64,000 nt of DNA from an uncultured Anaerolineales bacterium (GTDB lineage: Bacteria; Chloroflexota; Anaerolineae; Anaerolineales; RBG-16-64-43), in assembly GCA_964353865.1 (NCBI GenBank), contig CAYGXJ010000040.1, positions 36,329-100,328 on the forward strand. Reading direction: 5' to 3'. The translations under genes were made by a program, and so were the position numbers. This document shows, piece by piece, positions 1-64,000 of this stretch (position 1 is its first letter; the number at the start of each line of letters is the position of its first letter). The notes under the pieces were generated by a model. That model had not been told where the DNA came from and searched no databases. It saw only the letters and a list, made by a program, of their open reading frames with translations.

Positions 1-572
1 AGCGGTCGGCCTGGGCTTCGAACCAGGTCACATCGTGGCTCTGAGGGGCCTCGACGACCTTCTCGGGTGCGGCACCCAGGCGTCGCAAGTTCTCGCAGGC
101 CGCCCGGCTTGTCCCAAGGAAGGCGTCTGCGCGCCGGATAATCAGGCGGCGGGTCATCTTCTGTCCGCGGGTCAGATGCCGCTCGCTGTGGGGTGTGCCT
201 TCGGTCCACACGAGGTAACGCGCGCCACGCAGACGCGCGTAGAGCGCCGCTGTCAACGCGGGCGCCGAGTATTCGTAGCCGATGATCACTTCCGGCCGCA
301 GGCGAGCCAGATGGGCCATCAGTGTCGGATTGATGTAGATGGTCCGCCATTCGCCGTAGTCCGGTTTGCGCAAACGAACGCTGAAGCCGGGCAAGACCGT
401 ATGCTCGAAGCGGAGCGGTTCGCCCTTGAGAGCCCAGTGGCGATCCCATGCGCGGCGGGCGCAGTACAGCACATGCAGGTCGAATTGCGGGTCGAGGGCG
501 AGCGCGCGGAAAAGCGGAATACGGTAGGGGAGAATCTCGTTGTTGAGAATGACCAGGCGCGGTTGCGTCATG
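1..572 (-). CDS. glycosyltransferase family 1 (GT-B/GT4-like), N-terminal part; 3' end outside window
   Basis: I translated the minus strand from ATG 572-570. It reads MTQPRLVILNNEILPYRIPLFRALALDPQFDLHVLYCARR...ARYLVWTEGTPHSERHLTRGQK... and stays open to position 1. It is missing from the ORF track because it has no in-window stop. The + strand ORF 35..1072 is its shadow. Confidence 0.6.
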
Positions 573-768
573 GGCGGTCAGGAGGGCACGACGACCGGAT
601 CCCCCTCGCTGCAGCCGGTCAGCCGCTACACCATTTGTCAAGCGATTCGCGCGGCGCCCGCCATGCGGGGACAGCGCTAGGAGGATTATACATGACCACC
701 GCGGGCCAACGGACCGGCCGGGGGCGCGCTCGGGCAGGGGCCGCACCTCCCGCGGGGAGCGCCACGCC

Positions 769-2622
<1,854 letters not shown>

Positions 2623-2935
2623 TCACGAAGGAAGAGAGCCTGTGCATTGCAGCACGGCGGGGGTCGGGGTGCAGCCTGAGTACCCCTGGGGAGCGGGGTC
2701 TTAATGTGCAGAGCGGCAAGCGATCCATGAGCCTCCATGCGTTCATCGGAGTTGCCAATCTGCCATGTTGCCTTTGTGTCGGGGACAGTCGACGCGCTTA
2801 AATGGCTGTTTGGAGAAAGGATCCGCCATGCAGACAATTCCTGGGATGGGTAAACTAGGATGCGAGCAAAGCCCGTCCCTGCCAGGCGGCACGCTGCCCG
2901 CTGGCGGGGGCTAATTCCCACAAAGGGCCGGGACC

Positions 2936-4405
2936 ATGCGCTATTTGCTGGGCATCGATCAAGGAACCACCCAGACAACAGCGGTCGTGATTGATGAGAA
3001 TGGCTTGGTCGTCGCCTCGCGCGCCGCCCAGGTCCCGGTCTCGTTCCCGCAGCCTGGCTGGGTGGAACAAGACCCATGGGACTTGGTGCGCACGGTGCGC
3101 GAAGCCGCGGGGCCGCTGGTGGAGGCTTACCCGATCGAGGCGGTCGGGTTTGACAACCAGGGCGAAACATTCCTCCTGTGGGACGCTGAGAGCGGTGAGC
3201 CGCTCACACCGGCGGTTGTCTGGCAAGACAAGCGCGGGGTGAGGGTGTGCGAGTCGCTCGCTGCCCGCACCGATCATGAATGGCTGCGGCGCACGACCGG
3301 CCTCCGGCTCGACAGCTATTTCTCCGCGCCCAAACTGCGCCACGTGCTCGACGCTCGCCCGGACCTGGCGCGGGCGGCTGCCCAAGGTCGGGTTCGGTTT
3401 GGGACAACCGAGACCTGGGTGTTATGGCAACTCAGCAGCGGCCGGCTTCACGTCACCGATCCCTCGACGGCCTCGCGAACCCTGCTCTACAACATCCAGG
3501 ATTTGCGGTGGGACCCAAAGCTGCTCGAGCTGTTCGGCGTCGATATGCGCATGCTTCCCGATGTCAGGCCCTCGGCGGGGATCGTCGGCACGATTGAACT
3601 GGCCGGGCAGACGCTCCCGCTCCACGCCCTGCTGGTCGATCAGCAGGCGGCGCTTTTTGGCCAGGCCTGCTTCAATCCGGGCGACATGAAGTGCACCTTT
3701 GGCACAGGCAGCTTCCTTCTCATGAACATCGGAAGCGCGCCGCGACTCTCGAGTCACGGGTTGCTCACGACCATCGCTTGGCAAATCGGGAAGCACACGA
3801 GCTACGCCCTGGACGGCGGCGTGTTCGTGGCCGGAGCCGCCGTGCAATGGCTGACGGAAAGCCTCAAGCTGCTGCCCAACGTCGCGGCCAGCGCCGCCAT
3901 GGCACAGGCCTCGCGCGACCCCGGCGTCGTAGTGGTTCCGGCATTGGCCGGCCTGGCCGCGCCGCATTGGAAGCCGGAGGTGCGCGGCGCGGTCTTTGGC
4001 CTGAGCCGCGCCACCACGCCTGAGGATTTGGTGCGGGCCACCCTCGAAGGAATCGCCTGCCGCGTGACCGAGGTCGTGCGGGCGATGGAGCAGGATGGCG
4101 GGCGGGCGGTGAGCTCGCTGCGAGTTGATGGCGGTCCGGCGGCCAACCCGTTCTTGATGCAAGCGCTGGCCGATCTTTCCGGGGTGGAGGTTCGCGTGGC
4201 GGCCGAGCGCGAGGCGACTGCCGTTGGCGTGGCGACCCTGGCCGGACACTCCGCGCTGGGCCTCCCGCTGGCCGCCCTCGCCGCTCGCTGGCGGGCACAG
4301 GCCACGTATACTCCCGCCATTGGCGAGGATGAACGCGAGACCCATCAGGACCGTTGGCGGCGGGCGCTTGCGGCGGTCCAGATTTTCCACGACAATCAGC
4401 CCTGA
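2936..4405 (+). CDS. glpK: glycerol kinase (FGGY family)
   Basis: 489-aa ORF with blocks collinear with GlpK: LGIDQGTTQTTAVV, GWVEQDPWDL, FDNQGETFLLWD, YFSAPKLRHVLD, VDQQAALFGQ, TFGTGSFLLMN, VPALAGLAAPHW, LRVDGGPAANPFLMQ. Confidence 0.85.
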   Translation: MRYLLGIDQGTTQTTAVVIDENGLVVASRAAQVPVSFPQPGWVEQDPWDLVRTVREAAGPLVEAYPIEAVGFDNQGETFLLWDAESGEPLTPAVVWQDKRGVRVCESLAARTDHEWLRRTTGLRLDSYFSAPKLRHVLDARPDLARAAAQGRVRFGTTETWVLWQLSSGRLHVTDPSTASRTLLYNIQDLRWDPKLLELFGVDMRMLPDVRPSAGIVGTIELAGQTLPLHALLVDQQAALFGQACFNPGDMKCTFGTGSFLLMNIGSAPRLSSHGLLTTIAWQIGKHTSYALDGGVFVAGAAVQWLTESLKLLPNVAASAAMAQASRDPGVVVVPALAGLAAPHWKPEVRGAVFGLSRATTPEDLVRATLEGIACRVTEVVRAMEQDGGRAVSSLRVDGGPAANPFLMQALADLSGVEVRVAAEREATAVGVATLAGHSALGLPLAALAARWRAQATYTPAIGEDERETHQDRWRRALAAVQIFHDNQP

Positions 4406-4521
4406 GGAAAGGAGGTGAGGCTCTCCAGGTTCAGCCTGTTGGAGGGGTTCGACCCGATTGACCCGAGCACCAGGGACCCCCGGTAGGGGTGTCTCACCCT
4501 GAAGGTCAAGGAGATGTCCCA

Positions 4522-6162
4522 ATGGAAGGTACAGTTGTCAGCATGAAACTGTACGCGCGTCGCAGCTCCGGGCTGATCCGCACCATCGGCTCGTTTGGCG
4601 CGATGGTGTTTGGCGTTCACTGCATCAGCCTTTCATCGTCCGGTTTCATTCCGTTTTCGTGGGTGGCCTCCGTGTGGCCCGGCGCCTCGATCATCGGGGT
4701 GCTTTCAATCGCAGCCTTCCTCTCGCTCTTCCACGGCTACACCTATGCCGTCATCGGCGCGGCCATGCCACGTTCCGGGGCCGACTACACCCTGGCCAGC
4801 CGCGTGCTCAACGCGCCCCTGGCTTTTGCCGCCTCGTGGACACTGGTTATCTTCAGCGGCGTCGTGGCCGGGGGGCTGATCGCATGGATCCCCAACTCGG
4901 CCTTCCCCGCCCTGTTGCAGCCGGCCGCCATTCTCTTCAAGAACGACACCTTCAACCAGTGGGCAGCCTACGCCACGTCGTTCCAGGGCAAACTGGTGAT
5001 AGGCACCATCTGCGTGCTGATCACCTACGTCACCATGCTCATGCCCACGCGCACCATCGTGCGCATTCTGGAAATCGGCTTCTTCCTGGGCGTGTTGGCC
5101 TGGGTGATCATCTACTTCCAGTTGCTGTCGGCCAAGGGCCCGCAGGATTTCGTCGATGCCTGGAACAAGTTCATGGCCTCCACCAGCAAGTTCGGCGCCT
5201 ACGATCAGCGCATCCCGCTGGCCGAGAAAGCCGGCATGGTCCTCAACCGCAACATGGCCACCATGACCCTGGCCGGCCTGATCATGGGCTTCTGGATCTT
5301 CTACGGCTACTACATCCCGACCTTCTTCGCCGGTGAGGTCAAGCAGGCTTCGCGCACGCTGCTCACCGGCAGCTGGTCGTCGATCATCGTCACCTGGGCG
5401 ATCTTCGCCTTCGCCGTGGTGCTGCTGCAGCGGCTGACCCCGCTGGATTGGATCTCGGCCGAAGGCTACCTCTCGAACAACGGAGCGGCGGTGACCGCGG
5501 CGGCGGGTGAGCCGGTGATGGCCATGCCGTGGATCACCTTCTACGCCGGCATTCTCCAGCCGAACTTCTGGCTGGTGTTCATCACCGCCATCGCCTGGAT
5601 CTACACCCTGATCAACCTGGCACAGACGTACTTCTTCTACGCCAGCCGCATCATCTTCGCCTGGGCCTTCGACCGCATCATCCCCGATCGCATCGCCTAC
5701 GTTCACCCGAAGTGGGGCAGCCCGATCGTGGCTATCACTCTCATCGCGCTGGTCGCGGAGTACGGCGTGTACGACGCGGCCGTCGGCGGACCGCTGGGCA
5801 CCCAGCTCACGTTCGCCTTCTTCGCCGTGGTCACGCAGCTTGTGGCCGTGACCGCCATCACGCTGTTCCCCTTCCTCAAGCCGGAACTCTTCGAGCAGAG
5901 TCCGGAGATCGTCAAGCGGCGCATCGGCAAGGTGCCGCTCATCACGGTTATCGGCGGCATCACGCTTGTCTATCTGATCTGGATGATCGTCGCCTCCTTC
6001 CTCTTCCCGGCGGTGGGCGTGGCCAACCCGGCACGCACCGTACCCATCCTGCTGGGCATGCTGGCCAGCGGCCTCCTCATCTACTACGGGGCACGCTGGT
6101 ACCGCATGAAGAAGGAAGGCATCGACATCGCCCTGACCTTCAAGTCGGTGCCCCCGGTCTAG
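4522..6162 (+). CDS. APC-superfamily permease (amino acid/polyamine-type transporter)
   Basis: ORF 4489..6162 is a long polytopic hydrophobic protein with many predicted TM segments. Start placed at ATG 4522, 8 nt after AAGGAG; 4489 and 4543 are alternatives. Substrate unknown. Confidence 0.7.
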   Translation: MEGTVVSMKLYARRSSGLIRTIGSFGAMVFGVHCISLSSSGFIPFSWVASVWPGASIIGVLSIAAFLSLFHGYTYAVIGAAMPRSGADYTLASRVLNAPLAFAASWTLVIFSGVVAGGLIAWIPNSAFPALLQPAAILFKNDTFNQWAAYATSFQGKLVIGTICVLITYVTMLMPTRTIVRILEIGFFLGVLAWVIIYFQLLSAKGPQDFVDAWNKFMASTSKFGAYDQRIPLAEKAGMVLNRNMATMTLAGLIMGFWIFYGYYIPTFFAGEVKQASRTLLTGSWSSIIVTWAIFAFAVVLLQRLTPLDWISAEGYLSNNGAAVTAAAGEPVMAMPWITFYAGILQPNFWLVFITAIAWIYTLINLAQTYFFYASRIIFAWAFDRIIPDRIAYVHPKWGSPIVAITLIALVAEYGVYDAAVGGPLGTQLTFAFFAVVTQLVAVTAITLFPFLKPELFEQSPEIVKRRIGKVPLITVIGGITLVYLIWMIVASFLFPAVGVANPARTVPILLGMLASGLLIYYGARWYRMKKEGIDIALTFKSVPPV

Positions 6163-6190
6163 ACCGGCGGACTTCGGCGCTGTTCGTCGT

Positions 6191-6226
6191 CACCCTCTCC
6201 CTCCCCGCGCGGGGAGGGAGAGGGTG
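6191..6226. repeat. 36-bp perfect palindrome (GA/CT-rich hairpin), possible terminator or REP-like element
   Basis: CACCCTCTCCCTCCCCGC|GCGGGGAGGGAGAGGGTG lies 29 nt after the permease stop. No U-tract follows. The arms resemble the CCCTCTCCC...GGGAGAGGG hairpins at 38726..38746 and 50276..50296. Confidence 0.5.
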
Positions 6227-6270
6227 GTACTATGATGGCCGCTCGGCACTCCCTTGGGTGAGAGTCATGC

Positions 6271-7224
6271 ATGGCGCATACAACGTTGGTGTATGCCTCC
6301 GACCTGCATGGGTCGGAGGGTTTCTTCCGCAAGTTCGTCAGCGCGGCGGTCACCTATAAGGCCCAGGTCGGCATCGTCGGCGGCGACGTGACCGGCAAGG
6401 CCATCACCCCCATCATCCACCGCGGCAAAGAGGACTACGAAGGCTTCCTGTTTGGGTCGCGCGAGACGGCCAACGGCCCTAAGGAACTTGAGGCGCTCAA
6501 GACGCGCATGTCGAACGTTGGCTTCTATCCGCTGGTCCTCGCGCCCGACGAGGCCCAGGCCTTGGAGGGCGACCCAGCCCAGCTCAACGCGACCTTCATG
6601 GGCTTGATGAAAGAGCGCCTCAACCAGTGGTTCGAGTTGGCCGAGAAGCACTGGAAGCCGAAAGGCATCCGCTTCTTCTTTATGGCCGGCAACGACGATC
6701 CTTTCGACATCGACGAGGCGATTAACGCCTCCGGCTTCGTGCAGAACCCCGACGCCCGCCGCTACAGGCTCGACGAATACCACGAATTGGTGGGGCTGGC
6801 TTCAGCCAACATGACTCCCTGGCAGTGCCCGCGCGACGTCGAGGACGAGGCGTTGCTGGCGCAGCTGGAAAAAGTCATGGCGCTAGTAGAAAGCCCGGCC
6901 CAGGCCGTATGCGTCTTCCACGCGCCGCCGTACGATTCACAGCTCGACCTGGCTCCCGCGCTCGACAAGAACCTCAAGATTGAGGCCGGCGGCGGGCAGG
7001 TGATGATGCGGCCGGTGGGCAGCCCGGCGGTGCGCGCGATCATCGAGAAGTACCAGCCATTGCTGACCCTGCACGGCCATATCCACGAATCGCCGGGCTT
7101 CCGCCGGATGGGACGCACGCTGATGATCAACGCCGGCAGCGAATACGCCGAAGGCATCATGCGCGCCGCGCTCATCAATGTCGAGAAGGACAAGGTCAAG
7201 GGGTACATGCCGCTTTCGGCGTGA
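6271..7224 (+). CDS. metallophosphoesterase
   Basis: The calcineurin-like phosphoesterase signature series is present: YASDLHGS, GGDVTGK, GNDDP, FHAPP, HGHIHES. Confidence 0.75.
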   Translation: MAHTTLVYASDLHGSEGFFRKFVSAAVTYKAQVGIVGGDVTGKAITPIIHRGKEDYEGFLFGSRETANGPKELEALKTRMSNVGFYPLVLAPDEAQALEGDPAQLNATFMGLMKERLNQWFELAEKHWKPKGIRFFFMAGNDDPFDIDEAINASGFVQNPDARRYRLDEYHELVGLASANMTPWQCPRDVEDEALLAQLEKVMALVESPAQAVCVFHAPPYDSQLDLAPALDKNLKIEAGGGQVMMRPVGSPAVRAIIEKYQPLLTLHGHIHESPGFRRMGRTLMINAGSEYAEGIMRAALINVEKDKVKGYMPLSA

Positions 7225-8030
7225 CCTGCAGAGGACCGATGGCCGCGCCCAAGTACGGGACCCCGCTCGCCGATTTCATGCCCGAGCGCACGCGCATCCT
7301 GGAAGTGCTCGCGCGCGAAGAAAACCGCGATCTCATCCTGCGCCTGGTGGGCGCCCTGGCGTTTCGAACACATTGCCCGCAGTTCGGCCGCCTGCAGGAT
7401 GAACTGGGGCGCGTCTTCACCGACATCGATTTGGCCGGCTACAGCCGCCAGCGCGAACGCGTGATGCGCCTCTTGGCCGACCTGGGTTACAGTGAAGACA
7501 CTTGGGTGACGCGCTTGTTCGGCGACCAGCGCCTGGTGTATCACGACGAAGACCACGGCCGGCATATCGACGTCTTCTTCGACCAGATGAAGTTCTCACA
7601 TGTCCTGCCGCTCAAAGGCCGCCTGGAAGCCGAAAGAGAAACGCTGCCCCTGGCCGAGCTGCTGCTCGAGAAGATGCAAATTGCCCGCCTCAACGAGAAG
7701 GACCTGATCGATAGCATCATGTTGCTGCGCGAACACTCGGTGGGTCCGAGCGATGCCGAAACAATCCACAGCGGAGTGATCGCCGCGCTGCTGGCGAAGG
7801 ATTGGGGCATCTGGCGCACGGTGACCGCCAACCTGGAGGCCGTGCACCTGCACCTGGGCAGCTACCCGCAGCTGGCGGAAGAGGACCGGCACATCGTCGT
7901 CGAGCGCATCGACCAACTGCAAGCGGCCATCGAAAAAGCGCCCAAGAGCCTGACCTGGAAGGCGCGCAGTGTGATCGGCGACAAGCTCAAGTGGTACGAA
8001 GAGGTTGAGGAACTGAGCGACCGTATCTGA
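7221..8030 (+). CDS. hypothetical protein, possibly nucleotidyltransferase-fold
   Basis: 269-aa ORF. Its GTG start forms a GTGA overlap with the upstream stop. The LVGALAFR...FTDIDLAG pattern resembles the hG[GS]..DxD NTase motif. No firm family call. Confidence 0.5.
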
Positions 8031-8031
8031 C

Positions 8032-9150
8032 GTGAGCGCCGGCGGCCCCGCGGGCCGCCCGCACCCGGAGGAGCTCGAGGACATGCTCACCGAGCTGCCG
8101 CATCGCCGGCTCAACCCCCTCACCGGCGAATGGGTCCTAGTCTCCCCCCAACGGACGGAGCGCCCGTGGCAGGGCCATGTCGAAGCGTCGCCCGCGGCCG
8201 GGCGCTCCGCCTACGACTCCCAGTGCTACCTCTGCCCGGGCAATGCCCGCGCCGCAGGCCGGCGCAACCCGAACTACACCTCAACCTTTGTTTTCGACAA
8301 CGACTTTCCGGCACTGATCCCGCCTGGGAGCGCGCCACCCGCGGCGCCCGATTCCGGGGCGCTCTTCACCGTGGAGTCCGAACCGGGCCTGTGCCGCGTG
8401 GTGTGCTATTCGCCTCGCCATGACCTCACCTTGCCGGAGCTGGCCCTCGAGCAAGTGCAGGCCGTGGTCGAAACCTGGCGAAAGCAAACGCTCGAGCTGG
8501 CGACTCTTGAATTCATCCATCACGTTCAGATCTTCGAGAACAAGGGCGAAGCGATGGGATGCTCGAACCCGCACCCGCACAGCCAGGTGTGGGCCTCGCG
8601 CCACGTCCCAAACGAGCCGGCTAAGGAGGCCGCAGCCCAGCAAGCCTACAGCGAGCGAACCGGAGGCTGCCTCCTATGCGACCTGACCCGCGAGGAGGCC
8701 GCGCGCGGCACGCGGGTGGTCGTAACCAACGCGTCGTTTCTCGTCGTGGTGCCGTTCTGGGCCGTTTGGCCCTTCGAGACGCTGCTGCTCGCGCGCCGAC
8801 ACGCAGTGGGCTTGCCCGACCTGGAACCGAGCGAGGAGCGGGACCTGGCCGAAATCCTGCGAGCCGTGAGCATTCTGTACGACAACCTGTTTGAGGTATC
8901 CTTCCCATACAGCATGGGCCTGCATCAGGCGGCTTGGCGCGAGCCGCATGCCGATGCGCATCACCTGCACGCGCACTTCTATCCGCCGCTTCTGCGCTCG
9001 GCCTCGGTCCGCAAGTTCATGGTGGGATACGAGATGCTGGCCATGCCGCAGCGAGACCTGACGCCTGAGACGGCAGCCGATGCCTTGCGACGCCTGCCCG
9101 CGACGCATTATCGGGCTCGTTCGGGGGCCGCGTTCGAGGCACGTACCTAG
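8032..9150 (+). CDS. galT: galactose-1-phosphate uridylyltransferase
   Basis: Motifs [18 protein letters not shown], the zinc site CYLCPGN and the active-site HPHSQVWA (HxH). Alternative start at MLTELPH (8083). Confidence 0.85.
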
Positions 9151-9283
9151 CCATTCCTTCCGCGAGGGGACGCCGCCGAGCGAGAAGCCCCCCGCGCATG
9201 AATCGTATGAGCCCATTGGCCCGCGTGCCGGGTTCTCGGGCACGCTCACCGCGGCCTCTCCAGCTGGCTGAGGGAGGAATCCG

Positions 9284-9961
9284 ATGACGCAGAAGGTCAC
9301 CGACGTCTCCACCGCTCGCGCGGCCTGGGAGGAAACTCTGACCCGGCCGATCGGCGATTTGCAGCGCGAGCTCGCCAAGCGCGACCCCGAGCAGACGGCG
9401 CTCAACGCGGGAACCGTCTACCGCGATGGAGCCATTATCCTGCCCTACTGGGGAGTGGAGTACGCAGTGCGCGTGCCGGAGTATGAGTGTGAGTGTCCGC
9501 CGGGTACGCTGGCCCTGCTGCTCTACTATCTGCATACCGCCGATGGCGCGCCGCTGACGGGCAAATGGGTGGCCTTTCGCGATGTGCCCGGCGGAACTTT
9601 CTACCACAACGCGTTTCAGGGTTACGCCGGAAACCGTCTGGCCAAGTCGCTGGGGGACCAAGTTGCGGCCTTCAAGTACGCCGCCGAGACGATGGGCGGC
9701 GAGGGCGAACCGTTCGGGGATGCGGCCTATCGTTTCCGGCCGCTGCCGCGCTTCCCGCTCATGGCGATCCTGTGGCAAGCCGACGAGGAATTCGAGGCGC
9801 GGGGTTCAGTGCTCTTCGACTCTTCGGCCGGGCACTACCTGCCGATCGACGCGTGTGCTGTCATCGGCTCGTCTCTCGTGCAGAAGGTGGTGCGGCTGGT
9901 GGAGTCGCGCCGCCCCAAACCGCCGGCCGTGTCGACCACGCCCCTGACCTCCATGGAGTAA
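9284..9961 (+). CDS. DUF3786-like protein
   Basis: 225-aa ORF. The blocks LLLYYLHTADGAPLTGKWVAFRDVPGG..FY..AF and FRPLPRFPLMAILWQADEEF...VLFD match my recollection of DUF3786. Not HMM-verified. Confidence 0.55.
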   Translation: MTQKVTDVSTARAAWEETLTRPIGDLQRELAKRDPEQTALNAGTVYRDGAIILPYWGVEYAVRVPEYECECPPGTLALLLYYLHTADGAPLTGKWVAFRDVPGGTFYHNAFQGYAGNRLAKSLGDQVAAFKYAAETMGGEGEPFGDAAYRFRPLPRFPLMAILWQADEEFEARGSVLFDSSAGHYLPIDACAVIGSSLVQKVVRLVESRRPKPPAVSTTPLTSME

Positions 9962-10011
9962 ACGCGGGTCCCGCCGTGCACCTGTGAATCGAGAGTCGAG
10001 GAGAGGCAAAA

Positions 10012-10227
10012 ATGGGCGAGAGCGTGTATAAGATCGTTGAGTTGGTCGGGACGAGCCCCGAATCGTGGGAGAAAGCGGCCCAGGTGGCCATCAACCAGGC
10101 CGCCAAGACGCTGCGCGACTTGCGCGTCGCCGAAGTCTCCGAGCTCGACCTCCAGCTCGAGGATGGCAAGGTGGTGGCGTACCGCGCCAAGGTGAAGCTG
10201 TCATTCAAGTATCATATTGAAGAGTGA
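10012..10227 (+). CDS. dodecin family flavin-binding protein
   Basis: 71 aa. SVYKIVELVGTSPESWEKAAQVAINQAAKTLRDLRVAEV...AYRAKVKLSFKY is a typical dodecin length and sequence. Confidence 0.8.
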   Translation: MGESVYKIVELVGTSPESWEKAAQVAINQAAKTLRDLRVAEVSELDLQLEDGKVVAYRAKVKLSFKYHIEE

Positions 10228-10328
10228 CGTGGTCGGAGCCGGGCTCGCGGCCCCGCCCGTGGCCAGGGTGCTCTGGCGCGGACGTCAGGCAGCGTGCCCA
10301 AGCTGGGCCACCTGGCGGAGGATGCAAG

Positions 10329-10682
10329 ATGTCGAATTCCCCCAACGATCGAGAGCGCCTGCAACGATTGCGTGAGAAGCAGATCAGCGCGCGCGATCCG
10401 CACGCCAAGCATCGCAGGGTCGAGGCCAAGGTGGCTGCCCGCCGCCGCACCACGGTGAAGCGCTTTTCGATCCGCATGCTCGCCGAGGTTCCGCACAAGT
10501 TTGTGTGGGCCCTTGGCGGCGCGCTGTTTGGCGTGCTCGTGATAATTCTGCTGCCCTACTTTTGGCCGGACCCTCGCGCCTACCTGGTTGCACTGGTGGC
10601 GCTGCTCTTCCTGGCGGCCGTCGGCTTCTTCTTTGGCCGGGCGCTGGATGCGCGCGACGAATTGAACGACCTGACTCGCTAG
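10329..10682 (+). CDS. small membrane protein (hypothetical)
   Basis: Within ORF 10224..10682. ATG 10329 is preceded by GGAGGA. A basic N-terminus is followed by two hydrophobic segments (FVWALGGALFGVLVIILL, LVALVALLFLAAVGFFFG). Confidence 0.5.
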   Translation: MSNSPNDRERLQRLREKQISARDPHAKHRRVEAKVAARRRTTVKRFSIRMLAEVPHKFVWALGGALFGVLVIILLPYFWPDPRAYLVALVALLFLAAVGFFFGRALDARDELNDLTR

Positions 10683-10958
10683 ACCCGCCACGGGGGAGCG
10701 AGTGCCGAGATCGCAGCCCCGCGCAGCCGATCGGGGTGGCCCTCCTGTGGGCTGTAGGTCCGGGCTGCAAGGAAATCGCCTGGGGGATCCGATGTTCTCG
10801 ACCTTGGCGGCGAAACGGAATGGATCGCGGGCACGAGGGGACCATCCGAAATAGGCTTCGCGCGTCCAGGCGGTGCAGGTGCGGAGAGCTTGGCTGGAAA
10901 GTTCTATGGGACCACCGCAGGGCAGTCTGTCCGACATCCTGGAAGTGGAGTAAACACA

Positions 10959-11900
10959 ATGGCCCGTCACAAGATCATCGTCAACCCAACCTCTGGCCGC
11001 GGCGCCGGCGGCGAATCGATCCCGGTCTTGGAAGCCGGTCTGAAGCAGGCGGGGCTCGCTTACGACTTGGTGCGCACCAAGCGCCCCTGGCATGCGGCCG
11101 AACTGGCCCGCGAAGCTGCCGCTGCCGGTTACGAGGTGGTGGTGGCGGTCGGCGGAGACGGCACCGCGAACGAGGTGCTCAACGGACTGATGCTGGCGCG
11201 CGAAACCAACCCGCGGCTGCGGCCGGTGATGGGTTTGATCAGCGTCGGCCGCGGCAACGACTTTGCATTCGGGGCGGGCATTGAGCACGGTGCACAGGCC
11301 GGCCTGGCCGCCCTGGCCGCCGGCCGCCGGGTACCCATGGACGTGGGGCGAGTCTCAGGCGGCCTCTACCCGCAGGGTCGATACTTTGGCAACGGGGTGG
11401 GCATCGGTTTCGACGCCGTGGTCGGCTTCGAGGCGGTGAAACTCAAACGCCTGACGGGCTTCCCTTCCTACATTGTCGCAGCGTTGCGCACTATCTTCCT
11501 CTACTATCGCGCGCCGCGCGTGCGCATTGAAACTGACAGCGGCCCGCTCGAACTCTCGGCGCTCATGGTCTCGATTATGAACGGGCGGCGCATGGGCGGC
11601 GGGTTCATGATGGCGCCCGGCGCCCTCATTGACGACGGTCTGTTCGACCTGTGCATTGCGCGGCAGGTTAGCAAGGCGGGCATCTTCGCCCTCATCCCGC
11701 GCTTCATGAAGGGCACGCAGGGATCGCACCCGGCCATCGTCACGGCGCGCACCAAACGCATCACCGTCACTGCCCTGGAGGGCGTGCTGCCCGCGCACGC
11801 CGACGGCGAGACCCTCTCAACCGATGGCACGCGGCTGGTGGTTGAGATCGTGCCGCGACCTATTGAGATCATTACGATACTGGCTGGAGGTACCGCATGA
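10959..11900 (+). CDS. diacylglycerol kinase-family lipid kinase (YegS/LCB5-like)
   Basis: MARHKIIVNPTSGRGAG...VVVAVGGDGTANEV...GRGNDFA are DAGK catalytic-domain motifs. Start chosen inside ORF 10890..11900. Confidence 0.8.
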   Translation: MARHKIIVNPTSGRGAGGESIPVLEAGLKQAGLAYDLVRTKRPWHAAELAREAAAAGYEVVVAVGGDGTANEVLNGLMLARETNPRLRPVMGLISVGRGNDFAFGAGIEHGAQAGLAALAAGRRVPMDVGRVSGGLYPQGRYFGNGVGIGFDAVVGFEAVKLKRLTGFPSYIVAALRTIFLYYRAPRVRIETDSGPLELSALMVSIMNGRRMGGGFMMAPGALIDDGLFDLCIARQVSKAGIFALIPRFMKGTQGSHPAIVTARTKRITVTALEGVLPAHADGETLSTDGTRLVVEIVPRPIEIITILAGGTA

Positions 11901-12640
11901 GCGTGACCGAATGGGTGGTCACCGGCACGCTGCGCCGCATGACCCGCATCTTGTGCCGGGTCGATGACCGCGAGTTGACGCGCATTCCCTCGCGTGGGCC
12001 GCTCATCCTGGTGGTTAACCACGTGAACTTCCTTGAGGTTCCCCTCATGTATTCCCACCTGCGGCCGCGGCCGATCACCGGCTTCGCCAAAAGCGAAACA
12101 TGGGACAACCCGGCCATGGGCTGGCTGTTCAATGTCCTTCAGGCCATCCCACTGCGTCGCGGCGAGGCGGACGCGCGCGCTTTCCGGAAAGCGCTCGAGG
12201 TCATCCAGGGCGGTGGCATCATGGGCGTCGCCCCCGAGGGAACGCGCAGCAATGATGGGCGCCTGCTTCATGGGCGGCCGGGCGTGGTCATGCTCGCCTT
12301 GAAGAGCGGCGCGCCGCTCCAGCCGGTGGCCTACTACGGCAGCGAGCGCTTCCATCGCAACATTCGCCGCCTGCAGCGCACTGAATTCAACATCACCGTC
12401 GGCTACCCCTTCTACCTCGAGGCGCACGGCGAGAAGGTCACGCGCGAAGTGCGCCAGCGGATGACCAACGAAATCATGTACCAGCTGGCGTCCATCCTGC
12501 CGCCGGAGTATCGTGGTCAGTACTCCAACCTGGATGCCGCCAGCGAGGACTACCTGCGCTTCCCCTCCGGCTCGCAAAGCAATCTGGCGCGTGCGGCCAC
12601 GTTTGGTGCCAATTGGGCGGCGGCCCCGGCCCAAGGTTAA
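11897..12640 (+). CDS. lysophospholipid (1-acyl-sn-glycerol-3-phosphate) acyltransferase
   Basis: 4-nt overlap with the lipid kinase gene. Acyltransferase blocks NHVNFLEVP (HX4D-type position) and GVAPEGTRS are present. Confidence 0.75.
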   Translation: MSVTEWVVTGTLRRMTRILCRVDDRELTRIPSRGPLILVVNHVNFLEVPLMYSHLRPRPITGFAKSETWDNPAMGWLFNVLQAIPLRRGEADARAFRKALEVIQGGGIMGVAPEGTRSNDGRLLHGRPGVVMLALKSGAPLQPVAYYGSERFHRNIRRLQRTEFNITVGYPFYLEAHGEKVTREVRQRMTNEIMYQLASILPPEYRGQYSNLDAASEDYLRFPSGSQSNLARAATFGANWAAAPAQG

Positions 12641-12720
12641 CGGTCGTCGAATCTCCTTAACACGAGGCGGCCGGCGGGTCGCCTCGTCCCTTTTCTAGAG
12701 GAGGAGCGGAGGACCCTCAA

Positions 12721-13659
12721 ATGCATGCCTTGATGGCGCAACATGCCTTAGGAGGTCGCCGAGCGGCACACCGCGCCGCCAGGGCGGCGTTCATTGTGGC
12801 GGCCGCTGCCCTCGCCGCATGCACGCCGGCGGCGCCTGCTTCGGCGCCGGGTGGTTCTTTCGCCCGTGCTTCCGCAACGGCACCCAATGGCCAAACGGCA
12901 AGCCCGTCGGGGCCGACGGCCTCGGCCTCCGCCATGCCGCGCTGGCACCCGGCCCCGGGGCAGACTTGGCAGTGGCAGCTGGCAGGCTTGCCGGTCGATC
13001 TTCGCATCGAGGCCGACATCTACGACGTCGATTTGTTTGAGACACCGGTGGAAATCATCGCCGAGCTTCACGCCCGCGGACGGCGCGCCATTTGTTATCT
13101 GAGTGCTGGCAGCTTCGAGGAGTGGCGGCCGGATGTGGGGTCGTTCCCGCGCGAGTTGATCGGCAGGGCGTATGCAGGCTGGCCCGGCGAGTGGTGGCTC
13201 GACATCCGCCGGTTGGAGGCCCTCGCTCCAATCCTTGAGGCGCGCCTCGATCTGTGCCGCGCCAAGGGCTTTGACGGAGTGGAGGCCGACAACCTGGACG
13301 GGTATCAGGCGGCCACGGGCTTTCCCCTCACCGCGCAGGATCAGTTGCGCTTCAACCGCTGGTTGGCCGCCGAGGCGCACGCGCGCGGCCTGTCCATCGG
13401 CCTCAAGAATGACCCCGAGCAGGTTATGGATCTGGCCGACGACTTCGATTGGGCGCTGGTCGAGGACTGCTTTGCGCAGGGCTGGTGCGAGGCCATGGTT
13501 CCGTTCGCGGGGCAAGGGAAACTGGTGGTGGCGGTGGAGTACACTGACAGCGGGGTGGATTGGCCTGGCGCCTGTTCGCAGGCGCGCAGCCTGGGGTTCA
13601 GCATCGTGCTCAAGAATCGTGAGTTGGATGCCTGGCGCGGGTTGTGCGATGACGAATGA
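12721..13659 (+). CDS. secreted GH114-like endo-alpha-1,4-polygalactosaminidase (TIM barrel)
   Basis: Signal/lipobox-like AAALAAC. Blocks WQWQL, YDVDLFE, ICYLSAGSFEEWRPD, GFDGVEADNLDGY and GLKND are characteristic of GH114. Confidence 0.7.
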   Translation: MHALMAQHALGGRRAAHRAARAAFIVAAAALAACTPAAPASAPGGSFARASATAPNGQTASPSGPTASASAMPRWHPAPGQTWQWQLAGLPVDLRIEADIYDVDLFETPVEIIAELHARGRRAICYLSAGSFEEWRPDVGSFPRELIGRAYAGWPGEWWLDIRRLEALAPILEARLDLCRAKGFDGVEADNLDGYQAATGFPLTAQDQLRFNRWLAAEAHARGLSIGLKNDPEQVMDLADDFDWALVEDCFAQGWCEAMVPFAGQGKLVVAVEYTDSGVDWPGACSQARSLGFSIVLKNRELDAWRGLCDDE

Positions 13660-13767
13660 GCGTGGGTTGGCCTGGCGGGTGTTGGAGAGGTGGATAGGCG
13701 GGGGGCAAGCCACCCTCGGCAGTTAAGGCGCGGCACACTGCACCCAATACAAACCTTATACAGGGTC

Positions 13768-13796
13768 TTGTCGATCCTCCGGCATGCAGCGATAAT
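13768..13796 (+). promoter_or_regulatory. candidate sigma70-type promoter
   Basis: TTGTCG, a 17-nt spacer, then GATAAT, about 110 nt upstream of the 13904 start in an AT-richer spacer. Confidence 0.4.
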
Positions 13797-13903
13797 AACT
13801 GCTCACGAGAAATCTGGAGGATCCCCTCCTGAGGCGCCCTACGCGCCGTGCGCAAGGGCGAAGGCGCGGTTCTGAATAGCTGGATGTTCACTGGAGATTC
13901 GAC

Positions 13904-14692
13904 ATGTCGTTCGTAGGACCGTTTCTTGTTGCCGGGGCAGTGATCCTGGTCTACATGCTCGTTTTGTGGCTGGCAAGCCTTGCCCTGCGCAACTCGAGCA
14001 TTGTGGACATTTTCTGGGGCCTGGGCTTTGTCGTTGCGGCCTGGGCCTACCACGCGCTTGCTCCCCAGGCAGCAGGCCGCGCGTGGTTGTTGCTTGCCAT
14101 CGTGACCCTCTGGGGGCTCAGGCTCTCGCTTTACATTCTGTGGCGCAACTGGGGCAAGCCGGAGGACTTCCGCTACGCCAAGTGGCGCGCCGAGTCCGGC
14201 GGCCGCTGGTGGTGGAAGAGTTTCTTCCAGGTCTTTCTGCTGCAAGGGCTACTCTTGTGGATCGTCTCCGCGCCGCTGCTGGCCGCCCAGCTCGGACGGG
14301 GCGCGAGGTCGCTGGCCTGGCTGGACGGGATGGCTCTCGGCGTGTGGCTGGTTGGCTTCTTCTTTGAAGCGGTCGGCGATTACCAGCTGGCGCGCTTCCG
14401 TGCGGATCCGACGAAGAAAGGGACTGTATTGCGCAACGGCGTGTGGCGCTACACGCGCCACCCCAACTACTTCGGCGACGCCGCCCAGTGGTGGGGTTAT
14501 TATCTCTTGGCACTGGCCGCTGGCGGTTGGTGGACGATCTTCAGCCCTGCGCTGATGACGATGTTGCTCATGCGCGTCTCGGGCGTGACGCTGCTTGAGC
14601 AGACGCTCAAGGACAGCAAACCCGGCTACCGTGAGTATGTCGAAAGCACCTCGGCCTTCATCCCCTGGTTTCCGCGGAACAGAGCGCGATGA
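13904..14692 (+). CDS. DUF1295 / steroid-5-alpha-reductase-like membrane protein
   Basis: Polytopic protein with the C-terminal signature GVWRYTRHPNYFGD. Confidence 0.7.
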   Translation: MSFVGPFLVAGAVILVYMLVLWLASLALRNSSIVDIFWGLGFVVAAWAYHALAPQAAGRAWLLLAIVTLWGLRLSLYILWRNWGKPEDFRYAKWRAESGGRWWWKSFFQVFLLQGLLLWIVSAPLLAAQLGRGARSLAWLDGMALGVWLVGFFFEAVGDYQLARFRADPTKKGTVLRNGVWRYTRHPNYFGDAAQWWGYYLLALAAGGWWTIFSPALMTMLLMRVSGVTLLEQTLKDSKPGYREYVESTSAFIPWFPRNRAR

Positions 14693-14738
14693 GCGCAGCG
14701 GCAGGGTCACGAGAACCCTCCTTGAAAGGAAGAAGAGA

Positions 14739-15068
14739 ATGCGATTTGCGAAGCTGATTGCGCTGCTGGGTCTGGCAGCGATGAGCGCCGTCCTGATTTA
14801 CGGCTTCAGTGTGGGCGATTTCCTGGGCGAAGGCGCGCGACTCCTGGCCATGCCCTGGGGGATCGTATCGATGGTCGATCTCTACGTAGGTTTCATCTTT
14901 TTCTCGGGTTGGATTATCTTTCGCGAGAAGTCCCTCGCGCGTTCGGGTCCGTGGGTCTTCCTGATGCTTGTGCTGGGCTTCTTCGCCGGCGCGCTCTACG
15001 CGTTGATCGCCCTGGTCAGCAGTGGCGGCGACTGGCAGCGCTTCTGGATGGGTCGGCGCGCGACATAG
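14739..15068 (+). CDS. small membrane protein (DUF1475-like)
   Basis: ATG 14739 follows AAGGAAG, inside ORF 14595..15068. It has 3-4 TM segments and the block PWGIVSMVDLYVGFIFFSGW. The family call is from memory only. Confidence 0.5.
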   Translation: MRFAKLIALLGLAAMSAVLIYGFSVGDFLGEGARLLAMPWGIVSMVDLYVGFIFFSGWIIFREKSLARSGPWVFLMLVLGFFAGALYALIALVSSGGDWQRFWMGRRAT

Positions 15069-15125
15069 CCTGCATATCGTGCGGGCGGTTGCTCGCGCCA
15101 CGCAACTCTCTCAAAGGAGGAACTG

Positions 15126-15902
15126 ATGAAACGAAGCACGGCTCTCATTTGGCTGAATGTCATCCTTGGGGTTGGCACAATCCTCATGAACATCTTGGCC
15201 AATGCGTTGCCGCTCAACGGACAGAATACCGGTGAGATTTCGGACCGGTTCAACGTGCTCTTCGTCCCAGCTGGCTACGTCTTCTCGATCTGGGGGCTGA
15301 TCTACATCGGGTTGATCGCCTATGTTGTCTTTCAAGCGCTGCCGGCCCAGCGCAGCAACCCGCGCCTTGCGCGCGTGGATCCGCTCTTCCTGGTTGCCAG
15401 CGTGGCCAATGTGGCGTGGCTCTTCTTCTGGCACTACAACCTCTTCCTTTTGACCCTGGTGGCCATGCTCACCCTGCTGGCCAGCCTGCTCGGCATCTAT
15501 CTCGCGCAGGGCATTGGGCGCAGCGCGGTGACGAACGGCGAGCGCTGGGCGGCGCGCGTCCCGTTCAGCATCTACCTGGGCTGGGTCAGCGTGGCGACGA
15601 TTGCCAATGTGACCGACGTTCTGGACTTCGTGGGTTGGAACGGATGGGGACTGGAGCCGGCCGCCTGGGCGGCGTTGATGCTCGCCGTAGGCGTGGTGCT
15701 GGCTGCTCTTGTTGCATTCACCCGCCACGATGCGGCCTACGTCCTCGTGTTTGTTTGGGCATACATCGGCATCGCGCTCAAGCAAGCGGCCACGCCTCTC
15801 GTCGCGCTGGTGGCCTGGCCCGCGGCGGTCGTGCTTGCGCTGCTGGTCGCCAAGGCCGCAACGCGAGACAGGCGCCAAGGGCAAGTCCCCGCCGCTCGCT
15901 GA
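15126..15902 (+). CDS. TspO/MBR-related tryptophan-rich membrane protein
   Basis: 258-aa polytopic protein. It contains FVPAGYVFSIWGLIY, ANVAWLFFWHYN and IYLGWVSVATIANV, a W-rich TspO-like pattern. Confidence 0.5.
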   Translation: MKRSTALIWLNVILGVGTILMNILANALPLNGQNTGEISDRFNVLFVPAGYVFSIWGLIYIGLIAYVVFQALPAQRSNPRLARVDPLFLVASVANVAWLFFWHYNLFLLTLVAMLTLLASLLGIYLAQGIGRSAVTNGERWAARVPFSIYLGWVSVATIANVTDVLDFVGWNGWGLEPAAWAALMLAVGVVLAALVAFTRHDAAYVLVFVWAYIGIALKQAATPLVALVAWPAAVVLALLVAKAATRDRRQGQVPAAR

Positions 15903-16300
15903 AGGCCATGCGAGCCAATCTCTCCACCGTGATGCGCCACTCGTCTCCCATTCTGGAATTCATCGAGAGGATGGGGTGGCCATCACGGTGGATTGACGTC
16001 CCCACGGCGGCTGCAATTGCCTTGAGGCGAGACTCTGCCGACGGCTTCTTGGGCGCGGGGTCGAGCGCGCAGGACCATCGACGCAACCCGTCAGCGATCC
16101 ATGCACCTGCCTATTGACTCCGCCTGGGATCAATCTAGAATGAAATAAACCGCACGCGTTCATCTGGAGGGGGGACCATGAACGCACGACATTTCTTTGC
16201 CATCCTGGCTGCCGCTTCGGCCGGGATTTTGCCTTTCCCGCGCCTGACCCACGCCTCCGACCCACCGCCCGACCGCCTTCGCCGACAAGGAGGAACGATC

Positions 16301-17080
16301 ATGCGACCGCATCCCCGCCACTTCGCCGTTCTTTTGATCTGCGCTCTTCTTGGCACCGCTTGCTCGTCTCCACCGCCTCCGGCCACTGCGACACCGGCCC
16401 CGTCCCCCTCTCTCCCGCCCTCGCCAACTCCAACCATACCTTTGCCGACCGTAGAATTTATTCCCACTGCCACCCTAGCACCCGCACCCTCACCCACCCC
16501 ACTTCCAACCTATCGTGAGGAATTCGAAAAGACGCTGGCGCCGGGCTGGACCTGGATTCGCGAACGCCCAACGCGCTGGAGCCTGACCTCGAACCCGGGC
16601 TATCTGACAATCACCCTCGAGGGCGGAACCTTCCATCGCAATCTGCTCGTCCGCGACGCCCCCAGCCCGAACTTCGAAATTTCCACCCATGTGCTCTTCA
16701 CGCCCAAGAGCAACTTTCAATTCGCCGGGCTGCTGGTCTATGACAGCGATGAGTCGATGGCCACCCTGGGGCGTGCCTTCTGCAATCTGACCGGCCAATG
16801 CCGCGGAAACGCGATCTACTTCGACAACCTGCAGGACGGCCAATACGCCGCCTCCAATTTCGCCACAACCACGGTCGCGCTGGATCACGCCTACCTGCGC
16901 ATCCGCAAGATTGGCACGACGCTGACCGGCGCCTACAGCGAAGACGGCAAATCGTGGAAGACGATCGGTGAGCAGTTCATCCACATGGAGACCCCCAGGG
17001 TCGGTCTGATGGCCGGCCAATCCAACGTCGTCGGCGCCGAGGCGATGTTCGACTATTTCGAGGTTGTTGAGCTACCGTAG
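16301..17080 (+). CDS. secreted lipoprotein with concanavalin-A-like (DUF1349-type) domain
   Basis: MRPHPRHFAVLLICALLGTACSS follows AAGGAGGA. A Pro/Thr/Ser linker comes next, then WTWIRE...GYLTITLEGG...FQFAGLLVY...YLRIRK...YSEDGKSW. Upstream ATG 16178 also has an SD, so it is an alternative start. Confidence 0.6.
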   Translation: MRPHPRHFAVLLICALLGTACSSPPPPATATPAPSPSLPPSPTPTIPLPTVEFIPTATLAPAPSPTPLPTYREEFEKTLAPGWTWIRERPTRWSLTSNPGYLTITLEGGTFHRNLLVRDAPSPNFEISTHVLFTPKSNFQFAGLLVYDSDESMATLGRAFCNLTGQCRGNAIYFDNLQDGQYAASNFATTTVALDHAYLRIRKIGTTLTGAYSEDGKSWKTIGEQFIHMETPRVGLMAGQSNVVGAEAMFDYFEVVELP

Positions 17081-17138
17081 AGATGTTGCGATGGCGCTCC
17101 TCAGTTGCGGGCCCCGGCTCGTCAGCATCGGCAATGAC

Positions 17139-17170
17139 AGCGCGGCGGGACTTCCCGCCGCGCTCGTTTG
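17139..17170 (+). terminator. candidate intrinsic terminator hairpin
   Basis: AGCGCGGCGGGA-CT-TCCCGCCGCGCT (12-bp perfect stem) is followed by CGTTTG. It lies between the convergent genes ending at 17080 and 17211. The U-tract is weak. Confidence 0.4.
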
Positions 17171-17210
17171 AACTTATCCTGCGTAGGATGCACCCGGCGC
17201 GAGGTCCGCT

Positions 17211-18305
17211 CTAATTCGCCGGTTCGAGACTCAACACGCTGCCAAAGGTGTTGACGTTGAGCACCCACTCGCCCCCCACCGCGTAGCGGCGGAACTCCGC
17301 CTCGCTGTCTGGCGTGATGGTGTAGGTCTTGGTCCCCGCCTCGAAAACCACCGTGTAGGACTCCTCTTGTGCGCCGTAGCGCTGGTCCGAGGAGAGCGCG
17401 CGCGAGGGCCAGGCCGGGTTCAGGTCACGCCCACTCACTGTCGCCGTGTCCACCGTCGTCCAATCCATCACGGTATAGCTGCACCAATCATCCGAGACTT
17501 CGTAAACGCACTCCTGCACCACTTCGCCAATTCCCGTTCCGGTGTCGACCGTATATGGCGTGCCGCACACCTCCCTCGAACTCGCCACCGGCTGGTCCGA
17601 GGAATAGCGGTACTTCTCGGTGCAGCTCCCGCGTTCCGCGTCGTTCGGGATCTCGTCCCACCAGGCCTCGCGCTCCACCGGAGCGAGTGCTTCAATCGCC
17701 ACCGAGCGCGTCCACTCGACGCTGGCCACACGGGCGGTCACTCCCTTGGTGCGCGCGGAAAGGAGGGCGATGCACACGCAGAGCAACAGGAGCGCGGCGC
17801 CCACAATCCCCCCAATGGCGAGCGTCTTGCGCGAGATCGCTGGACCGGTTGCGCCAGTCTCGGCCGCGAGCGGGGCTGTGGGCTTCTGACCCGCGAGCTG
17901 CGCACCGCAATTTGAGCAGGCCGACGCGCCGGCCGGGTTGCTCGTGCCGCACGAGGGGCAAATGACCGGCGCGGCCGGTGCCGCGGTTTGGCTGAACGCC
18001 CCCACTACGCCGCCGCTGGCACGCGCCTTGGCGCCGGATTGATCGCCGCCGCACGCGCCGCAGAACTTGCTGCCGGCCGGATTGCGCGCATTGCAGTATG
18101 GGCAGTGAATATCCGGCCCGGCTTTGGCGCGCGCGATCTTCTCTGCATCGGTGATCAGCTTTGAATCCGGCGCCTGTTCAAAAGCCACGTTCTCGGGCTG
18201 CGGTGCGCCGCAGGCCGTGCAGAACTTGTTCGGCCCGGGATTCTTCGTCGTGCAACGCGGGCAGGTCCATATCAGTTCGACAAATCCAATTGACTTCTTG
18301 GCCAT
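17211..18305 (-). CDS. triple zinc-ribbon, single-pass membrane protein
   Basis: Three CxxC...CxxC ribbons are present: CPRCTTKNPGPNKFCTACG, CPYCNARNPAGSKFCGACG and CPSCGTSNPAGASACSNCG. A TM segment (LAIGGIVGAALLLLCVCIALL) follows, then a roughly 180-aa extracytoplasmic domain. Confidence 0.7.
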   Translation of the reverse strand: MAKKSIGFVELIWTCPRCTTKNPGPNKFCTACGAPQPENVAFEQAPDSKLITDAEKIARAKAGPDIHCPYCNARNPAGSKFCGACGGDQSGAKARASGGVVGAFSQTAAPAAPVICPSCGTSNPAGASACSNCGAQLAGQKPTAPLAAETGATGPAISRKTLAIGGIVGAALLLLCVCIALLSARTKGVTARVASVEWTRSVAIEALAPVEREAWWDEIPNDAERGSCTEKYRYSSDQPVASSREVCGTPYTVDTGTGIGEVVQECVYEVSDDWCSYTVMDWTTVDTATVSGRDLNPAWPSRALSSDQRYGAQEESYTVVFEAGTKTYTITPDSEAEFRRYAVGGEWVLNVNTFGSVLSLEPAN

Positions 18306-18542
18306 GGGATAGGCTCCTCCACGGGCGTCGTCCAGCCTTCATCATACCCAACCTGCGACGAATTGGCAGAGGGTGCACAGGACCAGCGATCGGCGGGCAT
18401 TCGGCAGAAGCGAGCTCAGGGTCCCCATCGCGCACGGACCTTCCCCGCCACATGCATTACCTGGCGTGGGCGCACGACCACACAGGCATGCGCTCGGCGA
18501 GAGTCCACCATGCGTGGCTCAGTCACCACGGGAGATGCCTTC

Positions 18543-18670
18543 GGGCATGGCAGGCCGTGCCCGAACGTGGCGCACCGTGCTGCGGCGCCTCACGAGGACA
18601 AGTGAATGGGCGCGCGAGAGGTGTGGGCCTCTGGAAGCCAGTCCCGCTAAGCGGGAGGGAAGGGGGTGGG
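18543..18670. repeat. composite intergenic repeat (degenerate P1 palindrome + P2 module)
   Basis: GGGCATGGCAGGCCGTGCCCGAAC (18543..) is followed by GTGTGGGCCTCTGGAAGCCAGTCCCGCTAAGCGGGAGGGAAGGGGGTGGG (18621..18670). It is homologous to blocks at 22.7, 23.9, 25.2 and 29.2 kb. Confidence 0.75.
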
Positions 18671-18704
18671 CAGTCGCCACCGCCTCTTTTATCCCGCCGC
18701 CAAC

Positions 18705-19391
18705 TCATGGGGGACGGGCGCGAAGGTTGACGCTGACCTGCGCCGCTGCGCGGCGCACCGCCGGAATTCGCATCACGAGCAGAATCGCCACAGCGAGGCC
18801 GTAGAGCAGCGGCTGGCGCCAGTCTGCCTTGACCTGCCACACGTAGTGCACGATCGCCAGCGGCGCGGCGATGAACACCAACCAGTGCAGGCGCTTCCAG
18901 TTGCGGCCAAGACGGCGCATCCATCCGCGGGTGGAGGTGAGCGCGAGCGGGAAGAGCAGCGTGCCGGCAGCCAGGCCGACCAGGGCGAAAGGTTTCTCGA
19001 TCAGGCCGTCACGCAGGTATGCCAGGTTGAAACCGTAATCGAGGCCGATGAATGTGAGGAAGTGCAGCGCGACGTATACGAAGGCGTATACGCCGAGCGG
19101 ACGGCGCAGGCGAACCACGCCGCGCCAGCCGAACGTAGCCAGCGGGGTGACAGCCAGCGAGAGAACCAGAAGTACGAGGGCCGTCTTTCCGGTGCGCAAA
19201 TTGATGGCCTGGATGGGATTGGCTCCCAGCCTATCGATGGCGTAATCCAGCGCGAGCAAGGCCAGGGGCACCCACGCGGCAACGTGAACCGCGACCTGTA
19301 GGATGGCGGGGAAGTTACAGTGTGGCCTAGGCTTTGGGTTGTCCGGTTTCGCGTTCAAGGTCACGTTCCGCACTGGGGGGTGTGGTTCCAT
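18705..19391 (-). CDS. msrQ: protein-methionine-sulfoxide reductase heme-binding subunit
   Basis: Ferric-reductase-like TM protein directly downstream of msrP. Start moved to ATG 19391 because the ORF-track start lies inside a palindromic repeat. Confidence 0.75.
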   Translation of the reverse strand: MEPHPPVRNVTLNAKPDNPKPRPHCNFPAILQVAVHVAAWVPLALLALDYAIDRLGANPIQAINLRTGKTALVLLVLSLAVTPLATFGWRGVVRLRRPLGVYAFVYVALHFLTFIGLDYGFNLAYLRDGLIEKPFALVGLAAGTLLFPLALTSTRGWMRRLGRNWKRLHWLVFIAAPLAIVHYVWQVKADWRQPLLYGLAVAILLVMRIPAVRRAAAQVSVNLRARPP

Positions 19392-19402
19392 GCGGGACCT
19401 TA

Positions 19403-19512
19403 GGGGCACGCCATGGCGTGCCCCAGCAGGAGCCGATCAGAGGCCATCAACCACCTTGGGCCACGCGTCACGGATTCTAACGCGCAACGGCCGGGCACGG
19501 CATGCCGTGCCC
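19403..19512. repeat. two perfect palindromes (P1 family) in the msrP-msrQ spacer
   Basis: GGGGCACGCCATGGCGTGCCCC (19403..19424, 22 bp) and GGGCACGGCATGCCGTGCCC (19493..19512, 20 bp) are each their own reverse complement. Confidence 0.85.
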
Positions 19513-19530
19513 GAACGGGACTTGGCCGAA

Positions 19531-20478
<948 letters not shown>

Positions 20479-20789
20479 GCAACACCTCGATTGATGAGAA
20501 ACCGCTTGAGGCAACCGGACCCACTCGGCACGGATGCCAATACGCTAAATTCGGGCGCGTCTCGACGCGCCCCAACAGGGGTGATACGCAGCCACGCCAA
20601 CCTCTCCATCGCTCGGGTCATGGTGCGGCATGTGGCGGGAATGGCCGTCTGCCCCAGCCTAGCCGATCTCGCTTCCTCCTGATCCTCAATCCTGACCAGG
20701 ACCATTCCTCTCCTAATTCTACGTTGCAGCGGCCCACTTGGAAGCTAAGTGTCTGATGATTGCGCCCAGGTTGCAGGCGTGGCCTTTCG

Positions 20790-20818
20790 TTGACTCTCAG
20801 AGCAATAACGGGTACGAT
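20790..20818 (+). promoter_or_regulatory. candidate promoter of the TetR gene
   Basis: TTGACT, a 17-nt spacer, then TACGAT, ending 22 nt before ATG 20841. Confidence 0.45.
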
Positions 20819-20826
20819 TGGACAAA

Positions 20827-20840
20827 ACCGACCAGTCGGT
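20827..20840. promoter_or_regulatory. candidate TetR operator (inverted repeat)
   Basis: ACCGAC-CA-GTCGGT lies between the -10 element and the start codon. Confidence 0.45.
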
Positions 20841-21470
20841 ATGATTATGACCAAAGAACCGCAGCAGAAAAGGGCTCACGAAACCCGGGCGCGAATCCTG
20901 GCGGCCGCCATCGAATGCTTCTCGCGCGAGGGCTACGACGCGACCGGTGTCTCGGAGATTTGCGCCGCGGCGGGCGTCTCGAAGGGTGCCTTCTACCACC
21001 ACTTCGCCAGCAAGCACGTCGTGTTTCTCGAGTTGATCGAGACCTGGCTGGCGAGCGTGGACGCCGAGCTGGCGCGGCTGTTGGCCGCCGCCTCGGATGT
21101 GCCGCAGGGCCTCTTGCGCATGGCCGAGGTCGCGCCCTCGATCTTCGCCGACGCGCGCGGACGTGTGCCGCTATTCCTCGAGTTTTGGCGCCAGGCTAGC
21201 CGCGACCCGGAGGTTTGGCGCGCGACGACCGCGCCCTACCGCCGCTATCACCAGTTCTTTGAAAAGCTGGTCGAGACCGGCATCCACGAAGGCTCCTTGC
21301 GCGCCGTCGACCCGGATGTTGTGGCGCAAGTCATCGTGGCGCTGGCGGTCGGCCTACTCTTGCAGGGCGCGCTCGACCCGCAGGGCGCCGATTGGAGCAA
21401 GGTGGCGCGCGAGGGTGTGGGCATCGTGCTCGACGGCGTGCGCCCGCAGTCGACCACGCCTTCAACTTGA
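20841..21470 (+). CDS. TetR/AcrR family transcriptional regulator
   Basis: N-terminal HTH signature TRARILAAAIECFSREGYDATGVSEICAAAGVSKGAFYHHF. Start at ATG 20841 or 20847, inside ORF 20760..21470. Confidence 0.85.
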   Translation: MIMTKEPQQKRAHETRARILAAAIECFSREGYDATGVSEICAAAGVSKGAFYHHFASKHVVFLELIETWLASVDAELARLLAAASDVPQGLLRMAEVAPSIFADARGRVPLFLEFWRQASRDPEVWRATTAPYRRYHQFFEKLVETGIHEGSLRAVDPDVVAQVIVALAVGLLLQGALDPQGADWSKVAREGVGIVLDGVRPQSTTPST

Positions 21471-21574
21471 AGCGAGGGACGCGCGCTCACCGCGCGTGGG
21501 CCGCCCCGCGATATGCATAAGCGGTTCCTGCACATCCGCCCCCGTGGGCGGGCCAGGCAGATTGGAGTTAACGC

Positions 21575-22618
21575 ATGAATTTCGTTACCGGAGCTACCGG
21601 ACATATCGGCAACGTGCTGGTGCGCGAGCTTGTCGCACGCGGCGAGCGCGTGCGCGCGCTGCTCTTCCCCGGTGAAGACCGGCGCCCGCTAGAAGGCCTG
21701 GCGGTTGAGATCGTTGAAGGCGACGTGCTCGATCAAAACGTGCTGCGGCGCGCGATGCGCGGCGCGAGGCGCGTCTTCCACCTGGCGGGCGTCATCTCGA
21801 TCATGCCCGGCAAGCAGGAGGTCATGCGCCAGGTCAACGTCGAGGGCACCAAGAATGTGATTGCCGCCTGCCGCGAGTCCGGCGTGCAGCGCCTGATCTA
21901 CACCTCCTCGATTCACGCCATCGCTGAGGCCCCGCAGGGCCAGGTGATTGACGAGGGCCTGCCCTTCTCGGCGCATCGCGCTTGGGGCAAGTACGACAAG
22001 ACCAAAGCCGAAGCCTCACTCGAAGTGCAACGCGCAGCGGAGGAGGGGCTGGACGCGGTCATCGTCTGTCCGACCGGCGTCATCGGACCGCACGACTACC
22101 GCGGGTCAATGTTCGGCGAGTTCCTCTTGGATTGCGCGAGCCCCCGGCCGCATATGTACATCGACGGCGCGTACGATTTCGTCGACGTGCGCGACGTGGC
22201 CCATGGGCATATTCTCGCGGCCGAGATGGGCCGCCGTGGCGAGGCCTATATCCTATCGGGCGGGCGCATCACCGTGCGCCAGATCATTGAGGCGGTGGAG
22301 GGATTCACCGGGCGGCTTATGCCCAAGCTGCGTATACCGGTGGGGTTGGCGCGAACGATCGCCTACTTCACGCCGGTCTGGTACCGCGCGGCCAAGCGCA
22401 CGCCGCGCTTCACGCCGTATTCGATTCACACGGTGCTCTCGAATTCGCACATCTCGGCCGACAAGGCGCGCCGCGAGCTGGGCTACAAATCGCGGCCGCT
22501 GGTGCAGTCGATTTCCGATGCGGTAGCGTGGATGGTGTCGTATCGGCGGTTGCGCTTGGTGCCGCAAACCGCAGATCCTGCACCACAGAGAGCACACAGA
22601 CCCCGGAGACGATCTTAG
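21575..22618 (+). CDS. NAD-dependent epimerase/dehydratase (extended SDR, dihydroflavonol-reductase-like)
   Basis: Rossmann motif VTGATGHIGNVLVREL and catalytic YDKTK. The last roughly 14 codons lie in a dispersed repeat. Confidence 0.8.
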   Translation: MNFVTGATGHIGNVLVRELVARGERVRALLFPGEDRRPLEGLAVEIVEGDVLDQNVLRRAMRGARRVFHLAGVISIMPGKQEVMRQVNVEGTKNVIAACRESGVQRLIYTSSIHAIAEAPQGQVIDEGLPFSAHRAWGKYDKTKAEASLEVQRAAEEGLDAVIVCPTGVIGPHDYRGSMFGEFLLDCASPRPHMYIDGAYDFVDVRDVAHGHILAAEMGRRGEAYILSGGRITVRQIIEAVEGFTGRLMPKLRIPVGLARTIAYFTPVWYRAAKRTPRFTPYSIHTVLSNSHISADKARRELGYKSRPLVQSISDAVAWMVSYRRLRLVPQTADPAPQRAHRPRRRS

Positions 22619-22842
22619 TATTCTGGCATTGCGGTCGGGTTTGGTACTAGGTCGGGGGGGTGCGGGAATCTGGGGGTAGGGGCACGCCATGGTGTGCCCG
22701 AACAAACAAGCCCAAGGGTGTAGGCCTCTGGAAGCCTGTCCCGCGACGCGGGGTGGGAAGCGAAGCTCCCACTCCCAACAAGAAGAATCATCCCCTCCCC
22801 TTCAAGAAGAACCTGTCCTGCGAAGCGGGAGGTAGGGTGGGG
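22576..22842. repeat. composite intergenic repeat (P3-like + P1 + P2 + hairpin modules)
   Basis: Modules are a P3-like segment at 22576..22620 and the palindrome GGGGCACGCCATGGTGTGCCC at 22679..22699. GTGTAGGCCTCTGGAAGCCTGTCCCGCGACGCGGGGTGGGAAGCGAAGCTCCCACTCCC follows at 22718..22776, and CCTGTCCTGCGAAGCGGGAGG at 22812... The block is collinear with 25200..25342. Confidence 0.8.
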
Positions 22843-22845
22843 TCA

Positions 22846-23724
22846 ATGTTGGCTATGAATCCATCGCATTCGTCTGACGCTTTCCGAGGGCGCCTGGCCC
22901 TCATCACCGGCGCCTCCTCCGGCATTGGCGAGGCTGCCGCGCTGCGCCTCGCGCGCGAGGGCCTGCGCCTCGTCCTCGTCGCCCGCCGCGAGGAGAGGCT
23001 CGAGGCTGTCGCCACACGCGTGCGTGAGGCCGGCGGAGAGGCCCACGTGCTCGCGGCCGACCTCACCAACGAGGCGGATCGCGCCCGCATGCTTGCCGCT
23101 GCGCACGAGCTTGGTCCGCTGGACCTGCTCATCAACAACGCCGGTTTCGGGTGGTACGGCTACGGCTCGCGCATGCCGGTGGCCTTGGCGCGCGAGATGC
23201 TGGCGCTCAACGTCGGCGCGGCGGTCGACCTGAGTCTGAACATCCTGCGCCAGATGGTAGCGCGCGGGCGCGGCCACATCATCAACATCTCCTCGATTGC
23301 CGGCAGCCTGCCCAGCCAGGGCATCGCGATGTACGCCGGCACCAAATCGTTCCTCGATTCGTTTACCACGGCGCTGCACCGCGAGTTGCGCGGGACGCGC
23401 GTCTATGCCAGCCTCGTGAAACCCGGCCCGGTACGCACCGAGTTCTTCGACGCCAACGCCGGCGAAGGGACCGGGCAGCGCATCCCGGCCGAACGATTTG
23501 CGATCAGCGCTGAGCAAGTGGCCGAGCGCATTTGGGGGCTGGTGCGGCGCCCGCGGCGGGTGATCTACATTCCGCGCGTGCTGACGCTCTCGCAGTGGGT
23601 GGAGCCTGCCGTGGGGTGGCTGATCGATTTCCTGGGGCCGTTGCTTCTGCGCCGTCATCCGGCGTATGAGAGGATCCAAGAGCTTTCACCGCCGAGATCG
23701 CGGAGAACGCAGAGACGATCCTAG
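22846..23724 (+). CDS. short-chain dehydrogenase/reductase (classical SDR)
   Basis: ALITGASSGIGEAAA, NNAG and the YAGTK catalytic motif. Start at MLAMNPS, inside ORF 22660..23724, whose 5' part is repeat DNA. The 3' end runs into repeat P3. Confidence 0.8.
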   Translation: MLAMNPSHSSDAFRGRLALITGASSGIGEAAALRLAREGLRLVLVARREERLEAVATRVREAGGEAHVLAADLTNEADRARMLAAAHELGPLDLLINNAGFGWYGYGSRMPVALAREMLALNVGAAVDLSLNILRQMVARGRGHIINISSIAGSLPSQGIAMYAGTKSFLDSFTTALHRELRGTRVYASLVKPGPVRTEFFDANAGEGTGQRIPAERFAISAEQVAERIWGLVRRPRRVIYIPRVLTLSQWVEPAVGWLIDFLGPLLLRRHPAYERIQELSPPRSRRTQRRS

Positions 23725-23960
23725 GCTTCTGAAACTGCGGTGGGTGAGTCAGGCTGTTAGCTGCAATGCAACGACCGCCGAACGGCCCGAATCCGCCTCC
23801 CGCCCCGGCAGTTGCCCCTCAACGGGACCGCGCCTAGAATCAGTGCACAAGCTATCGCCAATCCTGCCCACGCATGCCGCGGGCACGGCATGCCGTGCCC
23901 GCACAGACTTCCTGCAGGGTGTGAGCATCTGGAAGCGTGTCCCGCGAAGCGGGATGTGGG
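23683..23960. repeat. composite intergenic repeat (P3 + P1 + P2)
   Basis: CTTTCACCGCCGAGATCGCGGAGAACGCAGAGACGATCC (23683..) nearly matches 54715... GGGCACGGCATGCCGTGCCC sits at 23881..23900. GTGTGAGCATCTGGAAGCGTGTCCCGCGAAGCGGGATGTGGG sits at 23919..23960. Confidence 0.8.
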
Positions 23961-24115
23961 CGAGCCCCCAGGTGATGGACTGCACCCTGCGCGTGAAGGA
24001 AGGCGAAGTGATCGCTGAGGATCAACTGGGAATCGTGGACTCGTTCGTCAAGGGCGTGATCACACAGCCCAACTAGCCGTTGCTACGCAGTGTGAGGTGC
24101 CGGAGACGTGCTGGC

Positions 24116-25066
24116 ATGCAGCGCGTGGATGTGAGTTCGATCGGTGAGACTGCCCGTGCGTTGCTCGGGAGCGGAGCGCGCGGCAAAGTGCTCGCGTGCG
24201 TCACCGGCGCGGCTTACCTGGAGGCCGAGGCGGGCGAGGTGCTCTGGCTAACCTCGCCGAAAGCGCCGCGCCACACCCGCGCCGGGCGCAGCGACTGGCG
24301 GCAAGCCTGGCCTGAGGTGGGCACACCATACGTCGTGCACGGTGAGCAGATCGAGTTTGGCAGTAGTTTCATGGTCGACCTAGCGCAGGCCGAGCTCTGG
24401 CTCGCGCCGCAACCTGGCGCAGAGGTAGCCGTCGCGCAGAGTGCAATTGCGCCTTCCTTGTACGCGTTGTTCTCGCAGGGATCAGCGCTCCCCAAGCCGC
24501 TTGGGCTCGGGCAATTGATAGGCTGGGTTCTTGCGCTGGGAGAAGGGCGGGCCGCGCCGCACAAGGCATTGCCGCAGGATCTCTTCGTCGCTTGCGCATG
24601 GGAGAGCGTTGCCCGCGTGGCCGAGGCGATCTTGGCGCACGACGGCGCGCAACTCAAGACGGCTGTGCGCCCGCTCGTCGGTCTTGGGCCGGGGCTGACG
24701 CCTGCGGGCGATGACTTTGTTGGTAGTCTATTCTTCACTTTGCATTATCTGGGGCGCACCTACGCGCCTCTTAGGGCCGCGGTCGAGGCGGCGCGTATTG
24801 ACCTCTCCTCGCATCGCTCAGAAACGCACGCTATAAGCTTTGCCGTGATGAGCGACATGGCGCGAGGCGAGGGACCTGAACCGCTGCACGAGTTCCTCGG
24901 CGCGGTGTTGGCCGGCGAACCGGCTGCGCTCATCGAGCGTGCCGCGCGCGAGCTCGTGGCCATCGGCCATTCGAGTGGGTGGGACATGCTGCTCGGTTGC
25001 GTGGTCGGGGTGCTATTGACAATCCGGCCCCCTTCTCCCCCAACTGCCACCCCAACGAATGCGTGA
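24116..25066 (+). CDS. DUF2877 domain protein
   Basis: LVGLGPGLTPAGDDFVGSLFF and GHSSGWDMLLG match my recollection of DUF2877. Start at MQRVDVS, inside ORF 24080..25066. Confidence 0.55.
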   Translation: MQRVDVSSIGETARALLGSGARGKVLACVTGAAYLEAEAGEVLWLTSPKAPRHTRAGRSDWRQAWPEVGTPYVVHGEQIEFGSSFMVDLAQAELWLAPQPGAEVAVAQSAIAPSLYALFSQGSALPKPLGLGQLIGWVLALGEGRAAPHKALPQDLFVACAWESVARVAEAILAHDGAQLKTAVRPLVGLGPGLTPAGDDFVGSLFFTLHYLGRTYAPLRAAVEAARIDLSSHRSETHAISFAVMSDMARGEGPEPLHEFLGAVLAGEPAALIERAARELVAIGHSSGWDMLLGCVVGVLLTIRPPSPPTATPTNA

Positions 25067-25199
25067 GATATGCATTCCCTGGCACATGGATTGTCTTCGC
25101 AGGAATTCCACGCCCAATTGCGATGATGTGTTGTGACTCGGTTGTTGGTGGCCTACAATACACAGTGCACCTAATCCCGCGCCGCAGGGAAAGGGGGCC

Positions 25200-25342
25200 G
25201 GGCACGGCATGCCGTGCCCGAACAGGAACTTGGCGGGGTGTAGGCTCTAGGAGTGGGGAGCGAAGCTCCCCACTCCTAGAAAAGAAGACCTCCCCCTCCC
25301 TTTAGGGAGCCTGTCCTGCGAAGCGGGAGGGGCAGGGGGTGG
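25200..25342. repeat. composite intergenic repeat (P1 + hairpin + P2), sister of 22679..22842
   Basis: Modules are GGGCACGGCATGCCGTGCCCGAAC, GGTGTAGGCTCTAGGAGTGGGGAGCGAAGCTCCCCACTCC and CCTGTCCTGCGAAGCGGGAGGGGCAGGGGGTGG. The block ends 27 nt before the GH5 start. Confidence 0.8.
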
Positions 25343-25368
25343 TCAACCCTACAGGGAGGACTCGACCA

Positions 25369-27246
25369 ATGATCATAACCTCCGGTCCCTGGTTCACCGA
25401 TGAACACGGCCGCACGCTGATCTTGCGAGGTGTCAACCTCGGCGGGAGCAGCAAAGTCCCCTTCACGCCGGATGGCGCCTCTTACATCCGCGATGGATTC
25501 CTCAACCATCGCGCCGTCTCCTTCGTTGGCCGCCCATTTCCCCTGGCCGAGGCGGATGAACACTTCGGCCGCCTCGCGCGCTGGGGCTTCACCTTCCTGC
25601 GCTTCCTCATCACCTGGGAAGCCATCGAACACGGCGGCCCCGACCGTTACGACCAGGCCTACCTCGACTACGTGCGCGCCATCGTTGAGAAAGCCGGCCA
25701 ACACGGGTTGAGCCTCTTTATTGACCCGCACCAGGACGTCTGGTCGCGCTTCTCGGGCGGCGACGGCGCACCCGGCTGGACTCTCGAGGCGGTGGGCTTC
25801 GACCTGGCCAGCCTGCATGAGGCCGGCGCGGCGATGGTCCATCAGATGCATGGCGACCCCTTCCCACGCATGATCTGGCCGACCAACGCGACCAAGCTCG
25901 CCTCAGCGACCATGTTTACGCTCTTCTTCGGCGGCAACGACTTCGCGCCGAAGACGCGCATCGAGGGCGAACCGGCGCAAGAGTACCTGCAGCGCCACTA
26001 TATCGAGGCCGTGCGCCAGGTGGGGCTGCGCTTACGCGACCTGCCCAACGTGGTGGGCTACGACACGCTCAACGAGCCCTCCTGCGGCTGGATCGGCTGG
26101 CGCGACCTGGCCTCGCCAGGCGGCGAGCTGCGCGCCGGGCATATGCCCGCCCCGCTGCAGTCGATGCTGCTTGGCGCGGGACACCCGCAGCGGGTCGAGC
26201 ACTGGGAGCCGACCCTGCTCGGGCCGATGCGGCGCGGCGCAGACCTCATCAACCCGCGCAGGCTGCACGCATGGGCCGAGGGTCGCGAGTGCGTATGGCG
26301 CGCGAACGGCGTGTGGGATCTGGATGCGAACGGCGAGCCACGCCTGCTGCGGCCGGACCACTTCACAGTCGTAGGCGGTCGCCAGGTCGACTTTGCGCGC
26401 GACTACTACAAGCCGTTCGCCAACCGTCTTGCCCGCGAGATCCGCAGTGCGCATCCACAGGCGCTCCTCTTCCTCGAGAGCGATCCGATCTTGCCCAAGC
26501 TGGATTGGGGGGCGGCCGACGCGCCGGGCGTCGTCTATGCGCCGCACTGGTACGACGGCTACGTCCTGTACACCAAATCCTATTCGCCGCACCTGGGCGC
26601 AGATATGTTCACGGGCAAGGTCGTCTTCCTGCGCAGCAAGGTGCTGCGCTCGTTCGAGGCGCAGCTCGGGCGCCTGAGGCGCATCGCACGCGAGAACCTG
26701 GGCGGCGTGCCGGTGCTTATTGGCGAATTCGGCATCCCTTTCGACATGAACCAGAAGCGCTCCTACCGGACGGGGGATTTCCGCGAGCAGCGCGCCGCGC
26801 TCGATCGCACCTTCCGCGCGCTAGAAGCCAACCTGCTTTCGGGGACGCTGTGGAACTACACGGCTGACAACACCAACGCGCGCGGCGACCAATGGAACGA
26901 TGAGGACCTCTCGCTCTTCAGCCGGGACCAGCAACGCGATCCGGACGACCCGGACTCGGGCGGCCGCGCGCTCGAGGCCGCGGTGCGCCCCTACGCGCGC
27001 GCAGTGGCCGGCGAGCCGCTGCGCATGAGCTTCGATTTGCGCACACTCGAGTTCGTGCTCGAATTCCGCCACGACCCGCGCGCCACCGCGCCAACCGAGA
27101 TCTTCCTCCCGCGCCTACACTACCCGTACGGCGCGCGCGTGGAGGTCTCGGATGGAACGTATGAGGTGCGCGAGGCGGAGCAAGTCCTCGTGTACCGCCA
27201 TGGCGAAACGCGTGAGAACCATGCAGTGAGGGTGAACCCAACCTGA
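25369..27246 (+). CDS. glycoside hydrolase family 5 (glucosylceramidase/endoglycoceramidase-like subfamily)
   Basis: LILRGVNLGG, FLRFLITWEAIEH, FIDPHQDVWS, acid/base YDTLNEP and nucleophile VLIGEFGIPFD. Start at MIITSG after GGGAGGA. Confidence 0.75.
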   Translation: MIITSGPWFTDEHGRTLILRGVNLGGSSKVPFTPDGASYIRDGFLNHRAVSFVGRPFPLAEADEHFGRLARWGFTFLRFLITWEAIEHGGPDRYDQAYLDYVRAIVEKAGQHGLSLFIDPHQDVWSRFSGGDGAPGWTLEAVGFDLASLHEAGAAMVHQMHGDPFPRMIWPTNATKLASATMFTLFFGGNDFAPKTRIEGEPAQEYLQRHYIEAVRQVGLRLRDLPNVVGYDTLNEPSCGWIGWRDLASPGGELRAGHMPAPLQSMLLGAGHPQRVEHWEPTLLGPMRRGADLINPRRLHAWAEGRECVWRANGVWDLDANGEPRLLRPDHFTVVGGRQVDFARDYYKPFANRLAREIRSAHPQALLFLESDPILPKLDWGAADAPGVVYAPHWYDGYVLYTKSYSPHLGADMFTGKVVFLRSKVLRSFEAQLGRLRRIARENLGGVPVLIGEFGIPFDMNQKRSYRTGDFREQRAALDRTFRALEANLLSGTLWNYTADNTNARGDQWNDEDLSLFSRDQQRDPDDPDSGGRALEAAVRPYARAVAGEPLRMSFDLRTLEFVLEFRHDPRATAPTEIFLPRLHYPYGARVEVSDGTYEVREAEQVLVYRHGETRENHAVRVNPT

Positions 27247-27311
27247 GGCTCGCGCGCATCGGAACACCGGTTGCCCGCGCTGTTCACCTGTCGCTTGATG
27301 GATGCACGAAT

Positions 27312-27344
27312 GGGAAAAAGAGGGTGGCCGCAATGGCCACCCTC
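27312..27344 (-). terminator. intrinsic terminator for the ABC-2 operon
   Basis: GAGGGTGGCC-GCAAT-GGCCACCCTC (27320..27344) is followed on the minus strand by TTTTTCCC. It lies 40 nt after the permease stop. Confidence 0.65.
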
Positions 27345-27384
27345 ATCCGTTCTCACCATGTAAGCGGATAGTCCCAGATCACCT

Positions 27385-28197
27385 CTACAGCGAGAGCAAC
27401 AACCCCACCAGGTACGGCGCCCAGGCCAAGAGGGCCAACGCCGGGTGGCGGCCGCGCGTCACGTTCTTGCTATCCCATTTGAAGAGAAAAACGCTCATAG
27501 CGAAGGCCAGCAGCCCGCCCGCCGCGAGCACGCCGAGCGAGAGCCACGGGTCGATGCTCGGCGCGCCGTGCATGGCCAGGCCGTCGAACGCGCTCATGGC
27601 ATACGTCGTCGGCAGGATCAGCGCGACCTTTGCCAGCGAAGCCGGGAGCACGCTGGTGGGGAGCATCAGCCCGCCCAGCAGCATCGACGGCAGGAAGAGC
27701 AGTTGCGACCACAACACCGTGATGCGGCTGCTCGAGGAAATCACGCCGATCAGGATGCCGATGCCGGCAAAGGCCAGCGCCATGACTAGGTAGATCAGGA
27801 AGAACGCCACCCAGTTGACCGGTGCCACGGCACCGAAGAACAGCGGTCCGGTGATGGCGATGATGACCGTGACCAGCAGCGCGTGCAGCATGGTGGTCAG
27901 GACCGGGATGACGAGGATCGAGAGCGTGGGCACGCCGTTGATGCGGTAGCTTCGGAAGATGCCCGCCTCGCGCGCGGTGACGTGCGGATCGGGCAGGCCG
28001 AGCAGCGCGCCGCTGAGCACCGCGAAGACCGACATGGCCGGGACCATCACCTGGATGAAACCCGGATTGAGCTGGGCGAAGAGCAGGCCCAGCAGCGCAT
28101 AGAAACCCAGCGGGAACAAATAGTTCATGAGCAGCAGCGTCCGGTTGCGGATGCCGGTGCGGAATTCGAAGGCGAAGTGCTGGGCGAAGGCGTTCAT
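27385..28197 (-). CDS. ABC-2 type transporter permease
   Basis: 270-aa protein with about six TM segments and a 4-nt overlap with the upstream ATPase gene. Confidence 0.75.
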   Translation of the reverse strand: MNAFAQHFAFEFRTGIRNRTLLLMNYLFPLGFYALLGLLFAQLNPGFIQVMVPAMSVFAVLSGALLGLPDPHVTAREAGIFRSYRINGVPTLSILVIPVLTTMLHALLVTVIIAITGPLFFGAVAPVNWVAFFLIYLVMALAFAGIGILIGVISSSSRITVLWSQLLFLPSMLLGGLMLPTSVLPASLAKVALILPTTYAMSAFDGLAMHGAPSIDPWLSLGVLAAGGLLAFAMSVFLFKWDSKNVTRGRHPALALLAWAPYLVGLLLSL

Positions 28198-29111
28198 CGA
28201 GCAGCCCCTTTCGTCGTGATCTCCAGAAAGCGGTCCTCGAGCGATGGGCGTTCGACGCGCAGGTCGATCAGCGTGTCCCCCTGCGCGGCCAGGTGCGAGA
28301 TGAGGGCCGAGATGGTCGGGCCGATATCGCGGCTGAAGTAGATGACGTACTCGCCTTCGGTCGCCGTCTGCGCGACGGCGGGGAAGGAAAGCCCCGCGGC
28401 CATGAGGCTCGAGCCTTCGGTGCGCACTGAGATCTTGGTCAGGCCGGCGCCGGTGGCGGTGATCTCAAGCGGTGTGCCGAGCGCGACCAGCTTGCCGCGC
28501 ATGAGGATCGCCACGCGCGTCGACATCTCGGCCGCTTCGGCCATATCGTGCGTCGCGAGCAGGATCGTTGTGCCGCCGGCCTGCAGCTCGCGCATCAGGT
28601 CGTGCAGCATGGCACGCGAGGCCACGTCCAGCCCGGCGGTCGGTTCATCGAGGAAGAGGACCGGCGGCTTGTGGGCGACGGCCAGCGCGAGCGAGAGCCG
28701 CCGCTGCTGCCCGGCCGAGAGCTGGTGGTACTGTGCCGTGCGCTTTTCGGCCAGCCCGACGCGGTCTATGAGGTCGTCACGTGGCGGCGCTCCATGGTAG
28801 GCGCAGAACAGGCGCAGCGCCTCATCGACGCGGATGCTTTCCGGCAGGCCGGAGGTTTGAAGCTGCACGCCGATGAGCGAGCGCAGTTGGCGCGTCTGGC
28901 GCGCGGGGTCTACGCCCGCGATGCGCAGCGATCCGCCATCCGGGAAGCGCAGCCCCTCCAGGCTTTCGAGGGTGGAGGTCTTGCCGGCGCCGTTGGGGCC
29001 GAGCAGGCCGAAGATCTCGCCGCGCTCGACCTCGAAGCTGATCCCATCGACGGCGACGAACGTGCCGTACGCCTTGCGAAAATCCTTGACTTGGATGACG
29101 GTTTCGTTCAT
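28194..29111 (-). CDS. ABC transporter ATP-binding protein (ABC-2/DrrA-like)
   Basis: Walker A GLLGPNGAGKTS, signature LSAGQQRRLSLA and Walker B VLFLDEPTAGLD. Start at MNETVIQVKDF (29111); the 461-aa ORF extension upstream is repeat or non-coding DNA. Confidence 0.85.
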   Translation of the reverse strand: MNETVIQVKDFRKAYGTFVAVDGISFEVERGEIFGLLGPNGAGKTSTLESLEGLRFPDGGSLRIAGVDPARQTRQLRSLIGVQLQTSGLPESIRVDEALRLFCAYHGAPPRDDLIDRVGLAEKRTAQYHQLSAGQQRRLSLALAVAHKPPVLFLDEPTAGLDVASRAMLHDLMRELQAGGTTILLATHDMAEAAEMSTRVAILMRGKLVALGTPLEITATGAGLTKISVRTEGSSLMAAGLSFPAVAQTATEGEYVIYFSRDIGPTISALISHLAAQGDTLIDLRVERPSLEDRFLEITTKGAAR

Positions 29112-29234
29112 CGTGCGACCTCCAGGCGTGGCGGTGGATTCCGGCGCGTTACCTGCATTGTAGCGTGAGCTCAGCCTTGCCGGCATCCTACAAAAGAGGG
29201 ACGGGTAGACCGGTGGCCGGGTGAAGTCGCTCTC

Positions 29235-29281
29235 GGTCTCTGGGAGCCTGTCCCGCGAAGCGGGAGGGGCGTGGGGGTGCC
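29235..29281. repeat. solo P2 repeat module
   Basis: GGTCTCTGGGAGCCTGTCCCGCGAAGCGGGAGGGGCGTGGGGGTGCC lies in the spacer between the ABC operon start and the island. Confidence 0.7.
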
Positions 29282-29456
29282 CGCTGCGGGCGTTGTGCGC
29301 GGATATTCGGTCCAGTAGGAGCACGGGCAGATTGAGGATTGGAGAGGGGGTGGCCCATGGACGACGGGTGCCGAGGGCGGAAGGCGGTGATGCACGCGGT
29401 AACGTGGATCCATTGCGAGGAGTGAGCGCAGCGCAGATGGAGGTTGCAGTCGTCGT

Positions 29457-29485
29457 TTGACCGCTCGCGGAATATCGGCAACAAT
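29457..29485 (+). promoter_or_regulatory. candidate promoter of the five-gene island operon
   Basis: TTGACC, a 17-nt spacer, then AACAAT, about 45 nt upstream of ATG 29531, which has a strong AAGGAGGG Shine-Dalgarno. Confidence 0.4.
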
Positions 29486-29530
29486 TGAGGCCGGGGGGCG
29501 CGAAACCCCTGGGGGCAAGGAGGGTCGCTG

Positions 29531-30217
29531 ATGCACCGAGTTCTTCCGCTGCTCGCGCTTGCCAGCCTTCTGCTTTCACATTCCTCTCCAGCTGGACCGA
29601 TTAGCGTTGGCAAGACGCGGGTCGAAAACGGCTACCCCGAATCCATCACGTTTGAGGCAGCTGTCGCCAGCACGGCCGGGCTCCTCAGCCGCGTCGAGTT
29701 GCATGTCCGCGTGCGCGGCGATTCCATGACCTCGGTGATCGTCGCGCCGATCGAGCCGGCCGCCTCGCTGCCGACGCGCGCAGAGTGGAAGACGCGCGCG
29801 AACGATTTCCAGGACCTTGTGGCGGATCTTCTCAAGGCGATGGGCTACCATGTGAGTTGGGTAGCGCTGAGGGGCAAGGATGTTGGTGTCGACATCATTG
29901 CCCACACCGACCCGCTGGGCGCGAACCCTCCCCGCATCAAGATCCAGGCGAAGAGAACGGAGGAGGCCGCAAAAGTAGAAGCTGTGCGCGCGTTCATGTC
30001 CCGGTTAGGCGATGACGACGTAGGGATCTTCGTATGTCGAGGAGGATTCACGAAGGATGCTGCAGACGAGGCGCGCGAGCAGGAGAAACGCAAAGTAACC
30101 CTCATCGATGAGGGCAGGCTATTTGACCTCTGGGTTGAGCGCTATGACAAGCTGACGCAAGAGGCTCGCGACTGGATGCCGACTAGGCCGATCTACTTCC
30201 TACCACCAGGCGAGTAG
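29531..30217 (+). CDS. Mrr-cat (PD-(D/E)xK) restriction-endonuclease-domain protein with signal-peptide-like N-terminal extension
   Basis: The C-terminal roughly 135 aa read FQDLVADLLKAMGYHV...GKDVGVDIIAH...RIKIQAKRTEE...GIFVCRGGFTKDAADEA...VTLIDEGRLFDL, which fits the Mrr catalytic-domain pattern. The N-terminal roughly 95 aa (MHRVLPLLALASLLLSHSSPAG...) look like a Sec signal plus an unrelated beta-rich segment. Internal alternative start at 29726. Confidence 0.7.
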   Translation: MHRVLPLLALASLLLSHSSPAGPISVGKTRVENGYPESITFEAAVASTAGLLSRVELHVRVRGDSMTSVIVAPIEPAASLPTRAEWKTRANDFQDLVADLLKAMGYHVSWVALRGKDVGVDIIAHTDPLGANPPRIKIQAKRTEEAAKVEAVRAFMSRLGDDDVGIFVCRGGFTKDAADEAREQEKRKVTLIDEGRLFDLWVERYDKLTQEARDWMPTRPIYFLPPGE

Positions 30218-30219
30218 GC

Positions 30220-30429
30220 ATGCCAACCCATAGAGATGTCCAGAGGATCGTCAAGGCGCGCCATGGCTTCCAACCGAAGCCATGCTGGATCGCTGATGTA
30301 AAGGAAATGTCCGGGCTACCAGTTCGACGTGCATGGAATCGGCAAGGCCGGACTCGCAAGAACCCTTGCCCGGGGACAAAGATCGAGGCCATCCAGCAGG
30401 CGATGAAAGAGCTCGGGATGATCTCCTAG
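30220..30429 (+). CDS. small basic hypothetical protein (69 aa)
   Basis: It starts 2 nt after the Mrr-cat stop and ends 24 nt before the next gene. It is rich in R/K, with the segments KPCWIADVKE and RKNPCPG. No family call. Confidence 0.5.
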   Translation: MPTHRDVQRIVKARHGFQPKPCWIADVKEMSGLPVRRAWNRQGRTRKNPCPGTKIEAIQQAMKELGMIS

Positions 30430-30453
30430 GTCAGCGGGCAGAGAAACGCTGGG

Positions 30454-31677
30454 ATGTCGTCTACCTTCACTTGGCTTGACCACTCCGAGTACGAGCGTCG
30501 CAAGATGCTCGACGTCATCGAACTCTTCCGAGAACGGGACACTCGCGATGAGCTTGGCCTTGGGACGATTCGGGATGCCTTCGCCGACCTGTTCTTTCCC
30601 GGCACGAGCACGATCCAGACCCGGGCACGCTATTTCTTCATCGTTCCTTGGATGTACCTGGAGCTGGAAAGTAAGCGAGTTGCATCTGCCGCAGTAGCTG
30701 ATCGGGTGCGGAAATACGAAATCTCCCTTATTGACGCGCTTCTCGAGTCAGGAGAAACCGATGGAGTTCTTGGCCGGGTCGCTGGGATAAGCCTCCAGCG
30801 GCTGCCCAGCAACATCTATTGGCAAGGCGTTGGGATCCTTGGCATTCGCCTTTTTCCCGGGTCCCAGCCACAATACCACCGCAGCCTGGATCGCTTCTAT
30901 CTCTTGAAGGGGCGGCAGGCTCATGACGACGATGGCGAGCCGGTGGGCAGTGCGCTGGAGGGCAACTGGCACCCGGGCCTCCCGGAGCCGCCAGGAGAGT
31001 TCCCTCGCAAGGCAAGCCTGAAGCTCACGCGAATGGAAGCCCGCTACCTTCGGGAACGGATCACGGCCCGCGCGCCCGATTCCCTCTTCAGGTTCCTGGC
31101 CGAGCGAGGGCGCGAGGTTGAAGAGCTTGACTTCCCCTGGCAACACCCGCAGTCTGCGGAGTTCCCCGCTCGCTGCCTGGAGCAGCTCCGCCATGCCCGC
31201 AACTTCTCCGAAGCCATGCACGGCGCCTCGCTGCTGTACAACTTGATGCTCTCCAATATGGCTGCCAAGGATGAGCTCGTCTCCGAGTACGAGCAACGCC
31301 TGAAGGAGTGGGCCGTCGCCATGCGCTCCAGGCACGTTGAATTCCTTTCTTGGGACCGCGCCCGATTCTGGCAGATCGTCAGCTCGCACGGAGCTCGGGT
31401 AAGCCGAGGCACCCGCCTCTTCGTCGAGAGCTGGCTGGAGCTTGTGTCCGCCGATGAGTCCCCCGGCCGATCGGCGGCGGGGAACAAAGCTCGCAACCTG
31501 GTCCACGAGCGCGAACGCGCCCTAAAACGCAGCCTGGCGCGGCTCGACAACCGCAGGGCACTTGAGCTCTGGAGCGGGGCGGCAGGGACCGCGCAGTTGA
31601 ACTACCGTTGGCGGATCGCCCAGCGGATATTGAATGACATCTATCAGGGAGTGTCACAGGACGGCCGAGGTGCTTGA
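30454..31677 (+). CDS. DUF6361-like protein (function unknown)
   Basis: 407 aa. The N-terminus FTWLDHSEYERRKMLDVIELFRERDTRDELGLGTIRDAFADLFFPGTSTIQTRARYFFIVPW matches my memory of DUF6361. The family assignment is unverified. Confidence 0.7.
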   Translation: MSSTFTWLDHSEYERRKMLDVIELFRERDTRDELGLGTIRDAFADLFFPGTSTIQTRARYFFIVPWMYLELESKRVASAAVADRVRKYEISLIDALLESGETDGVLGRVAGISLQRLPSNIYWQGVGILGIRLFPGSQPQYHRSLDRFYLLKGRQAHDDDGEPVGSALEGNWHPGLPEPPGEFPRKASLKLTRMEARYLRERITARAPDSLFRFLAERGREVEELDFPWQHPQSAEFPARCLEQLRHARNFSEAMHGASLLYNLMLSNMAAKDELVSEYEQRLKEWAVAMRSRHVEFLSWDRARFWQIVSSHGARVSRGTRLFVESWLELVSADESPGRSAAGNKARNLVHERERALKRSLARLDNRRALELWSGAAGTAQLNYRWRIAQRILNDIYQGVSQDGRGA

Positions 31678-33526
31678 GCCAAACGACCGCCGTCACTTGC
31701 TGGACAGCTTGAGACCCCCAGAGGGGTACGTGCTCACGCATGCGCTGGGCACAACCTACTCGCTTGACCTCCTTAGCCTCCTTACCGTGCCGTTGGCATT
31801 CTCCCTCTTCGACTGGGAAGCACAGGACGGGAGCCAGACGAAGGATCCGCTGGCTGTGCTCGAGGCCTTGCGCAGGCATGCCGAGCATATCTTGATCTTC
31901 TGCCAGGCCGGCGCGATCTACGTTCCCGATAACGCGCCGCTACTAATTGCGAGCCTTGAGCCCTCGGTTGTCGAGGTGCGAGCGACCCGCGATGCGGGAG
32001 TCTTCCACCCCAAAATATGGTTCCTGCGCTTCGCCTCTTCCTCCGGACCGATCCTGTACCGGCTCATTTGTGCCAGCCGCAACCTGACATTCGATCGCAG
32101 CTGGGATACCGTCCTGGTGCTGGAGGGGGAGCTCGAGGAGCGGCAGGTCGGGTTCGGGGCGAATCGACCGCTGGCGGACTTCATCCAGGCCTTGCCAGCG
32201 CTGGCGCCGCACGGGGTTCCGGCAACACGTCTTGAGATTGTCCAGAGGATGCAGCGCGAGATCAGGAAGGTGCGCTTCGTTCCTCCCGAAGATTTCGACG
32301 AGGTCACCTTCTGCCCCCTCGGGATCCACGGGCATCGGAGCTGGCCCTTGCCCGAGACGATACGGAAGCTCCTAGTTGTCTCCCCGTTTCTGAGTGTCGA
32401 TTTGCTCCAGCGGCTTGCTGGAAGTGCCCAAGAGGCTGTGCTTGTCTCGAGGTTGGAGGCGCTGCAAGCACTCAGCCGAAAGCAGTTTGGCGGTTTCTCC
32501 CACCTCTACACCCTGGCGGCGGAAGCGGACCCCGAGCCAGAAGCCGAGGTTGCGGCAGAGCCGCTCCCCGAGACGGCGACTGCCGGCCTGCATGCCAAGC
32601 TGTATGTTGCCGATCTCGGATGGGACTCAAAGGTGTGGACCGGGTCGGCCAACGCGACGACGGCTGCCTTTCGGGACAATGTCGAGTTTCTGGTGGAACT
32701 CACGGGCAAGCGCTCGGTTTGCGGTGTGGACAGCCTGCTCGAGCCTGCGTCGGGGAGGATGAGGCTTGCTGATCTACTCGAGAAGTTCGTGCCGGAGAAG
32801 GATGCGCTCCCTGTGGATCCGGTCCAGGTGGCCATGGAGCAGGGTATCGAGCAGATGAAGAGGCGCATTGTCGATGCGCGGATTCGAGCACACGTTGTTC
32901 CAAGCAGAGCCGAGGACGCGTACACAGTCGTCCTCCACGGCAAATCCGGCGCCGACAGGCTTGCCACGGATTCAGAGCTGGATGTCAAGGTCCACTGCTG
33001 GCCTATCATGCAACAAGAGGAGAGCGCGGCCGCGATCGAGCGACTTGGCGGCGAGGTGGCGTCCTTTGCGAGCCTCTCGTTTCCAGGATTGACTTCCTTC
33101 TTTGCCTTCCGCGTGGACATAGCCCGGGCAGGCAAGAAGCTGTCGTCCCGATTCGTGCTGAATCTACCGCTGGTCGGCGAGCCCGAGGACCGTCAAGAGC
33201 GACTCTTGCGTCACCTACTTCAGGACCGCAACCAGGTCCTGCGGCTGCTGCTCCTGATCTTGTCTGATGTCGACGGCGCTGAACTCGGCCAAGCTGAGGT
33301 GAGGCGGCTCTTGGCGGATACCGGGCCGAGTGTGAGATTCCCGTATTCGGGCGCTCTCCTGGAGCCTCTTCTGCGCGCGCTTGCCCGGGACCCCGAGAAG
33401 CTGGATGAGGTTGCGCACCTCGTCGACGATCTGGAACGCACAGCGGAGGGCCAGGCGCTGCTGCCCGAAGGCTTTCACCGCGTTTGGGATCCGATCTGGG
33501 CGACGAGGGGGGCCAAGCGAGTGTGA
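31634..33526 (+). CDS. phospholipase-D-family (two HKD motifs) putative nuclease
   Basis: HKD-1 is GVFHPKIWFLRF...ASRNLTFD (His codon 32006). HKD-2 is GLHAKLYVADLGWDSKVWTGSANAT (His codon 32591). About 300 aa of C-terminal sequence have no recognisable motif. The gene overlaps its upstream neighbour (ATG 31634, or GTG 31670). Confidence 0.8.
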   Translation: MTSIRECHRTAEVLEPNDRRHLLDSLRPPEGYVLTHALGTTYSLDLLSLLTVPLAFSLFDWEAQDGSQTKDPLAVLEALRRHAEHILIFCQAGAIYVPDNAPLLIASLEPSVVEVRATRDAGVFHPKIWFLRFASSSGPILYRLICASRNLTFDRSWDTVLVLEGELEERQVGFGANRPLADFIQALPALAPHGVPATRLEIVQRMQREIRKVRFVPPEDFDEVTFCPLGIHGHRSWPLPETIRKLLVVSPFLSVDLLQRLAGSAQEAVLVSRLEALQALSRKQFGGFSHLYTLAAEADPEPEAEVAAEPLPETATAGLHAKLYVADLGWDSKVWTGSANATTAAFRDNVEFLVELTGKRSVCGVDSLLEPASGRMRLADLLEKFVPEKDALPVDPVQVAMEQGIEQMKRRIVDARIRAHVVPSRAEDAYTVVLHGKSGADRLATDSELDVKVHCWPIMQQEESAAAIERLGGEVASFASLSFPGLTSFFAFRVDIARAGKKLSSRFVLNLPLVGEPEDRQERLLRHLLQDRNQVLRLLLLILSDVDGAELGQAEVRRLLADTGPSVRFPYSGALLEPLLRALARDPEKLDEVAHLVDDLERTAEGQALLPEGFHRVWDPIWATRGAKRV

Positions 33527-36500
33527 ATCGCGTCGCCGAGCGACCCGATGTGGCGAGGATCGAGAGCGGGCTGAAGGATTTTCAGCGTGCAACGGTTGAC
33601 TATGTGTTCCGCCGCCTGTACACCGACCCGCGGCCCACGCGACGGTTCTTGATCGCGGATGAGGTAGGCCTTGGGAAAACCCTCGTGGCTCGGGGCGTAA
33701 TCGCTCGGGCGATCGACCACCTCTGGGATCTCGTGGACCGGATCGATATCGTCTACATCTGCTCGAACGCCGACATCGCCCGCCAGAACATCAACCGCCT
33801 CAACGTGACAGGCCAGGAGGGGTTCGCCCTGGCCTCCCGCATAACGCTCCTCCCCCTCGAGTATCACGAACTCGATCAGAGGAGACTCAACTTCATCTCC
33901 TTCACCCCGGGAACGTCGTTCGAACTCAGGTCCAGCATGGGGATGGGCACAGAACGCGCGCTTCTGTACCGGCTGCTGGAGGCCGGCTGGGGTCTCAAGG
34001 GAAACACTCCCCTGAATGTCCTGCGCGGCAATATGGGCTCGGAGAACTTCCGGTGGCGGGTGAAGGAGTCTCGCGAGTGGCAGATCGATGCCCAGCTGGC
34101 GGAGGCGTTCCTTGGTGCACTTGAGAAGCGGATCGTGGAGCAGCAGTCCCGAGGCGAGCAGGATCTACGGGCTCGGTTGGAGGACCTCTGCAAGGCCTTT
34201 GCTCGCTCAGACAGCCGAGTGACCGAAGAGGCATGGTGGGAGCGGACCGCCTGGGTGGGCGAGGTGCGGTCGCTGCTCGCGCAGACCTGTCTCAGCCAGC
34301 TCCAGCCGGACCTGATCATACTAGACGAGTTCCAACGGTTCAAGAACCTGCTGATGGGCGAGGACGCGGCGAGCCAACTGGCGCATGAACTCTTCAAGTA
34401 TGCTGACGCCCAGACGGCGGCACGTGTTCTCCTCCTCTCAGCCACGCCCTACAAGATGTACACGCTTGCACAAGAAGCAGGGGAAGACCACTATCGCGAT
34501 TTCCTTGAGACGGCTCGCTTTCTCCAAGACGATAAGGAAGCCACGATCCGTCTGGAAGGCTTGTTGGAGTCCTACAGGTCGGCAATCCTCCGAGCAGGCG
34601 AGCCAATCGGCGAGGATGTCGAGGGCGTGCGAGGGCAACTGGAGGATTGCCTACGGGTGGTCATGGCACGCACCGAGCGGCTGGCCTCAACATCGGATCG
34701 CAGCGGGATGCTGACCGAAATTGAGTCAAACCCGGAGCTGGCGCCGGAGGACATTCTCTCCTACCTGGCCCTCGAGGACCTGTCTGGCGACCTCCACGAC
34801 AGGAACTCGCTGGAGTTCTGGAAGTCAGCCTCCTACCTCCTCAACTTCATGGAGGACTACCAACTTAAGCGATCCTTCCGGGATGCCCTCAAGGATCCGG
34901 CGCGTGGAGGGTCCATTGGAGAAAAGCTTGCCTCTTGGCCTCAGCTCCTCCTTCCGTGGCGCTGGAGGGTCGAGAAGTACCGGCCTGTGGCCCCGAGCAA
35001 TCCGCGACTGAGGGCGCTGCAATCTGAGACACTGGATATGGATGCCTGGAAGCTGCTCTGGCTTCCCCCCTCGCTGCCTTACTACAAGCTGGAGGGGGCG
35101 TATGCAGAGCCGCGACTGGCGGGGTTCTCCAAGCGGCTGGTCTTTTCTTCCTGGAAGGTAGTCCCCCGGGTCGTAGCGTCTTTGCTGAGCTACGAAGCCG
35201 AGAGGCGGATGATCACCTCGTACGAGCCGAAAGCCCTGAACACGCCGGAGGAGCGGGAGAAGAGGCGTCCTCTGCTGCGTTTTGCCCGGTCCGAAGGCAG
35301 GCTGACCGGGCTCGCCCTTTTTAGTTTGATCTACCCCTGTGTGGTCTTGGCTCGCGGCTTCGACCCGTTGGGCTATCCAGGCAACTGCACAGGAGAGGAT
35401 CGGCTTCCATCAGTGAAGGAACTGTTGGGGGTCATCCAGCCGCAAATCGCGGAGCTTGTCACGTCCAAATTGTCCGGCTTGGCGACCACCAGGGCCGTGG
35501 ACGAGCGCTGGTATTGGCTCGCGCCAATCCTGTTGGATCTGGAAACGGAAGCGCACCAAGCTAAGGATTGGTGGCAACAGGAGGGCTTGCCAACGGATTG
35601 GGCGTCCCAACAAGAGGATCTGAATGACGATGAGGGCACCTCGGCGTGGGCCGATCATGTCGCGCAGGTTCGGGACCTAGTGCAAGAGTGGCGTCGCGGT
35701 GAACTACAGCTTGGGGCGATTCCCGAAGATCTGGGTGCCCTCATGGCGCAGCTCGCGGTGGCGGCTCCTGGTGTGGTGATGCTGAGGTCGCTCTCCCGCA
35801 TATCCGATGGAAAGGCAGCTCAATCCAGCTTGAGTATCCGAAACGCATCCGCGCGGACAGCCCGGGCCTTCCTGAGTCTGTTCAACCTCCCCGAAGCCAC
35901 TTCCCTGGTGCGTGGCGTGAACGCCGAAGAACCCTTCTGGCGGCGAGTGCTTGAACACTGCGTGTCTGGCGGACTCCAGCCGGTGATGGACGAGTACGTC
36001 CACGGCCTGAAGGAGTCGCTTGGTTTTGTCGGGAGCGTGTCAGAGGCTGCGGCCTCGGAAGTGGCGGACGCCGTTCGATACGCTCTGGGGCTGCGCACAT
36101 CGACGCCGGTGATCGACGACATTCGCGTGGGTCCAAGGAGCCACAGGGTCACAATCCACGAACAGCGGATGAGAAACCGCTTTGCCGTGAGGTTTGGAGA
36201 TGAGAAGACGGAGGGGTACGGGCAGCCCACACGATCCGACCAGCTGCGGGCAGCCTTCAATTCCCCCTTCTGGCCGTTTGTCCTGGCCACGACGTCGGTT
36301 GGGCAAGAAGGGTTGGATTTCCACACCTACTGCCACATCGTTGTCCACTGGAACCTGCCCGCCAATCCTGTGGACCTTGAACAACGCGAAGGCAGAGTCC
36401 ACCGCTACAAAGGGCATGCCATCCGCAAGAATCTAGCCGCGAGGTACGGCCTTCGCAGCGTCTTGGGGTTGATGGATAGGAATCGTGATCCATGGGATGT

Positions 36501-36795
36501 CCTCTTTGAGCTCGGCGTGAAGGACCGAGCCAACGGGACTGATATTGTGCCCTTCTGGGTCTATCCAATAGAGGGCGGGGCTCGGATCGAGCGGCACCTC
36601 ATGATGCTGCCGCTTAGTCGCGAGGTGGAGCGGGCAGAGGAGTTGCGGAGATCCTTGGCGATTTACCGGATGGTGTTCGGCCAGCCGCGCCAGGAAGACT
36701 TGGTGAGCTACCTGCTAAGCCGCGTGCCGGAGGAGAACGTCGAGGCTTTGGGCGAACAGCTAAGGATCAACCTTACGCCCCCTCCGACAAAGTGA
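33484..36795 (+). CDS. SNF2-family helicase-related ATPase
   Basis: Motif I LIADEVGLGKT, II LIILDEFQRFKN, III LLLSATPYKMY, putative IV KRLVFSSWKVV, V TTSVGQEGLDF and VI QREGRVHRYKGH. The gene overlaps the PLD gene (ATG 33484, or GTG 33523 in a GTGA overlap with the stop). Confidence 0.85.
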   Translation: MGSDLGDEGGQASVNRVAERPDVARIESGLKDFQRATVDYVFRRLYTDPRPTRRFLIADEVGLGKTLVARGVIARAIDHLWDLVDRIDIVYICSNADIARQNINRLNVTGQEGFALASRITLLPLEYHELDQRRLNFISFTPGTSFELRSSMGMGTERALLYRLLEAGWGLKGNTPLNVLRGNMGSENFRWRVKESREWQIDAQLAEAFLGALEKRIVEQQSRGEQDLRARLEDLCKAFARSDSRVTEEAWWERTAWVGEVRSLLAQTCLSQLQPDLIILDEFQRFKNLLMGEDAASQLAHELFKYADAQTAARVLLLSATPYKMYTLAQEAGEDHYRDFLETARFLQDDKEATIRLEGLLESYRSAILRAGEPIGEDVEGVRGQLEDCLRVVMARTERLASTSDRSGMLTEIESNPELAPEDILSYLALEDLSGDLHDRNSLEFWKSASYLLNFMEDYQLKRSFRDALKDPARGGSIGEKLASWPQLLLPWRWRVEKYRPVAPSNPRLRALQSETLDMDAWKLLWLPPSLPYYKLEGAYAEPRLAGFSKRLVFSSWKVVPRVVASLLSYEAERRMITSYEPKALNTPEEREKRRPLLRFARSEGRLTGLALFSLIYPCVVLARGFDPLGYPGNCTGEDRLPSVKELLGVIQPQIAELVTSKLSGLATTRAVDERWYWLAPILLDLETEAHQAKDWWQQEGLPTDWASQQEDLNDDEGTSAWADHVAQVRDLVQEWRRGELQLGAIPEDLGALMAQLAVAAPGVVMLRSLSRISDGKAAQSSLSIRNASARTARAFLSLFNLPEATSLVRGVNAEEPFWRRVLEHCVSGGLQPVMDEYVHGLKESLGFVGSVSEAAASEVADAVRYALGLRTSTPVIDDIRVGPRSHRVTIHEQRMRNRFAVRFGDEKTEGYGQPTRSDQLRAAFNSPFWPFVLATTSVGQEGLDFHTYCHIVVHWNLPANPVDLEQREGRVHRYKGHAIRKNLAARYGLRSVLGLMDRNRDPWDVLFELGVKDRANGTDIVPFWVYPIEGGARIERHLMMLPLSREVERAEELRRSLAIYRMVFGQPRQEDLVSYLLSRVPEENVEALGEQLRINLTPPPTK

Positions 36796-36811
36796 AGGGC
36801 ACGCGTGCCCT
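36796..36811. repeat. 16-bp perfect palindrome immediately after the helicase stop
   Basis: AGGGCACGCGTGCCCT shares the GGGCACG/CGTGCCC arms of the P1 palindromes but lacks their central hexamer. No U-tract. Confidence 0.6.
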
Positions 36812-36946
36812 CCCATCGACCTCGCGTGGGATGTGTACTGAGGGCGCCCTACCACGGACATCACAGCCACCTACGCGTACCCACGGCCGCCACTATGCGA
36901 TGTCCCGGGTCTTACCATCGCCGCCTCACCCCCTCGGAGGGGCCTC

Positions 36947-37486
36947 ATGCATACGCCACGCACCCTGCGCCTCAGTCTCTGCCTCCTGTTCGCCGCCATG
37001 CTTGCCTGCAACTTGAAGGGGAACATGCTCTGGAACCTCGCCGGCCCGCAGACACCGGCCGATATCGTCGCAACATACGCGGCGCCGGCCGCGGACGACG
37101 CTGCGGTCGAGGAGTGCCTCGCGCCACCGGAGGCGTACGCGTTCGCCAACGAGAACCTCGACGTCAAGGTCGACGGCCCGAACGCGATCTGCAACGCCAC
37201 ATTTACACTCAAGAACCTCGGGCAGGAGCCACTTTCGGCCGTCGTCCACATCGCCTGGGATAACACGGTCGAGCAGTCGCAGTTCTGGGAAGTCAAGCCT
37301 CTGGGCCGGGGCGTGTCGTGGACCGAGCATGTGAACGAGTCCCACCTGATTCAGAATGCCTACTTGCGCGTGACCCACATGCTCGTGGTTCGCGATGTGC
37401 CTGAGTGCTGGTGGTTGGCCGCGAACGCCGAGCAGCCGCGCAGGGCAACGATTGCTGTCGCCATCGATCCACTCCCATGCCCGTGA
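36947..37486 (+). CDS. lipoprotein, hypothetical (copy A of a duplicated gene)
   Basis: Signal plus lipobox MHTPRTLRLSLCLLFAAMLAC, with GGAGGGG upstream. In my hand alignment, 87 of 122 C-terminal residues are identical to ORF 49733..50203. Confidence 0.6.
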   Translation: MHTPRTLRLSLCLLFAAMLACNLKGNMLWNLAGPQTPADIVATYAAPAADDAAVEECLAPPEAYAFANENLDVKVDGPNAICNATFTLKNLGQEPLSAVVHIAWDNTVEQSQFWEVKPLGRGVSWTEHVNESHLIQNAYLRVTHMLVVRDVPECWWLAANAEQPRRATIAVAIDPLPCP

Positions 37487-37617
37487 GATCCCAGCGCAAG
37501 CCCTGACGCACAATAGACTTCCGGTTGGCGGATCGCCGTGCTCGGGCGACGGCGCGATGGCATCGCTCATTCTGCTCGGGCCACCGGCTGCACGACCGCG
37601 GTCTTCAGAGATTTGAC

Positions 37618-38064
37618 CTACCCGCCCACCAACTCCGGATGGCTCTTTTTGAGCCAAGCCTCGACTGCCTTCGTCAACGCCTTAGCCTCACTGACGAGTT
37701 CATTGGCCTCGGTGTCGGAAATCCCTCCGCCCCGGTCATAAGTGCCGACATTCCGCTTGGTGCGGCAACTCTCGAGGTAGATAGCCAGGCCGGCGGATTC
37801 CTTCCCCATGACGAGCGGTAGCGCCTGGAAAGTGACCCGGTGGTGGCCCGCCCCATGTGTCTGATATCCGGCACACGCGAGCGGGACCGTGGCCAGCGGC
37901 AGGACCGCTTCATATGCAATCAGGAACCGCCGGTCGGGTGAGAGACCCGCAACCGAGGCATCCGTCAAGTCACGCTTTGCGAGCCTTAGTAGATCTCCGA
38001 TTTCCTTGCCGCTTGTCTTGTGTCGCCTGAGTTGTCCCTCGGCCAGCAAGCACTCTAAGCTCAT
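37618..38064 (-). CDS. HEPN-domain toxin (HEPN/MNT type II/VII TA system)
   Basis: 148 aa. The N-terminus LLAEGQLRRHKTSGKEI and the RTKRNVGTYD motif region (Rx4-6H-like position) are typical of HEPN partners of MNT. It lies downstream of and overlapping the MNT gene. Confidence 0.7.
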   Translation of the reverse strand: MSLECLLAEGQLRRHKTSGKEIGDLLRLAKRDLTDASVAGLSPDRRFLIAYEAVLPLATVPLACAGYQTHGAGHHRVTFQALPLVMGKESAGLAIYLESCRTKRNVGTYDRGGGISDTEANELVSEAKALTKAVEAWLKKSHPELVGG

Positions 38065-38656
38065 CGTCGCCCCCTATGAGATAGATCTTGGGTGCCTCCA
38101 GCGTCGCGTGGAGAAAGTGGTTTCCCTCGCGCGCCTTGCGCCGGAACTCGGCCTTGGTCATGAGAACCGGATTGATTTCTCGCCCCAGGCTCTCCCGAAG
38201 AGGGGCGAGCAGCCCGGCCAGCGCTCTCCCGGTCAGCGCCCCAATGACCAGGATGTCGATGTCGCTCGAGGCCGTGTCGGTGCCCTCGGCAATTGAGCCA
38301 AAGATGAAGGCGACCTCGATCTCGCCAGATGCCTGCTGAAGGCTTTCTCTTAGCGCATCGCCCATTCCGACTGTCTTGAGCAGTAGGGACTTGAGTTCGG
38401 GGAAGATCGGCGCTCTGCGATTGGCTTGGTAGTACTTGCGATTGCCCTCCACAGACGACTGCAAGAGCCCGCTCGCCTCCAGGCGCGCCACCTCAACCTG
38501 AACCGCGCGTACTGGCAGGTCGGCTTTGGTCGCAATCTCACGCAAATAGAAGCGGCGATCCGGGTTTAAGAGGAGCAGCTTGAGCACGGCTAGGCGCGCC
38601 TGCGAGGTGAAGAGTGCTTCGGCCAGCGAGCCGGAATGTATACTTTTTTTAGTCAT
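37970..38656 (-). CDS. wHTH-fused minimal nucleotidyltransferase (MNT antitoxin)
   Basis: The N-terminal ArsR-like wHTH reads RLAVLKLLLLNPDRRFYLREIATKADLPVRAVQVEVARLEASGLL. The NTase motif is AFIFGSIAEGTDTASSDIDILVIG. Start moved to ATG 38656 because the ORF-track start 38695 lies in the -35 box. Confidence 0.8.
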   Translation of the reverse strand: MTKKSIHSGSLAEALFTSQARLAVLKLLLLNPDRRFYLREIATKADLPVRAVQVEVARLEASGLLQSSVEGNRKYYQANRRAPIFPELKSLLLKTVGMGDALRESLQQASGEIEVAFIFGSIAEGTDTASSDIDILVIGALTGRALAGLLAPLRESLGREINPVLMTKAEFRRKAREGNHFLHATLEAPKIYLIGGDDELRVLAGRGTTQATQDKRQGNRRSTKARKA

Positions 38657-38666
38657 ATGTATACAT
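38636..38666. promoter_or_regulatory. two ATGTATAC operator-like sites flanking the MNT start codon
   Basis: ATGTATAC at 38636..38643 and ATGTATACAT at 38657..38666 (a 10-bp perfect palindrome) are spaced 21 nt start to start. They are candidate binding sites for the wHTH of the MNT protein. Confidence 0.45.
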
Positions 38667-38695
38667 AATATATACGTTGCAAAGCGGGTTGTCAA
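38667..38695 (-). promoter_or_regulatory. strong sigma70-type promoter of the MNT/HEPN cassette (near-leaderless)
   Basis: The minus strand reads TTGACA, a 17-nt spacer, then TATATT. The -10 element ends 10 nt before ATG 38656, so the leader is only a few nt. The stretch is strikingly AT-rich for this genome. Confidence 0.6.
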
Positions 38696-38715
38696 GCGCA
38701 GGGTGCCGGAAGCCT

Positions 38716-38985
38716 TGCGCCCTCACCCTCTCCCGCTGGGAGAGGGAACCCCTCGGCTTCATGCCGCGTGAGGGACCTGCGTTGGTTAGACAGCCCACTC
38801 GATGTGTCAACCCACCGCCGAGGCTATGACAGAAGTCGCCTGCACTCGCCTTGCATGTCCGCCATTACTCTCCGCCCGCAATGCCCCTCCGCCCCTCCTC
38901 CATATCCGCACCCTCCTCGCCGGCGCATATAGTACGCGCATGCACAAGGCGACCCGCGCCGCTAGGCTGCACTTCACGCAGAAGG
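38716..38985. repeat. non-coding segment R (diverged duplicate of 50262..50520)
   Basis: Shared blocks include CCCTCTCCCG.GGGAGA.GGAACCCCTCGG.TTCA.GCCGC.TGAGGGAC, ATGACAGAAGTC.CCTG, GCATGTCC, CCTCCGCCCCTCCTCC.TATCCG and ATAGTACGCGCATGCACAAG. Confidence 0.75.
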
Positions 38986-38996
38986 CGAGAGGCCGC

Positions 38997-40523
38997 CTAG
39001 GTGGCTTGAAGTATCCGCTTGGCCACCATCTGCGCCCCCACCATCACATTCATCACCCCGCCCTGGCCCTCACTCTGCGCCCCGATGAACCACAAGCCCT
39101 CGATCGGTGTCTTGTGCGCCGGCGCCTTGTTGCCGATCACCGGCGGCACGCCACCGAACGAGTGATGCTCCTGATGGGTGCGGGTGCGGAAATCATCCGG
39201 CGTCAGGATCAGGCGGGTCTTCGTGTGCGCGCGCAGCCCGGGCACGTGGCGCTCCGCCTCGGCGATCAGTTTATCGGCCAGCTCCTCGCGACGCGCGCTC
39301 CACGAACCCTCGGCCAGCGTATCGGGCGCCACGGTGTAGACGGTCACGGCGTGATGCGCGGGCGGCGCCAGCGAGGGCGAGTGCAGCGAAGGCACGTAGA
39401 TCAGGAAGCCCTCCTTGCCCTCATGAAAGTCGCCGGCCCGCAGACGCTTGACCGCCCTTTCCATATCCTCGGTCTTGTAGTAGTAGCACAACGCCGCCGG
39501 CTGGTAGGGGGTCGGGTCGAAGTCGATCCCCAGATGAACCATCAGGACCGATTCCATCAGCCGGTTGCGCTCGATCTGGGCGATCAGTTTGGCGGGCAGA
39601 TGCTCGCGCCCGACCAACCCAAAGAACACCTCGCGCATCCCGCCCGAGGCGAGCACGAGATCGGAGGTCTCGAGGTGATCATTTGCCAGGACCACGCCCG
39701 CTGCCCGGCCGTTCTCGACCGCGATCTTCTTCACGGTGGTCATTGTCAGAAGCCTCCCACCGTGCTGCGTGATGACACCCAGGACGGCGTCGACCATCGC
39801 CTGGCAACCGCCGATCAGGTAGGAGTACGCGGTCTGCGCGCTGCGCGTACCCGGATAGGTGGGGATGCGCTTGTCGAATGCGGTCTCGAGGTGGAGCGAA
39901 GGGACCCCTAGTGCGGGGAACTCGCTCGGCGCGGTGACGAAGTCGGCGACGATACCCAGGAAGATCGTCTTCAGCGTCGGGGACTGGAAGTAGTGATCCA
40001 TGAGCTGATTGCTCGTCCAGTCGGCGACGCCCTTGACGCCCTGGAAGGCGAGCAGCATGCGTAGCTTGAGCCACAGCGCCGAGAGGCCCTCGGCGCTCTC
40101 CGCCTGACGGGTCAGACCCATCAGGCGGATCATCCGATCGTAGAAGCGGTAGTAGCGGCCTAGCGCCGCGGCCTCCGCCGGGAAGAGACGCTTCAGCCGC
40201 TCGCGCCGCCAGTAGGGCCCCTCATACTGCGCCGGTTTCCACAATGCGATACTGCCCAGCGCCAGGCCGCGATCCTCGTGCACCGCCTGGACGCGGTCGC
40301 TGACGCCGAGCTCCTCGAGAATGCGGCGGCCTTTGTCGCCTGGCGCGAAGCCTTCGACCAACAGAGGGCCGAGATCCCAGCCGAAGCCGTCGTGCCGGAC
40401 GGTCGCCGTCACGCCGCCCGGGGTAGAGAACTGCTCGAACACGGTGACCGCATGCCCGGCCTTCGCCAGGTATGCCCCGGCAGTCAACCCGGCCATGCCT
40501 GAGCCGATGATCGTGACCTTCAT
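38997..40523 (-). CDS. NAD(P)/FAD-dependent oxidoreductase (phytoene-desaturase/CrtI-like family)
   Basis: Dinucleotide-binding N-terminus MKVTIIGSGMAGLTAGAYLAKAGHAVTVFEQ and C-terminal GLWFIGAQSEGQGGV. Last gene of the minus-strand cluster. Confidence 0.8.
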   Translation of the reverse strand: MKVTIIGSGMAGLTAGAYLAKAGHAVTVFEQFSTPGGVTATVRHDGFGWDLGPLLVEGFAPGDKGRRILEELGVSDRVQAVHEDRGLALGSIALWKPAQYEGPYWRRERLKRLFPAEAAALGRYYRFYDRMIRLMGLTRQAESAEGLSALWLKLRMLLAFQGVKGVADWTSNQLMDHYFQSPTLKTIFLGIVADFVTAPSEFPALGVPSLHLETAFDKRIPTYPGTRSAQTAYSYLIGGCQAMVDAVLGVITQHGGRLLTMTTVKKIAVENGRAAGVVLANDHLETSDLVLASGGMREVFFGLVGREHLPAKLIAQIERNRLMESVLMVHLGIDFDPTPYQPAALCYYYKTEDMERAVKRLRAGDFHEGKEGFLIYVPSLHSPSLAPPAHHAVTVYTVAPDTLAEGSWSARREELADKLIAEAERHVPGLRAHTKTRLILTPDDFRTRTHQEHHSFGGVPPVIGNKAPAHKTPIEGLWFIGAQSEGQGGVMNVMVGAQMVAKRILQAT

Positions 40524-40570
40524 GGGATCCTCACATCGGGCCGATGCCCGAAACGTGCCTCTGCGACTCG

Positions 40571-41941
40571 CTAAGCTGACTTTCCGGCCAAGCCCTTGCG
40601 CGCCGCGAGCTCCTGCACCAACTCACCATGCGACTTGCGTGTGATCGGATACCAGATCAGGAACGGCAGGCTGATCAGGATGACGGCAGCCGGCACGACG
40701 GCGAAGAACAGCCGGATGCCGAACAGCGCCCGGGCGGTCTGGGCCACGTTCGGGATGTACCCGAACCAGTTCAGCGCCCAGCCACTGACCGCCACGCCCA
40801 GGGCGCTGGTGAACTTCGAGAGAAAGGCCCACAGGCCGTAATAGACGCCTTCGCGTCGTTCGCCGGTGATCTTCTCGTCATACTCCACCACGTCCGGCAG
40901 CATGCTCCACGGGAAGACCCACTGGGCGGAGAATCCCAGCCCGGCCACCGCGGCCACCACGTAGATCAAGGGTGTGGGACCGCCGGGGAGGAAGAAGCCG
41001 GCCATGACGGCCACCGAGGCGATGAACAGCCCCAGCGCGTAGGCCGGGCCCTTGTTGATCCTGTCAGAGACCTTCTTGGCGGGAATGAGGAAGATCCCAA
41101 TCACCAAGAGCATAACCAGGAGCACGAACGAGACCTGGTCGCCCATGCCCAGTTGATACGTGATGAAGTAGGGCACCAGCGCTGTGAGCACGGTGAAGCT
41201 GAAGCTGCTCAGAAACTGGGCGATCATCAGGATGACGAACGGCCGGTTCTTGAAGCACGTCAGCATGGCCTTGAGGGCTGGCAGTTTGGAGGGTTCACCC
41301 ACCATCGTGGGGTCTTCCCTGACTGAGAGGGTCGTGACCAGCGTAGTGATGATGGCGATGGCTCCGAACACGGCGCCGGTGGCGCTCCACGCCTGCTGCA
41401 GGTTGAGGCCGGCCCCGTGGAAGATCCCGGCCAGCATCGTGGTCAGGGCCGCGCCCAGGATGTAGCCGACCACACTGTAGACCATGCGGATCGAGGTCAG
41501 ACTCCCCCGCTCGCTATAGTCGCGCGTGAGCTCGGGCGTCATGGCGTAGTACGAGGTGGAGACCATGGTGTGGAAGGAGTCCAAGAGCCAGAAGCTCCCC
41601 AGGATAGCCAGGAATGCCGCGACGCCGGACAACCCCTTGGGGATCGAGAACATGATCCAGGCCGCGATGCCCAGAGGCACGGCGCCGATCAGCATCCAGA
41701 TCCGCCGACGGCCGAACCGGGATCGCGTTCGATCGGACCAGTAGCCGAACAGCGGATCGTTGAATGCATCCCAGGTGAGCTTGCCGACCATCAGGGCCAG
41801 GCCGGCCAGGGCCGGATTGATGCCGGCCACGTCGGTGTAGTAGAAGAGCAGGAAGAACTGCATGGCGGAGGTGATCAGGGCAATGCCCAGATCGGCCAGG
41901 CCGTAACGCACTTTGATGCCGAGCGTCAGTCGCGGGTTCAT
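40571..41941 (-). CDS. GPH-family (glycoside-pentoside-hexuronide:cation) MFS symporter
   Basis: YGLADLGIALITSAMQFFLLFYYTDVAG...DAFNDPLFGYWSDRTRSRFGRRR are GPH signatures. About 12 TM segments. Confidence 0.8.
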   Translation of the reverse strand: MNPRLTLGIKVRYGLADLGIALITSAMQFFLLFYYTDVAGINPALAGLALMVGKLTWDAFNDPLFGYWSDRTRSRFGRRRIWMLIGAVPLGIAAWIMFSIPKGLSGVAAFLAILGSFWLLDSFHTMVSTSYYAMTPELTRDYSERGSLTSIRMVYSVVGYILGAALTTMLAGIFHGAGLNLQQAWSATGAVFGAIAIITTLVTTLSVREDPTMVGEPSKLPALKAMLTCFKNRPFVILMIAQFLSSFSFTVLTALVPYFITYQLGMGDQVSFVLLVMLLVIGIFLIPAKKVSDRINKGPAYALGLFIASVAVMAGFFLPGGPTPLIYVVAAVAGLGFSAQWVFPWSMLPDVVEYDEKITGERREGVYYGLWAFLSKFTSALGVAVSGWALNWFGYIPNVAQTARALFGIRLFFAVVPAAVILISLPFLIWYPITRKSHGELVQELAARKGLAGKSA

Positions 41942-42098
41942 GGGGGCTCCTTATCGAGGAAGGGTAGAAGTGCCGGGGTCAATAATACAGGCACACGAAA
42001 CGAGGTGCCGTGGATCATGCAGCCCACTCGGGCCGGAGCGTCTTGCGTCCGCGGCGGAATCCAGATGTCAATCACTTGCCCCGGGCCCTGATGCACCT

Positions 42099-43175
42099 TT
42101 AGCCCACATCAGATGTTCTGACCTCCCGCCCAGCGCGGGCTGACTCAAGCGCTGCTAGAGAGATCTGGAGAACAGCCTTGCCCGTCGGGCCGTCGAGCCG
42201 CGGCTGGCCGCCATGCTTCAGCTTCTCGATCAGGTCCACCGTGGCGGCGATGAAGCTGTCGTGCCATTCCACGCCCTGGACGGGGATGGCGGTCGTCTTG
42301 CCGTCCTTGAAGAGCATCAGCTCCGGCAAATCGACGGTCCGCGCCGTATAGCGGTTGATGAACAGGATTCCCTTGTCGCCGACGATCTCGACCCGGTCGT
42401 CATCCGCGTAGTAGGCCGAGTCGATGCGCGTCTCCGGCGTGTGCTCGATATCGAGTACGCCGTAGCAGCGTGGCGCCTGATACTGGAACATGACCACCGC
42501 CGGCGCATCGATGTTGACCCCGGGTGCGACGGGCGTGCCGTCGATCCAGGCGCAGACCCGCGCGACGGGCCCGGCCAGGAAGTAGGCGAGCGAGAAGAGG
42601 TGGTAGCCGTGGTCGAAGACCAGCTCCCCTCCGCCGCATAGCTTCTCGTCGAACCGCCACACCCATGCGGAGAGTGGCACCTCCCAGCCGGTGGTCGACG
42701 TCCCGGTCGAGATGTGCATCCGCACGGCGCGCACTTCGCCGATCTCGCCCGCCTCGATCATCTGACGGGCGCGCACGGCCGGCGCGTAGTAGACGAAGTT
42801 CTCGTAGACTCGCAACACGACGCCCGCCGTCTGGGCGGCGGCGATCATCTGATCGGCCTCGGAGGCCGTGAGTGCCATCGGCTTCTGGACCGAGACGTGC
42901 TTCCCGGCCTGGCAAGCGGCTACCGTCATCGGGCAGTGCAGGTGGTGCGGGGTCAAGAGCTCGACAAGATCGATCTCTTTGTCGTTCAGCACCTGCTCGA
43001 AGTCGGTGTAGAACTTCTTGACCCCCCAGGCCGAAGCCTTCGCCTGAGCACGCTCGCCATCGGTATCGCACACCGCCACGATGCGGGCATCGTCACGACC
43101 ACAGTAGCCAAGCTGGTGCAGGTCGCTGATGCGCCCGCATCCGACGAGGGCGGCTCGAATCGTCTCCATGGTCAA
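42099..43175 (-). CDS. Gfo/Idh/MocA family oxidoreductase
   Basis: The N-terminal Rossmann segment reads IRAALVGCGRISDLH...DLVELLTPHHLH...GKHVSVQKPMA. Confidence 0.85.
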   Translation of the reverse strand: MTMETIRAALVGCGRISDLHQLGYCGRDDARIVAVCDTDGERAQAKASAWGVKKFYTDFEQVLNDKEIDLVELLTPHHLHCPMTVAACQAGKHVSVQKPMALTASEADQMIAAAQTAGVVLRVYENFVYYAPAVRARQMIEAGEIGEVRAVRMHISTGTSTTGWEVPLSAWVWRFDEKLCGGGELVFDHGYHLFSLAYFLAGPVARVCAWIDGTPVAPGVNIDAPAVVMFQYQAPRCYGVLDIEHTPETRIDSAYYADDDRVEIVGDKGILFINRYTARTVDLPELMLFKDGKTTAIPVQGVEWHDSFIAATVDLIEKLKHGGQPRLDGPTGKAVLQISLAALESARAGREVRTSDVG

Positions 43176-43204
43176 CCCTTCTTCTTCTCCATTGAAAGCC
43201 GGGA

Positions 43205-44569
43205 CTACTTGGCGCCCGTCTGCGACTCACTCGCCTCGAGCTTGGCGCGCACCGCGGCGTGTGACTTGCGCGTGATCGGATAGCGGATGAGGAGCGGCAG
43301 CGAAAGGAAGATGCATACCGCCGGGATCAGCCCGAAGAAGGCACGGATGCCGAGCAGCGCCTGCGGCGTCTGCTCCACATTGGGAACATAACCCGAGCCG
43401 GTCAGGATCCAGCCCACGGCGGCCAGCGCGAAGGCCTCCGAGACCTTGGTCGCCAGCCCCCACACGCCGTAGTACACGCCGCTGCGCTGCTGCCCGGTCT
43501 CGGCGCGATCGAAATCGGCCACGTCGGCCACCATCGACCAGGGGAAGATCCACTGCGCGGCGAGCCCGAATCCGCCCAACAGGGCAACCAGGTAGACCAG
43601 CGGGGTCTCTCGGTGCGGCAGGAAGAATGTGATGGCGAACGCCAGCGCTCCAATGGCCATGCCCAGCGCGTACGCCGGTCCCTTGTCCATCTTCTGCCCG
43701 AGCCATTTCCAGAAGGGGATTGAGGCCGTAACGCAAATCAGCATCAGGCCCATCACCAGCGCGGTTTGCTCCTTCATCAGGAGTTGGTACTCGATGTAGT
43801 AGGCCATCAGCGTCTTGACGAAGGCGAAGGCAATGTTCATCACAAGATAGGTCCCACACAGCCAGAGGAACGGCTTGTTGCGCATGGCAAGGGCGAAGGA
43901 TCGGAGGGGCGAGGCCTCAGAGGGAGCCACGGCCGCGACGCCGCGCTCGCGGATGCCGGCGACGGAGATCAGCAGCACGAGCGCCGCCAGGGCGCCATAG
44001 GCGATACCGATGAACGCGAAGCCGGTGCGCTGCAAGGCGAACAGGCCCACGATGGCGGGCGTCAGCGCCGCCCCCACCAGGTAGGCCGGGACGGCCAGCG
44101 CCATCCGGTAGGAGATCAGGGCCGAGCGCTCATCGTAGTCGTCGGTCAGTTCCGAGGTGAGCGCGTAGTAGGGGACATTGGTGATCGTCCACAGCGTGTC
44201 GAACAGCATGAAGGTCAGCGCAATCCAGATGAAGGTGGAGATCCGCTCTGCGGGAGGGACGTACCAGAGCAGGGCGATGGAGATGCCGAGCGGGATGGCG
44301 CCGAAGATCATGAAGACCCGGCGCTTGCCGAAGCGCGACTTCGCCTTGTCGGTGAACCAGCCGGCCAAGGGATCGTTGATCGCATCCCAGATCTTGCCAA
44401 TGAGCAGCGCGCTGCCGGCCAGGGCCGGCACGACCAACGCGGCGTCGGTGTAGAACTTCATCAAGAAGAACTGCACGGCCGAGTTGACCGTGGCGTTGCC
44501 CACGTCCCCCATGCCGTAGAAGAACTTGGTGCGCGCCGGCAGCTTGCCAGATTTCGATGCATTGCCCAT
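43205..44569 (-). CDS. GPH-family MFS symporter (second copy)
   Basis: MGNASKSGKLPARTKFFYGMGDVGNATV...DAINDPLAGWFTDKAKSRFGKRR. Start at ATG 44569; the 743-aa ORF 43205..45436 is an artefactual 5' extension across the next gene. Confidence 0.8.
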   Translation of the reverse strand: MGNASKSGKLPARTKFFYGMGDVGNATVNSAVQFFLMKFYTDAALVVPALAGSALLIGKIWDAINDPLAGWFTDKAKSRFGKRRVFMIFGAIPLGISIALLWYVPPAERISTFIWIALTFMLFDTLWTITNVPYYALTSELTDDYDERSALISYRMALAVPAYLVGAALTPAIVGLFALQRTGFAFIGIAYGALAALVLLISVAGIRERGVAAVAPSEASPLRSFALAMRNKPFLWLCGTYLVMNIAFAFVKTLMAYYIEYQLLMKEQTALVMGLMLICVTASIPFWKWLGQKMDKGPAYALGMAIGALAFAITFFLPHRETPLVYLVALLGGFGLAAQWIFPWSMVADVADFDRAETGQQRSGVYYGVWGLATKVSEAFALAAVGWILTGSGYVPNVEQTPQALLGIRAFFGLIPAVCIFLSLPLLIRYPITRKSHAAVRAKLEASESQTGAK

Positions 44570-44589
44570 GGATTCCTCCCCTGTCCCCG

Positions 44590-45219
44590 TCAAATCGATC
44601 CGAGGAACGCGCGGACGCGTGGGTCGGCCTTCGCAGCGGAGTCCAGAACAGGACGGAAGGCCGGGAATGTGAGCGCCGGGCGAACGACCTCGCCCGGCAA
44701 GGCTTCCAGGATCTCGATCATCGGCCGGTGAGCGGCGGTGGACACCTGCCCCAACATCTTGCGTGCCTCTCGCTGCGGCTCGGCGCGTTCGCTCGGGTAG
44801 CCCTCGCCCCGTCCGGGGCCGAGCAGGGCGTCGAATATTAAACGCAGGTTGACGTCGGATGCCCAGCCATAGCCCTGATTGAGCGCCAGCGAGATGCAGT
44901 TGCCGGCATTGATGCGCGAGAAGAGCCACGCATCCAAGGGCGTGAGCAGATGGCCGCACACCACGCCGGGATACTGCAGTACGGCATTCATGAAGCCGAG
45001 GCCGGTCCCGCAGCCGCCGACAACGAGATCGGCCGCGTTGAGGTGCACGAGCAGCGCCGCCATCAAGCCGGTGTGAATGTAGAGCAGCGCGGGGACCTCT
45101 CCGGCGGCGGTGTTGCCGAGGTTGTGGATCTCGAGCCCGCGCCCGTCCAGCGCGGCGAGGAGGTCCGCGTTCCGATGTGCGGCGCTGATCTCGTTGATCA
45201 CGGCGACACGCATACTCAC
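44590..45219 (-). CDS. RpiB/LacA/LacB-family sugar(-phosphate) isomerase-like protein
   Basis: 209 aa. MRVAVINE...LVVGGCGTGLGFMNAVLQYPGV resembles RpiB/LacAB. Start is GTG 45219 (GTGA overlap with the transketolase stop) or ATG 45213. Confidence 0.6.
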   Translation of the reverse strand: MSMRVAVINEISAAHRNADLLAALDGRGLEIHNLGNTAAGEVPALLYIHTGLMAALLVHLNAADLVVGGCGTGLGFMNAVLQYPGVVCGHLLTPLDAWLFSRINAGNCISLALNQGYGWASDVNLRLIFDALLGPGRGEGYPSERAEPQREARKMLGQVSTAAHRPMIEILEALPGEVVRPALTFPAFRPVLDSAAKADPRVRAFLGSI

Positions 45220-46172
45220 CTTCCTGACTTGCGCACAAGAACCCGCTGCGCCGCAGCTCGTATGTCGGCTTCGGAGAGCCCGCAGGCGTCCAGGAGCGAC
45301 TCGGGATCGCGCCCGGTGGGGCAGAAGTGGTCGCGGATGCCGACGCGCTCCAGCGGAACTGGGTGGCCCTCGGCCAAGGTCTCGGCCACGGCGCTGCCGA
45401 GCCCGCCGAGGATGTTGTGCTCCTCGACCGTGACAAGGGCGCCGGTATCGCCTGCGGCCTGGAGGATCAGGTCGCGGTCGAACGGTTTGAGCGTGTGGAT
45501 CTCGACGAGGCGCGCGTCGATCCCCTGCTGTGCGAGGGCCTCGGCTGCGCGCCGGCTGCGCCCTACCATCGCCCCGCTTGCGACCAGTGTCACGTCGGCA
45601 CCGGACCGAAGGACGATGCCCTTCCCGATTTCGAGCGCAATTGTGCCGTCGTGTGCCGGCAAGGTCGCCGCCCGGCTGATCCGCAGGTAGACCGGGCCGT
45701 CGAACTCGGCGACGCGTGGCACCCAGGCAGCCGCCTCGTCCGCATCGGCCGGGACGATCACCGTGATGTTCGGCAGCGCGCGCAGGTTGGCGATGTCAGT
45801 CATCGAGTAATGTGTGGCGCCGTCCTTGAAGTCCGAGAGGCCGGCGAATCCTGCCACCAGCTTGATGTTGGTGCGCGCGTAGCACACGCAGGTCCGCACC
45901 TGTTCAAGTGCGCGCAACGAGAGCAGGCAAGCGAAGGCGTTGGCGAAGGGGATCAGGCCGCCCAGCGCCAGCCCGACGGCGACGTCGACCATGGCCGGCT
46001 CGGCGATGCCGATGTTGAAGAAGCGCTCCGGGAAGCGCTTGGCGAAGAACGAGGAGAGCGTGGAGGCGGATGTGTCCACATCCAGGGCAACGACGTCTGG
46101 GTGCGCAGCCGCATAGTCGGCCAGCGCCCGCCCGTACGCCTCGCGCATCGACACCTCGCCCATGTCAGCCAT
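45216..46172 (-). CDS. transketolase, C-terminal (pyrimidine-binding) subunit
   Basis: MREAYGRALADYAAAHPDVVALDVDTS...FFNIGIAEPAMV is the split-transketolase B-subunit pattern. It overlaps the upstream subunit by 8 nt. Confidence 0.85.
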   Translation of the reverse strand: MADMGEVSMREAYGRALADYAAAHPDVVALDVDTSASTLSSFFAKRFPERFFNIGIAEPAMVDVAVGLALGGLIPFANAFACLLSLRALEQVRTCVCYARTNIKLVAGFAGLSDFKDGATHYSMTDIANLRALPNITVIVPADADEAAAWVPRVAEFDGPVYLRISRAATLPAHDGTIALEIGKGIVLRSGADVTLVASGAMVGRSRRAAEALAQQGIDARLVEIHTLKPFDRDLILQAAGDTGALVTVEEHNILGGLGSAVAETLAEGHPVPLERVGIRDHFCPTGRDPESLLDACGLSEADIRAAAQRVLVRKSGR

Positions 46173-47001
46173 CCCCGCCAAGCTCGGCCAGCGCCTGCTG
46201 GAGCTGCGCCGGCGTGGGGACGCCGCCATGCCAGGCGGCGTCGTTCTCCATGAATGAAACGCCCTTGCCCTTCACCGTTCGGGCGATGATCATCGTCGGC
46301 CGGTCGCCGGAGGCGGCTGCCTCATCGAGCACCTCGGCGAGCTGCCGGACGTCGTGGCCGTCGGCCTCGAGCACGCGCCAACCCCATGCGGACCAACGCG
46401 CGCCGAGATGTTCCATCGGCATGATCTCGCTGACTGGTCCGTCGAGCTGCACGCCGTTGTTGTCGACGATGCCGATCAGGTTGCCCAAGCCGTACTTGGC
46501 GGCGACGGCCGCGCCCTCCCACACGATGCCGCCCTGGCACTCCCCATCGCCGAGTAGGACAACCGTGCGGTAGTCGGCGTCGCGCAATCGTGCGGCAAGG
46601 GCGAGGCCGGCGCCGATCGCCACGCCGTGCCCGAGCAGCCCGCTGGTCATGTCGACGCCAGGCGTCTTCAGCCGATCCGGGTGTGCCTGGTGCGGGCAGT
46701 CCACCTCGCCCCAGCGCTCGAGCTCGACCAAGGGGAAGAAACCGCGCAGCGCCAGGGCGGCGTAGAGCGCGGCTGAGGCGTGACCCTTGCTGAGCACGAA
46801 GCGATCTCGAGCCTCCCACATTGGGTTCGCCGGGTCGATCCTCAGGAAGTGGAAGTAGAGCACTGCCAGGATCTCCGCCGCCGAGAGCGCCCCGCCGATG
46901 TGGCCAGCCCCTCGGCGGGTGATCAGACGCAGGCTCTCGACCCGAAGGCGCCGGGCGATCTCGTAGAGGTTGGCGACGTGGTCGGCCGTGAGTGGCGGCA
47001 T
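46165..47001 (-). CDS. transketolase, N-terminal (TPP-binding) subunit
   Basis: IARRLRVESLRLITRRGAGHIGGALSAAEILAVLYF...LSKGHASAALY...GDGECQGGIVWEG. Start at ATG 47001; the 683-aa ORF is an artefactual extension. Confidence 0.85.
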   Translation of the reverse strand: MPPLTADHVANLYEIARRLRVESLRLITRRGAGHIGGALSAAEILAVLYFHFLRIDPANPMWEARDRFVLSKGHASAALYAALALRGFFPLVELERWGEVDCPHQAHPDRLKTPGVDMTSGLLGHGVAIGAGLALAARLRDADYRTVVLLGDGECQGGIVWEGAAVAAKYGLGNLIGIVDNNGVQLDGPVSEIMPMEHLGARWSAWGWRVLEADGHDVRQLAEVLDEAAASGDRPTMIIARTVKGKGVSFMENDAAWHGGVPTPAQLQQALAELGGDG

Positions 47002-47009
47002 CCGGATCC

Positions 47010-48899
47010 TCAAAGACCGATCTCGTGGCGGAGGGCTTGGGTCTCGTCGCACCAGTTGCCGACGTTCCAGCGACCGAAGACGCCCATGCCGCCCAGCTCG
47101 TGGGGGCCGAAGTAGACCGGCACGTGAATCAGGGACAGCCCCGGATGCCTCCCCGCCTGTTCCAGCGCGGCCTGGAGCGTATCGGGCGTGCGGCCTCCAT
47201 CGAGCGCCAGCAGGCCAGGGACGGCACGGCCCCAGGCGAGGTAGTCGACGTGGACGGTGTTCCGAGTGGCGAACTCGGCGCCGTACTGCGCCTGCTGCAG
47301 ACCGCTGATCGCCGCCATGCGACCGTTGTCCAGGATCAGGATGCACCCCGTCGCCCCGTGCTCCACGCCGTCTATCAGAATCTGCGGGTTCATTGTGAAC
47401 GAGCCGTCGCCGGTGACTGCCAGGCCGTAGAAGGGCTGGGAAGCCGCGGCTGTGGCCAGCAGCGCCGAGACTGCGAATCCCATGTAGCTGGCGCCGGTCT
47501 CGGTGAACAACTGATCGGGCCGCTCGACCTCGGCGATCTGGAAGCCGTTGGCCTGAACATCGCCGGCGTCGAAGAAGGCGATCGCCTCCCGCGCCTTGGC
47601 CCACGCCAGCGCGATCCGGATCGCCGCCGGTTGGGTCAGGACCGGAACGCCCCAGTAGTCGTCCTGGAGCACGGGCACCGCGGCCCGCGCCGCCTTGTGC
47701 GCCTCCCACTCGGCCTTCCTCTCGGCGCAGGTTCGCAGCCACTCCTCCTTCGTCGATGGTGGCTGGGCGCGCAGGGTTCGGTTCAGTTCGCGCAGCGTCA
47801 GGCGCAGGTCGCCGAGGAGCGGAAGGGTGCGGTTGTAGTGCAGAGCGTCGTTCAGGTCGGCGTTGAGGTTGATCACCTGTTTCACCGATGGGTACCCGGT
47901 GCGCGAGCAATCCGACTGACAGACAGCTCGCGTGCCGACGGCGATCAGCAGGTCGGCCTGCTCCATGGCGAAGTTGCCGCACAGCGAGCCCTTCGAGCCC
48001 CCCACGCCCAGGTTCTGTGGATGTGACGAGGGAACGCATCCGGCGGCGATCGGGGTGTGGACTAGGGCCGCCCCGGAGAGCTCGAGCAGCGCCTCCAGTT
48101 CCCGGCCGGCGTGTCGGGCGCCGCCCCCGACCTTGATCATCGGCCGACGCGCCGCGTGGATCCAATGGACGGCCTGCGCGAGGTCGCCTTGCGTCAACCC
48201 GAGAGCCGCGGTGCATGCCGTCGGGAGCTCGTCCAGGTCGAACTCCGGCATCCAGGCGGCCTGCGTGTTCATCGGGAGCAGGAGGTAGAACGGCGCGGGA
48301 CGGGTCGGGTGGTCGACGGCGGCGGCGCCGCGTCGGAGGGCCGTCGCCAGGGCCAGCGGCGTGTGCAGCGAATAGGCCGGCCCCATCGCCGCCGCCAAGC
48401 GCAGAAACAGCCCCTGCTCGTGCCGAGGGATCTGCTGCATATTGAAGCCCTCGTCCTCGGTCGTCTCGTCCCCGAACAGGTACCAGACCCCGAGCCCATC
48501 CGAGGCGGAGACAAGCGAGGCCGCCAACGCCTGGAGGGCGCCGGGCCCGATCGAGGTCACGACCGCGGCCTTCTCGTCTCGCACCCAGCGCAACGCCGCG
48601 GCGGCGTGCGAAGCCTCGATCTCGCTGCGGACGGCCAGGACGCGCACCAATCCAGCCTCCTGGTAGATCCGCAGGACCTCGCCCACCTCGGTCGATCCGT
48701 GGCCGAAGACTGCGAAGTAGTTCCGCACGCTCTGCTGCAACAGGCCGAGAACCAGGGCTTCGGAGAGCGTCAGACCGACGCGCCGGGGGATCAGACCCTG
48801 GGTGCGAGCCGCTGCCAACCCACCGGCCCGGGCGATCACCGCGGCCCGATCGATGCGCGCCTGGGCGACCATGTGCTTGGACGGAGAGACCTGGGTCAT
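47010..48899 (-). CDS. thiamine-pyrophosphate-dependent enzyme (acetolactate-synthase superfamily, IolD-like)
   Basis: 629 aa. FAVFGHGSTEVG...VTSIGPGALQALAASLVSA...NMQQIP is followed by the C-terminal TPP motif LAVTGDGSFTMNPQIL...ILDNGRMAAI. Confidence 0.8.
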   Translation of the reverse strand: MTQVSPSKHMVAQARIDRAAVIARAGGLAAARTQGLIPRRVGLTLSEALVLGLLQQSVRNYFAVFGHGSTEVGEVLRIYQEAGLVRVLAVRSEIEASHAAAALRWVRDEKAAVVTSIGPGALQALAASLVSASDGLGVWYLFGDETTEDEGFNMQQIPRHEQGLFLRLAAAMGPAYSLHTPLALATALRRGAAAVDHPTRPAPFYLLLPMNTQAAWMPEFDLDELPTACTAALGLTQGDLAQAVHWIHAARRPMIKVGGGARHAGRELEALLELSGAALVHTPIAAGCVPSSHPQNLGVGGSKGSLCGNFAMEQADLLIAVGTRAVCQSDCSRTGYPSVKQVINLNADLNDALHYNRTLPLLGDLRLTLRELNRTLRAQPPSTKEEWLRTCAERKAEWEAHKAARAAVPVLQDDYWGVPVLTQPAAIRIALAWAKAREAIAFFDAGDVQANGFQIAEVERPDQLFTETGASYMGFAVSALLATAAASQPFYGLAVTGDGSFTMNPQILIDGVEHGATGCILILDNGRMAAISGLQQAQYGAEFATRNTVHVDYLAWGRAVPGLLALDGGRTPDTLQAALEQAGRHPGLSLIHVPVYFGPHELGGMGVFGRWNVGNWCDETQALRHEIGL

Positions 48900-48983
48900 G
48901 AGGCGTCCCTCGAATGGACAGTGCCGTGCCGGAATGCGGTTTCCCGAGTTCGCCGGACCCGGTGAAGCCGACGTGAAGCGGGG

Positions 48984-49727
48984 CTAGGTTCCGGCGAACC
49001 CCATTCGTTCGGACAGCTCGCTTGCCACCTCCATGACGATGGCGGCAATGCCGGGCAGGCGTCGGTCGGTCATGCGGGTCGTCGGACCAGAGATCCCGAT
49101 GGCGCCGGCGACGTGCGAATGGTGGTCGAAGACCGGGGCGGCCAGGCAGCGCACACCCGGGTCGAACTCCTCGTCATCGACGGCATAACCCTGGTGGTGG
49201 GCGGCCGCCAGGTGCTTGGCGAGTCGGCCGTCGGCGGTGATCGTGCGCGGGGTGAAGCGTTCGAGGCGGGTAGGGATCTCCACCGCGCCGAAGGCCAACA
49301 AGGCTTTCCCCAGCGCAGTGCAGTGGAGCGGGGCGGTTTGCCCGACGTGGACGTTGACTCGTAGCGTCGCCGGCGATTCGGCCTGCCCGATGTACAGGAC
49401 CTTCCCTTGCGCAGCGACGCCAAGGTGAGCGCACTCGCCGGTCCGTTCCATCAGCGCCTGCAGGTGGGGCGCGGCGGCCTCGTGCAGGGGGAGCCGGCTG
49501 AGCTGGCGACGGCCCAGCGTCACCAGCCGCGGGCCGAGCCGGCAGCGCCGGGTGGATGGATCCTTCTCGATGTATCCGTGCCGGGCCAGCGTCGCCACCA
49601 GCCGGGAGGCGCTGGCCTTGTCGACGCCCAGCAACCCGGCCAGCTGGGTGACGCCGACATCCTCCCGGGCCTCCCCGAGGAGGTCGAGGATCTCCAACCC
49701 GCGCGCCAGCGAGCGTATCTCGGTCAT
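48984..49727 (-). CDS. IclR family transcriptional regulator
   Basis: The N-terminal wHTH reads RSLARGLEILDLLGEAREDVGVTQLAGLLGVDKASASRLVATLARHGYIEKD, with a C-terminal IclR effector domain. Start at ATG 49727. Confidence 0.85.
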   Translation of the reverse strand: MTEIRSLARGLEILDLLGEAREDVGVTQLAGLLGVDKASASRLVATLARHGYIEKDPSTRRCRLGPRLVTLGRRQLSRLPLHEAAAPHLQALMERTGECAHLGVAAQGKVLYIGQAESPATLRVNVHVGQTAPLHCTALGKALLAFGAVEIPTRLERFTPRTITADGRLAKHLAAAHHQGYAVDDEEFDPGVRCLAAPVFDHHSHVAGAIGISGPTTRMTDRRLPGIAAIVMEVASELSERMGFAGT

Positions 49728-49732
49728 GGTCC

Positions 49733-49770
49733 TTGTTGACAAAGATACAACAACATTGCGGCGTATGCAA
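49733..49770 (-). promoter_or_regulatory. candidate IclR promoter with overlapping inverted-repeat operator
   Basis: The minus strand reads TTGCAT (49765..49770), a 17-nt spacer, then TATCTT (49742..49747). The inverted repeat TTGTTG-N9-CAACAA (49733..49753) spans the -10. The -10 element ends 14 nt before the ATG. Confidence 0.45.
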
Positions 49771-50203
49771 CAACCTTGAGTTTTCGGTGGACGCTTATGG
49801 TGGGGCGGGCGCGGACGCCTCGGTCGAGGCGGGCCTCGCTCCGCCGGAGGATTCCGCTTGGTCCTACGATAGCATCGATCGCAAGGTCGACGGACCAAAC
49901 ATGATCTGCAATGGGACCTTCATGCTCAAGAACCTCGGGCAGGAGCCGCTTTCAGCCGTCGTGCACATCGCCTGGGCCAACATAGTGCAGCAATCGCAAT
50001 TCTGGCAGGTCCAGCCGCTGGGGGTAAGTGAAGTATGGACCGACCACGCCAACGAGTCCCACCTGGCACAGAACGCCTACATGCGCGTGACGCACCTGCT
50101 CATGCTTCGCAATGTGCACGAGTGCTGGTGGCTGGCCGCGAACGCGGAGCAGCCGCGGTGGGAGACGATTGCGACCCCCGTCGATCCGCTCCCGTGTCCG
50201 TGA
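49733..50203 (+). pseudogene. copy A' of the duplicated lipoprotein gene, lacking the signal-peptide region (possibly non-functional)
   Basis: Homology to 36947..37486 begins around the lipobox Cys (LACNLKG vs GVCNNLEF). The first codons of the ORF are the IclR promoter/operator DNA. It uses a TTG start and has no hydrophobic h-region. Confidence 0.45.
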
Positions 50204-50261
50204 GGCCCTGCGCAGGGATAGGCGCACAATCGACTCTCTGATTGTGGATCGCCAGGCGCCG

Positions 50262-50520
50262 TGTCCCTCGCTCTGCCCCTCTCCCGTCGGGAGATGGAAC
50301 CCCTCGGTTTCAAGCCGCTTGAGGGACTCTCGTTGGAAAAAACCCCGTACAAAGTGTCGTCGCGTTGCCCTGACCATGACAGAAGTCACCTGAGCGTGTA
50401 ATGCATGTCCCCGATTCCCCTCCGCGGGCAACCTGCCTCCGCCCCTCCTCCTTATCCGGACCCTGCCCACGGGCGCGGATAGTACGCGCATGCACAAGAA
50501 GTCCGCACGCCGCTTGCCTT
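50262..50520. repeat. non-coding segment R' (duplicate of 38716..38985)
   Basis: See the 38716..38985 entry. Here it is contiguous with copy A' (roughly 60-nt spacer) and runs into the ECF promoter. Confidence 0.75.
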
Positions 50521-50542
50521 GCCTCCCCCTTTGCCGTATAGT
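50514..50542 (+). promoter_or_regulatory. candidate promoter of the ECF transporter operon
   Basis: TTGCCT, a 17-nt spacer, then TATAGT, 36 nt upstream of ATG 50578 (AGGAGG Shine-Dalgarno). Confidence 0.5.
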
Positions 50543-50577
50543 AACTTTTGACCCCGCCGCCCCAGGAGGCTTGCCCC

Positions 50578-51168
50578 ATGGATTCCTTCAAACGCCAGTT
50601 CAATACCGTCACTCTGGTCATGATCCCGATCGCCATCGCGATCAATATCGCCGTCGGACAGCTCGCGCTGCTCATCAAGGTGCCGCTGTACCTCGACTCG
50701 ATCGGCACCGTCCTGGTGGGCGTGCTGGCCGGACCGTGGGCCGGCGCGCTCACCGGGTTCCTCTCCAGCGTGATCTGGTCGCTGGCCGGCTGGTATACGC
50801 CTGCCATCGCTTTCGCCGGTGTGGCCGCCATCATCGGGACACTGGCCGGCGTCTTCGGACGCGCCGGCTGGCCCAACTCGTGGTGGAAGGCGATCCTGGC
50901 CGGCCTCATCACCGGACTCACCGCGGCCATCCTCTCCGCGCCCATCGCCACCTATGTCTTCGGCGGCGTGATGGGTTCGGGCACCGATGCCATCGTCGCC
51001 ATGGCGCGCTCGGTCGGGCTCGACTCGCTGGGCGCCAACATCGCCCAGGGCACGTTCTCCGACCCGATGGATAAGATGGCCTCCTACCTGCTCGTGTACC
51101 TCGTGTTGCGCGCGCTGCCCTTGCGCTTCTTGGCGCGCTTCACCAACCTGGCCCCGCGCTCGAAGTAG
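50578..51168 (+). CDS. ECF transporter S (substrate-capture) component
   Basis: 196-aa protein with about six TM segments. VTLVMIPIAIAINIAVGQL...LDSIGTVLVGVLAGPWAGALTGFLSSVIW is typical of S components. Substrate unknown. Confidence 0.7.
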   Translation: MDSFKRQFNTVTLVMIPIAIAINIAVGQLALLIKVPLYLDSIGTVLVGVLAGPWAGALTGFLSSVIWSLAGWYTPAIAFAGVAAIIGTLAGVFGRAGWPNSWWKAILAGLITGLTAAILSAPIATYVFGGVMGSGTDAIVAMARSVGLDSLGANIAQGTFSDPMDKMASYLLVYLVLRALPLRFLARFTNLAPRSK

Positions 51169-51265
51169 CCTGGGGCTGAACGCACTACTCCTCCCGGGGC
51201 GCGCAGTACTCGCGGCGCGCCCCGGTCCCCCCAGTGCGACACATGAACATCCGGCGCGAGCGTCG

Positions 51266-52105
51266 ATGACTGGCGAGGTACCTCCACGCCCGATGGGCCA
51301 CGGCCCCGCGCGTCTGCCGCACTCGCCTGGGACGCAGCCGCCTGCGATTCCATTGCGCTCGCCCCAATCATTGCACCCGCTCACCATGCTCACCGTCAGC
51401 CTATCGGCGGTCGTCGCGGGCGCGTCCCTGCCCACCACGCCCTGGGTCCTGGCGGTGTTCGTGGGGCTGCTCGTTCCGCTCGCGGCCTGGGGTCGTCGCC
51501 TGGGCGCGTTCCTGCGCGCGTGCGCGAAAGTCATCTGGCCGTTTGCCCTCTCGCTCGTGATCATCCAGGGCTTCTTCACACCCGGGCCGAGCGTGCTCTT
51601 GCGCCTTGGGCCGTTCAATTACACGCTCGAGGGCTTGCAGGTGGCGCTGCTCTTCACCTCGCGGCTGCTCGTCGGCTTAGGCGCGGCGACGCTGCTCATG
51701 ATGATCATTCGGCCGGATGCGCTGATGCGCGCGCTGGTCGAGCGCGGCCTGCCGAATCAAATCGCCTACATCATCATCACGGCGCTGCAGATCGTCCCGA
51801 CCTTTCAGGCGCGGGGCCATGCCATCCTGGACGCGCAGCGCGCGCGCGGGCTCGAGACTGAGGGCACGCTGATTGTCCGCCTGCGCGCGTTTGCGCCGCT
51901 GGTTGGCCCGCTGATCCTCTCCAGCCTGATGCAAATCGAGGAGCGCGCCATCGCGCTCGAAGCGCGCGCGTTCAGTCGGCCCGGGAAACGCACGAGCTTT
52001 GTGGCACTGCGAGATTCGCGGTTGCAGTCGATCTTGCGCTGGGCGCTTATTTTGGGTGCGGTCACGCTGATTGTGGCGCGCATTCTCTCTTGGGGCCGGC
52101 GATGA
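51266..52105 (+). CDS. ecfT: ECF transporter transmembrane (T) component (CbiQ/EcfT family)
   Basis: The conserved C-terminal region reads ALQIVPTFQARGHAILDAQRARG...IEERAIALEARAF. The start is uncertain (51266 or later Met codons). ORF 50987..52105 overlaps the S-component gene. Confidence 0.7.
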   Translation: MTGEVPPRPMGHGPARLPHSPGTQPPAIPLRSPQSLHPLTMLTVSLSAVVAGASLPTTPWVLAVFVGLLVPLAAWGRRLGAFLRACAKVIWPFALSLVIIQGFFTPGPSVLLRLGPFNYTLEGLQVALLFTSRLLVGLGAATLLMMIIRPDALMRALVERGLPNQIAYIIITALQIVPTFQARGHAILDAQRARGLETEGTLIVRLRAFAPLVGPLILSSLMQIEERAIALEARAFSRPGKRTSFVALRDSRLQSILRWALILGAVTLIVARILSWGRR

Positions 52106-52938
52106 TCGCTCTTAACGGCGTGACCTATCGCTACCCGGGCACCCAGCGCGACGCGCTGCACGCGATCGACCTCGTGGTGGGGGAGGGCGAACTGGTGGGT
52201 GTGGTCGGCGCGAACGGCGCGGGCAAATCCACGCTGTGCTACGTGCTCTCCGGATACGTCCCGCATTTCTTCAACGGCACAGTCGAGGGCAGCGTGCAGG
52301 TGGCCGGGCACGATGTGACCCGCACGCCCATCGGCGAGCTGGCCTCGGAGATCGGTCTCGTCTTCCACAATCCGTTCAATCAGATCAGTGGCGCGCGCTA
52401 TACCGTTCTCGAAGAGGTGGCCTTCGGCCTCGAGAATATGGGCCTCCCGCGCGACGAGATGCATGCGCGCGCCGAGGCCGCGCTTGCTGCCACGGGCCTC
52501 ACCGATCTCGCGCAGCGCTCGCCTTTCGCCCTCTCGGGCGGCGAGCAGCAACGCCTGGCCATCGCCGCGATCATGGCCATGCAGCCGCGCGTGCTCGTGT
52601 GCGACGAGCCGACCTCGCAGCTCGACCCGGCCGGCACGCGCGCGGCCTTCGAGGTATTGCGCGGCCTGGCGCGCCAGGGCGGCACGACGATCGTCCTTAC
52701 GGAGCACAAGCTGGGCTGGCTGGCCGCGTTCGCGGACCGCCTGCTCGTGCTGCATGAAGGCGCGCTCGTTGCCGATGGTCCGCCGCGCCAGGTGCTCGCT
52801 TCGGCGATCGACCACGCGTGGGGCGTGGGTGCGACCAAGTACGCCCGCGCCGCTCAGGAGCTTCTCGCGCGTGGTCTCATTCCGTCGCAGTCCCGCCTCC
52901 CGGTGACACTCGAGCAGGCCGTGGAGACCCTGCGGTGA
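52102..52938 (+). CDS. ecfA: ECF transporter ATPase
   Basis: ATGA overlap with the ecfT stop. Walker A GANGAGKST, signature LSGGEQQRLAIA and Walker B VLVCDEPTSQLD. Confidence 0.85.
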   Translation: MIALNGVTYRYPGTQRDALHAIDLVVGEGELVGVVGANGAGKSTLCYVLSGYVPHFFNGTVEGSVQVAGHDVTRTPIGELASEIGLVFHNPFNQISGARYTVLEEVAFGLENMGLPRDEMHARAEAALAATGLTDLAQRSPFALSGGEQQRLAIAAIMAMQPRVLVCDEPTSQLDPAGTRAAFEVLRGLARQGGTTIVLTEHKLGWLAAFADRLLVLHEGALVADGPPRQVLASAIDHAWGVGATKYARAAQELLARGLIPSQSRLPVTLEQAVETLR

Positions 52939-53747
52939 CGATCATCGTTCGCGACGCGGCATACGAATACACCTCCGGCGTGCGCGCGCTCGGCGGCGTG
53001 AGCCTGACCATCGCCTCGGGCGAGGCCGTGGCGCTGGTGGGCGAGAACGGCGCGGGCAAGACGACGCTCGCCAAGCTCCTCAACGGGCTTTTGCGCCCGA
53101 GCCAGGGCAGCGTCGAGGTGGAGGGCTACGACACGCGCACGCGCACCACGGCCCAGCTCTCGCGGCAGGTGGGCTTCGTGTTCCAGAACCCGGATGACCA
53201 GTTGTTCGCGCGAACGGTGCAGGCGGAGGTTGCCTTTGGCCCGCGCAACCAGCGCCTGACCGAGGCCGAGATCGAGGCGCGTGTGGCGGTCGCGCTTGCG
53301 GAGGTGGGTCTCACGGACGAAGCGGAGCGCCACCCGTATGACCTGGCGGTGCCCGAGCGCAAGATGGTGGCGCTCGCCGCGGCGCTTGCGATGCACACAC
53401 CGGTACTCGTCCTGGATGAGCCGACCATCGGCCAGGATGCGCAGGGCGTCGAGCGATTGGGCGCGCTCGTCGACCGGCTGCATGCCGAAGGGCGTACACT
53501 CATCACGATCACGCACGACCTCGACTTCTGCCTGGCGCATTTCGAGCGCGTGGTGGTCATGGCCGGCGGTAAGATTCTTGCGGACGGCTTAGCTGCGGAT
53601 GTGCTGAGCCAAACCGAACTCCTGGCGCAGGCGCAGGTCGAGCCGCCGCAGCTCATTCAGCTTGCGCAAGCGCTGGGATGGAGCGAGGCGCCGCGCTCGG
53701 TTGCCGAATTCGCCGACATCTATGCTGAAAGGAAGGCACGGTCATGA
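52935..53747 (+). CDS. ecfA: ECF transporter ATPase (second)
   Basis: GTG 52935 forms a GTGA overlap with the upstream stop. Walker A GENGAGKTT and Walker B VLVLDEPTIGQD. Confidence 0.85.
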   Translation: MTIIVRDAAYEYTSGVRALGGVSLTIASGEAVALVGENGAGKTTLAKLLNGLLRPSQGSVEVEGYDTRTRTTAQLSRQVGFVFQNPDDQLFARTVQAEVAFGPRNQRLTEAEIEARVAVALAEVGLTDEAERHPYDLAVPERKMVALAAALAMHTPVLVLDEPTIGQDAQGVERLGALVDRLHAEGRTLITITHDLDFCLAHFERVVVMAGGKILADGLAADVLSQTELLAQAQVEPPQLIQLAQALGWSEAPRSVAEFADIYAERKARS

Positions 53748-54694
53748 TTCTCGTCTTGGGTGACCTGCTCGCGGATCTCAGCTTGCGCATCGAGGCGTTC
53801 CCGGTGCAGGCCGGCGGCATGCAGCGCGTATCATATTTCGAATTGGGCCCAGGCGGCGCGGCGAATACGGCCATTGCCGCGGCGCGGCTCGGGCTCGCGG
53901 TCGGGCATCTGGGCGAGATCGGGCAGGACCGTGCCGGGCGGTGGATTCTCAAGGATCTCGAGGCGGAGGGCGTCGATGTGAGCGGCGTGATCACGCCCGA
54001 TGGTGCCGCGACGCCGGTGGCAGGGGTTGTTGTCGACCGCTCGGGTGAGCCGGCCTACCTGGGCTACCCCGGCAAGCTGCGGTTGAACGCGCTGCCGAAG
54101 TTGTGGGGCAAGCGCATCGCGAAAGCGGAGGCGCTGTTTGCGGACGGCTGGGCGGATCACGCCGACGTGCCGAACCTCATCCTGGGCGGGCTGCGCGCAG
54201 CGCGCGCCGCGGGCGTGCCATCGTTCTTCGATCCTGGGCCGGGCAACCCGGCGATGGACAATGCCTGGCATGGCAAGGCCTGCCGGCTGGCCACAGTGAT
54301 TCTCGCCACCGAGGAGGAAGCCCGGCGCATTAGTGGCAAACCCGATCCGCTCGATTCGGCGCGCGCGCTGCTGAGGCTTGGCCCCAAGCTGGTGGTGGTC
54401 AAGCGCGGCGTGGCGGGATGCTTCCTCGTGCGCAAGGGCGAGGTGCATCTGGCGGGCGGCTATCCGGTCGAAGCGCGCGACGCGACCGGCGCCGGCGACA
54501 GCCTGGATGCGGCGATCATCTACGCCTGGCTGCGCAAGATGCCGCTGGCGGCGATGGGCGTGCTGGCGAATGCTGTCGGCGCGGCGAAGGTGCTTAAGCT
54601 GGGCACGGGGCGCAACGTCCCAACGAGCGACGAAGTGCGTGCCATCCTGCGTCGGTTTGGGGTGCCCGAGGCGGGGATCCTCGACGAGGCATAA
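53744..54694 (+). CDS. PfkB-family carbohydrate/nucleoside kinase
   Basis: ATGA overlap with the ATPase stop. GPGGAANTAIAAARLG and the C-terminal DATGAGDSLDAAIIYA (the PfkB signature) are present. Confidence 0.8.
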   Translation: MILVLGDLLADLSLRIEAFPVQAGGMQRVSYFELGPGGAANTAIAAARLGLAVGHLGEIGQDRAGRWILKDLEAEGVDVSGVITPDGAATPVAGVVVDRSGEPAYLGYPGKLRLNALPKLWGKRIAKAEALFADGWADHADVPNLILGGLRAARAAGVPSFFDPGPGNPAMDNAWHGKACRLATVILATEEEARRISGKPDPLDSARALLRLGPKLVVVKRGVAGCFLVRKGEVHLAGGYPVEARDATGAGDSLDAAIIYAWLRKMPLAAMGVLANAVGAAKVLKLGTGRNVPTSDEVRAILRRFGVPEAGILDEA

Positions 54695-54714
54695 GCGCGC
54701 ATCCTTTGGCAGGT

Positions 54715-54784
54715 CTTTCACCGCCGAGAACGCGGAGAACGCAGAGAATTCCATTGACTTGTTAGGGCACGCCATGGCGTGCCC
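54715..54784. repeat. composite repeat (P3 + P1)
   Basis: CTTTCACCGCCGAGAACGCGGAGAACGCAGAGAATTCC is followed by GGGCACGCCATGGCGTGCCC (54765..54784, a perfect palindrome). Confidence 0.8.
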
Positions 54785-55084
54785 CAGCACATTCATGGTG
54801 GTGTGCGCGTCGCATGCCGATGCTGGCCAGACGCTGAGAGAAGAACGTCATTCAGGCGAAGGCGGGAATCTAGGCTCGTGACCGTCTGAGGGGTGGGCGG
54901 TGGCGCGTGCACATGAATGTACGACCCCCGTATTCCATCCCCATTCGCTTCGTCGTCGCACGCGCACCGTGATCGTCCTGGGTCCCCGCCTTCGCGGGGA
55001 CGACGGACTATTCTGTTCGGTGGCCAATCTGCCTCATGCATTCGTTCCCCCGTTGCGCGGTTATAGGGGTGGGGGTCTCCGCAT

Positions 55085-55102
55085 GCGCGGCATGCCGTGC
55101 CC
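55085..55102. repeat. degenerate P1 half-palindrome
   Basis: GCGCGGCATGCCGTGCCCAAAC has an intact right arm and an eroded left arm. Confidence 0.5.
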
Positions 55103-55325
55103 AAACAGGATCTCGAGAGGTGCGGGCGTCTCCGTGGTGCCAAGCCTTGAGCTGCCCCATCGGGCCGCACCAGACGCATGGAAGACGCGCGGGCGGTCAT
55201 TGGCCGCCGCAGTCGGCAACAAAGTGGGGGGGAGCGGCTGAGCGCTTGATCCGGTAATGCATGTCCGAGATGCCCACTCGCGCGGTCGGCCCCCATCGCC
55301 CCTCTGCCAAGAGACGCGACGCGAA

Positions 55326-55353
55326 TTGACATGCGCGCCAAGAAGGCTATTAT
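55326..55353 (+). promoter_or_regulatory. candidate promoter
   Basis: TTGACA, a 16-nt spacer, then TATTAT, about 70 nt upstream of the TTG start at 55424. Confidence 0.45.
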
Positions 55354-55423
55354 CTAGATGAGGCGCAAGGCCTCGCTCCACTCGCCGCGGGCGAGGTCTC
55401 GAGTTGAGAAGCGAAGGTGACCT

Positions 55424-57067
55424 TTGGCTAACCCGACTATCATCATCCTTGGCGGCTACGGCAACACGGGCCGGGCATTGGCGCGGCTGATGCTCGAACA
55501 CAGCCAAGTCCGTTTGGTTCTGGCCGGCCGAAATGAGGCGCGCGCTCTAGCCGAAGCAGCGGCCCTCAACGAACGCTTCCCCGGCAAACGGGTTCGCGGC
55601 ATCGCGGCCGATGCCGGCGACCGCCAGAGCCTGTTGCGCGCGTTCAAGGGCGCCAAGCTGGTGGTGGCCGCCTCGAGCACCTCTCCCGTCGCGACGGTCG
55701 TGGCCGAGGCCGCGCTCGAGGCCGGGCTAGATTACCTCGACCCGCAGTTCTCGCGTGCCAAGGTGGCCGCGCTGCAGAAGATGGCGGCGCGCATCCAGGC
55801 CGCCGGTCGCTGCTTCATCACCGATGCAGGCTTCCATCCTGGCCTGCCGGCCGCGCTGGTGCGCTTCGCCGCCGCGCGCTTCGACCGCCTGCAAACCGCC
55901 AATGTCGGGAGTGTGATCCAGATTGACTGGCGAACGCTCGACGTCTCGCCCTCGACCATCGATGAACTCGTGGCCGAATTCCGCGATTACCAATCGCTGC
56001 ACTACAAAGACCGACGCTGGCGCCCGATGGGATGGGTCGAATCCTTCCGGCCGGTATGGATGAACTTCGGCCGGGGATTTGGCCGTCGCTACACGATGCC
56101 CATGTTCCTCGAAGAACTGCGGCCGCTGCCCGACATCGTCCCGGGTCTGGAAGAGACCGGCTTTTTCGTTGGGGGATTTAGCTGGTTCGTCGATTGGGTA
56201 CTTATGCCCCTGGGCATGGCGTGGATGGCTGTGGCACCCAAGGCCGGCGGGCGCGGTTTCGGGCGCATGTTGCTGTGGGGCTTGCGCAGGTTCAGCGCGC
56301 CGCCCTACGGCACGCTGTTGATGCTCGAGGCGCGCGGGATTGCCTTAGGAGCCACTCGCTGCATGCGCGTCTCGGTCTTCCACCCGGATGGCTACGTTCT
56401 CACCGCGGCGCCGATGGCCGCCTGTCTGCTGCAGATGCTCGATGGCTCGGCGCGACGGCCCGGGTTGCATCTTCAGGCGCTGGCGGTCGAGCCACAGCGC
56501 TTGCTGGCGGACCTGCAGCGAATGGGTGTCTCGGTGGACGTGTGGGGCCCGGCGCCGCCGCCCTTGCCTGCGCCATACGACCCCAACGAGACACCTCCCA
56601 TCCATACCGGGGGGAGGTCTGAAACCGTCAAGAAGTCGGTTGTAACAAAGGTCGGATCTTCTCCCAACATTTCAGGAGGCATGGAAATGACTGGCTACGT
56701 CGGACCCATCGAAAAAGAAACCCTCAAGAACAAGTTCTTCCGCCGCGTGCTCTTCACCGGCTTGCACGCCCAGTTGGTCGTCATGTGCCTGCAGGGCGGC
56801 GAGGAAATCGGAAACGAAGTCCATCTCAACGTGGACCAGTTCTTCCGCATTGAGGAGGGCAAGGCCAAGTTCGTGTTCAATGGCAGCGAAGAACACAAGG
56901 TAAAGAACGGCGAGGCGGTTGTCGTGCCGGCCGGCACCTATCACAATGTGATCAACGCCTCAAAGAGCGAGCCGCTAAAGCTCTACACCATCTACACCCC
57001 GCCCAATCACCCGGATGGGACGATACACAAGACCAAGGCGGAGGCCGAGGCGGCTGAACATCACTAG
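55424..57067 (+). CDS. saccharopine-dehydrogenase-like NAD(P)-binding protein fused in frame to a cupin domain
   Basis: The N-terminus reads IIILGGYGNTGRALARLMLE (Rossmann). The C-terminal 128 aa (from ATG 56681, preceded by AGGAGG) form a stand-alone-type cupin: GEEIGNEVHLNVDQFFRIEEGKA...VVVPAGTYHNVIN. No stop codon separates the two parts. Confidence 0.6.
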   Translation: MANPTIIILGGYGNTGRALARLMLEHSQVRLVLAGRNEARALAEAAALNERFPGKRVRGIAADAGDRQSLLRAFKGAKLVVAASSTSPVATVVAEAALEAGLDYLDPQFSRAKVAALQKMAARIQAAGRCFITDAGFHPGLPAALVRFAAARFDRLQTANVGSVIQIDWRTLDVSPSTIDELVAEFRDYQSLHYKDRRWRPMGWVESFRPVWMNFGRGFGRRYTMPMFLEELRPLPDIVPGLEETGFFVGGFSWFVDWVLMPLGMAWMAVAPKAGGRGFGRMLLWGLRRFSAPPYGTLLMLEARGIALGATRCMRVSVFHPDGYVLTAAPMAACLLQMLDGSARRPGLHLQALAVEPQRLLADLQRMGVSVDVWGPAPPPLPAPYDPNETPPIHTGGRSETVKKSVVTKVGSSPNISGGMEMTGYVGPIEKETLKNKFFRRVLFTGLHAQLVVMCLQGGEEIGNEVHLNVDQFFRIEEGKAKFVFNGSEEHKVKNGEAVVVPAGTYHNVINASKSEPLKLYTIYTPPNHPDGTIHKTKAEAEAAEHH

Positions 57068-57099
57068 CAGAATGTGGAAGAACCATCTCCCGCCTCCTT

Positions 57100-57170
57100 G
57101 AAGACCTCTCCCCTCCCCCGGCTTGAGATCTCGCGGTGACACCCCGGCTCGCCGAGGGAGGGGTTGGGGG
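57100..57170. repeat. GA/CT-rich hairpin repeat
   Basis: CCTCTCCCCTCCCCCGG...CCGAGGGAGGGGTTGGGGG shows imperfect inverted symmetry. It is in the same style as the elements at 6191, 38726 and 50276. Confidence 0.35.
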
Positions 57171-57402
57171 CATGCCCTCGAAACGAGGGTGGGGGTTTGA
57201 AGGCGACGATTCCTTTCAGCAGCCTGTTAGTGGTAAGGCGCGCGCCCTGACGGGGCGGACCGCCTCGTTGTGCCGCTTGCACCCCTCCCGATGTGACTGT
57301 AGACTGGGCTCAACGCGCTCATTGCCGTGCGCCGACATGGCGGGAGTCCGAATCGATGCGCCACCTGCATTTCTCATCCGCCTCCCGGACAACTGATACC
57401 CG

Positions 57403-58128
57403 ATGACCGACCCGGGCCGTCGAGCCGCCAATCCGACCTCGCCACCGGTCATCCGCGCAGTCAATCTGCACAAGACCTACCCGCGCGGAAGGGAACAGGT
57501 CGAGGCGTTGCGCGGCGTGGACCTTGAAGTTGCCCGCGGCGCCTTTGTGGTTGTGCGGGGGCCGAGCGGGTCAGGCAAATCCACATTGCTCCACCTGCTG
57601 GGAGGGATCGATCGCCCGAGCCGCGGGAGTGTGGTGGTGAACGGTACCGCGCTCGAGGCGGCCAGCGAACGTGAGCTCACCCGGTTTCGCCGCGACCACG
57701 TCGGGTTCATCTTCCAGTTCTACAACCTTCTGCCGTCACTGTCCGCGCTCGACAACGTCATCCTGCCCTTGCTCGCCAAGCGCTGGCCGTTCGCCAGAGC
57801 CAGGCCGCGTGGACTAGAAATGCTGGCCCAGGTCGGGCTGGAAGCCCGGCGCGGCCATCTGCCGGGTGAGCTTTCGGGCGGCGAGCAGCAGCGGGTGGCC
57901 ATCGCCCGCGCGTTGATCGTGGAGCCGGAGGTCGTACTGGCGGATGAGCCGACGGGCGATCTCGATTCGGAATCGGCGCGCGGTGTGATGGATTTGATGT
58001 TCGAACTGAACCGGCGCAGCGGCACCACCTTTGTCGTGGCCACGCACAATCCGGACCTGGCTGCACGGGCGGACCGCGTCTTCGAACTGCGCGACGGCCG
58101 CATTCAGGCGGGCAAGGGGCAAGCCTAG
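57403..58128 (+). CDS. ABC transporter ATP-binding protein (MacB/LolD/FtsE-like)
   Basis: Walker A GPSGSGKST, FIFQFYNLLP, signature LSGGEQQRVAIARAL and Walker B VVLADEPTGDLD. Confidence 0.85.
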   Translation: MTDPGRRAANPTSPPVIRAVNLHKTYPRGREQVEALRGVDLEVARGAFVVVRGPSGSGKSTLLHLLGGIDRPSRGSVVVNGTALEAASERELTRFRRDHVGFIFQFYNLLPSLSALDNVILPLLAKRWPFARARPRGLEMLAQVGLEARRGHLPGELSGGEQQRVAIARALIVEPEVVLADEPTGDLDSESARGVMDLMFELNRRSGTTFVVATHNPDLAARADRVFELRDGRIQAGKGQA

Positions 58129-58130
58129 AG

Positions 58131-59255
58131 GTGCTGAGCGCCATTCGCTTTGCGTTGCGCGATCTCTATCACGACCGCGGGCGGACACTGCTCACCTTGC
58201 TCGGTCTGATCGTGATGGTGGTGAGCTACCTGCTGCTGTGGGGGCTTGCCGAAGCGTGCCGCGAGTATGGGCGGTGGCCGGTGCCCACCCGCAATCTCAT
58301 CCTGCTCTCCGCCGAGACGCTCGACCCGATGGACAGCACGATCGGCGCGGAGGCGTACTTGGCGGTTGGCGACCTGCCGCCGGGTCAGGTCGAACGTGTG
58401 TCGCCTTCGATCTTCCGGCACATGAACATCGCCGGTCCGGTGATGCAGGTGCGGGCTGTGCCGCGCCTGGATATGGAGCAGGTGCACTCGCTCACGCTGC
58501 TAGAGGGCGCGTGGCCACAGGCGACGGACGAACTGGTTGCGACCGAAGGTGCAATGCTAGCCGCCGGCTGGCAGGTCGGCCAGCACCTGCTGGTGTACGG
58601 CAGCGACTTTCGCCTGGTCGGCGCCGTGCGCGGCCCAGGGACGAAGTATGCCTCCCTGTGGATGACCTACGAGGCCGGCCGCCACCTGCTAGGCGACAGG
58701 CGGGGCGACCAGATGCTCTTTCTCAAGATCGCGGAAGGGACCAGCCCGGAGGAGGTACGCACGCGGCTCGCGGCCGATCCGCGAATCCAGGGTAAGTACG
58801 ACATCTACCTCGAAGATCAGCTGGCCGAGCGGCAAGCGCAGGCGCTTCAGGACCTGATCCGGTTACCCACGGTTCTGCTGGTCGTCGCCCTGCTCGCGAT
58901 CACTTTCGGCATCTACAACGCGACGAGCCTGACGCTTGCCGAGCGCGGCTGGGAGCTGGGCGCGTTGCGCGTCGTCGGGTTTGAAGTGGGCGTGCTGCGC
59001 CGCTTCTTGTACGTGCGCGCGCTGGTGATGGTGAGCGCGGCTTATGTCGTCGGTAGCCTGGTCGCGCTCGCCTATGTGACCGAGCAATCGCGAAACGCAC
59101 CGATCGTGATCCACGGAGTCGCACTTCTCATGCGCGTGCAGCCGGGCGCGGTTGCGCTCGGCCTGGCGCTCACCGCGCTCTTCGCCTACCTGGGCGTGTG
59201 GCTGCCGCTGTTGCAGCAATCGCGGCAGACCGTGGCTCAGGCTATTCGCCGCTGA
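58131..59255 (+). CDS. ABC transporter permease (FtsX/MacB-type)
   Basis: It has an N-terminal TM segment, a roughly 200-aa periplasmic domain and a C-terminal FtsX-like 3-TM bundle (LGALRVVGF...). Confidence 0.75.
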   Translation: MLSAIRFALRDLYHDRGRTLLTLLGLIVMVVSYLLLWGLAEACREYGRWPVPTRNLILLSAETLDPMDSTIGAEAYLAVGDLPPGQVERVSPSIFRHMNIAGPVMQVRAVPRLDMEQVHSLTLLEGAWPQATDELVATEGAMLAAGWQVGQHLLVYGSDFRLVGAVRGPGTKYASLWMTYEAGRHLLGDRRGDQMLFLKIAEGTSPEEVRTRLAADPRIQGKYDIYLEDQLAERQAQALQDLIRLPTVLLVVALLAITFGIYNATSLTLAERGWELGALRVVGFEVGVLRRFLYVRALVMVSAAYVVGSLVALAYVTEQSRNAPIVIHGVALLMRVQPGAVALGLALTALFAYLGVWLPLLQQSRQTVAQAIRR

Positions 59256-59264
59256 GGAGGATGG

Positions 59265-60362
59265 GTGGGGCTTGCCGCGATGCTGCGCATCGGCCTGGAT
59301 GAGATGCGCCGTCATTGGAAACTCATGCTGGCAACCTCCATGCTGATGGCCATATCAGCACTGGCCACATTTGTCCTGGTCGGCTACCGCGCGGGCCTTG
59401 CCCATGCCTTCTCCGACTTGGGCCGCCCATATCTCGTCGTGCAAGAGGAAGACAGCATGGGGGAGTTCTTGGGCAGCCGGATGCCGATGGAGGTCGGGCA
59501 ACGCTTGCTGGCGATCGGCTTGAGCCAAGTGGTTCCGGAAGTGCACACGCTGGTGGGCACCTCCTCTGAGAACGCCATGATGCTGCGTGGGGTCGATCTC
59601 AGGCAATACCGCGAGACCGAGTCTTTTTCCATGATCGCGGGGAATCCCCTCGCGGTCGGCAGCTTGCCCCGTTCCGCGATGATTGGCTCGCTATTGGCGG
59701 AGCGATTCCAGGTCGGCCCCGGTCAGTTGTTGAGGATTCGGGGGCGCGACTTCACAGTCGTCGGCGTTTTCGAAACTCGGACCTACATCGACAACGAGGC
59801 GTGGACCTCGCTCGAAGATGCGCAGGATGTGCTTGGGTGGGGCAGCGATGTTTCGGTGTTTGTGGTGCCCGATGAAGGTCGCTTGCACGAGGGTGATGCA
59901 TTGCCTGGTGGGATCGCCGTAGCGCGTCGTGGGGAAAGCGGCCGCCAGCTCAGCGAACACCTCGGCCCACTCGTAGATCTGTTCGCCGTGATTGCGCGAG
60001 CGCTTGGGGTCGCCTCGGCCCTGGCGCTGGGCAACGTGTTGTGGCGGCTGGCCTGGATTCGGCGGCGCGAGTTGGCCATCTTGCGTAGTGTGGGCTTTGA
60101 GGACTGGGCACTGGTCTGGTATTTGCTCGTCCAGGCGGCCGTGATCACTGCATTAGGCCTGGTCTTTGGCGCGCTGGGCACCCTGGCACTTGGGCCGGCG
60201 CTGCACCTCGCCGGTGCCGGTCTGACGATGAAACCCGAGTTCGATGTTCGCACAATCGCCATCGGCCTAACAGCCGTTGGGGCCGTGATGCTGGGTGGGA
60301 CGATCCTGCCCGCCCTGTGGGTTGGCCAGATGAATCTAGCGCGGCTGCTGCGCGTCGAATAG
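59265..60362 (+). CDS. ABC transporter permease (FtsX/MacB-type), second
   Basis: Same architecture as the preceding permease, with ELAILRSVGF in the FtsX domain. Confidence 0.75.
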   Translation: MGLAAMLRIGLDEMRRHWKLMLATSMLMAISALATFVLVGYRAGLAHAFSDLGRPYLVVQEEDSMGEFLGSRMPMEVGQRLLAIGLSQVVPEVHTLVGTSSENAMMLRGVDLRQYRETESFSMIAGNPLAVGSLPRSAMIGSLLAERFQVGPGQLLRIRGRDFTVVGVFETRTYIDNEAWTSLEDAQDVLGWGSDVSVFVVPDEGRLHEGDALPGGIAVARRGESGRQLSEHLGPLVDLFAVIARALGVASALALGNVLWRLAWIRRRELAILRSVGFEDWALVWYLLVQAAVITALGLVFGALGTLALGPALHLAGAGLTMKPEFDVRTIAIGLTAVGAVMLGGTILPALWVGQMNLARLLRVE

Positions 60363-60383
60363 TCGCCGCACAAGGAGAGTTCA

Positions 60384-61202
60384 GTGAACAAGCCGCTGCT
60401 CATGCCTCTGGTCCTTGCCGCCGCCCTATCCTCCGCCTGTCTGCTCACCACCTTGTCTCAAGGTGGCTCTCCCTCCGGAACACGCGAGCCAGGGTCGGGC
60501 GGAGAGACCGCGGCGCCCGGCGGCCTGTTCGGCAGGTCGCCCACGCCCACAGCTACGCTGGTTCCCTCCAAGCCGGTGAGCATTCGCGAAGGGCTGGCCA
60601 GCCTGAACAGCTATGTGCTCACCATCGACATGACCTCCTCCGGTCCCTCGCCGGCGGACCGGTCGCACATCATCTATGAAATGCAGTACTCACAGGATCT
60701 CGACGCGCGCATGGTGCACACAATTGTCGAGGTGAGTACGAAGGAGGACCCCGACCAGGACCCGGTGGACAGCATCTCCTACCGCATCGGCAATGGCGAG
60801 TGCATGGGATCTAAGGAGGACTGGACCTATACCCCGATGACGCCGGCGCAGCGTGAAATGGTCGACTTGGCGCAAGACATGTTGAACATCACCCCGCTGA
60901 TCGAAAACCCGACCTTCGTCGGCAGCGAGACCTTGAACGGAATCCTGACCAACCATTTCACCTTCACCCTGGCCGGGCTGGGAGTGAAGTCGGGCGCGGA
61001 GGTGACCGCCAATGAAGGTGAGTACTGGCTGGCCCAGGATGGCTTGTACATCGTGCGCTACCACCTGCTGGCGGAAACGCGCAGCGGCCCGCAAGCTGAG
61101 GTAATGCGCCAGGAAGTGCGGGTGGAAATGACCTCCATCAACCAACCGCTGACGATTGCCTTCAACGACTGGTGCCTCAAGGAGAAGGCTAAGGCCGAGT
61201 AG
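60384..61202 (+). CDS. lipoprotein, hypothetical
   Basis: GTG start after ACAAGGAGAG. Signal plus lipobox KPLLMPLVLAAALSSAC. No family call. Confidence 0.6.
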   Translation: MNKPLLMPLVLAAALSSACLLTTLSQGGSPSGTREPGSGGETAAPGGLFGRSPTPTATLVPSKPVSIREGLASLNSYVLTIDMTSSGPSPADRSHIIYEMQYSQDLDARMVHTIVEVSTKEDPDQDPVDSISYRIGNGECMGSKEDWTYTPMTPAQREMVDLAQDMLNITPLIENPTFVGSETLNGILTNHFTFTLAGLGVKSGAEVTANEGEYWLAQDGLYIVRYHLLAETRSGPQAEVMRQEVRVEMTSINQPLTIAFNDWCLKEKAKAE

Positions 61203-61460
61203 GCGCGACTCGTTGCCTCGCGCGCCGCATGCCCAAGGCACCGGGGCTGGCCTTGGTCAATACCGAGGCAGCCCCTCGCTTTTTCCGGCGGTGTGCTTCA
61301 CCGTTCAATGCATTGCCGGTTGTCCGAAACCGCCGTTGCGCTCAGCCCCCTCGAGCGGCGTGTGCCAGTTGGCTGGCTGTGTTTGGCCTTGCCCGAAAGG
61401 ACCCTCCCAAATTGGACAAAAATAGGTTAGTATGCATGTCCAACCAACAAGGAGAGTTCT

Positions 61461-62189
61461 GTGCACCCTACTACTCGTCAAGTCACGCCCACCGCGGCCG
61501 TCTTGGTGTTGATTCTGGCTGCTTGCAGCCCCTCAGCTTCGGCCACATCCGCACCCACGCAGACCATCGAAGCGCTTCCCGCCAGCACGATAGCTCCACT
61601 CGCAACTGAGGCGTCTCCGACGACAACCGAGCCTGCCAGCGGGAGCTCGGATCTCATGTTGTTCATCATCCGGCCCGAAGCCTCGCAAGCGCAATTCCAG
61701 ATCGATGAGGTTCTTGCCGGATCTCCGAATACGGTTACTGGCACGACCCACAATGTCGCCGGCGAAATCCGCCTCGACCCGGCCCACCCGGATGCCTCGC
61801 AGGTTGGGCCGATCACGGTCGAGACCGGCACGCTGGTCACCGATAATTCCTTTCGGAATCGCGCCATCAGCAGCTTCATTCTCCAGAGTGGCAAGTACCC
61901 GCTGGCGACCTTCACCCCGACCGCGCTGGCGGGCATGCCCGCTTCGGTAGCGGTGGGCGAGGCTTTCAAGTTCACCCTCACCGGAGATCTGACCCTGCGC
62001 GACATCACCAAGCTGGTAACCTTCGAGGTCTCTGTCACGGCCGAGGCGGCAGATCGCATCAGCGGAAAGGCCACGGCCACGGTGCAGCGCGCCGACTTCG
62101 GGCTGAGCATCCCCTCCGTCCCGCAGGTTGCGGGGGTTTCGGGGGACGTACTCCTCGAGTTCGACTTCACAGCCCTGCGGAGTGGCTAG
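61461..62189 (+). CDS. YceI-family lipoprotein
   Basis: Lipobox LILAAC. The YceI-like block reads SQAQFQIDEVLAG..NTVTGTTHNVAGEIRLD...TGDLTLRDITK...FGLS. Confidence 0.75.
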   Translation: MHPTTRQVTPTAAVLVLILAACSPSASATSAPTQTIEALPASTIAPLATEASPTTTEPASGSSDLMLFIIRPEASQAQFQIDEVLAGSPNTVTGTTHNVAGEIRLDPAHPDASQVGPITVETGTLVTDNSFRNRAISSFILQSGKYPLATFTPTALAGMPASVAVGEAFKFTLTGDLTLRDITKLVTFEVSVTAEAADRISGKATATVQRADFGLSIPSVPQVAGVSGDVLLEFDFTALRSG

Positions 62190-62227
62190 GTAACCCAATT
62201 CGATCCACCGGACCCGCGAAGATCAAC

Positions 62228-62266
62228 AAACCGGGGTGCCATCCGAGGCACCCCGGTTTCGTTCTT
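62228..62266. terminator. bidirectional intrinsic terminator
   Basis: AAACCGGGGTGCC-ATCCGA-GGCACCCCGGTTT is followed by CGTTCTT on the + strand and TTTGTTG on the - strand. It lies between the convergent genes ending at 62189 and 62347. Confidence 0.7.
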
Positions 62267-62346
62267 GGGCGTCGTGTGCGCCGCCGCTCAGGTTCAGAGC
62301 TCGTTGTCAGCGCTCGCGGAGTTTGAACGGCGGTATGCCACGACAG

Positions 62347-63249
62347 TCAGTTGTGTATCGGCACCAGCATGACCGGCACTGAGGTGCGGCTGGCAACTTT
62401 AGGCGGAACGCTGCGCGCCCAAAATGCCTGAGTGCCAAGAGTCCCATGCACTGCCATGACGATCAACCCGGCACGCGCGCGCTCAGCGGCCCGTACGATT
62501 TCTGTCGCCGGGTCCCCGCGTGCGCTCTCAACTGTGACCTTAATGTTGGGGGAGGGGAGCGACTTGGCCTGCCCCTGCAAATAAGTCTCGGCGGCTGCCT
62601 GGTCGAGGTCGAGCGCGGCGCGCATCGCACCCGGGAGCAGGCGGGCCGTGGCGGCCTGGTGCCCGGCTAGAGTCTCCGCGGTCGGGACAACCGTCATCAG
62701 GTGCAGGGACGCACCGCACGGGCGGGCCAACTGGGCGGCAATCGGCAGAGCCCGTGCATGCTCGGGGTCCGTGTCGAGTGGAACGAGAATGGTCGAGCAC
62801 AATAGATCATCGCTCGGAGCCGGCGCTTCCGGCTGGACGAGCAGCACCGGCGTTGCTCCCAGGGCGATCACCTGTTGGGCGATTGACCCGAAAAGCACGT
62901 CGCGCGGCCCGGGGCGGCCGTGAGGGCACATCACGATCAGGTCCGGTTGGAACTCATGCGTGTGCTCGACGATGCTGCGCGCCACATCGGTGACGGCTGC
63001 GGTGTGTACATGGGTTTGCACCTTCACCTGGCCGGGCAGCGACTCGCGCGCCACGCGTTCGAGGTAGGCGGCCGCTTCGGGGACGGTTGTCAGGTGCCGC
63101 TCGTGGTGTATCTGCTGCGGCGGGTCCTTCTCGATGACGTGCACCAGGGTCAGCGAGGATCCGAGCTTCGCGGCGAGGGTCGCCGCCACAGGCAAGGCGG
63201 CCTCCGCCAGGCGCGACCCATCCAGGGGGACCAGGATATGCTGGAACAT
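62347..63249 (-). CDS. universal stress protein, tandem UspA domains
   Basis: 300 aa with two Usp repeats (MFQHILVPLDGS...; ILVPLDTDPEH...) and the G-x2-G-x9-G(S/T)-type segment GRPGPRDVLFGSIAQQV. Confidence 0.8.
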   Translation of the reverse strand: MFQHILVPLDGSRLAEAALPVAATLAAKLGSSLTLVHVIEKDPPQQIHHERHLTTVPEAAAYLERVARESLPGQVKVQTHVHTAAVTDVARSIVEHTHEFQPDLIVMCPHGRPGPRDVLFGSIAQQVIALGATPVLLVQPEAPAPSDDLLCSTILVPLDTDPEHARALPIAAQLARPCGASLHLMTVVPTAETLAGHQAATARLLPGAMRAALDLDQAAAETYLQGQAKSLPSPNIKVTVESARGDPATEIVRAAERARAGLIVMAVHGTLGTQAFWARSVPPKVASRTSVPVMLVPIHN

Positions 63250-63253
63250 CGCC

Positions 63254-64000
63254 TCACCTCCCCCACAACGTCTGATAGATCAAGAACGCGTTGAGCGCGA
63301 CGATGAGGGCCGCGGCCGCCGAGGCAGCGGCCGTCGTCAGGCGACCGTTGACCAATGGACCCATGATCTGCTTGCTGCGGGTGAACTGGACGAGCGGGAT
63401 AACGGCAAACGGCAACCCGAAGCTCAACATCACCTGGCTGATCACCAGCGTGCGCGTGGGGTCGAGCCCGCTGGCGATGACGATGAGCGATGGCAGCATC
63501 GTCACCAGGCGCCGCAGCCAGGGCGGTATGTGGCGGTGCAGAAAGCCCTGCATGATGACCTGCCCGGCCATTGTTCCCACCGAAGCCGACGACAGCCCGG
63601 CCGCCAGAAGCGAAATCCCAAAGACCCAGCTCGCGGCCGACCCGAGCAGCGGCTCGAGGGTGCGGTAGGCCTCCTCGATCGAGGCGACCTGCGTCAAACC
63701 CTTGTAGAAGAAGGTGGAGGCGGCCATGATCAGCATCGCGATGTTGATCAGCCCCGCCAGACCCATCGCCAGCAGAACGTCGACAATCTCGTAGCGCAGC
63801 AGACGGCGCTGCTCGGGTGCATTCCGCGCAACGATGCGACCCTGCATCAGCGCCGAGTGCAGATAGATCGCATGCGGCATGACCGTCGCCCCGAGTATCC
63901 CGCAGGCCAATAGCACGCTCTCCGTGCCTTGGAATTGGGGTAAAACGGCATGCTTGAGCACCAACCCCCACGCCGGTTTGTCGAGGACGGTTTCAATGAG
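63254..64000 (-). CDS. mntH: Nramp-family divalent metal transporter, C-terminal part (5' end outside window)
   Basis: GILGATVMPHAIYLHSAL and downstream TM segments are typical of MntH/Nramp. The reading frame stays open to the window edge. Confidence 0.8.
   Translation of the reverse strand, partial: LIETVLDKPAWGLVLKHAVLPQFQGTESVLLACGILGATVMPHAIYLHSALMQGRIVARNAPEQRRLLRYEIVDVLLAMGLAGLINIAMLIMAASTFFYKGLTQVASIEEAYRTLEPLLGSAASWVFGISLLAAGLSSASVGTMAGQVIMQGFLHRHIPPWLRRLVTMLPSLIVIASGLDPTRTLVISQVMLSFGLPFAVIPLVQFTRSKQIMGPLVNGRLTTAAASAAAALIVALNAFLIYQTLWGR

Follow-up and report, generated by a model that had tools for sequence, protein, structure and literature searches.

An apparent signal peptide-Mrr nuclease gene beside an Azaca defence system is probably a deletion-made fusion of two truncated genes

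A 228-aa open reading frame (ORF) with an ATG start (29531..30217, + strand), which lies in a 64-kb stretch of DNA from an uncultured Anaerolineales bacterium (here, the window), is, by comparison with its relatives, a chimera in which parts of two truncated genes are joined in frame: the beginning of one that encodes a secreted Peptidase_MA_2-family metalloprotease, and the catalytic end of one that encodes an Mrr restriction endonuclease. We propose that a deletion made this fusion and that its Mrr part is a disabled remnant, an account to which we assign an overall probability of about 0.8. On this account, an apparent "signal peptide + Mrr nuclease" effector resolves to a deletion scar joining two well-known families, and the chimera marks the left edge of an Azaca-carrying defence island to within a few bases.

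Results

The C-terminal part of the ORF was originally predicted to follow the Mrr catalytic pattern, and it does. All three motifs are present (GVDIIAH, IKIQAKR and GGFTKDA), residues 90-200 align with positions 6-114 of the 115-position Pfam Mrr_cat profile (PF04471) at an E-value of 1e-21, and D121 and the Q-x-K pair (Q139-A-K141) are conserved with all homologues. Neither a stop nor a frameshift interrupts the domain, and the fusion is in frame. The closest database relatives (P0002-P0004) are 295-aa proteins that combine Mrr_N and Mrr_cat; they align to residues 92-228 of the ORF only, with 82-86% amino acid identity over this part. AlphaFold2 predicts a complete α/β core (helix 93-103; strands 107-111, 122-125 and 135-141; then further helices and strands) with a pLDDT mostly above 90 across residues 101-210, and the best fold match of this part in the PDB is the catalytic domain of MspJI (Foldseek E 3e-6; phmmer E 0.09).

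The Mrr_N domain of a canonical Mrr protein is missing, as had also been predicted. Mrr_N (PF14338) has no Pfam match in the 228-aa ORF, and residues 1-158 of the full-length relatives match nowhere in the window by tblastn. The ORF therefore carries the catalytic domain of an Mrr type IV endonuclease and lacks the Mrr_N domain; its best match among the PADLOC profiles, PDC-S02 (E 9.5e-37), likewise extends over profile positions 194-327 of 334 only. At sites conserved in at least 90% of 105 sequences, the Mrr part departs from the consensus 8 times; the other 104 average 2.0 departures, and none has more than 7, the count of P0003. This excess of unusual substitutions is small and only hints at relaxed constraint. 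Separately, we set aside a group of 141-aa Mrr_cat-only database entries as evidence for a natural stand-alone Mrr_cat: their first residue is the conserved internal Met of full-length proteins, 3/5 of them come from contigs shorter than 1 kb, and they may be fragmentary gene calls.

Residues 1-91 have a different parentage. The original prediction described a signal-like segment followed by an unrelated beta-rich stretch, and both descriptions hold. The N-terminus consists of an n-region with an arginine at position 3, an 11-aa h-region and a plausible cleavage motif (Table 1); the best 11-aa hydrophobic window (VLPLLALASLL) has a mean Kyte-Doolittle value of 2.56, and no 19-aa window reaches membrane-span grade (maximum 1.38). 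This signal-peptide call is heuristic, based on hydropathy and the -3/-1 pattern. All 8 aligned peptidase relatives also carry a hydrophobic leader, placed just before a GPI(S/T)VG-type motif. The beta-rich stretch that follows is no chance product: AlphaFold2 places strands at residues 24-87 with a pLDDT of about 80, and residues 1-91 have 14 homologues in an exhaustive HMMER search against 1.8 billion representatives, all aligned N-terminus to N-terminus. By phmmer these include P0121 (E 6e-24, 58% identity), P0122 (8e-18, 441 aa) and P0125 (1e-7, 475 aa). A word-indexed search with the same residues returned nothing, not even the protein itself. The idea that residues 1-91 are a spurious extension of the ORF was considered and is overturned by the 14 homologues.

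The full-length relatives P0122 and P0125 contain a Peptidase_MA_2 domain (PF13485) with an HExxH motif (E 1e-27 and 3e-26), and such proteins, at 441-475 aa, have a Pro-rich, hydrophobic C-terminus. Against the leader and first beta strands of P0122/P0125-type proteins, residues 1-91 show 37-58% identity and keep P23, I24, T29, N33, Y35, P36, F41 and G63. Judged from these alignments, residues 1-91 represent a signal peptide plus about 70 of the approximately 120 residues of the N-terminal beta domain of a Peptidase_MA_2-family protein, a domain cut at about 58% of its length. The leader and the GPI(S/T)VG beta domain of the family are thus present, but the HExxH peptidase domain is not: tblastn detects it neither in the ORF nor anywhere in the window.

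The two parts meet at a sharply defined joint. When the codons of the ORF are set against the DNA of the two parent families, it falls at …AEWKTRAN|DFQDLVA…. At this point the peptidase family has xN/D-G and the Mrr family PY-D/E-FQ, so that some 3 nt (AC-G) could represent microhomology. Matches to three Mrr lineages by blastn start at 29799-29804; by tblastn, the peptidase-type match covers 29594-29797/29803 and the Mrr-type match 29804-30214. Base composition switches at the same point. The flanking ABC, GH5, amine-oxidase and MFS genes have a third-position GC content (GC3) of 0.84-0.92, and the peptidase piece (29651-29770), at about 0.85, resembles them; for the Mrr part, orf69 and ZacABC the values are lower, at 0.67-0.75. 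At about 29800, overall GC also steps down, from 0.66 to 0.58. On the grounds of GC3 and contiguity only, the peptidase piece is most likely native to this genome.

The joint is real. A Logan contig (L018; run ERR3804374, 2,120 bp) spans the 5' end of the ABC ATPase gene, the whole chimera, orf69 and the 5' end of zacA at 99.76% identity to the window, with 5 SNPs. The two-part architecture is otherwise rare in the extreme: in a set of about 15 billion proteins, the cluster that holds the chimera at 90% identity consists of these two near-identical copies alone, and searches with either part find no other protein that combines both halves. The gene thus has two parentages that meet at a defined position, and the missing half of each parent is absent from the window.

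Table 1. Positions of the chimera, its signals and its neighbours in the window.
Feature	Position	Strand	Basis or description
ABC transporter ATPase, resident flanking gene	28194..29111	-	divergent from the chimera; Pfam ABC_tran E 5e-27; GC3 0.86
Sigma-70-like promoter candidate, TTGACC-17-AACAAT	29457..29485	+	only promoter-like site in 28900-30600
Shine-Dalgarno sequence, AAGGAGGG	29517..29524	+	6 nt before the ATG; read from the sequence
Residues 1-21, Sec-type signal-peptide-like leader (MHRV / LPLLALASLLL / SHSSPA|G)	29531..29593	+	hydropathy, -3/-1 pattern, leaders in relatives
Residues 22-91, first ~70 aa of a ~120-aa N-terminal beta (Ig-like) domain, Peptidase_MA_2 family	29594..29803	+	phmmer, tblastn, GC3
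Fusion joint, …KTRAN|DFQDL…	29801..29804	+	in frame; codon-level comparison, blastn, tblastn
Mrr part, residues 92-228 and stop codon	29804..30217	+	complete Mrr_cat PD-(D/E)xK domain; counterpart of residues 159-295 in a full-length, canonical Mrr (295 aa)
orf69, small ORF, 69 aa	30220..30429	+	between the Mrr remnant and zacA
ZacA (DUF6361), Azaca	30454..31677	+	PADLOC ZacA 1e-136; Pfam DUF6361 1e-76
ZacB (PLD-family nuclease), Azaca	31634..33526	+	PADLOC ZacB 1e-176; PLDc_2 1e-5
ZacC (SF2 helicase/NTPase), Azaca	33484..36795	+	PADLOC ZacC E 0, 1138 bits; Helicase_C

The signals ahead of the chimera bear out the strong ribosome-binding site and plausible promoter that were originally proposed. 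The promoter candidate is the sole promoter-like site in 28900-30600, where 0.3 would be expected by chance, and no terminator-like site follows it; we infer that it belonged to the former peptidase gene. No Shine-Dalgarno-like sequence precedes the internal Met66 at 29726 (TCCGCGTGCGCGGCGATTCC), and the internal start that might have left the upstream part untranslated is rejected on that ground. Upstream, the listed 461-aa ORF of the ABC transporter ATPase, which runs to 29579, is over-extended: its ABC_tran domain begins only at ORF residue 178, and the true start is MNETVIQ at 29111. The adjoining permease (27385-28197) shows 98% amino acid identity with its counterpart in a related Anaerolineales MAG (L010), whose DNA is 93% identical to window positions 27004-28317.

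Downstream of the chimera, the predicted gaps of 2 nt and then 24 nt are present, and the predicted DUF6361-like/PLD/SNF2 triad matches the PADLOC profiles ZacA, ZacB and ZacC (E 1e-136 to 0), which identifies 30454-36795, by homology, as a complete Azaca system. [quoted passage not shown] The small gene between chimera and triad, orf69, has no family match and two matches only among 5.8 billion proteins.

Is the Mrr part a component of Azaca? The original prediction raised a partnership between the nuclease and the triad, a suggestion weakened by the sufficiency of ZacABC in the preprint and by the gene neighbourhoods of relatives. Three other Azaca loci (L015-L017; ZacA 52-55% identical) have neither this Mrr nor orf69. 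A metagenome scan with ZacA found three loci only, too few for an estimate of the frequency of restriction endonuclease-fold genes beside Azaca. Intact close relatives of the Mrr part are instead the last gene after a type I restriction-modification (R-M) system, in the order hsdM-hsdS-hsdR(-ygjP)-mrr, in L001, L007, L019 and L021. The only other lineage with Mrr next to orf69 and ZacA is L007, in which a full-length mrr is followed after 2 nt by orf69 (56% identical to that of the window) and after a further 24 nt by a zacA cut at 105 aa. Because this adjacency persists at about 55% identity, a functional link of some kind is possible. Nuclease-like genes also occur beside zacA elsewhere: a divergent 391-aa Mrr_cat protein adjoins it in L016, and a 179-aa ORF resembling a PD-(D/E)xK nuclease lies 44 nt upstream of it in L015. 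Overall, Mrr is probably not a part of Azaca, though the four loci examined are too few to separate association from the clustering of defence genes in islands. The adjacent ZacA, ZacB and ZacC genes that define the system are all downstream of the chimera, and the chimera itself is not a conserved component in L015-L017.

Discussion

Our data suggest a two-step history for the left edge of this island. We propose that Mrr once formed the left end of a defence island that had been gained by horizontal transfer and also carried orf69 and a complete Azaca system, and that this composite island, (hsd…)-mrr-orf69-zacABC, first lay downstream of a gene for a secreted Peptidase_MA_2 metalloprotease. 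A single deletion or illegitimate recombination event would then have brought peptidase codon ~91 up against mrr codon ~158, with the start of the peptidase gene, its promoter and its ribosome-binding site serving as the 5' donor. The event would have removed the body of the peptidase, the Mrr_N DNA-recognition domain and whatever lay between the two genes. To judge from the relatives, the type I R-M genes hsdM/S/R and ygjP probably stood in the lost interval. Because no pre-deletion allele was found, we infer this order of events rather than observe it.

The original prediction had already offered, as one of its readings, a chimera that had captured a 5' end together with its promoter and Shine-Dalgarno sequence, and the substance of that reading, two parentages in one gene, stands. 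Its mechanism, an island landing in a secreted-protein gene, fits less well than deletion or illegitimate recombination. In its plain form, such an insertion would have placed the island inside the peptidase gene and fused the outermost island gene to the peptidase 5' end, with no later deletion; it would account for the in-frame 5' end, Shine-Dalgarno sequence and promoter of a secreted-protein gene upstream, and for the GC3 switch at the joint. Against it, the Mrr gene is without its own first 158 codons, and the 3' two-thirds of the peptidase gene are absent from the right island edge and from the rest of the 64 kb, in which tblastn finds no trace of peptidase residues 90-441 or Mrr residues 1-158. 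The absence of both missing gene parts from the window points to deletion rather than plain insertion. The hsd genes that stand upstream of Mrr in relatives are also absent here (the window holds no remnant of hsdM/S/R, ygjP or Mrr_N), and neither integrase nor tRNA genes were found at the island. The sole pair of repeats near both edges (29694/38846) is 17 nt long with 88% identity, which is chance level. We therefore consider plain insertion unlikely.

Separate searches with the two parts, as first suggested, recovered homologues of each, but not the syntenic empty site that had been hoped for. With the neighbouring ABC-2 permease as anchor, a search of genome contigs gave three loci, none with an empty site or a pre-deletion allele: L010 ends inside the ATPase gene, and the two distant loci have no upstream synteny. 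The loci of two peptidase relatives (L013, L014) show no synteny with the window either.

What would the chimera do? Mrr-N is the presumed DNA-binding domain of Mrr (PMC3874153), and because this DNA-sensing domain is gone, the product is most likely dead as a restriction enzyme. Translated from its strong Shine-Dalgarno sequence, the protein would be routed by its leader into the Sec pathway, and half a beta domain ahead of the nuclease could not be expected to fold. At the same time, an active nuclease domain is possible, given that Mrr_cat is intact, that D121, Q139 and K141 are kept and that the modeled fold is confident. The main effect of the event, and the one plausible consequence, may be that the peptidase promoter and Shine-Dalgarno sequence now read into orf69-zacABC. 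We regard it as improbable, on balance, that the fusion is anything but inert, whether through a captured promoter and Shine-Dalgarno sequence driving orf69-zacABC or through a leader that exports or tethers an active Mrr_cat. Were it so, the first case would represent the regulatory rewiring of a defence system by deletion, and the second the de novo origin of an extracytoplasmic DNase from a restriction enzyme.

Two readings would give the nuclease domain a role. The first, which we judge to be quite improbable, is a cytoplasmic stand-alone Mrr_cat nuclease, made from Met66 (29726) or from poorly exported protein and acting alone or recruited by orf69 or Azaca. The completeness of the catalytic domain, the Mrr-orf69-ZacA adjacency and spacing shared with L007, and the restriction endonuclease-fold genes that flank zacA in L015 and L016 are all compatible with such a protein. 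It would, however, need a start codon that no Shine-Dalgarno-like sequence precedes, or else escape from a signal-like leader that makes a cytoplasmic protein less likely when translation begins at the annotated start; it would act without the presumed DNA-binding domain; its seeming precedents, the 141-aa entries, may be truncated gene calls; and other Azaca loci do without this Mrr.

The second reading, that of a membrane-anchored or exported extra effector, was the other proposal of the original prediction, and it is not supported. We consider it very unlikely that the gene has been neofunctionalised into an exported or membrane-tethered Mrr_cat nuclease that acts as an additional effector or as a DNase outside the cell, even though it combines a strong Shine-Dalgarno sequence and a signal-like leader with an intact, confidently folded catalytic domain that retains its catalytic residues. 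No second lineage with this architecture is seen among 15 billion proteins; the beta domain is cut in mid-fold, the DNA-recognition domain is missing, and the closest intact homologues, the 295-aa Mrr_N+Mrr_cat proteins, have no signal-like leader. E. coli Mrr is described as nucleoid-associated (PMC3973329), and in the preprint's assays ZacA, ZacB and ZacC alone were enough for T4 DNA cleavage (10.1101/2025.07.10.664194). Finally, the window is apparently a MAG contig, closely related to a TPA_asm Anaerolineales MAG, but the chance that the joint is an assembly chimera present in no cell is negligible, since the separately produced contig L018 crosses it with 5 SNPs' difference and its two sides have no more than about 3 nt in common, where an artefact would be expected to need longer shared sequence.

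The deletion-made fusion that we favor is thus an example of defence-island erosion in which Mrr was lost, the hsd genes that probably preceded it are absent, and Azaca was kept. L007 illustrates the complementary erosion, with Mrr full-length and zacA cut. If the captured promoter drives Azaca, the locus would in addition be a small example of regulatory capture. A practical consequence is that gene callers and domain scans will label such remnants as intact "restriction endonuclease" genes.

Both parent families, the Azaca system, and the process itself (deletion fusion and defence-island erosion) are already known. Like canonical Mrr proteins (the EcoK Mrr type; P0002-P0004), the chimera has a C-terminal 137 aa with the Mrr_cat fold and D…QxK residues, in a defence-island setting; where these proteins have Mrr_N and a linker (158 aa), it has a foreign signal peptide and a partial beta domain. 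Mrr relatives adjoin type I R-M genes, as mrr adjoins hsdR in E. coli K-12, whereas the window has no hsd genes. Among solved structures, the catalytic part is matched best by MspJI (PDB 4F0P/4F0Q), a modification-dependent restriction endonuclease with a C-terminal Mrr_cat domain; MspJI, however, reads modified bases with an N-terminal SRA-like domain, and the window protein lacks DNA-reading domains of any kind. PADLOC PDC-S02, a single-gene Mrr_cat defence candidate, is matched by the ORF at its catalytic C-terminus, while its first ~190 profile positions have no counterpart, so the ORF is not a full-length member. On the other side of the joint, secreted Peptidase_MA_2 proteins with an N-terminal Ig-like domain (P0122, P0125) align with residues 1-91 at the leader and first strands; their peptidase domain, HExxH motif and Pro-rich or hydrophobic C-terminal tail are missing from the window. 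Azaca, finally, is represented by three full-length genes directly downstream, to which the chimera is spaced tightly enough for co-transcription; as described in the preprint the system comprises three proteins and includes neither the Mrr remnant nor orf69, both of which are also missing from L015-L017.

Composition of the island and a probable counterpart

Between the Mrr gene and zacA lies a small open reading frame, orf69, whose product is very rare: a search of 5.8 billion proteins returned two matches only, and no family in Pfam, NCBIfam or PADLOC matched it. Its closely packed setting, with spacings of 2 nt and 24 nt on its two sides, is the same in the window and at the comparison locus L007. 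At 2064-11222, L007 retains hsdM-hsdS-hsdR-ygjP-full-length mrr-orf69, while its zacA stops at 105 aa and gives way to unrelated genes, among them GmrSD_N and integrases. It appears to complement the window as a remnant of one shared composite island, inferred to have had the form (hsd…)-mrr-orf69-zacABC.

Features in and around the island and at comparison loci
Feature	Location	Strand	Description
orf69	window 30220-30429	+	69-aa ORF between Mrr gene and zacA
orf69 counterpart	L007 10671-10880		56% identical to window orf69
Lipoprotein-like ORF (MHTPRTLRLSLCLLFAAMLAC…)	window 36947-37486	+	GC3 0.83, as in flanking genes
Putative toxin-antitoxin pair	window 37618-38656	-	HEPN-like, 148 aa; MntA-like wHTH-nucleotidyltransferase, 228 aa
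Mrr_cat gene	L016 1351-2526	-	divergent, 391 aa; adjoins zacA
ORF with PDF…EVK pattern	L015 2-541	+	179 aa; 44 nt upstream of zacA

As listed, zacA and zacB overlap by 44 nt (31634-31677), and zacB and zacC by 43 nt (33484-33526), the latter conditional on a TTG start for zacC. Because the alignment of ZacC to its PADLOC profile begins at ORF residue 22, the true zacC start may lie further downstream than this TTG.

With the 91-aa N-terminus of the peptidase–Mrr fusion as query, a word-indexed protein search returned zero matches, missing even the identical database entry, and an exhaustive HMMER search recovered 14 homologues; negatives from the word-indexed search are thus unreliable for queries this short. 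In two full-length Peptidase_MA_2 relatives, P0122 and P0125, a conserved PCAG precedes a C-terminal end made up of a linker rich in Pro and Thr and a hydrophobic stretch, a pattern that may represent a cell-surface sorting signal.

Flanks of the island

To the left, a contig from a related Anaerolineales MAG (L010) is 93% identical to window 27004-28317, covering a permease and part of an ATPase. The match ends at 27004, with none found beyond, so the GH5 gene next to the permease does not appear to be common to the two. To the right, the lipoprotein-like ORF, whose GC3 resembles that of the flanking genes and which had no match in family searches, suggests that the Azaca island ends within 36796-36946. 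Beyond it, the putative HEPN-like/MntA-like pair, whose HEPN-like member likewise matched no family, looks foreign by its GC3 of ~0.70; an AT-rich patch lies just upstream of the pair, at ~38640-38680.

Comparison with other Azaca loci

Genes of the restriction-endonuclease fold also stand beside zacA in other Azaca loci, L015 and L016. Across the four loci seen, this could reflect either clustering within defence islands or a recurrent association.

What the first reader, a model, noticed from the sequence alone, without database searches (positions are those of the whole stretch)
30454..36795. Translationally coupled DUF6361-like / two-HKD PLD nuclease / SNF2 helicase triad: candidate compact nucleic-acid defence system
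Seen in sequence:
- Three co-directional ORFs of 407, 630 and 1103 aa overlap one another. With ATG starts the overlaps are 44 and 43 nt. Alternative GTG starts at 31670 and 33523 give 8-nt and GTGA-type overlaps. They therefore look like one translational unit.
- The middle protein has two HKD motifs: GVFHPKIWFLRF..ASRNLT and GLHAKLYVADLGWDSKVWTGSANAT.
- The last protein has SNF2/SF2 motifs I, II (DEFQ), III, V and VI.
- The first protein has no catalytic motif I can recognise. Its N-terminus matches my memory of the uncharacterised DUF6361 family.

Established knowledge: PLD-family nucleases paired with SF2/SNF2 helicases recur in phage-defence systems, for example DrmC with DrmD in class 1 DISARM and PLD plus helicase in Mokosh. 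I believe, but cannot verify here, that unknown protein + PLD + helicase is the architecture of the three-gene Azaca (ZacABC) system.

Inference: this is a defence or anti-plasmid module. No methyltransferase, DUF1998 or DrmA-like gene is present anywhere in the window. Self/non-self discrimination and the role of the DUF6361-like protein are therefore unexplained.
Basis: partly seen in the sequence, partly recalled or inferred. Interest (0 to 1): 0.85.

Follow-up and report, generated by a model that had tools for sequence, protein, structure and literature searches.

The report
Ordinary Azaca (ZacABC) phage-defence operon

Summary
The three ORFs exist as described and are real genes. Each matches one Azaca profile of PADLOC over its full length: ZacA 1.2e-136, ZacB 1.2e-176, ZacC E=0 at 1138 bits. 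ZacA is also a full-length Pfam DUF6361 (1.4e-76). Both PLD catalytic motifs of ZacB and SF2 motifs I, II, III, V and VI of ZacC are present and are invariant across 59-81 homologues.

In 80 genomes from more than a dozen bacterial phyla and from archaea, zacA-zacB-zacC keep the same order, strand and abutting or overlapping junctions. No fourth gene is conserved, and the flanks are often other defence genes. DISARM, RapA and cardiolipin-synthase placements fail.

Small corrections:
- 33484 is TTG, not ATG.
- The likely true starts are GTG 31670 and GTG 33523, giving 8-nt and 4-nt overlaps.

Published work on Bacillus Azaca (bioRxiv 2025.07.10.664194) shows that ZacABC is a nuclease complex needing all three proteins, the ZacB active site and the ZacC Walker A motif. 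It prefers hypermodified T4 DNA, which would explain why no methyltransferase is needed.

The cassette lies in a lower-GC ~9-kb islet with an Mrr-type nuclease gene and a PDC-M05 pair.

Verdict: already known, low interest.

The parts
30454..31677 (+). zacA: DUF6361 protein, 407 aa, predicted all-alpha fold, no catalytic motif recognised
   Evidence: Pfam PF19888 at 1.4e-76, residues 3-396 against profile 2-384/388. PADLOC ZacA at 1.2e-136, residues 1-400 against 1-394/396. 48 residues are invariant in 81 homologues. AF2 model has pLDDT 82 and is all helical. Foldseek finds no PDB relative.
31670..33526 (+). zacB: single-chain two-motif PLD-superfamily nuclease, 618 aa from GTG 31670. An alternative ATG at 31634 gives 630 aa. 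The 8-nt overlap with zacA suggests translational coupling.
   Evidence: PADLOC ZacB at 1.2e-176, residues 13-628 against 1-584/586. AF2 model has pLDDT 85. Its N-terminal two-lobe PLD fold matches Tdp1, PLD3, NgoAVII, SauUSI, BfiI and NucT. NCBI's shorter start at 31730 removes invariant residues.
31997..32089 (+). ZacB catalytic motif 1: GVFHPKIWFLRF ... ASRNLT (H125, K127, N150 in ATG numbering)
   Evidence: Read from the sequence. H125, K127 and N150 are conserved in at least 97% of 67 homologues.
32585..32659 (+). ZacB catalytic motif 2: GLHAKLYVADLGWDSKVWTGSANAT (H320, K322, N340)
   Evidence: Read from the sequence. H320, K322, G337, S338 and N340 are conserved; D327 does not reach that level. 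Pfam PLDc_2 scores 25.4 bits here, below its cut-off of 27.
33523..36795 (+). zacC: SF2 (SNF2-related) ATPase/helicase, 1090 aa from GTG 33523, with a GTGA overlap onto the zacB stop codon. The longest ORF starts at TTG 33484.
   Evidence: PADLOC ZacC at E=0, 1137.9 bits, residues 22-1099 against 5-1016/1019. Pfam Helicase_C. The 1090-aa product is on record at NCBI. A GAGGGGGG Shine-Dalgarno-like run lies upstream of 33523.
33667..33681 (+).
   Evidence: Invariant in homologues.
34324..34335 (+). ZacC motif II / Walker B, DEFQ
   Evidence: Invariant in homologues.
34438..34449 (+). ZacC motif III, SATP
   Evidence: Invariant in homologues.
36292..36396 (+). ZacC motifs V-VI, TSVGQEGLD ... QREGR. 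This is the only stretch that resembles DpdE, DrmD, BrxH and RapA.

Best explanation
Identity. Bases 30454-36795 encode a complete, uninterrupted Azaca (ZacABC) anti-phage system. It is a translationally coupled operon: zacA (DUF6361), then zacB (two-motif PLD-family nuclease), then zacC (SF2/SNF2-related ATPase).

Mechanism, inferred from the characterised Bacillus homologue and from family chemistry. The three proteins assemble into one complex. ZacC binds and hydrolyses ATP on DNA. This licenses or positions ZacB, which cuts double-stranded DNA through the PLD-type covalent phospho-histidine mechanism. ZacA is an obligatory structural or specificity subunit. Invading DNA is told apart from host DNA by a property of the phage DNA itself, most likely bulky base hypermodification as in T-even phages. 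That makes it an ATP-dependent, modification-dependent (type IV-like) restriction complex, so no cognate methyltransferase is needed.

Shown here: gene identity, integrity of all catalytic motifs, conserved synteny and gene overlaps, patchy mobile distribution, and defence-island context.

Inferred: complex formation, ATP dependence, DNA cleavage and the nature of the cue in this particular organism.

Confidence. About 0.95 that it is Azaca. About 0.5 for the modification-dependent restriction mechanism.
For: - Family assignment. Full-length hits to PADLOC ZacA, ZacB and ZacC (1.2e-136, 1.2e-176, E=0) and to Pfam DUF6361.
- Catalytic residues. ZacB H125, K127, N150, H320, K322 and N340, and ZacC motifs I, II, III, V and VI, are present and at least 97% conserved in 59-81 homologues.
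- Fold. The ZacB model has a two-lobe PLD fold that matches the DNA-acting enzymes Tdp1, PLD3, NgoAVII, SauUSI, BfiI and NucT.
- Synteny. zacA, zacB and zacC keep the same order and strand and abut in every one of 80 loci long enough to judge, from more than 12 phyla including Methanothrix and a haloarchaeal plasmid. Modal junctions are -8 and -4 nt.
- No fourth gene. The largest cluster of flanking genes covers 3 of 81 loci.
- Mobility and context. Homologues lie on 48 plasmids. Neighbours elsewhere are BREX, Thoeris, RM, Lamassu and Gabija components.
- Local acquisition. GC is 0.62 against 0.65-0.66 in the flanks, and GC3 is 0.73-0.74 against about 0.8-0.9.
- Experiments on homologues. BmAzaca and KpAzaca protect against T4, at more than 1e6-fold. 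Purified BmZacABC prefers T4 dsDNA. All three subunits, the ZacB active site and the ZacC Walker A motif are required.
Against: - No experiment exists on this homologue, and its host and phages are unknown.
- The closest relatives found were 83% identical (ZacA). Its identity to the experimentally studied Bacillus and Klebsiella systems was not measured.
- The modification cue is only suggested in the preprint. No test with unmodified T4 DNA is reported in the text read.
- Mutating conserved ZacA residues had no effect in vitro, so a specificity role for ZacA is unsupported.
- ZacA has no detectable structural relative.
- Pfam PLDc_2 is just below its gathering score on ZacB (25.4 against 27).
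Confidence: 0.93

Rival explanations
1. It is Azaca, but the trigger is not DNA modification. ZacC would act as a sensor helicase that detects phage replication intermediates, free DNA ends or damaged DNA, as HamB does in Hachiman. It would then release ZacB for indiscriminate DNA degradation, possibly as abortive infection.
For: The nuclease-plus-SF2-helicase layout is shared with Hachiman, for which this mechanism is established (abstract of PMC12278908). The same analogy has been proposed for Azaca. BmAzaca cut sites are highly degenerate, 5' A|NT. The modification cue is only a suggestion.
Against: Purified BmZacABC discriminated between naked DNAs in vitro. It preferred T4 DNA over host, plasmid and other phage DNAs, which points to a property of the DNA itself. 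Unlike Hachiman, Azaca needs the helicase Walker A motif for cleavage.
Confidence: 0.25
2. The five co-directional genes from about 29.7 to 36.8 kb (Mrr_cat nuclease, 69-aa protein, ZacA, ZacB, ZacC) form one composite system in which a type IV Mrr-type nuclease cooperates with Azaca.
For: Spacing is tight: 2 nt between the Mrr ORF and the 69-aa ORF, and 24 nt from there to zacA. Mrr_cat genes lie on the same strand just upstream of zacA in 3 of 81 loci. A NACHT-Mrr_cat gene lies nearby in L086. Both Mrr and, putatively, Azaca act on modified DNA.
Against: The closest Azaca relatives (83% ZacA identity) share nucleotide homology with the window only from 30451 onwards, which is exactly at zacA. 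78 of 81 loci lack the pair. The Mrr ORF matches only the C-terminal part of PDC-S02. Defence genes cluster for reasons other than joint function.
Confidence: 0.05
3. It is a remnant or minimal form of DISARM (DrmC PLD + DrmD SNF2 helicase) or of Mokosh, rather than Azaca.
For: Weak local hits of ZacB to DrmC and of ZacC to DrmD, DpdE and BrxH.
Against: Those hits cover only about 40-60 residues around one HKD motif or around motifs V-VI. DrmC scores 24.7 bits against a cut-off of 133, and DrmD 59.9 against 610, whereas the Zac profiles score 587 and 1138 bits. No DrmA, DrmB/DUF1998, methyltransferase or Mko hit appears in the window.
Confidence: 0.02
4. These are housekeeping genes: a cardiolipin-synthase-like PLD and a RapA-like RNA-polymerase recycling ATPase.
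For: ZacC motifs V-VI resemble RapA (E about 1e-4 to 4e-3 against PDB; NCBIfam 32 bits).
Against: The RapA model cut-off is 576 bits. No cardiolipin-synthase family is hit. The distribution is patchy across bacteria and archaea with unrelated flanks, includes plasmids and sits next to defence genes. GC is atypical locally.
Confidence: 0.01

Closest known systems
Azaca (ZacABC). Attributed to Millman et al. 2022 in PMC10952713. Biochemistry in bioRxiv 10.1101/2025.07.10.664194.
   Same: Same three families in the same order. Full-length profile matches. The same catalytic residues that were shown to be required in BmAzaca: the ZacB HKD sites and the ZacC Walker A motif.
   Different: Nothing architectural. 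This copy comes from an unidentified high-GC organism (an NCBI contig of 104,638 bp). It is 58-60% identical (ZacA) to the nearest relatives in named genomes. Its phage targets are unknown.
SauUSI (PDB 7clg), an ATP-dependent type IV restriction enzyme. To my knowledge it is modification-dependent.
   Same: A PLD-family nuclease is combined with an SF2 helicase motor. By analogy, the target would be modified foreign DNA, with no methyltransferase needed. SauUSI is the best PDB sequence hit of the ZacB profile (E 0.007) and also a Foldseek hit (8.6e-4).
   Different: SauUSI is a single polypeptide with one PLD domain per chain and its own target-recognition domain. Azaca is split over three proteins, has both PLD motifs in one chain, and adds DUF6361. 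Similarity is confined to one HKD motif, so it is not a family member.
DISARM class 1 DrmC/DrmD, and the Dpd DpdE and BREX BrxH helicases
   Same: A PLD protein is paired with an SNF2-like ATPase in a defence context. ZacC motifs V-VI align to DrmD, DpdE and BrxH.
   Different: Scores are far below the family cut-offs. There is no DrmA, DrmB or methyltransferase. ZacB is about 620 aa with two motifs plus a beta-sandwich and a helical C-terminal region, whereas the DrmC profiles it hits are only 153-267 positions long.
Tdp1 and PLD3/4, single-chain two-lobe PLD-superfamily enzymes that act on DNA
   Same: These are the best structural matches to the ZacB catalytic region (Foldseek E about 1e-6, TM about 0.40-0.46 normalised to the target). 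The conserved triads are H-K-N, and the motif-2 Asp is not invariant, as in the HKN motifs of Tdp1.
   Different: These are eukaryotic repair or lysosomal enzymes. Sequence identity is 11-12%. They have no partner helicase.
Hachiman (HamAB)
   Same: A nuclease-plus-SF2-helicase defence complex in which the nuclease needs the helicase subunit.
   Different: HamA is a PD-(D/E)XK nuclease. Walker motifs are dispensable for Hachiman cleavage in vitro but required in Azaca. Hachiman has no third subunit.

Membership tests
Azaca (ZacABC) | ZacA: a DUF6361-family protein | tested here: met
   Pfam PF19888 at 1.4e-76 and 258.5 bits against a cut-off of 25, full length. PADLOC ZacA at 1.2e-136, profile positions 1-394/396.
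Azaca (ZacABC) | ZacB: a PLD-family nuclease with intact H-x-K catalytic motifs | tested here: met
   PADLOC ZacB at 1.2e-176, profile positions 1-584/586. H125/K127/N150 and H320/K322/N340 are present and conserved. The model has a PLD fold.
Azaca (ZacABC) | ZacC: an SF2 helicase/ATPase with Walker A and B motifs | tested here: met
   PADLOC ZacC at E=0 and 1137.9 bits, profile positions 5-1016/1019. GLGKT, DEFQ, SATP and QREGR are present and invariant. Pfam Helicase_C.
Azaca (ZacABC) | Three adjacent co-directional genes in the order zacA-zacB-zacC, forming one operon | tested here: met
   The window shows 8-nt and 4-nt overlaps. The same order is found in 80 loci and on annotated plasmids.
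Azaca (ZacABC) | Confers phage resistance; ZacABC complex with ATPase-dependent DNA cleavage | not testable with these tools
   Known only for the Bacillus and Klebsiella homologues.
DISARM class 1 | DrmC and DrmD equivalogs together with DrmA, DrmB (DUF1998) and a methyltransferase | tested here: not met
   NCBIfam DrmC scores 24.7 bits against a cut-off of 133, and DrmD 59.9 against 610. No DrmA, DrmB or MTase hit appears among the window ORFs scanned.
Mokosh | MkoA/MkoC helicase and PLD proteins matching the Mokosh profiles | tested here: not met
   No Mko profile appears among the PADLOC hits at E<=0.01. The generic PLD_Helicase profile scores only 22.8 bits on ZacC.
RapA / cardiolipin synthase (housekeeping) | Equivalog-level match and conserved chromosomal synteny | tested here: not met
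   RapA scores 32 bits against a cut-off of 576, and there is no Cls hit. Flanks are unrelated between genomes.
SauUSI-type type IV restriction enzymes | A single chain with a PLD nuclease, an SF2 helicase and a modified-cytosine-reading domain | tested here: not met
   Only a local match to one HKD motif (E 0.007; Foldseek 8.6e-4). The functions are split over separate genes. This is a functional analogy only.

The most novel reading that the evidence does not exclude
Two related readings are not excluded.

First, the upstream Mrr_cat nuclease gene and the 69-aa phrog_27283-family gene may be functionally joined to ZacABC as a five-gene composite that combines two readers of modified DNA.

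Second, and more generally, ZacA (a fold with no solved relative) may be the subunit that senses DNA hypermodification or a phage protein. This locus would then offer a divergent high-GC orthologue for resolving the still-unknown Azaca recognition step.
Probability: 0.07. Interest if true: 0.45.

Novelty: already known. Interest (0 to 1): 0.15.

Why it matters
It matters little beyond annotation. The genes should be labelled zacA, zacB and zacC. The zacB start should move to 31670 or, less likely, to the upstream ATG at 31634. The database call at 31730 removes invariant residues.

The locus adds one more example of Azaca inside a small acquired defence islet in an otherwise metabolic chromosomal region.

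The general open questions about Azaca remain, but they are not specific to this window:
- What does ZacA do?
- What exactly is recognised on phage DNA?
- What does the complex look like? Sequence and Foldseek searches found no solved structure closely related to any of the three proteins.

Tried and rejected
- Exact-product look-ups of ZacA, P0001 and P0122 to recover the source contig returned nothing. The organism therefore stays unidentified. It is not among the species-representative genomes searched, where the best ZacA match is 58%.
- Foldseek of the ZacA model against PDB gave only noise (best E 0.7). The ZacA profile against PDB sequences also gave nothing.
- I looked for island boundaries. 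There are no tRNA genes, no convincing flanking direct repeats, no integrase among the ORFs scanned, and no Rfam family in the window.
- I looked for a conserved fourth gene by all-against-all comparison of flanking ORFs in 81 loci and found none.
- PHROGs gave nothing for ZacA or ZacB. Only one weak phage-record hit to ZacA was found, so the cassette is not typically phage-borne.
- DISARM, Mokosh, RapA and cardiolipin synthase were considered and rejected on profile scores.

Full report
**Observation**

The + strand between 30454 and 36795 carries three long overlapping ORFs of 407, 630 and 1103 aa. The first two begin with ATG. These are the better-supported starts, for these reasons:
- The ZacB profile starts at residue 13 of the long ORF. 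The ZacC profile aligns from residue 22 at its position 5.
- The 1090-aa product from 33523 is the one recorded at NCBI.
- An AGGA run precedes 31670 and a GAGGGGGG run precedes 33523.
- In 80 homologous loci the modal junctions are -8 and -4 nt. Independent gene calls also show short junction overlaps of 1 to 8 nt.

The database start for ZacB (598 aa, GTG 31730) is too short, because it removes five residues that are invariant across homologues.

Codon-position GC is coding-like.

**Identity**

- ZacA is a full-length Pfam DUF6361 (1.4e-76).
- Against PADLOC-DB the three proteins match ZacA (1.2e-136), ZacB (1.2e-176) and ZacC (E=0, 1137.9 bits). Each match covers essentially the whole profile.
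- The next-best hits are local and far weaker. DrmC reaches about 17 bits on one HKD motif. DrmD, DpdE, BrxH and PDC-M27C reach 30-85 bits, mostly on motifs V-VI.
- NCBIfam confirms that no equivalog model is reached. DrmC scores 24.7 against a cut-off of 133, DrmD 59.9 against 610, DpdE 67.5 against 500, and RapA 32 against 576. No cardiolipin-synthase model is hit.

The locus is therefore Azaca, the three-gene system that the literature attributes to Millman et al. 2022.

**Cross-genome test**

A ZacA alignment retrieved 344 relatives in species-representative genomes. The 80 loci kept come from the following groups:
- Bacteria: Acidobacteriota, Chloroflexota, Bacillota, Actinomycetota, Verrucomicrobiota, Gemmatimonadota, Cyanobacteria, Myxococcota, Desulfobacterota, Planctomycetota, Bacteroidota and Pseudomonadota.
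- Archaea: Methanothrix.

tblastn shows zacA, zacB and zacC on the same strand, in the same order and abutting, wherever the contig extends far enough. Only three loci look decayed: L036, L028 and L025.

An all-against-all comparison of ORFs within 4 kb of the cassette found no conserved fourth gene. The largest cluster spans 3 of 81 loci. The cassette is therefore autonomous and mobile.

Homologues occur on 48 plasmids, including Cronobacter pESA3 and a haloarchaeal conjugative-type plasmid. There they are annotated as DUF6361 / phospholipase D family / helicase. Only one weak hit occurs in phage records.

Immediate neighbours in other genomes include BREX. Among 116 flanking ORFs there are hits to Thoeris ThsA, type IIG RM, SIR2, Lamassu LmuB, GajB, PDC-S02 and type IV REase profiles.

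**Integrity and structure**

- ZacB residues H125, K127, N150, H320, K322 and N340 are conserved in at least 97% of 67 homologues. D327 does not reach that level, so the motifs behave as H-K-N triads.
- ZacC motifs I (GLGKT), II (DEFQ), III (SATP), V and VI (QREGR) are invariant.
- The AF2 model of ZacB (pLDDT 85) has three parts: an N-terminal two-lobe PLD fold, a beta-sandwich (about residues 405-500) and a helical C-terminal region.
- Foldseek matches the PLD part to Tdp1 (about 1e-6), the PLD3 5'-exonuclease, vaccinia F13, NgoAVII, SauUSI, BfiI and NucT. Most of these act on DNA or nucleic acids.
- The ZacB profile's only PDB sequence hit is the ATP-dependent restriction enzyme SauUSI (E 0.007).
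- The AF2 model of ZacA (pLDDT 82) is all-alpha and has no relative in the PDB by fold or by sequence.
- ZacC resembles solved structures only through RapA motifs V-VI.
- No solved structure closely related to any of the three proteins turned up.

**How it probably works**

Published experiments on homologues (bioRxiv 10.1101/2025.07.10.664194) show the following:
- BmAzaca and KpAzaca protect E. coli against T4, at more than 1e6-fold.
- Purified BmZacABC shows a clear preference for T4 dsDNA over host, plasmid and other phage DNAs.
- Cleavage needs all three subunits, the ZacB active site and the ZacC Walker A motif.
- Cut sites are degenerate (A|NT).
- Mutating conserved ZacA residues has no effect in vitro.
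- The authors suggest glucosyl-hmC as the cue.

PLD chemistry proceeds through a covalent phospho-histidine intermediate (established knowledge, also restated). Combining this with the results above, the best model is an ATP-dependent, modification-dependent restriction complex, functionally akin to a split SauUSI.

For this locus, everything beyond gene identity and motif integrity is inference. The main rival is a Hachiman-like sensing of DNA ends or replication intermediates.

**Context**

- The cassette has GC 0.62, against 0.65-0.66 for the rest of the window. Its GC3 is 0.73-0.74, against about 0.8-0.9 in neighbouring genes.
- Upstream on the same strand are two genes. One is an Mrr_cat ORF (29531-30217) that matches only the C-terminal part of PADLOC PDC-S02. 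The other is a 69-aa ORF (30220-30429) that matches phrog_27283 over its full length and has plasmid-borne homologues.
- Neither upstream gene belongs to the conserved cassette. Nucleotide homology with the nearest Azaca relatives starts at 30451.
- Downstream, on the opposite strand, lies a PDC-M05B/PDC-M05A pair (37618-38695).
- Beyond about 29.1 kb and 38.9 kb the genes are metabolic or transport genes: ABC-2 transporter, GH5, FAD oxidoreductase and MFS.
- No further defence hit of note occurs in the window. There are no tRNA genes, att-like repeats or Rfam families.

**Verdict**

However, this is a routine instance of a catalogued defence system that standard tools call automatically. Novelty: already known. 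Interest: low.

Noticed in passing
window 30220-30429 (+): A 69-aa ORF sits between the Mrr_cat gene and zacA. It matches phrog_27283 (unknown function) over its full length at 7.3e-18. Homologues of 35-51% identity occur on 11 plasmids, including an IncY plasmid, next to integrases or small hypothetical genes. It is almost an orphan in the large protein collection (2 hits). It is not linked to Azaca elsewhere.
   Followed up: partly
window 29531-30217 (+): An Mrr_cat (type IV restriction-type) ORF matches only positions 194-327 of the 334-position PDC-S02 profile. Its N-terminal 85 aa have no match, so the gene is probably truncated or its start is miscalled. Mrr_cat genes also lie just upstream of zacA in L036 and L066, and a NACHT-Mrr_cat gene lies nearby in L086.
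   Followed up: partly
window 37618-38064 (-) and 37970-38695 (-): A PADLOC candidate defence pair. PDC-M05B scores 1.9e-49. PDC-M05A scores 5.8e-65 and matches the Pfam nucleotidyltransferase domains Polbeta and NTP_transf_2. An 11/12 sigma-70-like promoter lies at 38695-38667, which suggests that the PDC-M05A start lies downstream of the TTG at 38695.
   Followed up: partly
window 36947-37486 (+): A 179-aa ORF immediately after zacC has a lipoprotein-like N-terminus (LLFAAMLAC) and a host-like GC3 of 0.83. It has no hit in Pfam, PADLOC or PHROGs.
   Followed up: partly
window 31670-31730: The public (NCBI) product for ZacB is 598 aa, starting at GTG 31730. This removes residues L14, P16, R19, L26 and P28 (ATG numbering), which are invariant in 67 homologues. 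The start should be 31670, or possibly 31634.
   Followed up: yes
L036 (Pontiellaceae), L028 (Nostoc foliaceum), L025: These look like decayed Azaca copies. In L036, zacA is followed by only an 88-residue zacB fragment and no zacC. ZacC is truncated at about residue 735 in L028 and about residue 992 in L025.
   Followed up: no
window 28194-29579 (-) and 43205-45436 (-): In these two longest ORFs the Pfam domains occupy only the C-terminal part. The ABC_tran domain covers residues 178-315 of 461 aa, and the MFS_2 domain covers residues 306-723 of 743 aa. The true starts are probably well downstream, which would leave a roughly 0.5-kb non-coding stretch left of the Mrr ORF.
   Followed up: no

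What the first reader, a model, noticed from the sequence alone, without database searches (positions are those of the whole stretch)
37541..38715. HEPN/MNT cassette is a clean roughly 1.2-kb insertion revealed by comparison with a paralogous locus
At 49733..50520, copy A' of the lipoprotein gene is followed after about 60 nt by non-coding segment R'. At the first copy the same homology runs from gene A through GCGCACAAT.GACT....TTG.GGATCGCC (to about 37540). It then stops and resumes at about 38710 (..GCCTTGCGCCCTCACCCTCTCCCGCTGGGAGAGGG, compared with GCCGTGTCCCTCGCTCTGCCCCTCTCCCGTCGGGAGATGG). Everything in between is the HEPN gene, the MNT gene and their own promoter. The TA pair therefore behaves as a self-contained cassette dropped into an intergenic spacer next to the defence operon.
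Basis: seen in the sequence. Interest (0 to 1): 0.55.

Follow-up and report, generated by a model that had tools for sequence, protein, structure and literature searches.

The report
Toxin-antitoxin gene pair indel between paralogous loci
A two-gene MNT/HEPN toxin-antitoxin-like module with its own promoter is present at one copy of a duplicated segment and missing from the other, but relatives show it is a long-standing neighbour of a repeated DNA element in a rearrangement-prone defence island, not a freshly dropped mobile cassette.

Summary
Homology between the two loci runs 37086-37537 ~ 49806-50253 (78%) and 38726-38963 ~ 50277-50514 (76%). About 1,163 nt (37538-38700) are extra at locus A. 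They hold an 80-nt tail, a HEPN-fold gene, a wHTH-MNT gene and a near-consensus promoter.

The module is self-contained. In four other genomic contexts, homology to it stops at the HEPN stop codon. In three of these it continues past the promoter into R; where the flank differs (L009), it stops 5 nt past the -35. Orthologous empty sites exist (Y-A-spacer-R-Ox on one contig).

The "dropped-in cassette" reading is only partly right:
- The promoter|R junction is ancestral and shared with relatives that have no A gene.
- R is a dispersed repeat that separates modules.
- Relatives carry A-spacer-R-CAP-HEPN-MNT-P-R-Ox, from which the window state follows by one deletion.
- There is no target duplication, terminal repeat or recombinase.
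- The Azaca (ZacABC)/Mrr operon is an independent insertion.

The pair belongs to the known PADLOC candidate family PDC-M05. Its HEPN is SAV_6107-like and lacks Rx4-6H.

Verdict: an ordinary module indel in a defence-island hotspot. The direction of the event is unresolved.

The parts
36947..37486 (+). Gene A: 179-aa predicted lipoprotein (lipobox LAC). It belongs to a tiny family of 12 proteins in 5.8 billion. Its 3' 400 nt are paralogous to A' at 49787-50203.
   Evidence: dN/dS 0.19-0.31 against relatives
37487..37537 (.). Spacer s, homologous to 50204-50253 (locus B) and to the spacer after A in L004, L005, L006, L007/8, L026 and L029.
37538..37617 (.). Non-coding 'tail' between the left junction and the HEPN stop. 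It is shared only with L006, has no detectable homologue elsewhere, and holds a local duplication (37539-37550 / 37573-37584) that L006 lacks.
37618..38064 (-). HEPN-fold protein, 148 aa (PADLOC PDC-M05B; SAV_6107-like HEPN). It has no Rx4-6H. Invariant residues are R101, K103, R104, Y109 and H75; N105 is nearly invariant (>=90%).
   Evidence: dN/dS 0.13-0.23
37970..38656 (-). wHTH (ArsR-like) + minimal nucleotidyltransferase, 228 aa (PADLOC PDC-M05A; Pfam Polbeta/NTP_transf_2; motif FGSIAEG...SDIDIL). Its last 95 nt overlap the HEPN gene.
   Evidence: dN/dS 0.13-0.18, tail about 1
38657..38700 (-). Promoter/operator of the module: -35 TTGACA 38695-38690, -10 TATATT 38672-38667. ATGTATAC/ATATATAC repeats lie at 38636, 38657 and 38668. 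The start codon lies 10 nt after the -10 (near-leaderless).
38701..38725 (.). Linker between the promoter and hairpin H. It is conserved in all cassette-linked R copies (L004, L006, L010, L011) and only weakly alignable to locus B 50254-50276.
38726..38963 (+). R: non-coding dispersed repeat that starts with hairpin CCCTCTCCC-GCT-GGGAGAGGG. It is 76% identical to R' and 84-87% to R copies in relatives. Here it abuts the 3' end of the minus-strand FAD oxidoreductase gene (38997-40523).
49787..50253 (+). A' (138 aa, no signal peptide, GTG start) plus spacer s'. This is the paralogous 'empty' copy.
50254..50514 (+). Linker' (23 nt) plus R'. R' ends at the -35 of the ECF-transporter promoter (TTGCCT-17-TATAGT, 50514-50542), upstream of the ECF S component gene at 50578-51168.

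Best explanation
The extra 1.16 kb is an intact, selected MNT-HEPN two-gene module (PDC-M05 family). It encodes a wHTH-nucleotidyltransferase (probable antitoxin and autoregulator) and a non-canonical HEPN protein (probable toxin or effector), expressed from its own near-consensus, near-leaderless promoter.

The module does not appear to move on its own. It is a long-standing left-hand neighbour of the repeated non-coding element R. R copies separate modules in a variable island: [A-spacer], [CAP-HEPN-MNT-P], [Ox-MFS...] and [ECF operon]. Modules are gained, lost and re-joined by homologous recombination between R copies, plus occasional illegitimate joints.

In the window lineage (and in L006), one illegitimate joint fused the A spacer directly to the 3' end of HEPN. 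Most simply this deleted R-CAP from an arrangement A-s-R-CAP-HEPN-MNT-P-R-Ox, as seen in L028 plus L025. Alternatively, a TA-P-R(-Ox) segment was taken up by recombination anchored in R/Ox, with an illegitimate left end. Compared with the older paralogue A'-s'-R', this looks like a clean insertion.

Shown: the indel, its edges, module integrity and purifying selection, the conserved P|R junction, the empty sites and the longer arrangement. Inferred: the recombination mechanism, the direction of the event and the toxin/antitoxin roles.
For: - Indel and edges.
- Family assignment: PADLOC PDC-M05A 5e-65 and PDC-M05B 2e-49; Pfam NTase; AF2 model pLDDT 93.5 with top Foldseek hits AF_0298 HEPN, sacsin HEPN and HepT; 50 of 56 relatives hit PF18726.
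- Purifying selection: dN/dS 0.13-0.23 in non-overlapping parts.
- Promoter: 11 of 12 consensus matches, one site found against 0.4 expected.
- The same P|linker|H junction occurs in L004, L006, L010, L011, L025 and L028. L011 reads TA-P-R-ECF operon, with the ECF operon and R' 89.7% and the TA module and R 83% identical to the window.
- Module edges recur at the HEPN stop and 4-5 nt past the -35 in L009, L011, L025 and L010.
- R is multi-copy, and W_R is closer to R copies of relatives (84-87%) than to W_R' (75%).
- L028 is A-s-Rvar-CAP-dTA-P-R. L025 is Rfrag-CAP-HEPN-MNT-P-R-Ox. L029 is Y-A-s-Rvar-Ox, whose R is a left-Rvar/right-R hybrid.
- Synonymous divergence is 3-4 times higher left of the Ox stop: MNT/HEPN 0.34/0.41 and A 0.44, against Ox 0.11-0.16. 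This fits recombinational exchange.
- No TSD or TIR, no recombinase nearby, and no match on plasmids, phages or IMG/VR.
Against: - All relatives are short metagenome contigs from several species, so the 'long' ancestor is assembled from two contigs (L028 and L025) that may not be the same lineage.
- The 80-nt tail matches neither CAP, R nor the HEPN 3' flank of the other contexts. The deletion route therefore leaves its origin unexplained.
- Empty A-s-R sites are more numerous (locus B, L004, L005, L007/8, L026/27, L029) than filled ones (window, L006). Simple parsimony on A's downstream side therefore favours a gain.
- The A gene tree is mosaic and cannot polarise the event.
- No experiment shows R x R recombination or TA activity.
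Confidence: 0.55

Rival explanations
1. After duplication of A-s-R, a self-contained HEPN/MNT cassette was inserted de novo between spacer s and R at locus A in the common ancestor of the window organism and L006. It moved as a unit, either by an unknown cassette-specific mechanism or by a single illegitimate insertion.
For: - Collinear homology on both sides with only TA content in between.
- Many empty A-s-R sites, including the orthologous Y-A-s-R-Ox locus.
- Locus B has no TA scar, whereas real deletions in relatives leave one.
- Recurrent tight module edges.
- Distant relatives carry the pair in unrelated contexts.
Against: - The right-hand junction (promoter-linker-H-R) is identical in kind to that of six other contexts, including genomes without A. 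An independent insertion would have had to land at exactly the same base next to R.
- No TSD or TIR and no recombinase.
- No copies on mobile elements.
- The intermediate arrangement with CAP exists.
Confidence: 0.28
2. The duplicated ancestral segment already contained the module (A-s-TA-P-R), and locus B, like other 'empty' sites, lost it by deletion.
For: TA loss is frequent in relatives (L004, L010, L006 upstream copy, L028). In L011 the module sits directly upstream of the R that leads into the ECF operon, which is the position of locus B.
Against: - Every documented loss leaves the promoter plus 32-180 nt of MNT. Locus B has only 23 nt, alignable to the R linker, with no TA remnant.
- Relatives of locus B (L007, L008) are also empty.
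- A precise deletion at the same bases as in L004 would need to occur independently.
- There is no R copy left of the module in the window arrangement to mediate a scarless loss.
Confidence: 0.12
3. The pattern is an artefact, either a chimeric assembly or chance similarity.
For: None beyond the general risk that comes with metagenome-assembled sequence.
Against: The E-values are 4e-78 and 1e-28. Two independent samples reproduce the A|tail|HEPN junction at 99.8-100%. L006 shares the junction at 79-89% identity.
Confidence: 0.02

Closest known systems
PADLOC candidate defence system PDC-M05 (M05A nucleotidyltransferase + M05B HEPN)
   Same: Both proteins match the family profiles end to end (5e-65 and 2e-49). 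Gene order and size are the same. The literature describes the family as a TA-like NTase + HEPN pair (PMC12988326).
   Different: Nothing structural. The antiviral role of the family is still unconfirmed (PMC12988326). The Chloroflexi subclade has a 15-30 aa C-terminal MNT extension that overlaps HEPN.
Type VII MntA/HepT (MNT-HEPN) toxin-antitoxin, e.g. Shewanella SO_3165/SO_3166 (PDB 5yep, 6m6w)
   Same: MNT lies upstream of HEPN. The MNT has the pol-beta NTase GS...DxD motif. HEPN has the HEPN fold, with HepT among the top structural hits. An invariant Tyr (Y109) lies next to the conserved R/N cluster, where HepT is AMPylated (established knowledge for HepT; an inference here).
   Different: There is no Rx4-6H histidine (R104-N105-x3-Y109). 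The HEPN is of the SAV_6107-like 'HEPN-M' type, listed as lacking the motif (PMC3710099). The MNT carries an N-terminal ArsR-like wHTH that MntA lacks. The NCBIfam MntA score of 29.8 is far below the cut-off of 60.
Defence-island hotspot turnover by flanking-homology recombination, or homology-facilitated illegitimate recombination
   Same: Different cargo occupies the interval between the same core flanks in close relatives. Between Y and A there is Mrr+ZacABC in the window, a TA remnant plus R in L006, and nothing in L027/L029; L011 carries GmrSD-like genes between Y and the TA module. Between A and Ox there is TA in the window and nothing in L026/L029; CAP lies next to the TA module in L025 and L028. 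One junction is homologous and the other illegitimate. Divergence is higher inside the island than in the flank.
   Different: Here the recombination substrate appears to be an internal dispersed repeat (R) rather than only the core genes. This is inferred, not shown.
Integron gene cassettes (which often carry TA pairs)
   Same: A compact unit with tight edges, found in several contexts.
   Different: There is no attC-like site with R''/R' core (GTTRRRY) at the edges, no integrase and no cassette array. The unit carries its own promoter at the edge that is fixed to R.

Membership tests
MNT-HEPN (type VII, MntA/HepT-like) toxin-antitoxin | Two-gene dyad with the MNT gene 5' of the HEPN gene, co-transcribed | tested here: met
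   MNT lies at 38656-37970 and HEPN at 38064-37618 on the minus strand. A single promoter lies upstream of MNT. Co-transcription is inferred.
MNT-HEPN (type VII, MntA/HepT-like) toxin-antitoxin | MNT with pol-beta nucleotidyltransferase fold and GS...DxD catalytic motif | tested here: met
   Pfam Polbeta 8.8e-08 and NTP_transf_2 1.2e-06, both above their cut-offs. FGSIAEG...SDIDIL is conserved in 10 relatives. The NCBIfam MntA equivalog scores 29.8 against a cut-off of 60.
MNT-HEPN (type VII, MntA/HepT-like) toxin-antitoxin | Partner protein has the HEPN fold | tested here: met
   The AF2 model has pLDDT 93.5 and pTM 0.88. Top Foldseek PDB hits are 2hsb, 3o10 and 6m6w (HEPN domains), probability 0.99-1.0, TM 0.52-0.74, but E-values only 0.04-0.08. 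50 of 56 relatives hit PF18726 and 11 hit PF05168.
MNT-HEPN (type VII, MntA/HepT-like) toxin-antitoxin | Rx4-6H RNase motif in HEPN | tested here: not met
   In a 56-sequence alignment the conserved block is C100-R101-x-K103-R104-N105-x3-Y109, with Tyr where His is expected. An invariant H75 lies elsewhere. This agrees with 'HEPN-M (SAV_6107): No' in Table 1 of PMC3710099.
MNT-HEPN (type VII, MntA/HepT-like) toxin-antitoxin | HEPN is toxic and is neutralised by MNT-catalysed AMPylation | not testable with these tools
   Needs expression and toxicity assays plus mass spectrometry.
PADLOC PDC-M05 | Adjacent genes matching the M05A and M05B profiles | tested here: met
   PDLC04368 5e-65 (residues 9-201 of the protein against 4-196 of the 201-position profile). 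PDLC04374 1.9e-49 (1-145 of the protein against 1-145 of the 146-position profile).
PADLOC PDC-M05 | Anti-phage activity | not testable with these tools
   The literature says validation is pending (PMC12988326).
Autonomous mobile cassette (IS/transposon/integron cassette) | Target-site duplication and/or terminal inverted repeats or attC at the edges | tested here: not met
   The repeat finder and direct reading of the edges found only chance-level 10-18-nt imperfect matches and no flanking direct repeat.
Autonomous mobile cassette (IS/transposon/integron cassette) | Associated transposase, integrase or recombinase | tested here: not met
   Pfam annotation of ORFs from 21.5 to 52 kb gives metabolic, transporter and defence genes only.
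Autonomous mobile cassette (IS/transposon/integron cassette) | The same unit at unrelated sites or on mobile elements | tested here: inconclusive
   The unit (HEPN stop to -35) recurs at 83-91% identity with three different HEPN-side neighbours, but on the promoter side it is always next to R/H. There was no hit in plasmids, phages or IMG/VR. Distant homologues (34-65% aa) sit in unrelated contexts.

The most novel reading that the evidence does not exclude
The R element, with its 5' hairpin H (GCCCTCACCCT + CCCTCTCCC-nnn-GGGAGAGGG), could be a dedicated recombination or 'docking' site that lets Chloroflexi shuffle self-contained modules (TA pair, CAP, lipoprotein A, catabolic and transporter operons) without a linked recombinase. 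That would be a repeat-guided cassette system analogous in outcome to integrons. It would explain why module edges recur at the same bases in several genomes.
Probability: 0.1. Interest if true: 0.6.

Novelty: new member of a known kind. Interest (0 to 1): 0.3.

Why it matters
The finding documents, at near-nucleotide resolution, presence/absence of a candidate defence/TA module (PDC-M05) between paralogous and orthologous sites in an uncultured Chloroflexi lineage. It also shows that an apparent 'clean insertion' seen against a paralogue can be the product of repeat-mediated module shuffling. This is useful as a caution for indel-polarity calls and as a small case study of defence-island turnover. 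It does not reveal a new kind of system.

Tried and rejected
- Rfam at gathering and at E<=10 on R and R' gave nothing relevant.
- RNAalifold on 7 R copies gave a covariation term of +0.83, so there is no support for a structured RNA or riboswitch. The ECF promoter also lies downstream of R'.
- TSD/TIR search at the edges found nothing above chance.
- I first thought a 4-nt microhomology caused tied scores in the deletion scan. Direct reading showed it is not an exact repeat.
- The origin of the 80-nt tail was sought with blastn-short against the window and all loci, and with shuffled local alignments to Rvar. Nothing was significant.
- The A-family gene tree was tried as a way to polarise the event. 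It is mosaic (two sequence types mixed across loci, all dS 0.27-0.81), so I did not use it.
- A genome-contig scan with the A alignment found no relative. The scan with MNT found only distant (<=65% aa) Anaerolineaceae, Chloroflexi and other MAGs with no shared neighbours.
- Plasmid, phage and IMG/VR searches were negative.
- An integron-cassette reading was rejected: no attC, no integrase.
- dS estimates for the Y gene were discarded because the reading frame of the contig fragments was uncertain.
Full report
**1. Observation**

- Window 37086-37537 matches 49806-50253 (78.1%, E 4e-78).
- Window 38726-38963 matches 50277-50514 (75.7%, E 1e-28).
- The two matches are collinear on the same strand. 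A whole-window self-comparison shows no other long paralogy.

I then scanned every pair of deletion end-points for the best global fit to locus B and to an external empty site (L004). This places the left edge at 37529-37541 and the right edge at 38699-38705, an indel of about 1,163 nt. The motif 'CGCC GTGC' is shared with other A-downstream spacers, so the left edge could lie as far right as about 37547.

Two independent metagenome contigs (L001 and L024) reproduce the A|tail|HEPN junction at 100% and 99.8% identity. It is therefore not a mis-assembly.

**2. What lies in the indel**

From left to right the indel contains:
- an 80-nt non-coding tail (37538-37617);
- a 148-aa ORF (37618-38064, minus strand);
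- a 228-aa ORF (37970-38656, minus strand);
- a sigma-70-type promoter, TTGACA-17-TATATT (38695-38667). It matches 11 of 12 consensus positions and is the only such site in 1.65 kb (0.4 expected).

The 228-aa protein is an ArsR-like wHTH fused to a minimal nucleotidyltransferase (MNT). It matches Pfam Polbeta and NTP_transf_2 and carries the motif FGSIAEG...SDIDIL.

The 148-aa protein has no Pfam hit of its own. Its HEPN assignment rests on four results:
- It matches PADLOC PDC-M05B (2e-49), and its partner matches PDC-M05A (5e-65).
- 50 of 56 relatives hit PF18726 (HEPN_SAV_6107).
- An AlphaFold2 model has pLDDT 93.5.
- The best PDB structural matches are HEPN domains: AF_0298, sacsin and HepT, with TM 0.52-0.74.

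The canonical Rx4-6H motif is absent. The conserved block is R101-x-K103-R104-N105-x3-Y109, and an invariant H75 lies elsewhere. This agrees with the published description of SAV_6107-type HEPN (PMC3710099).

Both genes are under purifying selection, with dN/dS 0.13-0.23 outside the overlap. The 31-codon MNT tail that overlaps HEPN has dN/dS about 1 and is probably an unselected read-through.

PDC-M05 is a known candidate system whose antiviral role is still unvalidated (PMC12988326).

**3. Surroundings**

- Upstream of A lie an Mrr-like endonuclease gene (29531-30217) and ZacA/B/C, the Azaca system (30454-36795).
- Downstream of R lie a minus-strand FAD oxidoreductase gene (Ox) and an MFS transporter gene.
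- Locus B reads IclR(-), A'(+), s', R', then the promoter and genes of an ECF transporter.
- R' ends exactly at the ECF -35.
- No transposase or integrase lies within about 15 kb.

**4. Relatives**

The A family is tiny, with 12 proteins found. The contexts I recovered (comparisons) are listed below, in window orientation.

| Locus | Arrangement | Notes |
|---|---|---|
| L029 (single contig); L026/L027 | Y-A-s-Rvar-Ox | Ox 94-96% identical to the window; no TA module and no Mrr/ZacABC. This is the orthologous empty site. |
| L004 | CAP(-)-[promoter + 32 nt of MNT]-H...R-A-s-R | Empty downstream of A; a TA remnant lies upstream of A. |
| L006 | Y-[promoter + 125 nt of MNT]-R-A-s-tail-HEPN... 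| Same left junction as the window (TCGCC\|GTGCTCGGGC); no ZacABC. |
| L003 + L009 | A-DUF3800-CAP(-)-HEPN-MNT-P-H' | Cassette 91% identical; homology ends at 37624 and 38699. |
| L025 | Rfrag-CAP(-)-HEPN-MNT-P-R-Ox | 87% identical over window 37624-39382. |
| L028 | A-s-Rvar-CAP(-)-[MNT 5' 180 nt]-P-H/R | TA mostly deleted. |
| L010 | HEPN 3' remnant-CAP-MNT 5'-P-H-Rfrag-Ox-MFS-R-ECF operon | TA mostly deleted. |
| L011-L014 | Y-GmrSD-like genes-105-aa gene-HEPN-MNT-P-R-ECF operon | ECF operon plus R' 89.7% identical to the window; TA module plus R 83%. |
| L005, L007, L008 | A or A' followed by s and a variant R | No TA module. |

Distant homologues (34-65% aa identity; Anaerolineaceae, Chloroflexi and other MAGs) keep the gene pair but share none of the neighbours.

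**5. What this says about the 'insertion'**

(a) The module behaves as a unit. Its HEPN-side edge falls within 5 nt of the stop codon in four independent contexts. Its promoter-side edge falls 4-5 nt beyond the -35. L025 and L009 are 94% alike, and they diverge from each other at exactly that point.

(b) The promoter side is never free. The promoter, the 19-nt linker and hairpin H/R are contiguous in the window and in L004, L006, L010, L011, L025 and L028. The right-hand 'junction' of the indel is therefore an old adjacency. In L011 it forms the divergent control region between the TA module and the ECF operon.

(c) R is a dispersed repeat, with 2-4 copies per fetched locus. The window's R is closer to R copies of other genomes (84-87%) than to its own R' (75%).

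(d) The joint unique to the window and L006 is the left one, s|tail. The tail has no detectable source.

(e) L028 and L025 together show the arrangement A-s-R-CAP-HEPN-MNT-P-R-Ox. Three states follow from it:
- R x R recombination gives the empty state of L029, whose R is indeed a left-variant/right-R hybrid.
- Deletion of R-CAP gives the window state.
- Internal deletions give the promoter-only remnants.

(f) Synonymous divergence is 0.11-0.16 in Ox. It is 0.34-0.41 in the TA genes and 0.44 in A, for relatives that are equally close to the window at Ox. The island is therefore exchanged or reshuffled faster than the flank.

(g) No TSD, TIR or recombinase was found, and there is no copy on plasmids, phages or viral contigs.

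**6. Polarity**

Evidence favouring a gain at locus A:
- Empty A-s-R sites are numerous. They occur in both paralogue types and at the orthologous locus.
- Locus B has no scar, whereas documented TA losses leave the promoter plus 32-180 nt of MNT.

Evidence against a simple gain:
- The TA-P-R-Ox linkage is shared by the window, L025 and (as a remnant) L010, all of which are 93-96% identical to the window in Ox.
- R-bounded loss would leave no scar.

I conclude that the direction cannot be fixed with the available fragments. I rank the explanations as follows:
- repeat-mediated module shuffling with one illegitimate left joint: 0.55;
- a true one-step insertion of the cassette: 0.28;
- loss from locus B: 0.12;
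- artefact: 0.02.

**7. Order relative to the defence operon**

L006 carries the same A|tail|HEPN joint. L027 and L029 carry the same Y-A flank. None of them has Mrr or ZacABC. The Azaca/Mrr block is therefore an independent insertion between Y and A, probably a later one. The TA pair was not 'dropped next to' it.

**8. Likely function (inferred)**

The wHTH-MNT probably represses its own promoter through the ATGTATAC/ATATATAC repeats at 38636, 38657 and 38668. By analogy with MntA/HepT, it probably also neutralises the HEPN partner, possibly by nucleotidylating the invariant Y109. The HEPN protein lacks the RNase histidine. It may act through a different catalytic set (R101, K103, R104, N105, H75) or without catalysis. 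None of this is tested here.

**9. Verdict**

The object is a new member of a known family (PDC-M05, an MNT-HEPN pair) in a rearrangement-prone defence island of an uncultured, probably Chloroflexota, bacterium. Interest is modest.

Noticed in passing
window 29531-36795: An Mrr-like restriction endonuclease gene (29531-30217) plus ZacA/ZacB/ZacC (Azaca, 30454-36795) lie between the ABC ATPase gene Y and gene A. Relatives L006, L027 and L029 have Y followed within 0.2-0.8 kb by A, without this block. It is therefore a separate roughly 7.3-kb insertion. L011 carries GmrSD-like genes at the same place.
   Followed up: partly
window 38726-38963 and 50277-50514; L004, L010, L025, L028: R is a dispersed non-coding repeat of about 240 nt. 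It begins with GCCCTCACCCT plus the hairpin CCCTCTCCC-nnn-GGGAGAGGG and contains a 20-mer (ATAGTACGCGCATGCACAAG) identical in both window copies. It has no Rfam match and no covariation support. A variant that lacks the hairpin part occurs in L005, L007, L008, L026 and L028. Its function is unknown. It may be a regulatory region of the ECF operon and/or a recombination substrate.
   Followed up: partly
window 38964-50253: An 11.3-kb catabolic-looking cluster lies between the direct repeats R and R'. It holds genes for an FAD oxidoreductase, two MFS_2 transporters, a GFO/IDH/MocA oxidoreductase, split transketolase, a TPP enzyme, IclR and A'. L011 has TA-P-R joined directly to the ECF operon. 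L010 has only Ox-MFS between two R copies.
   Followed up: partly
window 37970-38064: The MNT ORF overlaps the HEPN ORF by 95 nt. The extension is specific to the Chloroflexi subclade; distant relatives stop about 25-30 codons earlier. It evolves with dN/dS about 1, while the HEPN frame is constrained.
   Followed up: yes
window 38630-38700: Three operator-like repeats (ATGTATAC at 38636 and 38657, ATATATAC at 38668) surround the -10 and the start codon. The ATG lies 10 nt after the -10, which suggests a leaderless or near-leaderless mRNA. In the remnant copies (L004, L006, L010) the -35 has changed from TTGACA to TTGGCA.
   Followed up: partly
L004 1384-1530; L010 9115-9219; L006 761-985; L028 2431-2650: In four relatives the TA reading frames are deleted, but the promoter and the first 32, 32, 125 and 180 nt of MNT remain next to R. 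L004 and L010 share the same break-point, and there the remnant promoter faces the CAP-domain gene.
   Followed up: partly
window 49787-50203; L008 2434-2851: A' lacks the lipoprotein signal peptide yet shows dN/dS 0.26-0.34, so it is not a plain pseudogene in the window. In L008 it carries a frameshift. The A family shows two sequence types mixed across loci, which suggests gene conversion.
   Followed up: partly
window 37539-37584: A local 34-nt duplication (TGCTCGGGCGAC / TGCTCGGGCCAC) lies in the tail downstream of HEPN. It is absent from L006.
   Followed up: no
window 22750-22832~25250-25330, 19489-19526~25196-25234, 23683-23715~54715-54747, 25305-25341~29242-29279: Short (33-85 nt) intergenic repeats at 81-97% identity. 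They also match sites in L011, L027 and L029. They look like a REP-like family unrelated to R.
   Followed up: no
L003 1452-2300 / L009 307-1155: In one relative the site directly after A's stop codon holds a DUF3800-family gene, followed by CAP and the TA module. This is a third state of the same spot.
   Followed up: partly
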